Positions 1 through 60,000 of a stretch of DNA of 60,000 nucleotides are shown here, piece after piece. The position numbers and the translations under genes are program-made. The notes under the pieces were generated by a model that saw only the letters and a list, made by a program, of their open reading frames with translations, was not told the DNA's origin and did no database searches. Location: contig CM119373.1 in the NCBI GenBank assembly GCA_051294905.1, positions 5,892,001 through 5,952,000 on the forward strand, written 5' to 3'. The stretch's first letter is position 1; the number at the start of each line of letters is the position of its first letter. Source of the DNA: Botryllus schlosseri. Taxonomy: Eukaryota.

Positions 1-635
1 GAAAATATTCGGGTTCATTTCAATAGTAATATGCTATTCAATCGCTTATAATTCGGGCGTGTAATTTCGAATATCTTTCAAGCATGTTTTGAACAAATTT
101 GAATGTAAATTCGGCTTGGTATGGTAACTCTACACTTCTCTGTATATTATCGTTCATCATGTATAGAACGGTGTCATTTTAAGATTGCACGTTGTCAGTA
201 TGGAGAATTCTCAGAGTTCTTTTTTTCGCCGTGGCTCTTGATCATAATTTGAATGATAAAAGCCCCTGCGCAAAAATAATGCATGGTGCAGTTTCTTTGC
301 GCAATGCGTACATCGTTCATATCTGCATATTCTTGTGTTGATGTCATTCCGGGGAACTCTCACTATAGGTGGTGAAAGACACAGCCTCGTTACAGAATTT
401 CTAGAATTTTGACTGACACATGATTTTACTGCAGCTAATACAAGAGGAAACATAGAAATGTGTGTTGCTGAACCACACAGTGAACATTTGAACATGCATA
501 CCGAAGGAATTTCTGAGAGGCTTTTTCAAATTATCGTTCATAAAAGCCCGTACCATTCAAGTCATACTGTTAAAGAGGGCTTGGCCGTACGTGTAAGATT
601 TGGATTTTATCGGATATGTTCCTCGTTTTTCTCAG

Positions 636-694
636 GTATTTACAGACTTCAGCACGATGCCGGCACTCATTACGAATTACTCTTTGGATCCACT
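636..694 (+). CDS. CSGALNACT: CSGALNACT-type chondroitin sulfate GalNAc-transferase, first coding exon visible in window (upstream exons outside window)
   Basis: ctcag|GT ATT...ACT|gtaagt; translates (G)IYRLQHDAGTHYELLFGST, matching the CSGALNACT segment GIYRTERDKGTLYELTF; phase 0 join to next exon. Confidence 0.85.
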
Positions 695-905
695 GTAAGT
701 TTGGTTTTGTCTTCGAAATTGTCTTCTTGAATATTATCGAAATTGGCAACGAACACATCGGGCTATTTCAATAGTGCGGCCTGAGACTAAGCACGTATAC
801 ATCAGCGAAGGGAAGTTTTGCGAGTTATCAGAACAGGATGTGCCGTATCAATTACATTAAACTCTTTGTGACAGAAATGCAGTTGTTACTGGCGACACAT
901 TAGCA

Positions 906-1427
906 CAGGGTTTTAACCAAGTCACGAGGTTCCGGGTCACAAGTCAATCTCACTTTTGGAGTTTTGACTCGAGTCAAGTCGTATCATTTTCAATTCACCA
1001 CCGAGTCAAGTCCAAGTCGACGAGAAGAGGGTTGAGTCCGAGTCATATTGTTGTGACTCGAGTCCGAGTCCAAGTCATTGTGTTGACTGCTCAGTTTTAA
1101 GTTCAATCCAGTTCAACCCACTTTTTTCTACTCTGCTCGAGTGATATCGAATGACTCGAATTCATAATATTAGTCATTTTCCTCGGTGCTAAATGTCTCT
1201 GGCCCTATTTCCCAAGTATCAGGACTGATAGACGAAATACCACTAATGTGGTGACTTTACTATTCTTGAAAGTTACAATGAAATGTCCGTCTTGGCCGTC
1301 CTAGTCTTGAGTCATATGACTTGGTTCGAGTCATGCACAATGACGCGAGTACAAGTCGGTCGATACACAAAATGACTCGAGTCAAGTCGAGTCACCAAAA
1401 ACCGTGACACGAGTCATTAAAACCCTG
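906..1427. mobile_element. hAT-type MITE, GACTCGAGTC family (CAGGGTT termini)
   Basis: CAGGGTTTTAA...TTAAAACCCTG termini, arrays of GAGTC/GACTC motifs, degenerate 8-bp TSD cattagca/cgttggca; relatives at ~3130-3350, 5682-6179, ~8590-8976, 36077-38151, 39673-40231. Confidence 0.85.
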
Positions 1428-1855
1428 CGTTGGCACGATCTGTATCTGATTCATTAAGTGTAACCTTATCCTAACTAATTGTTTGTGATTCAATGACCGT
1501 CTTCGGCATTGTCGGTCAAATAAATCTGTCCCTTCGCGAACTTGAATTATTTGTCACCCTAATGAACGCCTTTTTCATTTGTCAATCGGTTCTTTGTCTA
1601 CCAGATGCGAGCACGGACTTGAGTTGAAGGATTTTGGGATTTTTAAAAAATTTTACAATGTTGGAATGGGTTTGAACTTCAATATTAAATTTCAAATCAT
1701 TTAAAAATAACGAGCGACATGAAACAAAATAATCCTTTCCCCGCAATGTTTTGGACTATACTACTTGGGGATGAATCTGGAATCTATTCAAATATATTAA
1801 TTTTACTCTGCTTTCGGGTCTGCCCCCTTTATTGGAATCCTGCGATGTTTTCCAG

Positions 1856-1995
1856 GTCAATTCGTCTGCTGCTTTACGGCTGGTGTCGCTGTTCCGGCCA
1901 TTTGCACGGCTGGACAGCGTATCGGTACGTGGTCGGGACTCGACGGAAACCGTTCATATTATCGTGCCTCTGCTTGGTAGAGGGGACTCTTTGAG
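1856..1995 (+). CDS. CSGALNACT: CSGALNACT coding exon
   Basis: tccag|...|gttggt; VNSSAALRLVSLFRPFARLDSVSVRGRDSTETVHIIVPLLGRGDSL(R); LFRPF and I-I-VPL-x-R motifs; phases compatible on both sides. Confidence 0.9.
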
Positions 1996-2059
1996 GTTGG
2001 TTACGCAGTTGCTGGTAGCGCAAGGATTACACTATGACTTCAGACGGCTGCTTGTGTTT

Positions 2060-2720
2060 TAGGGCTGTTCCAAAATAGTTTTTTTTTTTAATTTTACTGG
2101 CTACTTGATAAAATTGTTAGGTTACCTAAAAAAACGCTGCACACCAATTTTGGATCAATTCCAACCAGAGAAAGCGAAGTTATTATACTAGAAAATTTTG
2201 GATTTATTTAATGATTATTGAAATTTTTCAAATTTGACTGGCTACCCCCATGTTAGGTTGCCGGAACATACGATGCACAAAAACTTTTGCTCAATACCTA
2301 CCACTAGAAGCGGTGTTATCGAAGTAGGCCTACAAAATTTTGGATTTATAAGAAATAGTATTTAAGGAGGTAAATTCATTCGTTATTTAATATTAAAGAT
2401 CTAACCACCGTAAATATTGCGATTTCAAATCCGAAAGTTTGAACATCAATAGCTTCCCTTCTACGGGTTAGAATTAATTCAAATTTGTTAGGCATCGCTT
2501 TCTCCAGACAACCTAACAATCTCATGGGGTAGCTAGCAAAATTTGAAATAAAGTTATATTAAATATTTTTTAAAAAATCCAAAATTTTCTACTAAATTAA
2601 ATTCGCTTCCACTGGTTGAAATTGAGCCATCACTGGCGTGCAGCATATTTTTAGGTAACCTAACAATTTTATCAAGTAGATCCTAACATTTGAGAATATA
2701 GTTATTTTTAAACAGCCCTA
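2060..2720. mobile_element. Palindromic MITE, TAGGGCTGTT family
   Basis: TAGGGCTGTT...AACAGCCCTA termini with long internal inverted arms; relatives at ~5133-5296 and 6908-7402. Confidence 0.75.
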
Positions 2721-2928
2721 TTGACCACCTTTGGTGCGAACACCAACCAAATGCTCCATTTGATTAAAATTCGGGCCAGTCTGGAGTATTTCTGCACCTT
2801 CTCAATTGGCTATAATTAACAATAATAACCTAATTCTACCTCGGCCGCGTAATAGGCCTACACTCTTTTGAATGCATGTTATCGGATGCAGTTGGTGACA
2901 CAGCTGTGAATCTATTTTATTTATACAG

Positions 2929-3116
2929 AAAATTTATGCAAACATTTGAACAAGAAGGGATAGCGAACGACGGCCATGTTCACTTGACCGTCGTGTGTTA
3001 CGGCAAGGAAGCCTTGACAGACGCCAAGACGATACTGAAAGGCGTGGGGACCAGACGCAATTTCAAAAGTTATCAGATCATCGATGGTGGCGTCGTGGAA
3101 TTTTCAAGGGGAAGAG
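2929..3116 (+). CDS. CSGALNACT: CSGALNACT coding exon
   Basis: tacag|...|gtgcgt; KFMQTFEQEGIANDGHVHLTVVCYGKE...EFSRGR, matches FMQNF...DGRVHLTVVYFGKE...EFSRGKG. Confidence 0.92.
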
Positions 3117-3392
3117 GTGCGTTTATACCAATTTTCCTCACTTTTAGCAGTTTCTGGCCGCATTTCCAAGTACCAGTACCAATAGACGAAATCCCAATAG
3201 CATGGTTACTTGACCATTCTTCGAAATTACAATGAAATGTCGGTCTTGCTAGACCCAGTCTCGAGTCATATGACTTGGTTTGAGTCACACACAGTGACTT
3301 GAGTACAAGTTGAGTCAATACAAAAATTGACTCGAGTCATGACTCGACTTTAGTCAGACTTCAGATGCGATTTTGCGTTGACTCGACTTGGC

Positions 3393-3570
3393 TTGGGATA
3401 TCATGGAGGGGTGGTGCATGACTTAGAAAGCCTTACGAGGCTATATCTGCACTTCTTTGTCCAGCGGCATATGCACATCATGCACTCATGGTATGCATGT
3501 GCAGTTGTGCACAGATAGTGTGTATGTATATGCCGCAAAATTATCAAGGACAAAAATATACAACGTCCTA
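3393..3570 (+). mobile_element. 5'-truncated copy of tRNA-derived SINE
   Basis: Homologous to the body and tail of the minus-strand SINE at 54491-55155 (ggtggtgcatgacttagaaagcc...ctatatctgcactt...). Confidence 0.7.
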
Positions 3571-3915
3571 CTCAAGACGATATCTCGCTAACGGTAAAAA
3601 AAGGTCTTGTATTTGCGATCTTGCATTTTTAGACATGTTCAAATCAACTGAATAAAATTAACATAATTAGACCTAACAATAACCTTGAATCATTTTTGAA
3701 CAATTGTGTATGTTATTTTCTGTCTTGAATTAAATTCATAACCTTTTAAATTGTAATATGAGTAGACTAGGTTATTTCTGATAAGAAAAATAATTGACCT
3801 TCAAATCTAGCAATAATTCCATAAATATGCTCCTACTTCATGTAGTTCTGACACCTGTTGAATTTAATGCCGTTTTCGGCCAGAAACTGAAACTAACTTG
3901 AAGCCTCATTTTCAG

Positions 3916-4032
3916 CTTTGCAAAAAGGCGCCGAAAGCATAACCTCTCGCGATTCGCTGATGTTCTTTTGCGACGTCGACATGCATTTCTCCGCCCGTTT
4001 TCTTCAGCAATGCCGCGCGCGGACTTGGCTAG
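3916..4032 (+). CDS. CSGALNACT: CSGALNACT coding exon carrying the DxD motif
   Basis: ttcag|...|gtgaag; (A)LQKGAESITSRDSLMFFCDVDMHFSARFLQQCRARTWL(G); FFCDVD is the metal/nucleotide-sugar binding motif; not in the ORF track. Confidence 0.92.
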
Positions 4033-4334
4033 GTGAAGTGTGCCGTGCTTACTTGCTCCGGTGTTAGTCGAGTCAAAACGAGAGAATTTAGGACAGTCTG
4101 GAAGGTACTTTCGTAAACTGAATGACAATCTAAACCGAGCAACTCTTTATCCATCTCGTTTTTACTATCAATAGATTACATTAGATACAGTTTTCAACAT
4201 TTTCTTCATGTTTCAGTGGCCTAAAATTTGAGCGTGCGACACAATTAACAGTGACCCCAGCCGTAACCTCGAAATTGACTCTTAGACCAACCAACCCTAA
4301 TCCTAACCCAACTATGAGCGTATCTGTAACCCAC

Positions 4335-4400
4335 GTGCTCAAGTGTTGCATGATCTAGTGTTGCATGCTCAAGTGTTGCATGACCAAGTGTTGCATACTC
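4335..4400. repeat. 15-bp tandem repeat (about 4 units of caagtgttgcatgNN)
   Basis: ctcaagtgttgcatg atctagtgttgcatg ctcaagtgttgcatg accaagtgttgcata. Confidence 0.8.
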
Positions 4401-5395
4401 GTGTAATCCTTGGACCATTTCCCATTTCCTTTTCAAATTCCCATTCGAAGGTTTGTAGTCAAAGTGAGAACGTTTTGAAATGTAATCTATCAAACCTGGC
4501 TACTTGCCAATGTTATGTGTTGGCGGTTGGCACTATGTCTTTTGTTAGCATTGTGTATTGATATTCACTAGTTGGGATAGCCTACCTGAATAGCCATCGA
4601 GTAATCGAGCCGTAACAGTATCCTTAGGTTTGAAACTCGCAATGATGAATATTAAATCAACTGTAACAGGGCTACTCGACTGGCGGACCGCAGTTCGAAG
4701 GCGGACCTTTCAGTGTTGAATCCGCATTTAAATAAGCAGTGCAAATTTTAACTGTGTTTGGGTCTATTTACAGCTGCTTACAGCGTTTTCGATTATGAAC
4801 TTGATAAAAAATAGATTTAGCATCCCGTAAAAACCTTCACCACCGCCTTCGACTCGCTCTCACCACTTTGGAAGATTCTGTAATAAAAAATGCCAATTGT
4901 CACACTAGCTGTGGCGAACTTTCGCTGGCTCTTTTACGAATACCTCTTTACCGGATTTTGCATTTAGATATGCCGTATTAGATTTGTTGGGCTACAAATC
5001 ATTCCGTGATAGTTATGACGGACCTAAGCAAATTTTAAACTTTTGTTGCTGAACCTGCGCTAATAATAGTTTTGGAGTACAGCGAATATAGATGTCATGG
5101 CCCTCGCTCGTACAATTTTGACGTATATGCATTAGGGCTGCTCAGAAACAGTTTTTTCTTTGAAATTTCACTGGCAATGTGATAAAATTATCAGGTCGAC
5201 TAAAACAACACCTCACACCAAACTTGGCTCAATTCCAACCAGTAGAAGCGAGATTCTTGCAGTAGAAAGTTATGAACTGTGTTTTTGAACAGCCCTAAAG
5301 GCCATGTACTGCACAGTATTCTTATGAAGTCCAACAAATGCTCTCCGACCTGTGTATATCTAATGGCCGCTTGCCATTAACCTTTGCTCTTCCAG

Positions 5396-5569
5396 GTCAA
5401 AAAGTGTTCTACCCGATGGTCTTCAGCTTGTACAACCCCGACGTGGTGTACAAGGGCAAGCCGGTCCCGTCCCTGAAAGACCAACGTGTCGTACGCAGGG
5501 ACAACGGATTCTGGCGGGATTTCGGATTCGGGATGACCTGTCAGTATAAAGGGGACTTTGATGATATCG
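5396..5569 (+). CDS. CSGALNACT: CSGALNACT coding exon
   Basis: tccag|...|gtaagg; [15 protein letters not shown]...[35 protein letters not shown] is characteristic of CSGALNACT1/2. Confidence 0.95.
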
Positions 5570-5681
5570 GTAAGGTCGACCGACTTTGAAGAACACATTT
5601 TAGCGATAATCGAAGATATAGCCTAGAATTTGATTTAAATTAACCTGGATAGCCGTGATCGCCGACTACTAGTAGATAATG

Positions 5682-6179
5682 CAGGGATGTAATGACTCGA
5701 GTCCTTTTTTCAAATGTGTAAATGACTTGACTTGAGTCAATTTCTGTATTGACTCGACTTGCACTCGAGTAATTCAGCATGACTCGAGACTAGGACCGCC
5801 AAGACAGACATTTCATTGTAACTTCGAATAATAGTAGGCCTACAGTAACCACACTATTAGGATTTCGTCTATTGGTGCTGGTACTTGAAAATGCGACCTG
5901 AAACTGTTAAAAGTGAGGAACGTTAGTAGGCTATATTATAAATGCGATCCATTTGATATCACCAAACAGAGTTGTAAAAAGGGGGTAAACAAGAATTTAA
6001 CTGGAAACTGAGCGGTGAACACAAAGACTTGGACTCTAGCCACGATACCATGACTCGGACTCGACCCTCTGCTCTTGGACTTGGTGTTGAATTGAAAATG
6101 ACTCGGCTTGACTCGAGTCAAAACTAAAAAAGTTAAATTGACTTGTGAATCGGAACCTTGCGACTTGGTTGCAACCCTA
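5682..6179. mobile_element. hAT-type MITE, GACTCGAGTC family (reverse orientation)
   Basis: CAGGG...CCCTA termini; TSD agataatg/agagaatg (7/8). Confidence 0.85.
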
Positions 6180-6907
6180 AGAGAATGGTACACCCAACAA
6201 TCGTTTATCCAAATTAAAAATTGCCGGTACGTTTTCTTCGGCTAGATTATTGGAAATCCATCATGGTGATGCGATATTTGGTTATGTGTTTCTCTAATAG
6301 CTGCTGACGCGAACCCCCGACGAATATCCGCCAAAAATATTCTGGTTCATCTGAATATGAATATTTGGATAGCTTCTCCGAGATACAGAACTTCAATATG
6401 CAATTGAATAGTATATTCATATTGAAATGAACCCGAATATTTTCGGCTGACACTCGTCAGGGGTAATCGTCAGTAAATAGTTGAGAATTGAAAGGTACAT
6501 TGTGTATTCAATATCAGTACAAGTTAATGTGATGGGTTTCGACCCAATAAACCCTCCCCTTGTTACTGTCAGTAGTGATGTCTGTGAGCCAGCAACAGCT
6601 GCGACAACATCACACAATAGAACACTGGTACAACGACTCACGCCAAACGGCGACACTTGTTTTCCATATGTTCCACAAGTGTTTTGTTGATACACAACTA
6701 GAACTGCTCAAAAAACAATTAGTTAGATTAACTAGATAGGTAACTTAAACCAGTGTGTACACGGTAATTCATAACATTCCGGCCTCATAGTCCAGGGGTG
6801 GGCAAACTACGGCCCGCAACACCGCTTCGTGCGGCCCGCGAAAGTCTCAAGAAACATTGTAAAAATATGGATAAAATGCGTAAAATCTAATAACTGTGGG
6901 TGCTTAA

Positions 6908-7402
6908 TAGGGCTGTTAAAAAAAAACGCTTCCTGCAGATTTCACTGGCTACTTCATGAAATTGTTAGGTTGGTGAAAACAACGCTGCACACCAAATTTG
7001 GCTCAATTCCGATCACTAGAAGCAAAGTTATTGCAGTAGAAAAATTTCCAATCCAAGATTTTATAATAACTAATTGAAGAGTTAGCCACCGCAAATACTA
7101 TTTACTTCAAACCCAAATTCTATTACTGCAATAACTTCGCTTCTAGGGGTTGGAATTGAGCCAAATTTGGTGTGCATCATCTCTACTGTTAGCCTAATAA
7201 TTTTATGGAGTTGACAAAAAGACTTTGAAAATACATTTTTCTGTTTTTTAATGATAAATTCAAGACTTTCTACTGCAAGAAATTCGCTCCCACCTGTTGG
7301 AATTGAGCCAAAGTTGGTGTGCAGCATTGTTTTCACCAACCTAACAATTTTATCAAGTAGCCAGTGAAATCTGAAGAAACCGTTCTTTTTTTAACAGCCC
7401 TA
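6908..7402. mobile_element. Palindromic MITE, TAGGGCTGTT family
   Basis: TAGGGCTGTTAAAAAAA...TTTTTTAACAGCCCTA; TSD gtgcttaa/gtgctcaa. Confidence 0.85.
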
Positions 7403-8115
7403 GTGCTCAATACCCCTTTTTTATTTATTTCAACATGATAATGATAAGTTATATTCTTACGATAGTACTCTAGTTACTTCTTACCACGAGGCCCATGCAT
7501 TTTGAAAGGTTTCAATTGCTAAACATCACAGAAGGTGGAACGTAAACGACTTAATCCGAACCAAGAACGTGATTTTAGATTGGCAACACGATCAAGTTCA
7601 TTACTTTTAGTGCTGCACTTCGAAAATCCGATTCGCGAGTGTGCTAGATAGATTCGTTCTTTGTATTTATCGAAGTATTTTTATATATGATAATTACATA
7701 TTGTACTAGCGTATTTACAGGTAACATGGTTATCCTGCTGTCAGTATCGTGTGTCCCGGAGTTCAACCAAAAGTACAACCAGCAGATCGCCGCTCACAGA
7801 CTCAAAAATGTACCTCTGGTTCTGTGAATAGGGGCAACCGAATTTCGTCCCTAATTTGGACAATGATGACGCCCAGCTTATAAATTCTTGTCAATGTTTC
7901 CAAAGCGTATATGTTAATAACTACACCATAACATATATATTATTTACATGTATTCGGTCACTATATAATTTGGCTTAGTATCCCAATTTTACATAGTGCA
8001 ACATGCGAAAGGATTCAAATGTTGAATGCGGCTCGCGAGCTAAAAAGTTTGCCTACCCCTGTCATAGTCTTATATCATGTAATCCAAGGTGCCGTCAATT
8101 TGTTTTATCACACAG

Positions 8116-8271
8116 GCGGTTTCGACCTCACCATCAAAGGCTGGGGATCTGAAGACGTGCTGTTGTACAGGAAGTACAGCCGTTCGCCGAAATACCAGGT
8201 CATACGAAATCCCGTCGACACTTTGTTCCATCACTGGCACCCGAAGCACTGTGACAAATCGCTTTCGTTGG
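8116..8271 (+). CDS. CSGALNACT: CSGALNACT coding exon
   Basis: cacag|...|gtaaga; GGFDLTIKGWGSEDVLLYRKY...LFHHWHPKHCD; GWGxED motif of the GT7-like domain. Confidence 0.95.
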
Positions 8272-8980
8272 GTAAGAATTCGCCATTATGCGTTGGCTTT
8301 TAATGCCCTAAATGTGGGCTGGTTTGTTATGGTTACAAACAGGGTTGGGCTGTATGATTCCAAATCCATCGTTCTGAGCTAATTCATCAAGTAATCTCAA
8401 AATCCTTTCTGTAGTATTCATTATTTTTCATTATCCGTGATTTTATGGGAGCCCTGGCTTTCGAAATATCAATGTTATAAAAGCTGGGTATTCTAACAGC
8501 TAGTCGCATCCCAGCAAAGCATTCAAAATAGCGAGTATCATAAAAGAGAGGCATCCATCACAGCTCATACTATGAATTTTCTCAAAACTTGGAAATGACT
8601 CGAGTCAATTTGTGTATTGACTCGACTTGGACCAAATCGTATGACTCGAGACTCAGACGGCCAAGACCGACATTGCATTGCAATTTCGAGGAAAAGTAAA
8701 GTCGTCTATTGGTACTGGTACTTGAAAATGCGACCAGAAACGGCTAAGAGTGATGAAAATTAGTATATTATGAATGGGAACCATTTGATATCACCATACA
8801 GAGTTACAAAAGTGGGTTTAACAAGACTTTAACGGGAAACTGGGCAGTCAACACAATGACTTGGACTTGGACTCGAGCCATAATACCATGACTCGGTGGT
8901 GAATTGAAAACGACTCGATTTGACTCGAGTCCAAACTATAAAAGTGAGATTGACTTGTGACTTGGTTACAACCCTGATAT

Positions 8981-9918
8981 CAGACTTGGACAACTAGATA
9001 ATTCTAGTTGTCTAATTTCACTAAATTAGAGCGAAATGCCAGTAATCTAATTCTAATCTAATTTGTGAAATGCTTCCATGCTCTAATTCTAATTCTAATC
9101 TAATTTGTGAAATGTTCGTATGCTCTAATTCTAATTCTAATCTAATTTGTGAAATGTCCGTATTCTCTAATTCTAGTTCTAATCTAATTATTGTTTTCCT
9201 GAAAATGCCTTTTTGTCCGAGGCATATTGCACTATTGCAGTGAGTTAAAAAGAATATCCCGCTTGCGCAGGGAAATCCAGTGCCAAGCCGCCATCGCATT
9301 ACTTACACCGTGCAGTCATAGTAGATATTATGATGAATATAGCCTGCTAGAGTAGCTTGTAGCCTGCGAACAGCATTCTAGTTTCTAAAACTTTACGTTA
9401 GTACATTGCCATTCTGACTAACATATGGGCGATGCCCATGGTTACCATAAAAGAAGTAATATTTTATTAAAGTATAGTAAAAATCGAGCCAAGCTTGGTG
9501 TACAAGAGTTACCCATTCTCATGTTTATGGGAATGCACTATTGTTGTTTTTATTAAACAAAAATATGAGGCGCCTATCGCCTCACGGCCTTTTGCACCGC
9601 GCACTGTGATTTGATGTGAACGGCATTTTGCTGTATTCATTTCCCATATACAATTTCATTCCATTTCCAAGTTTTTGCGAACTAAGTATAGCACTAATTC
9701 TAATTCTAATCTAAACTGGAAAAGGCTTAGTAGCTCTAATTCTAATTCTAATCTAATTTGAAAAAGCAGTGTAGCTCTAATTCTAATTCTAATCTAATTT
9801 GGAAAAACTGTGCAGCTCTAATTCTAATTCTAATCAAGTTTGAAAAAAACTGTGGAGCTCTAATTCTAATTCTAATCTAATTCAGAAAAGCTGAAAATTT
9901 TCTAGTTGTCCAAGTCTG
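8981..9918. mobile_element. hAT-type MITE with (TCTAAT)n subterminal arrays
   Basis: 17-bp TIR CAGACTTGGACAACTAG; perfect TSD cctgatat (8973-8980, 9919-9926); inserted into the end of a GACTCGAGTC MITE. Confidence 0.92.
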
Positions 9919-10087
9919 CCTGATATCATTGCCCTGACCAAATTGTCTATATTTTCGGAATCAGTGTGACAAATCTCGTTTCTTAAACAGCTCACGATAG
10001 CTCCTAGCTCCTTATACAACACTGCACTGGCTGTTAACTTGTGTTTGCCTCAAGCGCGTTACGTTAATTTCGATTGTCTCTCACCAG

Positions 10088-10185
10088 AGCAACACAACGC
10101 CTGCCTACGGAGTCGGTCTATAACGGAAGGCTCGCAAGTGCAATTGGGGATGCTTTACCTCGAAGAAAAAGCCGGTAAATCGTGA
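10088..10185 (+). CDS. CSGALNACT: CSGALNACT terminal coding exon
   Basis: caccag|AG CAA...; (E)QHNACLRSRSITEGSQVQLGMLYLEEKAGKS*, matching [23 protein letters not shown]; TGA at 10183-10185. Confidence 0.88.
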
Positions 10186-10524
10186 TAGCTGGGGTTCGCG
10201 GCCGGAATTGACTGCAGAACCACAAAATATCTCTGTGCCGTATTACGAGTCACCCGGTTACGTTGACGTAAGAATTTCAGGTATCGCGCGATTACCGAAT
10301 CTAGTATTGTACGATGGCACGTGCCTGTCGCAGATTACTGCGAGATTTGTCAAGTTCATTCCACGATATTCTCCGATAAGTTCCAGTCCTGCAGAAATAC
10401 GAAGCCTTACTTGAATCATGTCTCGTTTGTAATAGTGGCAGCGATTCGTCTGTGTTAAGCCACCTTTATGAAATATCCTAATGTGTACTTTGTGGCGATT
10501 GTGCCGGTTTGTAATGTCCTATTA

Positions 10525-10844
10525 CAGTGGTTCTCAACCTTTTTTATTCGCGAACCCCCTCCCCGAAGTTTTAGTTTAAATTCAGCTCTATCATCGTGTA
10601 AATAGTAACTGCAGGCTAGTGATAAACAGCGACAAAATGACATTTCTTGAGAATAAAATCATACTATCTGTGTAGAAATCGGGAAGACTTTTAGTATTCC
10701 AAAGCGAATTCTGTGTAGCTTCATTTCTCTTCATCCTGTTTCTGTGAGTCCTGACGTTTTGGCAGTTGTGAAGCAAATAGAAACTAGTTTTTCAACCATT
10801 TTGCATGTTTGGAGGGTTCGCGGACTCCCAGTTGAGAACCACTG
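10525..10844. mobile_element. hAT (Charlie-like) MITE
   Basis: TIR CAGTGGTTCTCAAC; perfect TSD tcctatta. Confidence 0.9.
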
Positions 10845-13800
10845 TCCTATTATAATGAACTACTTTACTTTAGCGTCAGCGAACTGTTGAACTTGACAGC
10901 AGTGTATTTATGTGAAAGCCTCATATTGCCACAGCATTTGCCTTACATTGTTGTATGAAGCTGTTTTGTTGGGTCCACGGACATATGAGCATGCCACACA
11001 GTAGCATGCGGCCGTCAAGCATGTAACTCTGAACATGTCAGTTGAAATTTGGGTTAGGCTTAGTTTTTATGCCTTGATCACCGATAGCTGTGAAGTAGAA
11101 GAAGCCTAGTATAAAGTAATAACGACTTGAAAAACTAGTGTAATTAGGCAGAACCTACTTGGAGTAGGCCTACTTCAAATGTAGAGTACATTCTTCCTGA
11201 CTGCCTCTGAGTGAGAATTAATAGCAAGGTCAAAGTTTGTAGCCTACCATTCACACAAGCAGAATGACAATATTGATAGTTACAATTGCCAAAATTTTCA
11301 TTCTTATAGACTAAACCTACCACTATGGCAGTTCGTTATGACCTCTCTGCACGAAAAGGTCATTTCTATGAGCATTGAACATGCGTAGCAGCAGGCTGCA
11401 TGTTTCGTATATCGGGATAAAGCAAATGTAGATTTATGAGCTTTAACGTTGGGAAGAAAGTCTAAATAATAATTCCTGCTGATAATATTGTTTTTCGTCG
11501 CTTGGTTATCAGATAAAGCATACCGTACTTTTTTGCTTGAATCGGATCATTACGTTCCGTACTCAGCTCATATTCGAGTACTCCAATAGTTTTGAAGCAG
11601 CATGCTCAAATGTCGCACTTCACTGTGTCACATGTTCAAATGTCCTTTGATGACCGTGAATCACTGACTTTGTAGCTTCGAGATAATCCCGTTTGCTGCG
11701 AACTGTTTTGTTCGTGGTCTCGTCACCTGAAGATACGCTAAAATATGTGAATTTCTCTACAATTTTCCTCATCACTTATTGTTTGAATGTAGTCCCTATT
11801 TTTTTTCCAATCCTCATTCAAAACTTGACTTATCGTTGGATCAGTATTTTTTTACCATGATTAATTGTTGTCCAGCATTCATGTGTGCGAACTTGCTTGA
11901 GATAGTTTTGAACTTAATTCTATGTCAGGTAGTGCATTGCAAATACCGATGCGGTTGTATGATATTCTATGAAATATTTCTGACTGTAATTCAGCATTGG
12001 TTCTTTCGTTTGGATAATCACTGTTTAACGAAATTGTATTTTAGTGACGATTAATCAGGTGTTATAAACGAACCCACAGTAAATTATGTATGTTGCAAAC
12101 CCACAGTCGATTTTATTTTGTTATTTATTTCATGACTGTCGTTTTGCAAGATGTACCCATGAAGCAACGTTCATGAAGCTCGTGCATTTTTATGTTTTTT
12201 TCCAGCATATGTTTGTGATTTTATGGTTATTGTGCACAGTATTGGCAAATGTAGGACGTTTAGTGGCAAATCTTCAATTCCAGTATACTATTTCCTTTAA
12301 TGAGATTTCTTGGTGTCAGCATTATGTCCCTTCGTGTTTCATTCTTGCTGTATTCGCACTTTGTGTGGAATATTGTTCTGATGCTTACTGTATTATTTTC
12401 ATTTTGTTGTCATTTTCCACGATGAGTAGAACTTAGCTGAACAGCAGACATGACCTTTTTTCAGTATCATTGAATTAGCCTTATTACTTCACTTGTATTT
12501 GTGTAACTGTATTTTCTTTCAAGTCATCAAGACAGTCTCTGAACTTTGTTCGTTGAACTAACTGTATACCATGGCGGAGACAAGTTTTTGCTGTATTTTG
12601 TTGCATATAAACTGCGCAGGTTTCTGATTATCTTGGCTTTGTGTTGTGCTCTGAAATGGATTAAACATAGACAGGCTTGGCTTGCACTCTGGATGAGGTA
12701 GGTTGAATTGGTGCTTTAGGATAGAAAATTGGTACCGTGTGGTGTAAACCTTGTGAAGTTAGTATACCACTCCAGCTCTCTAAGGTTATCAACCATTAAT
12801 GGTCTGGGCTCAGATGAAAGATTGATAGGTTAATTATTGACACAGTCGCAGTAAATTAGAGTGGATCTTGGTATCTGATAAGAATTCGTCCGGAGAATCT
12901 CATTTGAAAATTCTTATTGCGGATGGGGATACAATGATGTCTCCATATAGGAGGATTTGTCCTATTTTCTCGATAAAAGTAACCTGTTATTGAACTTGTT
13001 TGCCTGTCGCTAACAAAAAATGTCCTCTTTTGAGATTCTGAACATATGGTGAGATTTTTTAGTTGAAAACCACTTGAAGTTGCGGTTCGTGATTGGAAAT
13101 AAGTCAATTAACGCCGGTGCCTCTGCGTTACAACATGAAATTCGTCAACAAGGCACCGCAATACGGCATAACACACAGAATACAGCTGGGGTCCGCGAAC
13201 TAGTTACAGTAGCTATCCGTTAATGATGTATGGGCATCGAGCAGCTATACTATTCAGATTGTCTTATCTCGACGGCTTCCGTAAATAATCAGCTTATTTT
13301 AGGCATGGAATAGTTTAAATTGAGGTAAACGTGATGTGATGATGAGCTTTTTTAGTCGACAGGTAACTTTTTAGGCGTTCCTAGCCCAAAACGTATTCGA
13401 GCATTTTTAGACCCTCGTTAAATAAAAGTATCCGCAATTTTGGGGATACATACAGTCACACAACCTCCGACAACACTTGATGGGGTCCGCGATTTAAAAC
13501 CCTTGCTGCAACGGGACTTGGCGTGAAATTCACAGCGATCGAGGCTGCAAGCTCCGGTTTGATCCACGCGTGAGGTTGATATAGGCTCCTTATTCCCACG
13601 TAGCTGTTACCTGTTATTACATCATAAGTCATAAGTCAACGTGAGTGAAAACAAGAAAGGAAGGAGCGTCTATAAATGACAGCCGAGGAGATCAAGATTG
13701 AACACTGTTACATCGGAGATTGGCCGAGATTGATGTTATATATGACGAGACCTTGTTGTCAGGGTTTCAGCATCCTCCTACCCGTTCATTACATCGCATT

Positions 13801-13942
13801 ATATCATGTGTATGGTATTGTACATTGTACGCCTATGTCTTGAGCTGATAAAAATAATAAAACCGCTGATCATATACCGATTATACAGCATTCCAGATGC
13901 TACTCAGATTATGAATGTCCTTAACATTTGTAATATGTCGAC

Positions 13943-16530
13943 TAGGGTGGAGTGAAAAATGAAAATTTTTGAATTTGAAAAAAGGGTCTTGATATGTGGT
14001 GCCAAATAGTAAACAAATAAAATCTATCATAATTTTGGGTTCGTACACCCTCTAGTGGTCGTGCAATTTCACCGAACGAGCCAAAGACAGCTAATTTCGC
14101 CATATCTTGATCATCATTTACACTAGAAAGTCAGTTTTGGGCTTAAAAGATGCAGAAGCAACATGTTTCTATCTCACTTCCATAGAACTTACTTTTAAAA
14201 ATGAACAGAAAAAAGTTACAAGCAAATTTCTGATTTTATAGGTAAAATTAAGCACTGAAGCATTGGGTAGGATGTCAAAAGCGTGTAGTGATTGATCTTA
14301 TGACTGAGCAACATACCCTATAAATTAGAACTACTTTTCAAAACTTGCTCAAACAAATGAAACCCCCTCCAACCATAAATAGGGCTCGGGCATCGAATAG
14401 AGACTGCTAAAACTGTATTTAATAGTGTCCATTGGTAGTGCAGCGTCACGATATCGGTAAGTTTATAACAACGGCCCTCATGAGATTTCTTACCAAAATG
14501 CTGTCGTAGGGTTTGTATCATATTTGTCACAAAGCTCCTGAATGAAAGCACAAAAATTGAAAATACACATTCAAAACACAAACATCAATTCTATACTGCA
14601 AACAGAAAAATTTTGTAGCAGTATCATATGAGTATCAGTGTGCACAAACATTAAAATCATGTTTAGTATTGAAAGATTTCATCTGCTTTTAAGACTTCAG
14701 TTTTTGTATGATGAGGCTATCTCCACGTTTAAATCCTGAAACATGGGTAGATGCTTCAGTAACCATGTTTTATTGTTTTTCCACTGCCTGGTTGTGGCAA
14801 GGATGACTGAGCCTCAATGGTGATGATCTTAGGTTTTCCACCTCGACATCTGACGAGGTCTTGATTGCAGGCGGCTGTTCAATATCTTTTTGGTTCAAGT
14901 TGACAATTTGGTGGAAAGATTAAGCGCCGATGTTGATAACTGGAATTTGGAAGAAACTGATGCTCAATGTCGCTGTTTTTAGGTTTGGTGTCATTTATAT
15001 ATCTTCCTTCAAATTCATAATTGGAATTTGGTATGGTGTGGTTGTTCTGCGCATAGCTGTAATCTTGTTAACTGTAAACTTCGGACGTTTCCCTCCTCGT
15101 CACCAAAGCATTCCCAGCAAAATATTTTCTGGATGTTCTAAATGAGCATTTCTTCGTAGCAAAGATAGTACAAGGGAGTGAGTTCGGGAATCGGTCAGCT
15201 TTGTGACACGGGAAACTATATTGTGGAAATTTTTAGCACCATCTACAATGGAATTGTGCATTTTTATTTCAAACCATGACGGAAAATAGACCTCCACGCA
15301 GAATTGAGCAAGACAGTTCAGATTTCTCGATGGACGACTCTGTCCCACATAGTACTTTGAAATTTGAGATGCGAGAGTTACCTATATTGAATGAACGACG
15401 TGCCCAGCCTCTAAATATTTCAGATCTGGTTCCAATTGACGACTTTGAAGGAGGACATATAAATGAAACCAAACCCTAAAGCAGCAACATTGACACCAGC
15501 ATCAGATTCTTCCAAATTCCAGTTATCAACATCAAGGCTTAATCTTTCCACCAAATTGTCAACTTAAACCTCAAAAATATTGAACAGCCGCCTGCATCGC
15601 AATCAAGACCTTGTCTGATCACGAGCTGGGAAACCTATGATCATCACCATTAAGGCTCAGTCATCCTTGCCACAGCCAGGCGGTGGAAAGACATGTGACA
15701 GTGTTGATTTAAGCATCTGCTCAATGTTTCAGGATTTAAACGTAGAGATGACCTCATCAGACAAAAACTGAAGTCTTGAAAGCAGATGAAATCTTTCAAT
15801 ACCAAACATGACTTTATTGCTTGTGCACACTGATACTCATGTGATACTGCTACAAAAATTTTCTGTTTCCAGTTTAGAATTGATGTTTGTGTTTTGAATG
15901 TGTATTTTCAATTTTTGCGCTTTAATTCAGGAGCTTTGTGATAAATATGCTACAAACCCTACGACAGCATTTTGGTAAGAAATCTCATGATGGCAGTTGT
16001 TATAAACTTACCGATATCGTGATGCCGCACTACCGATAGACGCTGTTTTAAATACAGTTTTAGCAGTCTCTATATTCGATGCCCGAGCCCTATTTATGCT
16101 AGGAGGGGGTTTCATTTGTTTGAGAAAGTCTCGATAAGTAGTTCTAATTGATAGGGTATGTTGCTCAGTCATAAGATCAATCACTACACGCTTTTGACAT
16201 CCTACCCACTGCTTCAGTGCTTAATTTTACCTATAAAATCAGAAATTTGCTTACAACTTTTTTTCTGTTCATTTTTAAGAGTAAGTTCTATGGAAGTGAG
16301 ATAGAAACATGTTGCTTCTGCATCTTTTAAGCCCAAAACTGACTTTCTAGTGTAAGTGATGATCAAGATATGGCGAAATTAGCTGTTTTGGGCTCGTTCG
16401 GTGAAATTGCACGACCACTAGAGGGTGTACGAACCCAAAATTATGATAGAATTTATTTGTTTACTATTTGGCACCACATATCAAGACCCTTTTTTGAAAT
16501 TCAAAAATTTTCAATTTTCACTCCACCCTA
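13943..16530. mobile_element. Foldback (palindromic) non-autonomous hAT element with transposase C-terminal remnants in both arms
   Basis: TAGGGTGGAGTG termini; perfect TSD atgtcgac (13935-13942, 16531-16538); ~1.09-kb inverted arms; remnants HPENILLGML and PCHNQAVE/PCHSQAVERH, which I recall from hATm-like transposases. Confidence 0.92.
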
Positions 16531-16776
16531 ATGTCGACTTTCAACCCTCCTTAACTCATTTTCTCGCGGGAAAGATGAGAAGTTCATTTACGGCACCCTG
16601 TCGAGAAGCACTGGTCCAGGATTTTATGATGGAAAAGCATTGTTTATATTACATACGCCAGTCGCATTGCCGAAATCGTTTTATTCAATAAAATACGCAG
16701 AAACACAAAATTGGAAACAAAGAACAGGGCACTTGCGTGGCAAGGATTCAAAAAAATCAAACATCTTCTCCATATT

Positions 16777-17352
16777 TCAAGAAGACTCGTCATCATCGAT
16801 GCCAAAGTCAATTGGAATTGCCCCAAGTTTTTCGTCGAAACGAGATTTGCTGTTTCCTAAGTCGAAATGCTTGATTGCTACTTCGTCCGATCGGTCGGGT
16901 GAGAATATATCTTTGCTGAATCTTGCCTCTTTTCTCTAGAAAGGTGACAAAGTGACTGAATTAGCGTCACCACATTTTGTGTATATGCATAAATAAATGT
17001 GCATAAATGCATAAACACGGCTGAAATGACGTAGGCCTACCTGTTTAATTCTTTTTCGCATGGCCCCACGGTACGGGTCGCGACACTTGGACCGAAATGT
17101 TTTGGTCTTCGTTGTGTTTTCCGACTCTTCGAACAGACTCCAATGGCGTAGAAACTCATCAAGAGCGCGTTCGGTGTCGCTGTTCTCAAATCGCATGGTT
17201 CCGCTGAAATAAAATAGTACTTATGAAACGGTGCTATATTAGACAGTTCAATATTGGTGCTTTAAACGGAATAATAAAGACGTAAATCAGGATTCCGTTT
17301 GCAAAAATTTCGCCGGGCTGACTTGCTTTTCTAGCTGTGCGTCCATATTCAT
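16777..17352 (-). pseudogene. Orphan gene family, copy 1 (probably splice-defective)
   Basis: Exons 17297-17352, 17041-17203, 16777-16935; reading frame open, but the GTGAG donor of the first coding exon is removed by a ~27-bp deletion relative to copy 2. Confidence 0.7.
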
Positions 17353-19119
17353 ATCTTTATTTCGGGCAAACGACTATAACTTATCAAACTGAAAAAAGAA
17401 TAATTTATATTTGTTAGTGTCTTCGATCTTACAATCATTGTTTGCAATAATGGTGTCCAACTGTAGGAGTTGTAAGCTTGATTATCATGTTTCTGCACAT
17501 ATACTCTGTATATCAACACGCACATCTAATAATTCCCAGTAAACTATCTCTCTCTGCGAAGTGAAGCCAAAGACTGCCAACAAGCAATGTGAGTGATCGC
17601 ATTATGTAGGAGGTTTATAGACAGGTTGCTTGTCGTGGATACCGAAATGCATCCCGCTGATTCAAAGTCTGATTGCGAAACAAATCAGATGAAGCGCCAT
17701 CGCGTAAAATTTATTGTCATACAGGAGCAACCAATTTAAGTTGGCGGAATCGATTCTATTTGAAGTCGTTTACAAAGTAATTCCATTCATTAACCTGATT
17801 CATCAAATGTGCTTTATATATCCGATAACACAAGTTCTGTATGAAGTTCAGTGGTTCTTCAAACAAACAATCGCTGATGCGCTTTTAATTCTGCATTTGA
17901 ACGGAATGAAATTTTTCTTTCATCAGCTCTCTCTGTGATCACATCAAGAAGCTGCGCATCATTTCAATCAGGGCCTATCATGTTTTGATCCGAGATTCAT
18001 TCCTTAGAGTTGCTTCAGTTTATTTTATTACGTAGAACGCTTACACGGGTTGTTTAGAAATATGCCGCGAGGTGAAGTCACAAAATGACATCGTTTTCTA
18101 AATCCTTGCAAACGACCGTATGTTGGCCTGTGGATTCGTTGTCAAAAACGGTGAATATGTTCTTTCTTCCTAACAAAAAATCGAACGCCCTGTCACTATT
18201 ACGCGTAGTTACCCATCCAGAATTAGGTTCCGTCAGGGTTCGAAACCCGACTTACTTACGTTTTGCTCGCTCAAATTGCGTAAAAAACACGATCCTGCGC
18301 GTTGTTATTATGAAAATCAAAACCTGTTGCGCGAATTCATGTTTACTAATCAATTACGTATAGCCTGTGATATTGTAGTTATTATAGTTACTATAGTTAT
18401 TATAGTTATCTATAGTGATATCGTCATACTAATCCTCATAATTAGGTAGTACCAGGAATTTCCCTTCGCGTGTGACTGTTGGGATGCTTTGTGTAGCCTG
18501 CGAGTGCGGGATGAATCGGGCAATATGGTGCCAGCCATTTCGTCGACGATTTTCGCTCCAGTTCATACCGAATTTCGGCCAATTTGCGACGCAGCGAAGT
18601 ACTTTATCAAAGTGCCAGTGGCGATTAAAGCTTGCCACAAAATGACATCTGCATGTCGTCGGAAACCACCGATGAGGATAAGTCTTGGTTTCGAAATAAT
18701 CAGTGTGGAATAGCCTTTTGTCCTCGCGAATTGATGCGGCCATTTAAAAATGCTGTGTTATGTTGTGTTCGTCTCAATAAACGATTTTTCAGTTTTTTAT
18801 GGTGATTGTAAGTAATGCCAATAACATAATCTAATAATTAGATAATAGACAATCTCGATTTGTCGCATTATTATTGAACGTCGATTGTCAAATTAAAAAG
18901 ATGTGCCACACGCTGCAGCACATCCACGGAATGTCCTGTTTTTGATACTCGCGCGAAAATATTAAACCCCTTTTGTATCAACTGTTCTCAGACGGGTTCT
19001 GCAGATCTGGATTAGTTCCACAGCGCACCATCCGTTATAAATCAATACCATATCTACAACCAGTTTGTCATTATATTCTAATACAGCTGTAGGCAACCTT
19101 TTTTGGTCTGCGGACAGCG

Positions 19120-19627
19120 CAGTATAATGAGCATCGGAGCGGAGTCGGAGTGGATTCGGAGCGGAGTTTTGCCGATTTTGTGACAGTCGGAGTGGAGTCG
19201 GAGTTTACTACAGATATTTTTTCGGAGTATTGTAACTTTTGTCTCCGATATCTTTGGATAGCTCTGACCAGAATACACTATTGATTATGATGACAAACCA
19301 AAACACAGACAGTTGACACCTTGCAAAGTTGTAATATGACGGGTAACATGCAAAAATGATTGCCAAGTGCATAAAAATCAGCCATCTGCACTGCAATTGG
19401 GGAACTAGAGTAAGCAATACTATGAGGCAAACCATATTATCACATGTACCATGTTGTACCATGTGTACCATGCACCATGCTTGCCACTGTTTCGGATACT
19501 TGACGAGATTCATCGGAGTATCTCGGAGTCTGGGATTGAGCTCTTCGGAGTCGGAGGGAGTTTTCCTCAGACACTAAAGTTGTCGGAGGGATTCGGAGTC
19601 TCGAAAAGCACTATTCTCTCATCACTG
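19120..19627. mobile_element. MITE with GGAGTCGGAG arrays
   Basis: CAGT...ACTG ends, flanking cggacag duplicated, interrupts an older Charlie-like end; related fragment ~42067-42230. Confidence 0.65.
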
Positions 19628-21659
19628 CGGACAGGTCTCAAAATTATTTTATTTTGCATACTTATAAAACATATATGATCAAAATAAAAAATGTGTTGCA
19701 ACTGCATACACTATGATTGATAGTGATTCCTAAGTTATGCGTCTCGAACCAAATATGGGCCGTGAATGGTATAATCACACCAGAGCGATTGTTTAATGCA
19801 GGGTCGGCAACCTTTTTTGATCGGCGGACCGGTGTCAAAATGCAATATATTCCACTAAACTTGATCGACGACGAACGGACTGCATGGTAACGAGCGCACC
19901 AATATCGAATTTCAAACCATTGGGTATATTTGGTAGAAAGTGGATTTCTGCTGTTAAGGTCGCGACATGCGCTCATTTAGGCAGTTATACTTGAACAAAT
20001 CGCACCATTTGAAGATTAAATTAGACTGTATGGCTTGATATGGAAAAGCGCAATGCCGGTATGAAAACAATACGTCACTGTTTTCAAGCTTACAACGTGT
20101 ACATAGCAATAGCATGGAGTAAAGTGCGTTCTCGTACGGCTATGATGTCATCCACAGACAGCACGAAGTAATTACACGTCACCGGACTTTACATACCCAC
20201 AATATGACGCGTCCTTACGACGGCAACAATTGAGCCGAGCTGGAGCCGGAACAGTGGTATCAATGTGCTCCGGAGCTGGTACCAGAGTTAATTTATGATA
20301 GAAGAGAGCTCCGGAGCTGGAGCTGGAACTCCCCCCCCCCCGGACAACGAATCTAGTGCCAGCGGCCCCCGACACCCCCTGACCACGCCTATATCATAAA
20401 ACGAATGTTGCTATGCATTTATTGCAGCTAAAAAATGAGACGGATGAAGCTGGTGTCTTGACACACTGCTGGTCAACACATATATTTTTAGTCAGACAAA
20501 GTAAGAGTGGTTTTAAGGGTTCTGAAGGGCACTGATTCCGAATATGACCTTAGTTTTTTTTCAAATTGGCTCTATTTTTTGGAGTTCATCCATGGGGATA
20601 TTGGCACGTAACTATGGAATTTTCCGGTACAGCTGAATAAATAGACGAACGACCCTTGCCCCAACTCAGTGGTTCGCAACCATTTTCCACCAACGTGCCA
20701 TGTCGAGGTTTTATGCAGTGATCGCGTACCGACTACATAAGTTACGCGCGCCGAAAGCGGTCAAAAATGTTTCCACCGCGTTGAGCTGCCGAAGGCAGGG
20801 AAACAGGAAACAAACTGCCCATTTTAAGGCGCAGTATATGGTTTCTGTGATGGGTCCATTTGGAATTCTAGAGGTCAAATATATTAAAACGGAATATAGT
20901 AAGGTAATAAGAATCCCAATTTTTTACGACTAGATCTCTTCCCCATAAGCCGTCATTGGTTGAATTGTCCCTACCCACGACGACAACCTAACCAAGACGA
21001 CGACGGCTTCAGGAAACTCAAAATCAACCCAACCTTAACTAATAACTTCTATTCCCTACTGGCGCACCACCTGGCAGACCTTCGCGTACCACTAGTGACT
21101 AATGGTACGCGTACCACAGGTTGAGAACCACTGCCCTAACTGAATCGATTCTGCATTTTTACTGTGAATTTAGCTGATTTTTTTTATCAATCGCGTCAAC
21201 ACTACTCAGCAGTTACCTTGTAAACCTACACCGCCCCCATTTGCTCTCAGCGCCTCTCCCCCCTACAACCGCCCAATTTAATGGCCGACGACCCCTGCAT
21301 GCTCGCGAACGCCCCCAGGGGCGCTGGCGCCCACTTTGGGAACCACTGATGTAAACTCTGGTTCTAGAGTTCTAGATATCCCTGATATAATCTAACGATT
21401 ATTATTGATTATATTGATTGAATGCCCTTAACATTTGTAATATGCCACCACTGGTTTGGTTTTTCGTGATGCATTTTCCATCATAAAAAGGATAGCTTAA
21501 ATTCCTTGGCAATCGCGTCAATCCATTGTTTTATTCAAACAAAATACTTAGAAACAAAAAATGGAAAACAGTGTTTTAACGTATCGCGTTACAGGAAACG
21601 GTATTGCGATCCCACTAGCTTGGCAAGAATTCAAAGAGATTAAATATAGTCTTTCTATC

Positions 21660-22373
21660 TCAAGAAGACTCGTCATCGTCGACGCCGAAGTTAATCGGAA
21701 TGGCCCCGAGTTTTTCGTCGAAACGAGATTTGCTGTTTCGTAGAACAAAATGCTTGATTGCCACTTCTTCCGATCGATCGGGTGAGAATATATCTTTGCT
21801 GAATCTTGCCTCTTTTCTCTGCAAAGGTTACAAAGTGACTGAATTAGCGTCACCACATTTTGTGCAACAAATAGGTCACATTATAGCAAATCATATTGGT
21901 CATGTAAATATAAAGCATGTGCCTGTGATAGCCGTTTGAGCTGCGCTGATCGTACAAATGTGCCGAGAAAACGAAGTATAGGGATAACTTTCATGCATAA
22001 ATACAGCTGGAATGACGTACCTGTTTGATTCTTTTTCTCATGGCCCCACGGTACGGGTCGCGACAGTTGGACCGTAATGATTAGGTCTTCGTTGTGTTTT
22101 CCGACTCTTCGAACGGACTCCAATCGCGCAGAAACTCAGCAAGAGCGTGCTCTGTGTCGCCGTACTCAAATCGCATGGTTTCACTGAAATAAAATAATAC
22201 TTATGAAACACATCAGTGCTAAATTCAACCCTATATATTTCATTTTGGTGTTTTAAACGATATAATAGGTACGGAAACCATCAGGATTCCAGTACAAAAA
22301 TTAAACTAAATTCTCACGTTTGCAAAAATTTCGCCGGGTTGACTTGCTTTTCCTGCTGTGCGTCCATATTCAT
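21660..22373 (-). pseudogene. Orphan gene family, copy 2 (premature stop)
   Basis: Exons 22318-22373, 22021-22183, 21660-21818 with canonical GT-AG; in-frame TAA at 22081-22083 where copy 1 has AAA. Confidence 0.75.
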
Positions 22374-24863
22374 ATCTTGACGGACAGACTACTATTACAG
22401 GCCTTTATATAACTTATTGTTCCACTGAAAAAGAAGAATTGACATTAGTTAGATCTCCGATGTTGCAACAAGTTGGGTCCAAATGTAGGACTTCCAAGCT
22501 TTAATATCATGTTTCTCCACATATAGCCCACGCTGTATATATCTACACGCAAATATAATAATTTCTAATAGCCTATCTCTCTACACGAAGTGTAGTCAAA
22601 GACTGTCAACAAGCAATGTGAGTGATCGCATTATGTAGGGGGTTTATATATTGCAGTATAGTAGTCAGGTTGTTTGTCATAGATAACCAAACTGCATGGC
22701 TTTGATAAAGTGACTTACGGATGAATAGACATCCTGCCGATTCAAGTCTGGTTGCGGAATTATTCAGAATATTTGATATCACCTTCTTCCTCAGTGATGT
22801 ATAAGACATCATAGGGAGAGCGCTGGATGATACCGGGGCGGCAGAGATAAGAGAGAAGCGCCATCGCTTAATATTTGTTATCATACAGGAGCAACTAACT
22901 TATGTTGGCGGAATCGATTTTATTTGAAGTCGTTTACGTAGTGATTTCATTCATGTATCTGATTTATCAAACGCCGTTTATATCTAACAACACATAAGTT
23001 CTGAATAATAAATAGTTCGGTTGTTCTTCAAACAAACATGCAGTCATTGAAGTTTTCAATGTTGCATTTGAACGGAACGAATTTTTTTCTCATCAACCAT
23101 CCCTGTGGTCACAACAAAAAGCTGCGCAGCACTTCAATCAGACCGTAAATACTTTGTTTTAAGATTTAGGCTATTCCTGGGAGGTATTTCAGTTTATTTT
23201 ATTACACATAAAGCTTGCACAGATTTTTTAGAGCTGTGCCGCGACGTGAAGTCATAAAAATTTGCATCGTTTTCCGAATCCCGAACCATGGTATATTGGC
23301 CTGTGGATTATTTGCTATATACGGAGAATATGTTCTTTGTGGCTGACGAAAAATCGATCGCTCTGCCATTCTTGCGCAATGTCAGCCATCCAAAACCAGG
23401 CCCGATTGGGGTTATTACTTTTTTTTCGCTCAAATTGCGTAAATTAGAGAAACCTGCGCATCGTTATTATGAAAGCTCAAACCTGTTGCGCGTAATTCAT
23501 GATTTCTATTCAAATATTTAGCCTGTGATGTAAAGCGGCGCAATCCGGGACATGGACCGAGGCAGGACTGGATATCCGATAGGATTTTTTCACTTTTGGT
23601 ATGAGCTGGATTCATACTTCTTCATGATATGGCCGGAGTCGGATCAGGGCCGGATCGTATACTTCAATTTTTTAATTCTTTTTCAGAATTGCGATTGTGG
23701 CTATTGATGAGCGTGGCCGTTGCAACTACGTATTACGCTCTAGTAGCCGCCAAAACAAGCCTGTGTTCAATACAAAACTGAGTTTGTTTTGCTTTCATAT
23801 TTTTTGTATTGTTGCAATGCCCAATGAATCACGTGAACCCGTACCGTATGATCTATTGCTGGGGTGCCCAACCTGCGGCCGTAGAAGGGAATTTGTGCGT
23901 CCGCATCCGCGGACTCGATACGCACTTATACTATGTATTGGCGGCCGTCGAGATGCAAGTTGAATTTACGAATAGACTCCCGATTTCTTGAAAGATTTTA
24001 ATTAATCCTGAAATTTTCTTTGCGCTGCGCGCGATCAATGTGACTTAATTTTTCGATTTAATATAGGGGCGCTCATTGCAATCATAGCCTTACAGTACAG
24101 AGACGAACAGCAGAGGAAAATGATGCATCTCATATAGAAATACCAACTCGGAATCGTGTGCTCCTCATTATACCGTCAATCCTAATGACAGGTCAAGAAT
24201 TAACAGCATGCAACAAAGTGACTTATACCAATTGGCCCACCCGAAGATGCATCATCATATGTAATTTGCCGATACCGTCTCAATAATGGTCACATTTTAC
24301 ATACAGAGCCGAAACTGCCAAATCCTGGAACCCACGACAATTGAAGACCATCTCAAAGCAGCCACAACACTATTTCCCGCATAATCATTGATTTCCCAGC
24401 ATATCAATCCAACTTAACAATTTCTGTTATTTCCCCTTGCGTGATTGATTGATTTAAGGATTTCTATATGAATACGCTCTCCAGCAAAGACGCCTAATTT
24501 ACTACAGAAACGAGTCAAACGGTGTCTGTTTTTGATACTCGCGCAAATGAATTATACCCCTTTCGTATCAATTGTTCACAGCCGGTTTCTGCAAATCTTG
24601 ATTAATTCCGCAATGCGCCATCAGTTTGACATCAATATCATATCCACAAACCGTTTTCCAAGATATTGCAATACACCAACGGCAACCTTCTTTGCTCTCC
24701 GGGCCGGTCGGTTTTTAAATTTATTTAGTCTACAATTTAATCCCGTTACATTAGTTAAGTCCACTGTGAATAGACGATTTGGCAATTATACTTCATTTGT
24801 GCAGCGTTTACCCGTTGTTACCCGCGTTATTATCACAGCAGATTCGCAACAACGATTACCAGG

Positions 24864-26035
24864 TAGGGAAGGTGTGAACTATAGTGCGAAGTGGATCGAC
24901 AAGTTCCTTGGTCCTGCTCCGATCCTGTTTTTGAAGCTCTGGTCCGACTCCTAGGCCGGATTCTAGAAATGACTGTGATCTGGTCAAAATATCCGATAAT
25001 AATTATCTAGACACAGGATGGTATTGAGTATTGATTGAAACAATGCAAACATGACAATAAAACTCAAAGATCAAGCCCAGCTCTTGTCTAAAGTAATTAT
25101 GCAAACTTGGACATAGCTTGTGGTTTATTTCCATGAACGTTTCACTTTACCTATTAATTCGAGGGTAAAAAGTTCTTAGTAAAAAGTACTGATCCGGCTC
25201 CGATCCGACTCCGGCCGTGTCAGAAAAAGTATTGATCCGGCTCCGGCAAAAAATGAGAAAATCCGGTCGGATATCCAATCAGACTACGGTCCATTTTCCG
25301 CCCTAGTGCGGACCCAGAAAGGTTCAAGTTCGTGAGAGCGCGAACCTTTTTGAAAGATGCTGTGTGAACGCGAACGTGAACCTATGACGTCATATTGCTT
25401 ACTCCGACCCTACATTTCAGTGAAGTGATATACTAAAGTATACAATACCAAGAGACGACTCAGGTAACAATATGCCACATAGCTGAAGTAAATGCTGACT
25501 TTTTAAAATCAATATCTTTGGTCACATTGCCGATAATTCCGGGGAGAAGCTTACGCAATCCGGGTTTTTATGATGCAATAAATGTATCATAACGAGACGG
25601 ATCCCGCACGCATGCTAGATTTTTTACATTATAGACAACGACGTATGCTTGATATCAATTTCATTGATTGGTTGAATAAGCATCATTCGCTGACTGCCTA
25701 CTGTCCAGTGTCCACCTACTATTTCGTTCTTGGAGTTGTGTAATTGCGGATCGTGCTCAACGCAGAGAGTCACTACATATTCACGAACGGAAAGCTATAT
25801 ATTTCAAGCAAACTTTAGTGACACACCAAGAAAAAATTTGAGATTGGCAAGGTGCATGCTCGTTTAGTGTTGGTTATTTTTATGCTGCCAGCGCCAAGCG
25901 CAGAGTGGTCCGAAGTTGAAATGGAAATATATTCAACTAACGATGTTATAATGACGTGAAAAATGTTATATATGAGAAAGGTTCACGTTGCAGAACCTAC
26001 CCAGGTTCATTTATGAACGCGAACCGCCAAATTTC
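24864..26035. mobile_element. Older truncated copy of the TAGGGATGGTGTGAAC MITE, interrupted by a GATCCGG-motif MITE (~24882-25304)
   Basis: Inverted homology to 26825-27819; left TIR tagggaaggtgtgaac present, right TIR missing. Confidence 0.65.
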
Positions 26036-26113
26036 TTTCCGTGACTTCCAACGGTCGAGTAGGCTCAGACTCGTGGTTTCATACGAACTGTTATGACTTT
26101 GACCATTTCCCAG

Positions 26114-26431
26114 GTCGTCGTCAGTGACTCCGGCAACAACCGAGTTCATGTTTTCGATTCGTACGGCCGCTATCTTCTACAGCTGGGAACGATCGAGACT
26201 CAGATCGAGGAACCGACAGGAATCACCACAGATCATCACGGCAACATTATCGTCGTCGATGGCAGCAACAAAAAGGTTCAAGTTTTCACGAGCGAGGGGG
26301 CCTTCGTGTCTTGCTTTGGGAGCGAAGGTTCTGAGCCGGGACAGATGAAGGATCCGAAAGGAGTTTGTCTTTTGTCAGACGGCGGAATCGCGGTCAGTGA
26401 CGGTGGCAACCACTGAGTCCAAATTTTTTGA
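26114..26431 (+). pseudogene. Isolated terminal exon of an NHL-repeat (TRIM2/3/71-like beta-propeller) gene
   Basis: cccag|VVVSDSGNNRVHVFD...PTGITTDHHGNIIVVDGSNKKVQVF...PKGVCLLSDGGIAVSDGGNH*VQIF*; about 2.5 NHL blades; TGA at 26414-26416 replaces the expected Arg of NHRVQIF; no upstream NHL exons seen. Confidence 0.8.
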
Positions 26432-26824
26432 GCGATATGATTCTTGTGTCCGACCTGGAGATGTTACAATTCTTACTGTGCATTCTTTTCATTCACGTTT
26501 GCGCTATGTTCATTACATCTACATGCAGGTGCGCAGCAATCGTTTTCGTAGTTGTTCATTTCCCAAAGCGTTGAAACAGCGTCCGAATACGCTGATCAGG
26601 GTCCACCTAAACCCGATGAATGCCGAACATGAAGACTATACTAGGAGTTTTGAAGGAGTCGATACACGGATTGAAAACGTACACAATGGCCACATATTAC
26701 CTCGACATGTAACCAATTTCCAAAGAAAACACATCCGATAGGACGTTCATGGTATCTCGTGCTTGCAATGAGACATATTGATAAGCAAAAATCATATGTT
26801 CGATAGCACTTTCGTGGTAACTCG

Positions 26825-27819
26825 TAGGGATGGTGTGAACGTGAGGTTCACGTTCGCGTTCTGTGTGTGAACCTCGAAAATTTAGAGGTTCGCGTTCACA
26901 ACAGAACCTTGGTAGGTTCTGCACTGTGAACCTTTTGGTAAGTTGTAATTTTCACTCCATTATAAGATCTTTTGCTCAAATTTATTGCATTTCAACAGCG
27001 GGCCACTCCGTGCATGGTGCTGGCAGCATAAAAAATCAACGCTTAACGAGCATGCACCATGCACTTCGACAACCTTAAAAGTTTTAGTTGCTTTGTTGTA
27101 AAATTTTTCTCGGAATAACCAGCTTTCCGTTTGTGAATATTTAGTGACTCTCTGCTGTGAGCTTGACCCGCAATCACACAACATTACGAGCGATATACGT
27201 AGTCAGCGAATGATGCTTATTCAACCAATCAATGACATTAATACCGTCTTCTGATATAAAAATTCGAACGGGCGTACGGGGTCAATCTTGACTTCATATC
27301 TTTACTGTATCATTAAAACCAAATCCGTGCGATTAAGGTGCTGGCTACTGCTGCATAACTTGTTGTTGCTTGTGGTATCGGTAGCGAGTATGGAAACCCG
27401 TACACTCTGCTCAATATCAATGTAGCAATACTCAGACTCCGAACACATTGTCCGGTCTGGCTAAGACCATTAAGGCGTAAGCTTATATTCCTCGGTAAGT
27501 CCTCGTCGAAATTGTTGGCAAAGCGACGGAATGTATTGATTTTACGCAATTATTATATCTTTTGATCACCGCTGTTGATACATTTAGCGACGTTTAAAAC
27601 GCCGATATGTACTTCAGCATTGTGGCATTATGTGGACCGAGTCTTCGCGAGGTATCGTGTACATTAATATAGGCTATCACTTTATTGGAAGATATGGTTG
27701 GAATTAGCAATATGACGTCACGTGACGTCACGAGGTTCACGTTCGTGTTCACACAGAACCTTTCAAAAAGGTTCGCGTTCACACGAACCTGAACCTTTCA
27801 GAGGTTCACACCATCCCTA
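26825..27819. mobile_element. hAT-type MITE with GTGAAC/GTTCAC arrays
   Basis: 16-bp TIR TAGGGATGGTGTGAAC; perfect TSD gtaactcg. Confidence 0.92.
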
Positions 27820-27939
27820 GTAACTCGTTAATTTTTGGCGTGACAAATACAGATAAGTACGGCCACGTCGTTATACTCTCGTATCTATGAAATGGGCCTA
27901 CTTATATATGTGTTGTTCTGAAATTACACTACGGCTGGA

Positions 27940-28457
27940 TTTTCCAGATTAGCAAGACACGTAATGGGCTGCTAGATTACGATATGATTGGTAATTGCTA
28001 GATTGCGAAATGGTAGTTTCAAACGTTATGGTGGGCCATATTTACAGTGATGAAATATTTGATGTGGGTGACAATGCGGTGTGAGCGGAACCAAGCAATC
28101 CCGTACCTAAATAATATTCACTGATACTTTCCTGAAAGCATATTTGTCACTCCATAACTACTGTGCGCGAAGCGCAAACAAATTTCTGGGCTTTACTTGA
28201 CTTTTATGAATATGAAATGTTGGTACTCCGTGAAAACAGCCCCGAAATTCCTAAGGCTATCTTTCGTATTGGGGGATTAAACTACTTCTACTTGACTAAC
28301 TTAAAATATCGAAAAGTAAGTAAGTAGATCACAAAATATTACGAAGTAGAAAGAGAAGTAGAGAAAATCAGGTCTACTTGAGTAAGTACCAGAAGTAGAG
28401 GAAAACTACTTGAGTACTTCCAAAAAGTAGAAGTACTTCGTTAGTGACCACCTCTGC
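27940..28457. mobile_element. 3' half of the AGTAG-motif MITE
   Basis: Homologous to ~57340-57889; ends in TGACCACCTCTG. Confidence 0.75.
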
Positions 28458-29555
28458 TGTATATACATACACGACAGGTAGCCGCGTGCTACGCCAAGGT
28501 CATGCGCGCAAGGTCCGCCGAAAGATACGCACAATGCACAGCCAAGAATACAAGCAACCTTCAGGATTCAAATTACATAGGAATAACGTACAGACATTAG
28601 CTATGCGACAGGTAGGTGACGTAGTGGTCACATCCACCACCAACTACGCAGGGCAACCGGGTTAAATTCCGTAGCCGAAGGCGTTGGACGGCAGTGACGT
28701 GCGGCCACGAGAGGCAAGTGAAGCGGTGCCTCAACTGTCGCCAGGATGAGTAAAGGAAAATTGTGAAACCTTCAAGGATTATTGATATTTGCCGTCGATG
28801 TTCATGAATAACTGAATTTGAATATTTTTTCATCCAACATCAACAATTTTCATATTTATCATTCAGAAATACAGCGCGAAAGGAGATTTGAGGCACGAGA
28901 GGATCGTGCCTCATCTGCGGCAACGCACTTCATCATAAACAGCTTAGAATTCGTAATAACCGGTATCAATCAAATGCTATTGTCACACAGATTCCTAAAA
29001 CCCGAGTATTAACAATCGTAGAGCACTGAATCTCCTTCCAAATCACCAAAGAATTTGAAATTCGGCATTATTGCGTACAATGGAAGCGCAGAGAAACGAT
29101 AGCCAGGTGAGTCACAATCGAATCAGGCGCGAACACTATTCACTAACAATCGTACAATCACAGCGGAGCGCGCTATCGATTTCAGAAAGCGGCAGTATAA
29201 TGATGTATGAATTGTATATAGCGACGGCCAATACGTAATGCGGAGAAAATACATTCCCTTGCTGATGTAGCTGTTATGTGTTTTTCATCCATACCAACCT
29301 TTAATTGTGGTATTTGATAGCCATAGTAGTTTCTTACATAGCCTGCATTGTCGTTGTTTGTGACCTGTACGGTGTTTTTGACTACAATAGTCATCTATAC
29401 CAGGTCGATATTCCATATTAGGATTCCATATCTAACGACTTCTAGCACGGACAACTTCTAGGCTTTGTAGCTTATCTTCATTAAAAACCATATAAAAATT
29501 CCCTAAGTTCGACTAAAATAACGACCTCGTAGCTACCCCATCGTTCTGCCTAGAG

Positions 29556-30217
29556 CAGTGGTTGCCAACTGGGGAGGGGGAATTCCCCCCTTAGGGGGGA
29601 TTCTGGCTTTAGCGTCACAAGGTTTTTAGATTTTTATGGTAGAACTGTAAAGTATGGAACTAGTTCTTAGGTATTAAACTAGTTCTTTAAAAATTGTATG
29701 TTTTTTGGCAGATTTTGAACTAGGTGTATGTTTAAATGCCTTCCGTAGATATTAAACCCACTGATAAAGTGAGGCTCGCGAGACGATTTCGTTGGGCCCG
29801 TGACAGCCTCTCGACCATATTGCTACTAAACAGGAAAAAGTCAAGCCGAATTCACCACAAGTCCGCTGGTGAAAATGTTTGCCTTTTTAAGCCAACGAGC
29901 TAATGTGAAAAACATACCAAATTCCCCGATTCAACTCAAGGCCATAGCAAGCGGACTTGGTGATTTATTTTTCGTCAGCGCCTACCCGACCGATAAAAAC
30001 AGGTCAGATTTAGCTGTACTTTACCAAAGTGTAGTGTGGTCCGCATTCGACATAGTTTGTACGTATCTGAATATGTTTGGCCATATATTGCTCGGTCAAC
30101 AAATGGTTGTGCGTTAAAAAGCACCTTTTATAGTCACAGGGAACCTTTTCATATCGGTAATTTTAGCTGAAATATCGGTCAAGGGGTCCATGAGACGAAC
30201 AAGGTTGTGAACCACTG
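29556..30217. mobile_element. hAT (Charlie-like) MITE
   Basis: CAGTGGTT...AACCACTG termini; TSD gcctagag/gcctagtt. Confidence 0.75.
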
Positions 30218-31103
30218 GCCTAGTTCATAGACATTATTTTGTAGAAGTTCATTGTGACACCACGGTGTATCATCCAGATGCCACCACTGATCATCCCCTC
30301 ATTTTAAAAAACTTGGTACCGAGTTTCCATCGCCCTAATGTACTCGCGCAATCGTTCGTATTGTTCGGCACTAACTGCACCATTTGCAAGTATTACACTA
30401 AGTAGCTTCCTCAAAGAGTTCGATGCTTTCAAAAGGTTCCGTCAGGCGAACACAATGTGCTATATGAATTGACGGACGATATATTTTGCCGTGCAGCAAT
30501 ACATCTTTTTAACTTCTCTTTGAATAGTCTATGAAAATTCACCACGCTAAAATAAATCACCACTATTGAGACGTTAGTGAAGGTGTCCATCTAATTTGAA
30601 TGCGCCGTTAAGGCCCAAGCTTCGTATTTGATTTGAATTGTCATGGACATCTTCCCCAATCCCGTTTATTTTTTATTTTATCTTGAGAAAAGCTGCTCTC
30701 ACTTTTCGTAGGAAAGAGATAAATCTTTCACTGCTCGTTGAAACGTTATTGAGTAAATAGAATTACTTAAGAACTTTCTTCTAGTTTGTATCCTGACTCG
30801 GCAGAATCAGTGCTGTATCTTGAACTTCCTTCAGCACCACTGTATCCAATACCACTGTAAACAGATACAAAACCATCATGAGGCGGAAGCGGAACGTACA
30901 ATAAAGCATTGTTTTGGTACATGCCTCCTCGCTCAGTCTAAGTTAGGATATAAAATTGTCCTTTTTGAAGAATACCCTTGCACATTGATGTGGCAGACAT
31001 AGCAATCCTGAATGTGGTCAATGGGTCTTCGCCATATCGTGGGAACAGCAAAAGACATCGACGATGTTCGTTTGGGTAGCCAATTGTGTTGACCAGTTGA
31101 ACA

Positions 31104-33837
31104 ACGTGTGCTGCGTTTGAAAAATAATTTTCAAAGATCAAACATGTTTTAACTGTTTTTGTATCGATTTTTTGCGCTGAACTAAAAATTCCAACCAGTT
31201 TTTTCCAATCAGGTCAAGTTTTCCTTCGTGACATATTCAATTATTCTAGCTTTTGGTCATCATTGTACACAAATAAACTAATTTTTGTTGTAGCCTAATT
31301 GGTTATACATGTTGTCAATTTTTGCAATATGGTATTTATATTTGTTTAAATAAAGCAATTACAACTAACCAAGAAATCAGAATTTTGTTCAATGGCACTC
31401 AACCTAACAGAAGAAGGTAGAAGTCATTAATATGTTGCACTACAGATACGGAAACAATACAAGATACAAATTAATTATGCTGACAATAAATTTCGCTTCA
31501 AAGACTCTCTTCAATGTTTGGAGTTATGTGCGGATCTCTCCTTAAGTACCAAAGACAATCTGCAAACATGTTTACGTCCGTGTGTCCTTGAAACATTTCT
31601 TCGATCTGGCAAAGGTCTTGGTGGAATCTCTCTCCTTGTTCTTCGCTGTAATCACCACAGTTGACTGGAAAGTAATCCTAATGAGAACAGAGCAAGTACA
31701 TTTTCACAGACATCCGGGCTCTAAGGGATTGAAAGATTGCAAGCTTCTCTTTGACCTGTTCTTCGTACTCAGCGCTTCTAAGCTTTCCAGGAAATTTTAA
31801 ATTACTACTCGAAAAGCGGTCCGCGGTCTTTTTCTACTGCACCCATGTGTGCAGTGAAACCTTCGACTTTGATCAGTTCACAGATCTGTGGCTTATCAAA
31901 GACTCCTCTGATCATAGCTGCACTTCAGAAATACGGGAAAGTCTGATTTGTAATAACTTGAAGGCTGGGCCATCTTTATCAAGTGCCCAGGTATAGTATT
32001 TTTATGAGACCAAGTTTAATGTGGAGAGGTGGCAAAAGAATAGTTTGTGGATCAACTAAGCAAGGATATTTGACATTTTCAAAAGCAGATGTAAAACCTG
32101 TTCTGTGTGGCCAGCAAGTTTCTGAGCAGTGGTGATCATCAGCCCTCGAGTTCCACGGACACAAAAAATGGAGGCTTAGTGTAACCGGACTGTGACCCTG
32201 TGAAGAATTATCGAAATCATTTTCAAGTCACCAAATATTTTCCATTTGTGTTGGCTATACTGAAGAGGTTTCGAAAGGAATTCCATGTATTCATAGCATA
32301 CAGTGAGCTTCACTGAATGTCCAATTGTCCAGCAGAAACAGAACCATTATGTCATTATGTAGTAATACTTCCTTCAAACTCTTAAGAGGTGAGTCCAAAA
32401 ACAATCGTCGTTCTGTCGATCTGTTGACTATGCCCAACGCGGATATTACTCCTGAAACATCTTTACAGTATACTATGGGGCAGTGGTCGGGAACCTATGA
32501 CTCGCGCGCCATATATGGCTCTTTTGGGTATAAGATATGGCTCTTTGACAATTGTCTTTATTTTGTCAACTTAATTTATCAATATTGCGGAAACTTGTTA
32601 GTAAATGTTCGTGATGACCCGAATAATTATTCTCGTGACAGCATAAACATGTCTCTGAGAGGTCAAGACAGTGGGGTAACCAGAGTTAGGGTACGTACCC
32701 CCCTTTTTAAAATATCTAAATTTAAGTTGCTGTCGCGCCGGAATTCGAACAACCCGCCATCGCGCGCCTCGAAATCTTGGATTGCACGATACCTTGACAT
32801 GGCGACGTTTGCAGGACAATGCACTTTTCAAATACACATTGCCTTCCTGATCTACGCCGATAAATAAACTTCCTTGGAAGTGACAGTAGCAATTATACAA
32901 ATTAAAATTAAAAACAACACCATAGCTATCCAAGTTCTTGATTGGGAACGTAAGCAGCTTTCTAGAACTGCCGTAAATGTAGGTGTGTACCGTTATATTA
33001 CCCCGAATACTTTAGAAGTCGATAAATATTTAACTTCTCAGAATCAGCGCGACAGTTTCATTTGTATATTATCAGTGAAGATAAATTCTAAGGTATATAC
33101 GATGAGTTGCGCTATCATAGGTGAGTCTTGACCCGTCTGTGCCTTAACTCTCCTTTCGCGCTTTATTTTCGAACAATGATTATGAAAATTTTGTGAGTTT
33201 GGGAATATAAATGTTTAAAATCTAATCATTCACAAACATCGATAAAAAATACCAATTATCTTTAGGGTTTCACAATTTTCCATCACTCATCACTGCCGAC
33301 ATGTGCGGCACTGCCTCACCGGCCTCCCCCAAGTCCACGTCACTGACGTATCACACCGTGCAATGGGTAGGTATTGCTGTAGTGACCATGTTTGGCACGC
33401 CCTACGCATGTGGGCAGAAAAATATGGCCCACATTACGAATCCCATGTATTAGTGCTACCAATACGTCACGAATTTTCAATTGTGACGTAATAGTTGATT
33501 GACATGTATAGCTTTCTGCGAGTTACAATTGAAAATATTGGGTCGATATGGCTCTTGGGTCAAAAAAGGTTCCCGACCCCTGCTATAGGGAATGGTCTTC
33601 GTCATAATTAAAATACTTTCTACACTTTTAATCAAAACTTCATTGCGAAATCATTTTATGACGTCACAAATCTTAATCACATAACGCTGAAATCTGCAGT
33701 TTTCGAAAATTCAAATGGAATTTGCCAAAAAACTAGAGCTGATTGAAGAAAACTGATAACAGTTTTGGATTCAGCATCAAAAGTCCACTAAGAACCGTCG
33801 ATATAGTTTACTAACCTCACAATAACGCAGCACAGTG
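31104..33837 (-). mobile_element. Fossil DNA transposon with decayed transposase (CMC/Chapaev3-like by recalled motifs)
   Basis: Minus-strand remnants ~31540-32430: SGYTK, LVDPQTILLPPLHIKLGLIK, GERFHQDL...FQG...MFADCLW; inverted ends tgtgctgcgtt...aacgcagcacagtg. Confidence 0.7.
32481..33582. mobile_element. hAT (Charlie-like) MITE nested in the fossil transposon
   Basis: CAGTGGTCGGGAACC...GGTTCCCGACCCCTG; TSD ctatgggg/ctataggg. Confidence 0.85.
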
Positions 33838-34168
33838 TTATTGATTATATTGATTGAATGCCCTTAACATTTGTAATATGTCGACTTCAACCCTCTTTAC
33901 CTCATATCTCGCGGCACCACGTGAGCAGTCAAATCGCGGCATCCTAGATGAGAACCACTGGTATAGTTTTTCATGATGCATTTTCAATCATAAAAAGAAT
34001 AGATTAAATTCCATAGCAATCGCGTAAATCTATTGTTTAATTCAACCAAAAAATACTTAGAAACACAAAAATGGAAAACAGTGTTTTAACATATCGCGTT
34101 ACAGGAAACGGTATTACGATCCCCTAGCTTGACAAGAATTCAACGAAATTAAACATCGTCTCGTTATC

Positions 34169-34907
34169 TCAAGTAGACTCGTCATCGTCGTCGCCGAAGT
34201 TAATCGGAATGGCTCCGAGTTTATCGTCGAAACGAGATCTGCTGTTTCGTAGAACGAAATGCTTGATTGCCACTTCCTCCGATCGGTCGGGTGAGAATAT
34301 ATCTTTGCTGAATCTTGCCTCTTTTCTCTGCAAAGGTGACAAAGTGACCGAATTAGCGTCACCACATTTTGTGCAACAAATAGGTCATACTATAACAAAT
34401 CATATTGGTCATGTAACTATAAAGCATGTGGCTGTGATAGCCGATTGAGATGCTGTAATCGTACCAAGGATATCTAGATCTAGATAACCATGGATCGTAC
34501 AAATGAGCCGAGAAACCGAAGTAGGGATAACTTTCATGCATAAATACAGCTGAAATGACGTACCTGTTTGATTCTTTTTCTCATGGCCCCGCGGTACGGG
34601 TCGCGAGTTTTGGACCGTAATGTTCTGGTCTTGGTCTTCGTTGTGTTTTCCGACTCTTCGAACGGACACCAATGGTGCAGAAACTCAGCAAGAGCGCGCT
34701 CTGTGTCGCCGTTATCAAATCGCATGGTTTGACTGAAATAAAACAGCACTTATGAAACACAGCGCTAGACACTTTAATATTGGTGCTATAGACGGAATAT
34801 TAAAGACGGAAATCAGGATTCCTATTACAAAGAATGAAAATAAATTCTCACGTTTCCAAAACGTCCGCCTGGATGACTTGCTTTTCCTTCTGTGCGTCCA
34901 TATTCAT
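34169..34907 (-). CDS. Orphan gene family, copy 3 (intact, 127 aa hypothetical protein)
   Basis: Exons 34852-34907 (acceptor at 34928), 34564-34732, 34169-34327, all GT-AG and phase-compatible; MNMDAQKEKQVIQADVLETQTMRFDNGDTERALAEFLHHWCPFEESENTTKTKTRTLRSKTRDPYRGAMRKRIKQRKEARFSKDIFSPDRSEEVAIKHFVLRNSRSRFDDKLGAIPINFGDDDDEST*; start codon is inferred. Confidence 0.75.
34465..34492. mobile_element. 28-bp TIR-only micro-element
   Basis: CAAGGATATCTAGA|TCTAGATAACCATG between aatcgtac and gatcgtac; paralogous intron of copy 2 has a single gatcgtac. Confidence 0.8.
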
Positions 34908-36076
34908 ATTTTTATTTCGGGCAGACGACTATTCCAGGCTTAACTTATCAAACTGAAAAAGTAAACAGTTAAATCTTCGATCTTGCAATAGTTGATTGCA
35001 ATAATGGTGTCCGAATGTAGGAGCCGTAAGCTTTATTATCGTGGACATATGCTCTCCACAGCCTATATCTACACACATATCTAACAATTCCTAATACTCT
35101 ATCTCTCTTCACGAAGTGTAGCCAAAGACTGTCAACAAGCTTTGTGAGTGATCACATTATGTGGGCGGTTTATATATTGTAGTATGTAGACAGGTAGTTT
35201 GTCGTAGATTACCGAAATGCATGGCTTTGATAAAGTTGACTTTCGAAAAAATAGACATCCTGCCGATTTAAGTCGGGATGCGGAACCATTCAGATGATTT
35301 GATAGTAGGCCTATACCTTCGTCCTCAGTGATGTATAACACATCATAGGGAGAGCGCTGGATGATACCGGGGCGGCAAAGATAAGAGAAAAGCGCCATCG
35401 CTTGATATTTGTTATCATACAGGAGCAACCAATTTATGTTGGCGGAAGCGGTTCTATTTGAAGTCGTTTACGTGCTGATTTTATTCATTTGCCTGATTTA
35501 TCAAATGCAGTTGATATCTGACAACACACGAGTTCTGAATAATAGTTCGGCTGTTCTTCAAACAAACATGCAGTCATTGATGTTTTTAATGTTGCATTTG
35601 AACGGAATGAAATTTCTCTCTCATCAAATCTCTCTGTGATCACATCAAAAAGCTGCGCAGCACTTCAATGGGGACCTTTTATATTATGTTCCGAGATTCA
35701 TTCATTGCAGTTACTTCAGTCTGTTTTATTATATAGAAGAACGCTTGCACGGATTCTTTAGAATTATGCGGCGAGGTGAACTCAAAAAAGTGGTATCGTT
35801 TTGTAAATGCAAATAAACGGCCGTATGGTGGCCTGTGGATTCTATGCAATATACGGTGAATATGTTCTTTCTACCTGACAAAAAATCGATCGCTCTGTCT
35901 TTGTTACCCGCTGCCACCCATCCATAATCAGGCACGGTCAGGTTTTGAAACCCAACTTACTCACTTTTTGCTCGCTCAAATTGTGTAACGCAGAGAAGCC
36001 TGCGCATTAACTTATTATGAACGTCCAAACCTGTTGAGCGTAATTTATGCTTTCTAATCAATTATAGCCTGTGGTG

Positions 36077-38151
36077 CAGGGTTGTAACCAAGTCACATGG
36101 CTCCGAGTCACGAGTCAATCTTACTTTTGTAGTTTTGACTCGAGTCAAGTCGAGTCATTTTAGTTCATCACCGAGTCGAGTCCGAGTCCAAGTCACCGTT
36201 TACCGGGTCAAGTCCGAGTCATAGTGTTATGACTCGAGTCCGAGTCCAAGTCACAGTATTGAAGTCATGTTCAACTCATGTTCTCAATCCTGCTTGGGTG
36301 ATATCGAATTCCGATGCTACAGATAGACGAGACAGGCCGCCAATATGATAACTCTACTAATCTTAAAACTTAAAATCAATTATCTGTTTTGTCAGTCTGA
36401 TATACATCACAAATACAAGCATTCAGTTTTCATTTCGAGCACATCGACGACAGCTCACAAATAGGTGATAGAGAACCAACGAATTCACGTCTTCATGCTA
36501 TCTGATAGAGAACCAACGAATTCACGTCTGGATATCAGCTAATAGAGAATCAACAAATGCATGTTTATGTCTGGAGAGGTATTTGCACCAGACCAGCATG
36601 CTGTAAAAGCGTGCATGCAGCTATGTGCACTGTGCAGTGACAAAATAACAGATACCTTTTGATATTACTAAAGTTTTCCCAATTGCATTACAGACTACAT
36701 CGCAGTTACAGCATTGGAGAAATAATTGTACTACGGGGCTGTTCAAAATCATTTTTTCAAATTTTCCAACTACTTCTTAAAATTATACATAGTAATTATA
36801 CATAGTAAAGTCATGCTCATGTCATATCGATAAGATTATTTATCAGCCTGTGCCTGTGCGCAATGCATCACTGAGCTACATAAACACCGCGTACCTGGTG
36901 GTTTCCAACCGTTTATGGTCGCGACTCCATTTCCAATATGAAAATGTTCCGTGGCCATGCTCAAAATTTGATAGGCTGATTACTAATTAAAGGTCGGCGC
37001 ATTCGCCCAGACTTATCCACGGCCTATTTGGAAACTGATTTGATTGCATTCAACATCTTCGCGAACCCCAAAATAAAGGCAAACTACCCCCAGGTTTAGA
37101 ACCTCTATCTTTGTAAGCGTCGAAACGGCGTAAACCGACTCTATACGAATATACCGTTATCTTGTAATTGTAATTGCGATTACAATTATACTTATTTCTG
37201 TAAATAAATGTTATTTTTATTTATCTTTGATCGCAGTTTTTGCGAGGGTGGTAGTCCCCATATTAAAGCCGACATATGTGATACTAAATCGCACGTAGCG
37301 CGAACAAAAATTTCACGTAGCATAAATATACCCAAATATAATATTGTTTATGTTGATTTAGGAAAAAATTATGAGCTTACTTCAAAGTTCCAGACATTTC
37401 GGCATATTTTCGAAATTCCTACCGGACGCAGTTTTAACAGTGGAATTCCGGACATGTCCGGGAAATTCCAGACGTCTGGCAACCCGACCTTAGAATAAAC
37501 CCACCTCTACAGAATACACGTTCCACTGGTGCACTAGATGCAGGAATGGACAAGCATTTTTGAACCACAATGAAGAGCATTGAATACTCATTCTTTCTAG
37601 TCGCCAAAAAAAGCAAATGATCATCGCCTTCAAATCTACACAAGACCTTATCAGTCTAGCTCTTCCAATGACCATCTGAGTCATTGCCTTGGCTATAATT
37701 GAACTTTGCTTCGATTGTTTTCTTGTATAATTGAAAAGTCTTGAGTACTTTGATTGCGGATGATCTATTACACCTTCATTACGGGATCATTTTGTGCAAT
37801 GTATTGCTAATATGTACCATTGTCTGTTGTTTTCACGGCTGCATATCTGATATCAGACGAGTGCATCGGAAGCAGTGGTGACAAATAGCGATGGCGGCAG
37901 AATTCGTCAGATGCGTTGATCTAGCCATTACTATTTGCAAATTTCTTCATCTTCAAGTCATATAAAATAAGCCGAGTCAATGACTTGGGTCGAGTCATGC
38001 GTAATAACTCGAGTCCAAGTCGAGTCAATCCAAATATTGACTCGAGTCGAGTCGAGTCATTTTCCCATTTCAAGAAAATGACTCGAGTCAAGTCGAGTCA
38101 CAAAAAAATCGTGACTCGAGTCGAGTCATGACTCGAGTCATTACAACCCTG
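36077..38151 (-). mobile_element. Internally deleted hAT transposon (GACTCGAGTC family) with hAT dimerisation-domain remnant
   Basis: TIR CAGGGTTGTAA; perfect TSD ctgtggtg; remnant CLSIPASSAPVERVF at ~37500-37560 (-). Confidence 0.92.
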
Positions 38152-39265
38152 CTGTGGTGCCATCCAAATAACAATGATCACTCATGGGCATGCGCAGCCG
38201 TAACTGCCAAACCCGAGCTGCCGAAAACTATTTTGTGAATCACCATAACCAGTGACTTTCCGGCGTATTGATCCAACCTCGAAATTTGTTTTCGCAACTC
38301 GCGTGATTTACTGATACCTGGATTTCTCTATAGTTACACCATCACAAAACGACGCCTAATTTATTATAGAAACGAGTCAAACCGTGTAGGCAATTTTAAG
38401 TTCTGTAGCAAATGACGTTCCTATCGCCTGTGGCATCAGACGGGGTGCTGCTTCGTGCAACCTACGAGTGCAGGACAACCCGGGCATTTTGGTGCCAGCC
38501 ATTTCACCCGAGTTCATATCGAATTCCGGCCAATTTGCGACCCAGCGAAGTCGTCAATCAAAATGGCGGTGACGATGAATGCTTGTACCAAAATGACAGC
38601 TACATGGCAAGGGCGGAATAGCCCTGCCCCCACAAATTGATGCGGCCAATTAGAAATGCCGAATTGTAATGGTGTTCGTCTCAAGAAAGAATTTTTTCAT
38701 TTTAATCTGGTGATTGTTAGTGATTATAAATTCAAAAAAGATAATCTAATAATAAGAGGATATACAGTCTCGATTCGTCACATTATTATTTAACGCCTAT
38801 TGTCAAATTGTGTAGATGTGCCACCTCACGCTGCAGCACAGGTACTGAATGTCCGTTTTTTTATACTCCTGCAAATGAATTACACCCCTTTCGTATCAAT
38901 TGCACACAGACAGTTTCTGCAAATCTTGATTAATTTCGCAATGTGCCATTAGTTCAAAATCAACATCCTATCTATAAAGTGTTTGCCAAGATATCGTAAC
39001 ACATTGATCGGCAACATTTTGCTCTGCGGACCAGTCTCAAAACAATATTATTTTGCATATTCGAAGAGCATCGATGTTCAACATTAAAACTGTATTGAAG
39101 CTCCAAACAACATGATAGTGGTTCATAAATTACGCGTCTCGATCTAAACATGGGCCAAAAATTTGCGGGTACATCAGAGCGATTGTTTAATGCAGCGTCG
39201 GCAACCTTTTTTGATCTGCGGACCGGTCTCAAAATACAAATTTCTTCGCGGACCTGCCTTTAAAT

Positions 39266-40810
39266 CAGTGGTTCCCAACCTTTTTCATCTCGTGCCTCCC
39301 TTGACCGAAATTTAAGTCCAAATTCCCCCCTTAGGAGAAATCCGCCCGATGATTAAAAAAGGTCATTTTACCGCTCAAACACCTGTCGACTGAGAGAATA
39401 AGACGGGCGGTACCGAGTGTTTGTTTCTAGCAGGGCTGTAACAACACTTTGTAGACCTCTAAAAACAATGGTCTTGGTCCCAATCAAACAAATTCTGGAA
39501 GGCTTGACTCAACAAACCCCCACACTTCCATTTGTGTTTACGGCTTACCATGCACCAATCGTTAATATAACTGCTGTGAAAAATCAGTATGCATAAATTT
39601 ACTGGTCTCGCGATTTTTTATCTCAAGTTTGCGTATGCATCTGGTCAATAATATTGGTACTTTCATATATAGCAGGGTTGACCAGACTCGAGTCACCATT
39701 TTCTGATTACTCGACGTGACTCAAAATATGGAAACGACTCGACTCGACTTGAGACAAATCTGTGTATTGACTCGACTTGGACTCGAGTCATTGTGCATGA
39801 CTCGAACCAAGCCATATGACTCGAGACTATAAGACGGCCAAGACCGACATTTCTTTGTAATTTCGAAGAACAGTAAAGTGACCACCCTATTGGAATTTCG
39901 TCTATTGATCCTGGTTCTTGAAACTGCGACAAGAAACTGCTCAAAGTGAGGAAAATTAGTATATTATAAATTCAAATCATTCAATATCACCAAACAGAGT
40001 TGTAAAAAGTGGGCTTAACAAGACTTCAACTGGAAACTAAGCCGTCAACACAATGACTTGGACTCGGACTCAAGTCATAATACCATGACTCGAACCCGAC
40101 CCTCTGCTTGGTGACTTGGACTCGGACTTGACTCAATGGTGAATTGAAAATGACTCGACTTGACTCGAGTCAAAACTATGAAGGTGAGATTGACTTGTGA
40201 CTCGGAGCCTCGTAACTTGGTTGCAGCCCTGAGATATAACATACACGTGATCAAATTTCCTGCTAGAGCTCGTTGATATTTAGGACACCCATTACGTTTC
40301 GGCAACATTGCACCAAGCTTAACATACCTTTTTTGATCGGGTAGCTGTTCACTAAGAATAAAGCAAGGCTAGCGATCTCTTTGACTTGAATCGATGACGT
40401 TGGAATATTTTGTCACTGTCTGAAAATGTTGACTTGAAAATATAAGATAAATACTTTCACCGGAGGCCTTGTGATAGATTCGGCACGAAATTTTCTCGCT
40501 TAGTAATATTTGATTGAGAGGCCGTCGCTGGCCTACAAAATTGTCTTGCGAACTGCAGCACATCTGAACTAGTTTAAAAAAACAAGGGGGAATTTGTACG
40601 TGGAAAAGAGATTTCAAATAGCATTTGAACATACTTTCATCAAATAAAAACAGCTATAAGGAGCATACGTTCGGATATAACTGGTTGACTACATGACAGT
40701 TCGGACATGAACAATTTGGGAAATCTGTTACAATTCTAAAGCGGAATTCCTCCCTAAAAATTGCAAAATTCCCCCCAAGGGGGGAATTCCTCCCCGGTTG
40801 GGAACCACTG
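39266..40810. mobile_element. hAT (Charlie-like) element containing a nested GACTCGAGTC MITE (39673-40231)
   Basis: 15-bp TIR CAGTGGTTCCCAACC; perfect TSD ctttaaat. Confidence 0.92.
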
Positions 40811-43006
40811 CTTTAAATACATTAATGGTCAGCATTGTGAATTTATTACAGCTCATGAGTTCGTTATTCAATGTGAGCCACGTGTTTGGTTTTCCATTAC
40901 AAGACGTTACCTTCGAGTGATTTAGAATTTAGAGTGTAATTAGACCCGCAATATAATTTTTGCGTACAAGATGTCTCGCGGTTTCGTCTTTGATGCGGCT
41001 ATTGCATAAAATTCATGCTAGCCTAAGTATGGTGTCCCAAACGGCAGCAAGGTTGTTAATGCTTTTACGGCAAGGTGGAGGTATTTCTACAAGAATTTCA
41101 TCTAGAAAATTGGGTTTCAAATTGTGTTATGTGTGCCACTGTCCACTAGTGGAACACGAGACGTTCCTGAGTGGTACAAGAAGAGTTCGTCCTTTTTAAT
41201 TGTATGTAGTCTACAATTTACCTTCCGTTACATTGGTTAGGTCCACGGTAAATAGACGATGTGGCAATCACGCCATCTGTGCAGCGTTTACGCGTTGGCA
41301 GGCTTGCACAAACTAACAGTTTTTGAGTAGTTCTAGTTCTAGTTCTAGTTGCTGATTTTGAAAATTGAGTAGTTGTAGGTCTAGATGCGGATTTTGAAAA
41401 TTGAGTAGTAGTAGTTGTAGTTCTAGTTGCGGATTTGAAAAAATATTAGTTGCCGAACAACTCAGAAAGCACGTGTCGTCGTTTTGGGCGAATAAAGATG
41501 CCGGTGTTCTGTTGAATGTTTGTGCAGCCATTGCTTGCTCAGAGCGATCACTGCTAACAGTGGCGTAGCCAGCAGGTGGCATTTTGGCGTCGGAATTTCT
41601 TCCATTTCAAACTCGAGACCCCGTTCATTTGAAATGTCGATTCAATGTCTGATATTTCCGATAAAATAAAAATTAATGTGTTGACAAGGAGAATGAAACC
41701 CAGTTCATGACGCTTCTTAATCGTTAATGACTTGGGAACCCCTACGTCCTAGCTGGGCAACTGACACAGTGGCTCATAAATTATGGGTATTGATCCAAAC
41801 ATAGGTCGCGAAGATGAGAAATTTGAGGCGGCATCAGAGCGATTGTTTAATGCCGTGGTTGACAACCTTTAAGGATATGCGGACTGGTTTTAAAATGCCA
41901 AGTTTTTGACGAACCCGCTTTCAAATACATCAATTGTATCAACATTGTAAATTTATTACAGCTCGTAAGGTCTTTAGTGAATGTGAGCCATGCTTTTGAT
42001 GTTCCGCAACACGACGCTCCCACCGCGGAATGACGGAGCACAGACTTACACCAACAATGTATCTACCAGGGCTGTGGAGTCAGAGTTTCGCTAATATTTC
42101 CCTTAACGGAGTCGGAGTTTAAAATTTTTTTAGCACTCCTTGGAGTCGGAATCGGAGTCGTACAAAATACTGGCTTGAATCTGAGTTTGTGAAAATGCTC
42201 CTGACTCTGAGTCCAACTCCAACTCCTTTTAATACGGAAACAAGCCCTTTCAAAGGTTTCTTAAAATTACTATGATAAATGAAATAGGATTTGTCTGTAT
42301 CAACAATCACTGTTTTTAGTAACGATATTGATAAAATTGGACATTATTAGCAAATTGCAATTCAGTTGCACAGTTGAAGAACATTGCAAGATGCATCTTC
42401 GTCACCAACGCAAAATTGCTGATGCAATCACAAAACGGTGCAAGTTTTGGAATTATGCCATGATAGTGTGAAAGAGTATTGGTGAGTGACAATATCACTT
42501 GTAAAATTTATGCAAATATAACCAAACGCTGCTCCCCACTTGACAAAATCAAAGATATTCATAGGAAGTAGATCAGCAGTCGCTTGGGTCAAACAAATCT
42601 TTACGAAAGAGTGCAAGTATAGTCCTAGTCCACGAATACTTGACTAAGTGCACGTAGACATATGGTGTTTGACTGCTCGATAAACGTCGTTTCTGACCAC
42701 CGTTTACTAGTATAGAGAAGTGTGTGCGTGTTACATTAAATGCCTGCTCGTATTGTCGCAAACGGCTGCAAGGTTTTAAATCCCTTCTGCGGTAAAGTGA
42801 CGGTACTCCGACCCCACCTAAAACGTCGGTTGAACCGTTCTGTTACAGGTAACTTTCATTTTAACAAAACCAAGCTATCATAGTGAGGTATTCACTTGCA
42901 AAAGTAAAAGGACCGGACTGGTTTTCCGACCATGCACTCATCAACACGCAATGAGGCATATATGTCTGCGTTGATTTCAGTACGAAACCTGAAGCGCACT
43001 CTACAG

Positions 43007-44931
43007 CAGTGGTTCTCAACCGCCGGGACGCGGACAGTTGCCGGTCCGCGACGACTTTTCCACCGGTCCGCCAGGTATTTTAAAATTAATTTGATACCAT
43101 GGATTCAAGATGATAAAATGTTGAAAGGCTTGTCAATTGATGAAATATTTAAAACATCAAATATTATACATATTCAGAACTTTCAGGTAATATTAGGCCC
43201 GGAAACATGTTCAATTTAAGTTCAAGCCATCTCCGGTGACAACATGCGAACGACTAGTACGAGATGACTCGCTAAACCGCGCAGTTTGAGTGATCATTCG
43301 TTTTCGATTCATTCATTTTGTTGATGGCCCCTTATAGCTGTTGCCAGGTGCATTCGTGCGGTGTATTGCATGTCTGGTGGTAGTAGGAAATGACAAGGTA
43401 GCACGACAAGGTGCTTGGTCCGACTCCAAAACGCTTTTTCTCTAAATATGGTCGAAGATAATAATATTATTGGAGGTGGCGTGGTTGGTTAATCGACTGC
43501 CGTCGGCGTGAAACACTGTAATAGACTATAGATAACTGACCTACAGATAGATCCGTAACACCTATAACGGTTGAATACCCAGATGGAGTTAACGATTGCT
43601 GGTCGTTTCGTAAACAGATATTGTATCCCAACGGCCGGACAGAATTAGGTCTGGGGTAGAACCGGTCTGTATTGCCACTGGGACACCACGTCTGGGGCAT
43701 TTGCGGGCTTTGTTGCCACTCAGGCATCATATCTGGAGACTTGTGTTGCCACTAGGATATCATGTCTCTGGTATGCTCGTACTGTGTTGCACCACTCAGA
43801 CATCATGTCTGGGGTGTATTCGGACTACGCCTCTACTCAAACACTATATCTGGGTTGAATCAGACTGTGTGTCGCCACATGAACTGGGGTATGTATTTGC
43901 ACTCTGTTGCAACTCAGATATCATATCTTGAATGCCTTCGCACTGTCTTCCGCCACTCGGACATCATGTCTGGGGGATGTTCGGACTGTGTTGCAACTCG
44001 GACATTATATCTGGTGTAGATTCGGACTGCGATCCGCAACTCGGACATCATATCGGTGTTATATTCTGCCTGTATGGCAACCCGCACATCTTGACAGGTT
44101 ATGTTTGGGCTATCCTGGCACTGGGACATCACGTCTGGGGTATGTTCGTACTATGTTCCGCCACTTGGACATCATGTCTGGGGTATGTTCACACCATGTT
44201 CTGCCACTCCGTCATCATGTCTGGGATGTGTTTGGACTATGTTAGCCATGACTCAGACATCATCGCATTAGTATGTTCGCATTGTGTTCTGCCATTAGAG
44301 CATCATATCTGCAGTAGCTTCGGGCTGATATGCTGTCCGAATAGCAATTACTGTCCGAATGTATCTCAGACATGAGGCCCGGATTGCGCAGCACAGTCCA
44401 AACATACCAAACATATGATGTCCTAGTGACGCAATATTGCGCGAACATGCCAAAGACAATATTTTCTAGTGGAAACATATTCCAAACATACCCCAGGCAT
44501 GATGTCGGGGTTGCGATTACACGCAGAATATACCCCAGACATAACGCTGTCCAGTTGTTGGCATACAATATCTTTTTTCGAAGCGAGCAGCAATCGCTAG
44601 CTGAATCTGGGTACTCAGACGTCAATCACGTGTTGCACATCTATCCGTAAGTTATTTATTTATAAATCGACTCTCCGCGCTAGCACGTTTATCTAGGAAA
44701 GAAAATTCTACCTCAACTCAGCAGAGTAACCACCGTAAAATCACATGGATACCATCATGAACATATTTCATTACGAACCCCAAAGCGTCACTCTCTACTA
44801 CCATATTTGCAAAATAAAGTGGTAGCATACTTTCCATTATGGGTTGATTTCAATTTTGAAGGTCCGCCGGTCCGCCAAATATGTTTTGAAATTTTACCGG
44901 TCCGCGAGATGAAAAAGGTTGAGAATCACTG
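43007..44931. mobile_element. hAT (Charlie-like) element carrying an internal minisatellite
   Basis: TIR CAGTGGTTCTCAAC/GTTGAGAATCACTG; perfect TSD ctctacag. Confidence 0.92.
43667..44550. repeat. Diverged ~41-43 bp minisatellite, about 16 forward units then about 5 inverted units
   Basis: Approximate consensus CTGTGTTGCCACTCGGACATCATGTCTGGGGTATGTTCGGA; orientation switches near 44330-44350. Confidence 0.85.
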
Positions 44932-45258
44932 CTCTACAGAACAAGTCAGGCGGGTTGACGAATTTCAAAGTATCGGAAACAATTTAACCTATCCGTTGAT
45001 CAATCGACGGAAATGATTATGGATTATGGATTTGTCTCCGTAACATCCTGACAAATCCAATGGAGGAACCGATGGCTCCGATTACTTATGATCATGTTCA
45101 GAAATCCCGACTCTGTCTGTGAATGATCCGCTAGGATAATTACGACCACAAATCAGAACGACATGATGGAATACGACATGATTGCTATGCTCTGCACACT
45201 ACAGAGTGGCGTTGTTTGCAGCACATAGCTACCACAGTTGAGAGAGTTCACGATAGCG

Positions 45259-46653
45259 ATGGATGCGACGTTTCTATCACAGGGAAAGAGCTACTATGTA
45301 GTTAGAAAACGTTGGGGAGTACTATTTGTAGTGAGCATCCTGCTATTTCTGGATATTTTTAGTTACACATTCTCGTTCATCAACGACTTGACATCGTTCT
45401 ATTTTCGAGTGGAGCCGATAATGGTGGACTTGCAAGTGATGATGAATCTGATTGGCAGAACGATTAGCGTAATTCTGGTGAGCATGTCGGGAGAATTAAT
45501 GACAATACGAAGGATAGCTACTATGGCAGCAGGTGTGAATACACTTGCAACTTTCCTCATCACAGTGGGCATTGCGTATAAGACCTTTGGATTTATGCTG
45601 GTGGGGATGTTCCTCTGCGGAAATTCGACTTCTATACTCATATCGCTGATACAATTGTGCTCTGTGAACTGGTTTCCCCCAAACGAAAGAGGTAAAGCTA
45701 CTGCGTTTCCTTGGGTGGCAAGAAGACTGTCGGTTTTGACAACGAACATAATCGCAACAAGAGCAATGGGAGTGTCATACGACAAAGAGCAGCTTCATCA
45801 GATAATGGATTCTCGGAACGAAACACTAATTCTCGATGAACGATTTCGATATGCATATTCGTTCGTATTTGGTACGATCTGTATCGTTACGTTTATGTGC
45901 ACTGTGCTGTCGGTGATTTACATCTCTAATACGCCGCCCGTAGCGCATGAAACCCAACAATCGCACGAAACTGAAGAGTCGATTAATGACGAGACAGTAC
46001 CGATTGTCGGTACACTCGAGCTTTCTCGCAGCATGAAAGCAGAACTACAATATATCAAGTATTTATTCACAAATCCGTCGTATCTTCTAATCTCTGGCAT
46101 ATACGTATTCGTTATCATCGAAAGGCCGATAGGTACGGTTTTAATATCGTCGTTGATGTTAAATGCGTTCCCAATGATGACTGATCAGTTCGTAGGCGTT
46201 ATGATATGTATTGGGATGTTGCTGGCTATAATATGTTCTGCAACGGCCGGGCAAGTCTTGGATAGATTTTCGAGGCCACGATTGACGTTTATCGGCTTTG
46301 CCGCGATAGCTTCTATCTCCCTTGCATTGTTTTCGCTATTCTTTCATATCCGATCTGTCGTGGGGGTTTGCGCTGCATTCCTGGTCTTGTGGTCTACCAG
46401 GGACGGCGTTCTAGTATGCATCTCACATCGCCTATCTGCAAATATCAAAAATCTACCCGATTCACTCCGTGTAAAGGCGTCTACATTACCTCAAGCGCCA
46501 TTGGCTCTATCCGAAACAATAGGCATACTCGCGATGAGACTATTACTGCAAAATTTCGGCTCCGCCATAGCAGTTTTACTGCCACTACCATTTCTTCTGA
46601 CTACAATGTTCTGTTATATTTTTCTGTGGTCATATTTACATGACACCAAATAA
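45259..46653 (+). CDS. Intronless major facilitator superfamily transporter, SLC49/FLVCR-like (464 aa)
   Basis: Only long ORF in window; first ATG at 45259; many hydrophobic helices in two blocks split by a hydrophilic loop; YYVVRKRWGVL start, WFPPNERGKATA and GQVLDRF motifs; AATAAA overlapping the stop. Confidence 0.88.
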   Translation: MDATFLSQGKSYYVVRKRWGVLFVVSILLFLDIFSYTFSFINDLTSFYFRVEPIMVDLQVMMNLIGRTISVILVSMSGELMTIRRIATMAAGVNTLATFLITVGIAYKTFGFMLVGMFLCGNSTSILISLIQLCSVNWFPPNERGKATAFPWVARRLSVLTTNIIATRAMGVSYDKEQLHQIMDSRNETLILDERFRYAYSFVFGTICIVTFMCTVLSVIYISNTPPVAHETQQSHETEESINDETVPIVGTLELSRSMKAELQYIKYLFTNPSYLLISGIYVFVIIERPIGTVLISSLMLNAFPMMTDQFVGVMICIGMLLAIICSATAGQVLDRFSRPRLTFIGFAAIASISLALFSLFFHIRSVVGVCAAFLVLWSTRDGVLVCISHRLSANIKNLPDSLRVKASTLPQAPLALSETIGILAMRLLLQNFGSAIAVLLPLPFLLTTMFCYIFLWSYLHDTK

Positions 46654-47445
46654 AATAATGGTACACCGACAAGCTGCCGGTCACACTTTGCTCTAGTCAA
46701 ACTTTTAATTCGTGTTATGAATAGAGCGGTGGGTCCTTGTATCACTGCTTGGATACAATAAGCGCTAATAATGCTCGAGATACTACTCATCGCTTGAGAA
46801 TACCAGACCACGGTCTTACATATCGACCTAGCCGACCGATAAATTCTTTCTCATTTTACTCGCAAGTGCTTTCTATGTTATTTTCTGTTAATTTTCATCT
46901 TTGTGCAATTAGTATGCATCTTATTTACATGTCTAGGCTCAGCTGGCTGTCTGATTGAAGAATACTTCAAGTCGTTTCGAATCCTTCCTGTCGTTTGATT
47001 TGATCACGATCTCTTGGCGTTTTGAATTGATGAAAATGTGATTACACGAACGAAGGAGTGAATGAACGAATGAATGAAATTTCTAAAATTTCCTACATGA
47101 TTGGCGATTGATTACAACCTAGCAGCCAGCATGTTTCCTGTTATTGGCACTAAAGACAAGGAAATGTGAGCAAGGCCTATTAATCATTGAGACAAGGTCT
47201 TTGTAATATAGCACACGACAATGCATGATATTTGCTCAAATCAAAGATCGTGTATCTTTCCTGAAGTTGAACGCATCTGTCGTGTTGAATACAGTATTAA
47301 TATATTCTTTTTCAAATGAATGCTTGAATATAAGCTACATATTACTACATTGGCTACAAGAAGTAGGAAACTCTCGTGAAACACGGTTTTTAAACTGTCA
47401 ATCAACCCGCATGACTGTTGCAGTTTAAACTTTACCAACTTTTAA

Positions 47446-48058
47446 CCCTAGACCACTCAGGTTGGGGTCAATTTGACCTCAGGCGAGCAAATATATGAGT
47501 CATATTTTCATATGCGGTCACATTGTTCTTGCCTGCCATGTAATCCTAAATGGTCATATGCACTATCAATTGGAATAAAGCATTAGCTGGCTATCTCTAA
47601 TTCCTCGCCGCTATGAGCTATTGATTTAGCATGGGTCAGATTTGGAAGGTATGGTGGCCAGACTAAGTATTTTTCTACTCTTTGTAATCGGACCGATTCC
47701 GGCTGTTTATATGATTATTTCGCATTGTTTATGTCACGTGGAGTCAACGAGACATAACGAATAGCTTTCCGATTGTTGTATTGTAATAATTGTTGTAATA
47801 AATAACTGATGGGGGGTGTTTGACCACAGCTCGACATTCGTGTAATGGTATTAGGCCTCAGCGGGAACTTTGAAATGGGTAGAGAGTACGGTTCAATATT
47901 CCGAAAAGGTAGATGCATCGTTATAACGTCCCGCAGGAGGTTATTAGATAGCTGTATAGCGAAATTTGTAAGAAAAAAAGTATATTGACTGCATGATAGG
48001 ATCAATTTGACCCCAACTGAGCCATCGTGTAACGATATCCCGCCTGAGCAGTCTAGGG
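47446..48058. mobile_element. Non-autonomous piggyBac-type element
   Basis: TTAA|CCCTAGAC...GTCTAGGG|TTAA with subterminal GGTCAATTTGACC motifs at both ends. Confidence 0.88.
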
Positions 48059-48837
48059 TTAACAGACAACACTATAAACCATGAGTGTTGAACATAAAAC
48101 GGGTTACATCCTGCTCGTATGGCCATTTCATTCGACATTTGAAGCAAATAGACTCCTTCCACACGATAAGAAAATGCAAAAATTTGAGCACCTTTAATAA
48201 TTTATTGATATTTTTTTCTGATGTTCATGAATGATAAATATGAAATATTTTACACCGAAAAATAAGCAATATTTGTATATTTATATGAAAGAGAGGTGTA
48301 GGACAGACCAGCCAATCTCATATATGACAGCGCAATACCGCATAAACAGCTCAGAATTTATAATAAATAAGCAATACATCGATTGCTATTGTCGCATTGT
48401 TTCCACAGTCCAAATATAATAATCCCGGGCCACCAGAATATCGAAAAGTCGGTTTTGTTACGCACGATGACGCAATGAAAGCAATCATAAAAGTTAGCTC
48501 ACCGAAATTGAAAACAGCTGATTTTGAAATATTTACTGAAAATCTAGATGTGTTGACTAAAAACAAAGGTCGTCACTTCGGCTCGAATTACCTCCTTTTT
48601 ACCTATAGTTGTGTGTTGTTGACTAAAAAATAAAAAAAGTCATTTTTTCAGATTTTACACCCGCATTTCCCGTCGTCAATCTTTTAGGCCAAAATTTAAC
48701 GTCTTTCGTGGTCGGTCTTTTTGACCATTTTAGGCTAAAAAGGAGTACAAATTGACAAAAAGGAGGACATTTGAGCGATGGGAGGACATTTCTTCAAAAC
48801 GGAGGAAAAGTTATCCTAAAGGAGGACGTATAGTAAG

Positions 48838-49267
48838 TAGGGTTGCATTTAAAACAAACGGTGGTTTGAAACCCTTTGTTTAAAACATGTTTTAAACAGT
48901 GTTTTAAACAAAGGCCTTTCTAAAAATTATTTTTTTAAATTGTCAAATTATGCCATAATTGTGTAATTTCTTTCCAAAAAATATGTTGTATGAGCCTACG
49001 GAGAACTGCCACCCGATTTAGCCGACGTATATCGATATGGGATGGTTGGAACCCTCAAAATAGTCGGTTCAACAGTTATAGTACAGATATTTCGTCAAAG
49101 GAGCTATATTTACCCTATATTTTCAATTGTCAATGCCAATCCATTATGACGTCACAATTGAATAACTGTGACGTCATGGCTTGAAACAAATTAAAAACAT
49201 GTTCAAACAAGGGCCTTATTTTAAACATGCTTTGTTTTAATTGATTTTTGTTTTAAATGCAACCATA
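48838..49267. mobile_element. MITE with TTTAAAACA arrays, inserted in the TIR of another hAT MITE
   Basis: TAGGGTTGCATTTAAAACAAA termini; second copy inverted at 51608-52047. Confidence 0.85.
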
Positions 49268-49984
49268 ATGGTAACCCTATACAACATGAGGAGCATATTA
49301 ATCTGCCCCACTAACTATGGCATAGGCCTAACCATCCGACAATCGCAACACAGTGAAACAATGCGCTATCAGCAATTGACGTGCGAAGCTACAGTGTAGT
49401 AAGAATTGTGATATTGCGACCGCCAACATGTAGTGCAGAGAAAAACCGTCTCTTACCAGTACCACAAATTTAATGCACCAGTTGCATTGAAGGGTCGGAG
49501 GACATGTCGCTTGCAGCATATTTTTCAATCTCAAAAGCGTTTCCATATCCTTCTTTCGAAGTTGACTTACAATGCTTTCAGAGGCCTTCAGAAAAAGTTA
49601 ACTCTCTGACCATCACTGATTGGTATTTATCTCGAACACCTTGTCATCGCCTAAACTTGTGGTACTTCAAGACTCAATCGACGGGCTTCATGAAAAGTAG
49701 AATTACGATGTCTCTCTTAGAAAATAATTCCAATATATTAATTAATGTACGTTGCACAACAATATATAAATAGAATTTACTTAACGTCTGTAAAATGAAG
49801 TATGTCTAATTATCTATATATATCTCAGAGTAAAACAGACATTAAGACTATTATGGTTTACGGCATATTCGTGTCCAGTCTTCTTTATTAGAGCTACGCC
49901 ATTATTTGCTACTTGAAGATATCGCAATCTCTTATTTTATTTAAAATGAGATGTGTATGCGCCTTTATGTAGCAGTGTTAGCCT

Positions 49985-50071
49985 TTATGTAGTATTTCTT
50001 CTTACGACACGAAGATCATAATCGATGGCTGATTTGACAGTGACACCAAACGCAAGTTTCAGCGGCGGTTT
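49985..50071 (-). CDS. Cytochrome P450 (clan 3, CYP3-like) terminal exon
   Basis: ttccag|KPPLKLAFGVTVKSAIDYDLRVVRRNTT*; phase 0 join to heme exon. Confidence 0.8.
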   Translation of the reverse strand, partial: KPPLKLAFGVTVKSAIDYDLRVVRRNTT

Positions 50072-50608
50072 CTGGAATAATATGTTAAATAATTTCCACT
50101 GCATGGTCAATGTATAGTCATGCGTGATACTTGGGTAACTAATTAACCAATAAGAACGCATTGGTGACGGCTTTTGCATCGCGGAAACTGTCGATCACAG
50201 TAAATAATCCACTAACTAGGTATGGGCTGAGCGATAAATATGATTGATTTCGACCCCGTGATCAACTTTCAAGAAAAGACGTATACTAAACGAATTAAGA
50301 AATAGCTGAACATGTCGGCTTATAAGTATAGCCCCACGTTGGTGGTGTTTTGGCCTATTCGCACATCCGCTCGCTAATAAAACCGTACACAGTCACGGCA
50401 ATGTCATGAGTTTCCATTTTGAAAAGTTGAGTTTCAATTATTTCAAATGATCGATCTTATTGGAGGGTAAAGACATCAGCTGCAAGCCAAACATTTGACG
50501 TGCCGTGAAAAATAGTTGTGTGTCAACGGTTGCCGACCCCATTCCTACACAATATCCGTATTAGAGTCGAAAGAATTACTGTATTTATCATCCTATGAAT
50601 CTATGTAC

Positions 50609-50765
50609 CGGTGTGTTCGCTGAGGGCACGAAGGAATATCGATGAAGCAACAGTGCCATGCTGAGTTTGATCTCCATTAACGCAAACCGCATCGCGATAC
50701 AATTACGAGGCCCGCCACCGAACGGTTGATATACCATGCCATCGACTCGACTAATGTCGGTCATC
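50609..50765 (-). CDS. Cytochrome P450 heme-binding exon
   Basis: PFGGGPRNCIAMRFALMEIK (FxxGxRxCxG-type signature with Ala after Cys-Ile); AG/GT boundaries. Confidence 0.93.
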
Positions 50766-51112
50766 CTGAAAAAGATGCATATGGATATTTTGTAATTTAA
50801 ATTCAACCTGCTATTCTAGTACTTTGTGCACTCGTAATACACACAGTGTACGTACATGTGCGATGCACAAGACACAATGCTATGTAACGAGGGGATAGGA
50901 GCTGTCTCTCTCTTTCTTTTATTCTCAAACCTTGCAAAGATCCCATATGAACGGTGACGCTGGACATGATGGGCCGAGATACACATCCGACACTAGGAAA
51001 CCTGCTGGGGCCGAGACGACGGATGAAATGGGTGGAACGATGCATGGAATGGCAACCAATTGCGCCAAATTGCCTGGATCCCCACTCTGAGCTGTGAATT
51101 GTGATCTCCTAC

Positions 51113-51250
51113 CTCTCTGGCTTGAAAAGCTCTGGTTCGTCCCAGTAATCCGGATCATGTGACAAAGCGAACGCCGGAACATTGATTGTCATCCCTTTCG
51201 GTATAGTTACTCCATTAATTGTAATTTGCTTGTCGCATGTCCTTGAATTC
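51113..51250 (-). CDS. Cytochrome P450 exon (beta-sheet and PER motif)
   Basis: RTCDKQITINGVTIPKGMTINVPAFALSHDPDYWDEPELFKPER; AG/GT boundaries. Confidence 0.93.
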
Positions 51251-51321
51251 CTGTAAAATATGAACTGTGAACGCTGGACAGTTTTTGTCAAATCTCTTCG
51301 ATGATATGCCTGCGTAATTAC

Positions 51322-51410
51322 CTCAGGACAGGATTGTAGATTCTTAGAGATTCGTTCACGCACATCTCAAGGTATTTCATTTGGCGGACGCTGTCGTAGT
51401 CGATCGCGCC
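51322..51410 (-). CDS. Cytochrome P450 K-helix exon
   Basis: tttag|GAIDYDSVRQMKYLEMCVNESLRIYNPVL(R)|gtaatt; ExxR motif. Confidence 0.92.
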
Positions 51411-51607
51411 CTAAACGCGTGAACATGACATAACATTTCTTAGGTGATTCACTCCAATTTATAAAGCGGTGTAGACCTAACGTAAACAATAGTAAACTTG
51501 TAAAATTATTCAGTTTAATCATGAATGGGAATGTTATCCTTGTCTCTGGCTGTGATCCGTTCAGTGTCTGATTCGACTGTAGAGATAGTACACTAAACTG
51601 TTGGATT

Positions 51608-52047
51608 TAGGGTTGCATTTAAAACAAAAATCAATCTAAAACAAACATGTTTAAACATGTTAAAACATGTTTTTTTATTGTTTTTTGTTCGTTGGTTTTG
51701 AGCCATGACGTCACGAATATTCAATTGTGACGTCATAGGGGATTGGCATTGACAGTTCAAAATATAAGGTAAATATAGCTCCTTTGACGGAATATCTGCA
51801 CCATATTGCTGTTGACCCGAGTATTTTGAGGTTCCCAACCATCCCATATCGATATACGTCGAATCAGGTGGCAATCGTTCATAGGCTCATACAACAAGTT
51901 TTTTGGAAAGTTTTTACACAATTATGGCATAATTTTACAACTTAAAAAAACACATTTTTTAAAAAAGAGGCCTTTGTTTAAAACACTGTTTAAAACATGT
52001 TTTAAACAAAGTGTTTTAAAACACTGTTTGTTTTAAATGCGACATTA
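51608..52047. mobile_element. MITE with TTTAAAACA arrays (second copy)
   Basis: Inverted homologue of 48838-49267; TSD gttggatt/gttgaatt. Confidence 0.85.
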
Positions 52048-54490
52048 GTTGAATTCAACGTCACGTCGATCTCGTTTTTCGGATTTAAGGATTACTGACC
52101 ATCTCCGACCCCGCATATCGTCTTTTCGATTGCAAGTTCGGTGCGATGTTTCGATTACGTGGATTACATGTAGAATATTCGAAATCGACCACAAAGAAAG
52201 TAATGCCAGTGCCACACCACATAAAGATAATTTGTTATTTGTTGTTCATTGCACTGCATGACAATGCTGCGGATTGAACACGACGTCAAAGAAATGCGAT
52301 TCCCATTAATTTACGTTTCGGATGCTGTTATACTACAGATCCTGGTATCAAGGTTTCCCCATTGGGAAAAAGTATCGAAACTATGTATCTCGTTGGTAAT
52401 ATAACTTTTACTAGAAAGGGGGGCGTATTGTTTTAGTATAGTCTCACTGCTCTACTCGAATCAGAGCAATTACTATTAGATTAGAATGTAGTACTCGAGT
52501 CAATGAGGCAGTTGACAATCAATTTGGCATTTGGTAGTTGCAGTCATAAACTAATTTTCGAAATAATAATAAAGTTCAAGAAATGGCAATTTCCTTTTCT
52601 GGCCGTATATGCCTACAAGAGTGAGAATGGGAGCCGCTGAACCATTTTCATATTGACTCCTCTCGCTCTCTCTCCCAGCCTCCATATCTCATAGTTTTAG
52701 TGATCTCCATGAAGCCATAGTGTCCTATATGCCGGTCCGTAACAGCACTTCGTCAGCCCCCCACCCCCCACCCTCCCAACCGTTGGTCTTGGGCCTCAAA
52801 TAGGGTGATAGAACGAACTTCTAGAGGGCTTCGTCCAGGCTATTCGCTGTTTACCGCTACTTGTCATCTACGTTGTGTGTTCGTTTAGTGAGTCAGCGCG
52901 TGAAATTTCTGTAAGTCATGATTGAATCGGACAGTGTGATCTGGAATTGCATATATATTGCTATCAATTTTATCCTCTCTCTGTTCACGTAATCTGATTT
53001 ACCGGTAGAGCTGAGTGAGGTGTGTTTGAAAAGGTAGGATCCCTCAATAATCATTAAAAATCGTCAGGTGTATACCCGTTGGCAGGTACAAAACAGCAAT
53101 ACGTTAGGCCACCCCAAAAAACTTGAGTCTTGGGCTCAAACCAATAAACCGACCCCCGATCGCGATGTTTGCCATTGCCGCGAAATTATAGTTGTATACT
53201 GTCTAGTGAGCTAGCGCGAAAGCGGAAAATTTCGATAATTCATGATAATATCGGTCAATAAGATCGGGAATTGCATATATATTGCTATCTATTTCATGTC
53301 CTCTCTGCTCATGTAATCAGATTTACCGATAGAGCGGAGTGAGGCCGGACCTGTAGGTATGACTTCGTTACATGATGTTATTTCGTGACCTCCGGTCAGC
53401 TATACAGAAATATAGAATCGCCCAAACGTACTAAACTAAACTAACAGATCACACGATTTCAAATTGGCATTTCGTCACTGACATATAATTTTTACCTGCG
53501 GGATGGTCGGCTATTTGTCTTGTCAGGTTCAGATTGCTACGACAATCGCGCGAAGCGCGAAATGTTTTTTGTAAAAGTCGCATAGATTTTCAAAAAATAC
53601 TCTATAATTTTCTATAATCTAAAGTAATTTTAGGCCCCTTTGAGCTCGCCTCCCCGATTGGGGGGTTTGGGGTGCAGCAGTTACGGTCCTGCTTATATGG
53701 CGTGGATACAAGCAAATCTCACGGCTCAGTGAAATTGTTCTACGTCACACTTTCCATTTGGTCAAAGTCAATTTGACGGTAATTTTCGACGGGCTTGCCG
53801 AGTATTAAATTGGATAAGACAGATATCAATCGAAAGCTATTGTGGTACTGATTGCGAAAACATAAATTTTATTAACATCGTGGTCTTGGAACCCACCAAA
53901 ATCCGCCTAGAATGTTGCATTGCAACGGAGTTTGGTATTGTGACGCAACCACGGCGTCTGCGTGCTGGTTTAGGAGCAAGGGCGCACGAGACTCGGAGAT
54001 GCCTAATCGGTTGCGTAATAATGACCAATGAGCTTGAGGTTTTCTCTGCCGCTCATCCGCTCCCAGATGGCATAGTTGCGTCACAATAGCATACTCCGTC
54101 ACCATTTAGGACACTATGGTTTCATCATAGTGTCCTATATGGTGTGGACACTAGCAAATCTCACGGCTCAGTGAAATTGGTCTACGTCACACTTTCCATT
54201 TGGTCAAAGGCAATTTGACTGTAATTTTTGACCGGCTTGCCGAGCATTAAATTTAATGGAAAGCTGCTGCTGTACTGATTACGAAAATATAAATTTTATT
54301 CTGCGCATGGTTCTGGAGCCCCCAAAATCAGCCTCGAATTTTTCATTGTGATCGAGTTTGGCATTGTGATGCAACAATACTGTCTGGCTCTTTCTTCTTA
54401 GCTTTGCTCTCCTTTTGACAGACAGAATTGTTACGTGACAATGCCAAACTCGATCACAATGCAAAATTCGAGGCTTGTTTTTAGGGGTGG

Positions 54491-55155
54491 AGGAAAGGAA
54501 AGGACGTAGTTTATTCTTGTCCTTGATGTTTACACCGACTCATGATACACATACACACGATCTGTGCATATACATACCATGAGTGCATGATGTACATATG
54601 CCGTTGGACAAGGAAGTGCAGATATAGTAGGCTTACCATTTTGGAAATCTAAAATGAGGACACTTTTTCAGAAATTTGAGACTTGCAAAACCGGAGAACC
54701 AATTCTCAAAAATCGGTGAATTTTTCGGCTCAGAGCCCAAAATACCGCTTCAAAAAAAGGCCATCCTTTCACTCAGAGCTCAAAATACCGTTTGAGCGTC
54801 ACTGCTGTGCTAATTTACAGCATATCACTCGCATTTTTTTCTAAATCTGACCTAAATTTTCAAAAAAGAGGACAAAATCTCAAAAAAGAGGACAAAAGGG
54901 CGTCCTCCGAGGACACTTTCAAAAAAGTCAAAAAAGAGGACAAATCCTCTTAAAAGAGGACGTATGGTAACGCTAAGATATAGCCTTTGCGGCTTTCTAA
55001 GTCATGCACCACCGCTCTATGCTATCCCAGTAATGCATGAGCGCCAGCAGGGAAGTCATGGATACCAGTGTTACTAATCAGGTCTTTGGTCTGACCCGGT
55101 CGGGGATCGAACCCACGACCTACCGGACGCTTCACCATTACGCTATCTTGTCGGT
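54491..55155 (-). mobile_element. tRNA-derived SINE, interrupted by a hAT MITE
   Basis: A box TAGCGTAATGG, B box GGTTCGATCCC, (TTCCT)n tail; truncated sibling at 3393-3570. Confidence 0.78.
54628..54975. mobile_element. hAT (Blackjack-like) MITE with GAGGAC arrays
   Basis: TAGGCTTACCAT...ATGGTAACGCTA; perfect TSD agatatag; empty site visible in the SINE copy near 3440. Confidence 0.9.
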
Positions 55156-55523
55156 GGGGAGGGTGGATGGCATGGAGGGCCCCCTGAGCAGAAGAAAGTT
55201 TATGTTTTCGTAATCAGTACAACAGCAGATTTCCAGTGATATCAACTTTAGCGCTCGGCAAGCCGGTCAAAAATCGCCGTAAAGTTGCCTTTGGTCAAAT
55301 GGAAAGTATGACGTAATCCCATATGCAATGAACCGTTCAATATCGCTGTGTCCACACCGTAGGACACTGCAATAGAACAATATGATGCCGCAGATGAATG
55401 TCGCAAATCTCTTTCTGAGTAATCACAGCGGCATATCTCCGAAAGAAAGAGACGTTGTTGACTTGATACCAAACAAATGTAGCCCATGTGTGATTTATAA
55501 TCAGATGACCATTGTTTTCGGCG

Positions 55524-55606
55524 GGCAGAATGGCCGAGTGGTCTAAGGCGCTGCGTTCAGGTCGCAGTCTCCGCTGGAGGCGTGGGTTCGAATCCCACTT
55601 CTGTCA
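55524..55606 (+). tRNA. tRNA-Leu(CAG): tRNA-Leu, anticodon CAG
   Basis: Acceptor stem GGCAGAA/TTCTGTC, D loop TGGCCGAGTGGTCTAAGG, anticodon arm CTGCG-TTCAGGT-CGCAG, long variable arm, GGTTCGAATCC T loop, discriminator A, T5 Pol III terminator at 55609-55613. Confidence 0.97.
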
Positions 55607-56298
55607 GCTTTTTGCTACCGAATTTTCCTTAGACCACTTTCTTGTGAGGGTCGTGTTTTCAATACCTTTATTTCTCATGATTACGAAACACAGTAACTCT
55701 TTCGATAACGAGCTAATTCCCTATTACGTCATTCTTGAACGAACCGGAAATAGGTATCTGGTAACGACGCATTTGTCAAAAAATAGATATACTGGTACTT
55801 GCATCGCATAGTATTAATTTTGAATCCTCACACAGCCCATGTGACTAGATATACCTATGGAGTTTCGATAGTATATGGTTGTAAGTTGTGTAGCCAACAT
55901 GTGCTGTACATGTACATTAGGGTTATGACTAAAAATAAATTTTTGCCTGTAGCAGGAATTGATGAACATTTTGGTATGAATTAATAAAATCATAATCATT
56001 TTGTTCAAATCGAAAAAAAAGGTCCCGCACAAACTAACATCAATTTTCGACACTGGTCCAAATATGGGAAAAATTTAAAATTCAAAGATATTCTTTGCTA
56101 AAAATTTAATCTTCAAATATATGTTCTTTTACACTTATTGTAAACTTCATTCATCAATTTGACCTCCCTTTCTATTATTATGTTAGTGCCAGGGACATCT
56201 ACGACGGATATATCCGACTTCCAATGGGGTTTTGGGGCACTTTATCGCTGCAGGACATTCGACCGCAAAGATAGCAGCAAATGATCTTTGGTATATTC

Positions 56299-58072
56299 TA
56301 GAGCCCTACCGATATTGGATTTTTGGGTCGATACCGATAAAACCAATATCTCACACCTTAGCCGATAACCCCAATACATTCAGCCGATATTCAAAAGAAG
56401 TTGGGTGTATACATAAGCACATTTTCAAATCTTCAGAGGGCATTTATTTGAACATCTTTACAGCCATTGTTATACTTGAACATGAAATGAACTAGAAATG
56501 CTGCATCTGGACACCCGTAAAGTGTAAGCTATATGAAATATATCCAGAGGTGGTCAAAGTAGTCAAGAAAGCTACTCAAGTAGAAGTAGAAGTAGCGGCG
56601 AAAAAATCTACTCAAGTAGGAGTAGAAGTACTTTTTCCATAAGCAACCTAAAACTACTTGAAGTAGAAGTGGAATTGACTGACTTTAAAAGTACTCAAGT
56701 AAGTAAGTAGTTGTGAAAACTATCCTAATTTGTTCACATGGATTGTATAAAGGTGCAAATTGAGCTATGCGAAAGGTGACGAGCTTGATTCACATTGATG
56801 CATACCAGCAGCCGGTATCCAATTTTCGATAGCATAAGCATTCGTCCACATCGTGGGATGAAAATGATAGGATTGATATGGAAATGCGATACTTATCCTG
56901 TTTTCGCGAACAGCACGTTTTAAAAAATAGCATGGTATGGCACCATCCCCGATATTATAAGGTCCGTAGTTTAGTCGAAAAGCAATACGGAGAAGTTGTA
57001 TAGGATACGGTGTAAACACTTTGCGCGATTAGTAAACTTTATTAAAAAATATGATGGACCGTAAAAATCCCATATTGCGTAGCTTTATTTCCGGAAATTA
57101 AAGGCATTACTACACTTGCTTTAATACTTCAACATGCATGGTATCTATACCAAAAAACTGATATTAATTATAACTCAAAGTATATGATACTGGGAATTGA
57201 AAATGAAACATAAATACTAGTTCTAAAAGTGGAACACGTTTTTCATGCCTTCAGTCCAGAAAGTATCAACGGTGGTATGCTGAAACAGCTCTAAAACTAA
57301 CAAAAAATATCAGAGTCCACTATTCCAGGTTAGGAAGCGCCATGGACATGCTAGATTACGATATGACAAGTAATTAAATGCTGGATTGCGAAATATCAGT
57401 TTCAAACGTTATGATGAGCCATATATACTGCGATAAATTATTTCATATGCGCGAAGGGCGACAATGTGGTGTGGACTTAGGGATATCTAGATAAATATAA
57501 CTCTAGATATCCCTGTGTGAATGAAATCACGCCAACCCGATACCTAAATTATATTCATCGATACTTTCGTGAAATCATACTGGTAACGCCCTATCCACTG
57601 CGCGCGAAGCGCGACGGAAATTCTGGCCTTTACTCATAACTTTTATGGAAATCAAATGTTGGTACTCCGTGAAAACAGCCCCGGAATTCCTCAGACTATA
57701 TACCTTATTGAAAGATTGAACTACTTCTACTTGACAAACTGAAACTAGCGAAAAGTAAGTAAGTAGATCACAAAATATTATGAAGTAGAAGTAGCGAAAA
57801 TCAGATCTACTTGAGTAAGTACCAGAAGTAGAGGAAAACTACTTGAGTACTTCGAAAAAGTAGAAGTACTTCGTTACTGACCACCTCTGAATATATCAAT
57901 ATTCTCAGTCTAGCGATCAAAGATTATAGTTTTCTGGCTTCCTTCCGCCATGTTGTGACGTCACACGCAAATTGCCGTTAATTTTTCAACTCCAATGGCC
58001 GATACCGATAATTCTTTTAAAGTGTGATATCGTCTCGATATTATCGACGAACCGAAAATCGGTCGGGCTCTA
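56299..58072. mobile_element. hAT-type MITE with CCGATA arrays (host of nested element)
   Basis: TAGAGCCC...GGGCTCTA; perfect TSD gtatattc. Confidence 0.9.
56545..57889. mobile_element. hAT-type MITE with AGTAG/CTACT arrays
   Basis: TIR CAGAGGTGGTCA; perfect TSD aatatatc. Confidence 0.92.
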
Positions 58073-58591
58073 GTATATTCCATCCTTAGACATCCTGGTT
58101 AGAATACCAGTCTTCCTGACGCGCATTTGCGATAAATAAGCATCTCCAGAGTAATTCTCTATCTGGGGAAGTGGAAGTACGCAACGCATCCCTTGAGCAC
58201 CCTCTCGCATTGCGTAGAGATGGAAGTTTATGCCATTTGATCAGTGGTAATCTATACTATTTTCTTTGAAAGGACGGCATGTTCTGCACATGCCATAGAT
58301 AAACTTAAAATCATCGCTACATCCTCGGTTTTCTAATATTTTCATCTGAAAATACACAGTTTCAAATTTGCAGCTCAAAGCCATTAGAAATCAGTTGTAT
58401 GTCCACTGGTCCAGTTTGTGCACTGTGCAGTCAATAAGTTTAGCTTTATCCAATAAAATTATAAATTATTATTGGGTTGCTTTTACCTTACCCAATTAAC
58501 ATAACCGAGTATTCGGGCGGTAGCTGTAGCACATGTAAGCGTTGTAATGTATCTCTAAGAAAGAGTATCAGTAAACCAATACTACAGTTAC

Positions 58592-58673
58592 CTTTTTCCA
58601 ATTTGTTGGACTTTGCCTCTTTTGCCGATATCTCGCCATTCAGCATAAGTTGTAGTAGGTCGACTCTCGTTGT
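58592..58673 (-). CDS. Cytochrome P450 H-helix exon (further upstream exons not seen in window)
   Basis: tttcag|TTRVDLLQLMLNGEISAKEAKSNKLEK(G)|gtaact; RVDLLQLM resembles CYP3A RVDFLQLM. Confidence 0.85.
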
Positions 58674-60000
58674 CTGAAAACACGCGAAACGACTTTATAT
58701 GTGTCGTGTGTGAGTGCTGATGCAACAAAATATAAATAGAATAAGCATGGGCGTTGGACTACACAGACGAAATACGTTGTCCTATTTGTATTATTCAAGT
58801 ATATTTTGTGTACTTGCACTACGTTTTGTTTTAAAACTACTGAGATTTTTATTTCTAGCCAAATTACTTAGTTTCTACATTCCAGATTTTGTCGTGTAGT
58901 ATAGAGTTACTTTCGCACGTTCATTATTACTCGCACTTGAAGTAGCTTTGAGATGCTTTGGGAATCACTGGCTGTACTTGTAATTGAATATAACTTTGCC
59001 CACGGCGTCACATTATATCCCCTTTCTTTGCTTTGCATTACACTAATATCAGTTACCAGCCTAGAAGCTGTATATCGGCCGGTCATGTAGATCAGGAGTG
59101 GGCAATTATTTTCCTCCGCGAGCCAAATGAGAAGTAGAAAATACGTTGGCGGGCCGAGTGAAATTTTTTAGCTACATTCTCCAGCGTATTTTAATTTTAT
59201 TTCTAAACTACATTGGTAATAAATGCTGCTCAGTGAATCTGTTCATGTCGGGTAATGAAAAAGTGACGGTTATTTAAAAAATATATGTATTTGCCGTCAT
59301 GATTCGAAACAAATGTTGAACATGGAACATTTTTAACTCTCTTCAAACCCCTATCCACTTTCTTCTATTAGGACTATATCAAAGTGGTTCTCAAACTTTT
59401 TTTAGGCACACATCCCTTTATGATAGTGAAAAATTACGCGCCTCTTTATCAATGTTCCCTCTAATTTTTCACGAGTCTGCGTAAACACGCCAATTCACTG
59501 CGCAGGCCCTTGGACAACAGTGCGCAACCAGCCACCCCATAGGGTAATAAACAAAATTTCTGGGGGCTGGGCCCCCCAGACCCCTCGGGGTTCACGCTTT
59601 TTGACGCTATACTGACCATCTACATTTGGTAGATGTAGCGCCTAAACGCGCTTAGCGCGACAAAGTTCTATAATTCATGATTGAATCGGTATTTAGCTGC
59701 CAATTTTTATGCTCTCTCTGCTCACGAAATCAGATTTACCGGTAGAGATGATTGAGTGAGGTGTGTTGGAAAAGGTAGGACCCCTAAATAATAATTATTC
59801 ATCTTCGAGCGTACCCGTTGGTATATTGACTTCATTACGGGATGCTACTTCGTGAATTCAATGCTGTCCACATTTTACCGTCCAAAAATTCTTTCTTAGC
59901 CCATGTAATAAGATTTACTAATAAAGTTGACTGAGATTGTTTTAAAAAAAATTTTAGGGCAAGTTATAAATGATAATGCGTCTTCGGGTGGGCCGAATTG

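Follow-up and report, generated by a model that had tools for sequence, protein, structure and literature searches.

Tandem copies of a candidate orphan gene for a small charged protein in the ascidian Botryllus schlosseri

A 60,000-nucleotide stretch of Botryllus schlosseri DNA (contig CM119373.1, positions 5,892,001 to 5,952,000; hereafter the window, numbered from its first letter) carries three minus-strand copies of what the evidence supports as a lineage-restricted small protein-coding gene, formerly under purifying selection. With modest confidence, we favor the reading that the trio is an ascidian orphan gene cluster in birth-and-death, whose product would be a small, mostly disordered, charged and probably nuclear protein. 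Decayed copies beside intact ones, with expression unproven, are a common pattern in young tandem gene clusters. Like orphan tandem clusters of this kind, the locus combines local tandem copies, for which single-exon searches gave no credible outside relative, with past purifying selection, intact and damaged copies, and partial homogenization; unlike them, it encodes a protein for which our searches returned no described orphan family, and the trio is a set of predicted genes.

Sequence comparison within the window recovered all three paralogues where a first-pass annotation had placed them. Self-BLAST gave a duplicated unit larger than the one described there, with ~2.1 kb of unbroken similarity (75–88% between units, promoter and 3′ flank included) and collinear remnants further upstream of each unit, as expected of local paralogues that arose by segmental tandem duplication:

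16531..18371, minus strand: duplicated unit of copy 1; its 3′ flank resumes at 13912–13942 past an inserted transposon, and upstream remnants lie at 18485–19845
21402..23530, minus strand: duplicated unit of copy 2; upstream remnants at 24380–24817
33838..36076, minus strand: duplicated unit of copy 3; upstream remnants at 38244–39239 and 41193–41297

An ascidian protein-coding gene restricted to its lineage would thus have undergone two tandem duplications together with its promoter and flanks, in a cluster that now appears to be turning over. An Rfam search of the window returned only a tRNA (55524–55606).

The first-pass annotation had described three spliced genes, each encoding a ~127-aa protein from three phase-compatible exons common to all copies. 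Exon 3 is indeed 159 nt in all three copies with an identical TGA stop, and poly(A) signals (AATAAA or ATTAAA) begin 92, 125 and 128 nt past it, close to the ~100–130 nt given earlier. Both introns are bounded by GT-AG in copies 2 and 3, but copy 1 has no intron-1 donor. Since copy 2 also contains a premature TAA, only copy 3 encodes 127 aa, and the three-exon frame with canonical splice sites is intact in one of the three copies. The gene models are as follows:

17297..17352, minus strand: copy 1 exon-1 remnant; donor deleted, TGA reached after 21 codons
17041..17203, minus strand: copy 1 exon 2, 163 nt; an in-frame ATG at 17196 opens a 104-aa frame
16777..16935, minus strand: coding portion of copy 1 exon 3, 159 nt, TGA included
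16680..16685, minus strand: copy 1 AATAAA
22318..22373, minus strand: coding portion of copy 2 exon 1, 56 nt, followed by an intact GT donor
22021..22183, minus strand: copy 2 exon 2, 163 nt, broken by an in-frame TAA
22081..22083, minus strand: copy 2 premature TAA at codon 53, 60 nt ahead of the last junction
21660..21818, minus strand: coding portion of copy 2 exon 3, 159 nt
21530..21535, minus strand: copy 2 AATAAA
34852..34907, minus strand: coding portion of copy 3 exon 1, 56 nt; private site changes comprise 6 replacement and 0 silent
34564..34732, minus strand: copy 3 exon 2, 169 nt, with a 6-nt insertion in frame
34169..34327, minus strand: coding portion of copy 3 exon 3, 159 nt
34036..34041, minus strand: copy 3 ATTAAA

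In copy 1, the first 27–29 nt of intron 1 are deleted, the donor among them, and because of this loss the frame runs into the TGA. Five GT and nine GC sites were tried as alternative donors: the only in-frame GT ahead of the exon-2 acceptor sits beyond the TGA, and the three in-frame GC sites before it all have poor context. Splicing to exon 2 from a GTAAG at 17432 would keep four upstream ATGs, two of which overlap the exon-2 ATG in another frame. Between the exon-2 ATG and the stop, copy 1 is lesion-free, and the only product open to it is the one of 104 aa that begins at this ATG.

The exons downstream of that ATG bear the marks of protein-level purifying selection in the history of the family. 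From the exon-2 ATG onward, dN/dS across the paralogues was 0.23 for copy 1 versus copy 2 and 0.25 for copy 1 versus copy 3 (p ≤ 0.0003). Gap events are also deficient relative to the non-coding rate, with 1 against 7.0 expected in exon 2 (p = 0.007) and 0 against 6.9 expected in exon 3 (p = 0.001). Divergence from copy 1 amounts to 10–11.5% of sites in exons 2 and 3, versus 27% in intron 2 and the 3′ flank (p ≤ 1e-6), and in simulations an open frame outlasted a neutral branch of 0.10–0.19 in 0.5–0.04% of cases. Our recount of exon-3 codon differences agreed with the first-pass figures (9 silent and 5 replacement between copies 1 and 2; 4 and 4 between copies 2 and 3). The purifying selection proposed on that basis holds for copy 1 compared with either of the other copies; it does not extend to the branches leading to copy 2 (2 silent, 5 replacement) and copy 3 (3 silent, 10 replacement), both neutral-like, nor to exon 1, where no constraint is visible (the three branches together have 1 silent site change and 7 replacement ones). 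Copies 2 and 3 give a dN/dS of 1.2 over all exons. The branch to copy 1 holds 13 silent and 9 replacement changes (pN/pS 0.20, p = 0.0002), although in this unrooted comparison, which has no outgroup, it takes in the stem of copies 2 and 3, and pinning the constraint on copy 1 assumes a clock.

The constrained part is exons 2–3 (104–106 aa from the exon-2 ATG). Private changes in copies 1, 2 and 3 are evenly spread in the 5′ half of the unit, at 100/95/74, but very unequal in the 3′ half, at 78/16/21 (χ2 p = 1e-7); the 3′ halves of copies 2 and 3 are near-identical, homogenized by exchange, and both copies have been neutral-looking since. Taken at face value, these patterns suggest that, of the three, copy 1 has the best chance of still being functional, that copy 3 may be a relaxed working copy, and that copy 2 is probably a pseudogene.

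The earlier statement that the protein matches no recognized family held as far as single-exon queries (52–56 aa) go, since neither exon 2 nor exon 3 had a credible relative. Exon 2 yielded 30 candidates among proteins of 99–2000 aa, none at E ≤ 1, and its alignment yielded none among proteins of 29–98 aa. No match was found in Pfam at E ≤ 10 (0/5, single-exon halves), in PHROGs (0/4), in PDB sequences with exon 3, or with Foldseek using a low-confidence exon-2 model, and the ESM Atlas gave a usable match for neither exon. Three weak matches of exon 2 to PDB sequences were set aside, the best being NDUFA1 (E = 0.11) over a helix. An exact look-up of both exons and of a neighboring MFS gene returned 0/3; the MFS gene by itself gave one 44% match. 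A metagenome scan retained 1 locus of 217 candidates; it lies on a bacterial contig, its frame has nothing in common beyond the 8-letter seed, and it was dismissed as chance. By eye, the basic core recalls the CCT/NF-YA, bHLH and bZIP basic regions, a likeness without Pfam support in either half. Literature searches turned up no ascidian protein that fits.

The single match of exon 3 among 1.84 billion representatives, BRCA2, was not credible. Exon 3 resembles the BRC repeat (Pfam PF00634) in hydrophobic spacing over ~25 residues ending F-D-[DE]. The RAD51-binding motif of the BRC repeat is FxxA, which is absent here: neither protein model contains F..A, the Pfam search gave no PF00634 match, and the best single stretch reached 4.0 bits. 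Copy 3 scored a BRCA2 total of 41 bits, above all 200 shuffles (top 21.7), and copy 1 only 8.2 bits; the 41 bits are a sum over ~24 repeats, a repeat-sum artefact and not a relative. Against the BRC profile itself the score was 1.5 bits, within the shuffles, and the copies ranked 77th, 276th and 418th of 2,003 sequences, 2,000 of them shuffles.

The predicted protein is 42% charged, has no 19-residue stretch with hydrophobicity above −0.17, and is placed among unfolded proteins by the charge-hydropathy boundary. AlphaFold2, given single exons and alignments of 2–3 sequences, modeled exon 2 as two isolated helices (pTM 0.26) and gave exon 3 no fold (pTM 0.12). Around the exon 2/3 junction, in the 14 codons that close exon 2 and the 24 that open exon 3, all copies agree at 37 of 38 residues, with silent changes numbering at least 6. 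The three copies share an invariant K[KR]x[KR] motif, and a membrane segment is absent; this one 4-residue motif and that absence suggest that the product is probably nuclear. We tentatively propose a role as a soluble nuclear adaptor or regulator that binds by short motifs. Such a protein, of 12 kDa and mostly unfolded, would enter the nucleus via its basic helix and bind partners through an amphipathic helix early in exon 2, the near-invariant 38-residue basic core over the exon 2/3 junction with its CDK-type SPDR site, and an acidic-hydrophobic tail; the predicted nuclear localization and CDK sites are 4-residue patterns.

Three raw RNA runs from unspecified tissues were sampled at 3–13% each, with no clean control; their match to the species is based on a word share of 0.07 and on repeats mostly at 90–95% identity. 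All three gave 0 reads over bins 17061–17721 and 34247–34907, which cover exons 1–2 of copies 1 and 3, and roughly one fragment of copy 2 appeared in one of the three. None of the predicted junctions was among the 15 joints listed for these runs, which had 92 further joints.

All three copies could now be pseudogenes, the purifying signal being history and the working gene lying elsewhere in the genome, or the family being dead. The lost donor and the transposon in the 3′ flank of copy 1, the stop in copy 2, the changed initiator of copy 3 and the 3 silent and 16 replacement changes on its own branch all fit this view, as do the absence of exon reads in the RNA sampled and the ~14% of simulations in which an open frame outlasts a neutral branch of 0.04. 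Yet copy 1 keeps its 104-codon frame, both intron-2 splice sites, TATA, initiator and AATAAA, and its path shows 9 replacements where arithmetic from the branch counts predicts ~28 on its half alone if neutral under a clock; we regard wholesale death as unlikely, though with enough of a chance to be kept in view. At the opposite extreme, three working genes, each making the ~127-aa protein from three exons as first annotated, would demand that both the copy-2 stop and the copy-1 deletion, which are independent and differ in kind, be alleles or assembly errors, as they could in principle be. Copy 3 fits that model exactly, but exon 1 shows no silent excess and copies 2 and 3 evolve at the dN/dS given above, and we consider it barely plausible.

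The family might instead be a very divergent member of a known one, its recognizable domain lying across the exon 2/3 junction and hence missed by single-exon searches. The 38 best-conserved residues do span that junction, and every database query represented one half only; against this, the halves lack a credible match in Pfam, PHROGs, PDB sequences and the ESM Atlas, exon 3 has none among the 1.84 billion representatives, and the low hydrophobicity speaks against a folded domain, which together leave this explanation quite improbable. An origin in a mobile element with a small accessory gene, suggested by the repeat-rich window and by repeats adjoining the upstream ends of copies 2 and 3, is very unlikely. 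Because the 7 bins within the units have a depth of 0.3–3.4 in run X1, versus up to 15,332 in repeat bins, the units are low-copy in that run; similarity continues collinearly past the inserted repeats, in no unit does self-BLAST show an inverted match between one end and the other, and viral contig scans found no relative (0/122 and 0/26). Among 148 frames of at least 62 aa in the 8–43 kb interval, the only transposase match is a hAT fragment (37437–37655) outside the conserved units. Dispersed high copy number, terminal repeats and a linked transposase, the hallmarks of a transposon-borne gene, are thus lacking by run X1 depth, self-BLAST and the frames within units. Finally, the plus strand could be the coding one: no copy has a stop in the in-register antisense frame of exon 3, stop-free plus frames extend for 135, 106 and 106 codons, and copy 1 versus copy 3 gives a dN/dS of 0.31 in the antisense frame. 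In-register antisense frames have third codon positions in common, however, and it is on the minus strand that TATA and initiator align with the splice sites and the poly(A) signal; with a stop in the exon-2 antisense frame of copy 2 and no Pfam match, we give this next to no credence.

Returning to the orphan cluster reading, the upstream regions suggest how copy 1 might have survived its deletion. Consensus matches place the following elements:

17586..17619, minus strand: copy 1 predicted core promoter; TATAAA at 17619 (−29) and an initiator-like YYANWYY with A+1 at 17590
17389..17590, minus strand: copy 1 putative outron-like leader, 202 nt, 65% A+T, with 4 ATGs and a TTTTTCAG acceptor at its end
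22615..22650, minus strand: copy 2 predicted core promoter; TATATAAA (−31) and an initiator-like motif with A+1 at 22619
35141..35176, minus strand: copy 3 predicted core promoter; TATATAAA retained, initiator departing from YYANWYY

The TATA-plus-initiator geometry occurs at 4 sites in the window on both strands, 2 of which belong to copies 1 and 2. An unpaired acceptor lies behind each A+T-rich leader (193–202 nt, 62–65% A+T, well over ~50 nt); the leaders of copies 2 and 3 contain no strong donor pattern, and that of copy 1 has the single GTAAG at 17432, found in this copy only. PMC3074122 describes the joining of the spliced leader (SL) to unpaired acceptors and a trans-spliced Ciona gene with a TATA at −31, and PMC4691747 gives TATA positions of −32 to −29 and outron lengths with a peak near 100 bp and a mean of 438. 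SL trans-spliced ascidian genes with a TATA, such as Ciona troponin I (PMC3074122, PMC4691747), share with the copies here a TATA near −30 and an A+T-rich 5′ segment with upstream ATGs, followed by an acceptor with no conserved donor before it; the leaders here measure 193–202 nt against 459 nt (68% A+T) in the counterpart described there, and the RNA sampled here showed no SL read. No loose ends at the predicted leader acceptors were among the 24 listed (with 2,086 further), RNA reads being absent from those bins.

By this model, the TATA/initiator promoter would fire ~200 nt upstream of an acceptor without conserved donor, as for an SL outron. Loss of the intron-1 donor in copy 1 would also unpair the exon-2 acceptor, and an SL joined there would therefore place the exon-2 ATG 7 nt into the exon and drop the dead exon 1. 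SL trans-splicing may thus have rescued copy 1, by a switch of an internal acceptor after donor loss that would set it apart from genes of the Ciona troponin I type. The full version of this scenario, in which copy 1 is alive because the SL took over its orphaned acceptor and makes a 104-aa, ascidian-restricted, phosphorylation-controlled nuclear regulator built from short motifs while the intact-looking copy 3 decays, strikes us as rather unlikely, if worth stating.

The locus adds one unannotated orphan gene cluster, and its trio demonstrates that the copy with the intact frame need not be the copy under selection. Its product, small and easy to tag, would be a candidate nuclear regulator specific to ascidians. 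If the SL reading of copy 1 is true, a deletion that would have been lethal to the gene in an animal without trans-splicing took away an exon instead and left a shorter protein of 104 aa; and if copy 1 does use the SL at its former internal acceptor, the trio would be a natural before-and-after case of the conversion of an intron into an outron.

Self-BLAST and alignment resolved three units on the minus strand, some 2.1 kb long (approximately 16531-18371, 21402-23530 and 33838-36076), 75-88% alike through promoter, introns and 3' flank, bearing out the tandem copies proposed in the first-pass annotation (copies 1 to 3; 16777-17352, 21660-22373 and 34169-34907). Farther upstream, collinear similar pieces occur at 18485-19845 (copy 1), 24380-24817 (copy 2) and 38244-41297 (copy 3). 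The locus is a genuine cluster of tandem copies of a small, apparently orphan gene, the product of segmental tandem duplication that insertions later split. In the contig run X1, seven unit bins had a depth of 0.3-3.4, compared with as much as 15,332 over repeats; a single 238-nt contig spans 34866-35101, unspliced and with 19 differences. The unit is therefore low-copy in X1, and we regard a gene carried by a mobile element as highly improbable. The neighbouring features are as follows.

7932-8303, plus strand: chondroitin N-acetylgalactosaminyltransferase-type exon (Pfam CHGN, E=8e-11)
13943-16530: 2.6-kb inverted-arm element, arms about 1.1 kb and 91% alike, ends TAGGG...CCCTA
16532-16939, 21619-21939 and 34128-34448, plus strand: antisense frame in register with exon 3, open over 106-135 codons in each of the three copies
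26063-26432, plus strand: NHL-repeat exon standing alone between copies 2 and 3, its acceptor and stop present (Pfam NHL, E=1.6e-14)
37437-37655, minus strand: fragment of a hAT transposase dimerisation domain (E=6e-6), located between copy 3 and the remnant upstream of it
43527-44664: degenerate tandem array of a 43-bp unit, one copy partly inverted
45259-46653, plus strand: single-exon MFS transporter gene, 464 aa (Pfam MFS_1)
55524-55606, plus strand: tRNA gene, the sole Rfam match in the window

The inverted-arm element is flanked by an 8-bp target duplication (13935-13942 and 16531-16538), by which we take it to be hAT-like, and its frames gave no Pfam match; since the paralogous flank of copy 3 holds a single empty site (near 33865-33872), it inserted after the duplication. 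The 148 frames scanned over 8-43 kb held no further NHL or TRIM exon, and the NHL-repeat exon is matched by several diverged contigs; it may thus be a stray piece of some multi-copy family. The sole match of the MFS transporter is one unnamed protein (44% identity). Coding on the plus strand, where the antisense frames lie, we regard as hardly credible.

Copy 3 has exons at 34907-34852, 34732-34564 and 34327-34169, joined across GT-AG introns into a 127-aa frame. In copy 2 the splice sites are the same, but codon 53 is a TAA (22081-22083) that sits 60 nt upstream of the last exon junction, a position at which the 50-55 nt rule would predict mRNA decay. Copy 1 is missing, in the alignment, 27-29 nt at the start of intron 1, and with them the donor; its first ATG runs into a TGA after 21 codons with no in-frame GT ahead of it. 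The earlier proposal of three working 127-aa genes is not upheld, as only one of the three is intact in the three-exon model; with a premature stop in copy 2 and the donor of copy 1 gone, three live genes of 127 aa each are very unlikely. An in-frame ATG 7 nt into exon 2 is kept in all three copies, and in copy 1 it opens a 104-aa frame without lesions.

Between the exon-2 ATG and the stop, dN/dS was 0.23 for copy 1 versus 2 and 0.25 for copy 1 versus 3 (p<=0.0003), and 0.79 for copy 2 versus 3. The first-pass exon-3 codon-difference counts were exact on recount, and the purifying selection it claimed holds for both comparisons with copy 1, but neither for copy 2 versus 3 nor for exon 1, which appears unconstrained because its site changes comprise one silent and seven replacement (six of the seven on copy 3). 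Gap events number one in exon 2 and zero in exon 3, versus about seven expected in each. When codon changes in exons 2 and 3 were split by branch, with three three-state codons left out, the copy 1 branch, which takes in the stem of copies 2 and 3, carried 13 silent and 9 replacement changes (p=0.0002); the copy 2 (2/5) and copy 3 (3/10) branches match the neutral expectation. Donor-less copy 1 is thus on the sole branch showing selection. On arithmetic that assumes a clock, copy 1's part should hold about 28 replacements if neutral, against the 9 seen on the entire branch, so copy 1 was probably under constraint through most of its history. A rough simulation kept a frame open in 14% of runs when the neutral branch was 0.04 and in <0.6% when it was 0.10-0.19.

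Private changes of copies 1, 2 and 3 are even in the 5' half (100/95/74) and uneven in the 3' half (78/16/21; p=1e-7). Because the skew is confined to the 3' half, copies 2 and 3 were recently homogenised there, by conversion or unequal crossover; their divergence is 6.5% in exons 2 and 3 versus 9.4% in intron 2 and flank (p=0.17). Since homogenisation, the two copies show no clear constraint.

All three copies have a TATAAA about 30 nt upstream of an initiator-like site, which is a full YYANWYY initiator in copies 1 and 2 but not in copy 3; this geometry has four sites in the window on both strands, two of them copies 1 and 2. A leader of 193-202 nt follows (62-65% A+T, 2-4 ATGs), ending TTTTTCAG just upstream of the first ATG, with no donor conserved among the three copies. 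Such a layout is compatible with an outron, the 5' leader discarded by spliced-leader trans-splicing. Donor loss leaves the exon-2 acceptor of copy 1 unpaired as well, which could provide a route to survival; rescue of copy 1 by trans-splicing nevertheless seems doubtful to us.

Four runs were mapped to 16400-36200 at 88% likeness; their match to the species is based on a 0.07 word share and on repeats, and the coverage includes no clean single-copy control gene. The raw RNA runs, three in all and sampled at 3-13% each, had zero depth at 17061-17721 and 34247-34907, and copy 2 received about one fragment in one of the three. None of the predicted junctions was among the 15 joints listed (there were 92 further joints). 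Bins with most of exon 3 also contain repeats, and depth there is not interpretable; in these bins the single-cell run showed the lean expected of a minus-strand 3' end for copy 1 (6.08 vs 1.24) and copy 3 (2.11 vs 0.18), and the opposite lean for copy 2 (1.03 vs 2.79). The RNA read result counts at most mildly against broad expression. We find it unlikely that every copy is now dead.

The predicted protein is 39-42% charged, is placed with unfolded proteins by the charge-hydropathy line and has no hydrophobic segment. AlphaFold2, run on single exons, gave exon 2 (pTM 0.26) a helix over residues 7-21, where block pLDDT reached 82, and a basic helix over 47-54, and gave exon 3 (pTM 0.12) no fold. 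A core of 38 residues, 14 closing exon 2 and 24 opening exon 3, is the same in all three copies save one D/E change, across at least six silent changes; it includes a K[KR]x[KR] motif and an SPDR site that we take to fit the CDK consensus. Our tentative guess is that the product may be a nuclear adaptor or regulator acting via short motifs.

In agreement with the first-pass view that the protein matches no known family, exons 2 and 3, each searched singly, returned no credible relative. The conserved core crosses their junction, which speaks for a remote known family masked there, an explanation we consider improbable. The sole match was a BRCA2 (E=1.7e-5) whose BRC repeats number about 24; to it copy 3 totalled 41 bits, above 200 of 200 shuffles. 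We rejected this kinship as a sum of weak matches (best single stretch 4.0 bits; copy 1 total 8); the RAD51-binding FxxA motif is absent, and the BRC profile puts the copies 77th, 276th and 418th of 2,003.

Tandem clusters of orphan genes in which some members are damaged form a known class. The protein is so far unrecognised, and its expression, partner and function are all hypothetical. Our best reading, which we hold to be somewhat probable, is that of an orphan tandem gene cluster in birth-and-death, in which copy 1 is the likeliest still to be working and would encode a predicted small nuclear regulator.
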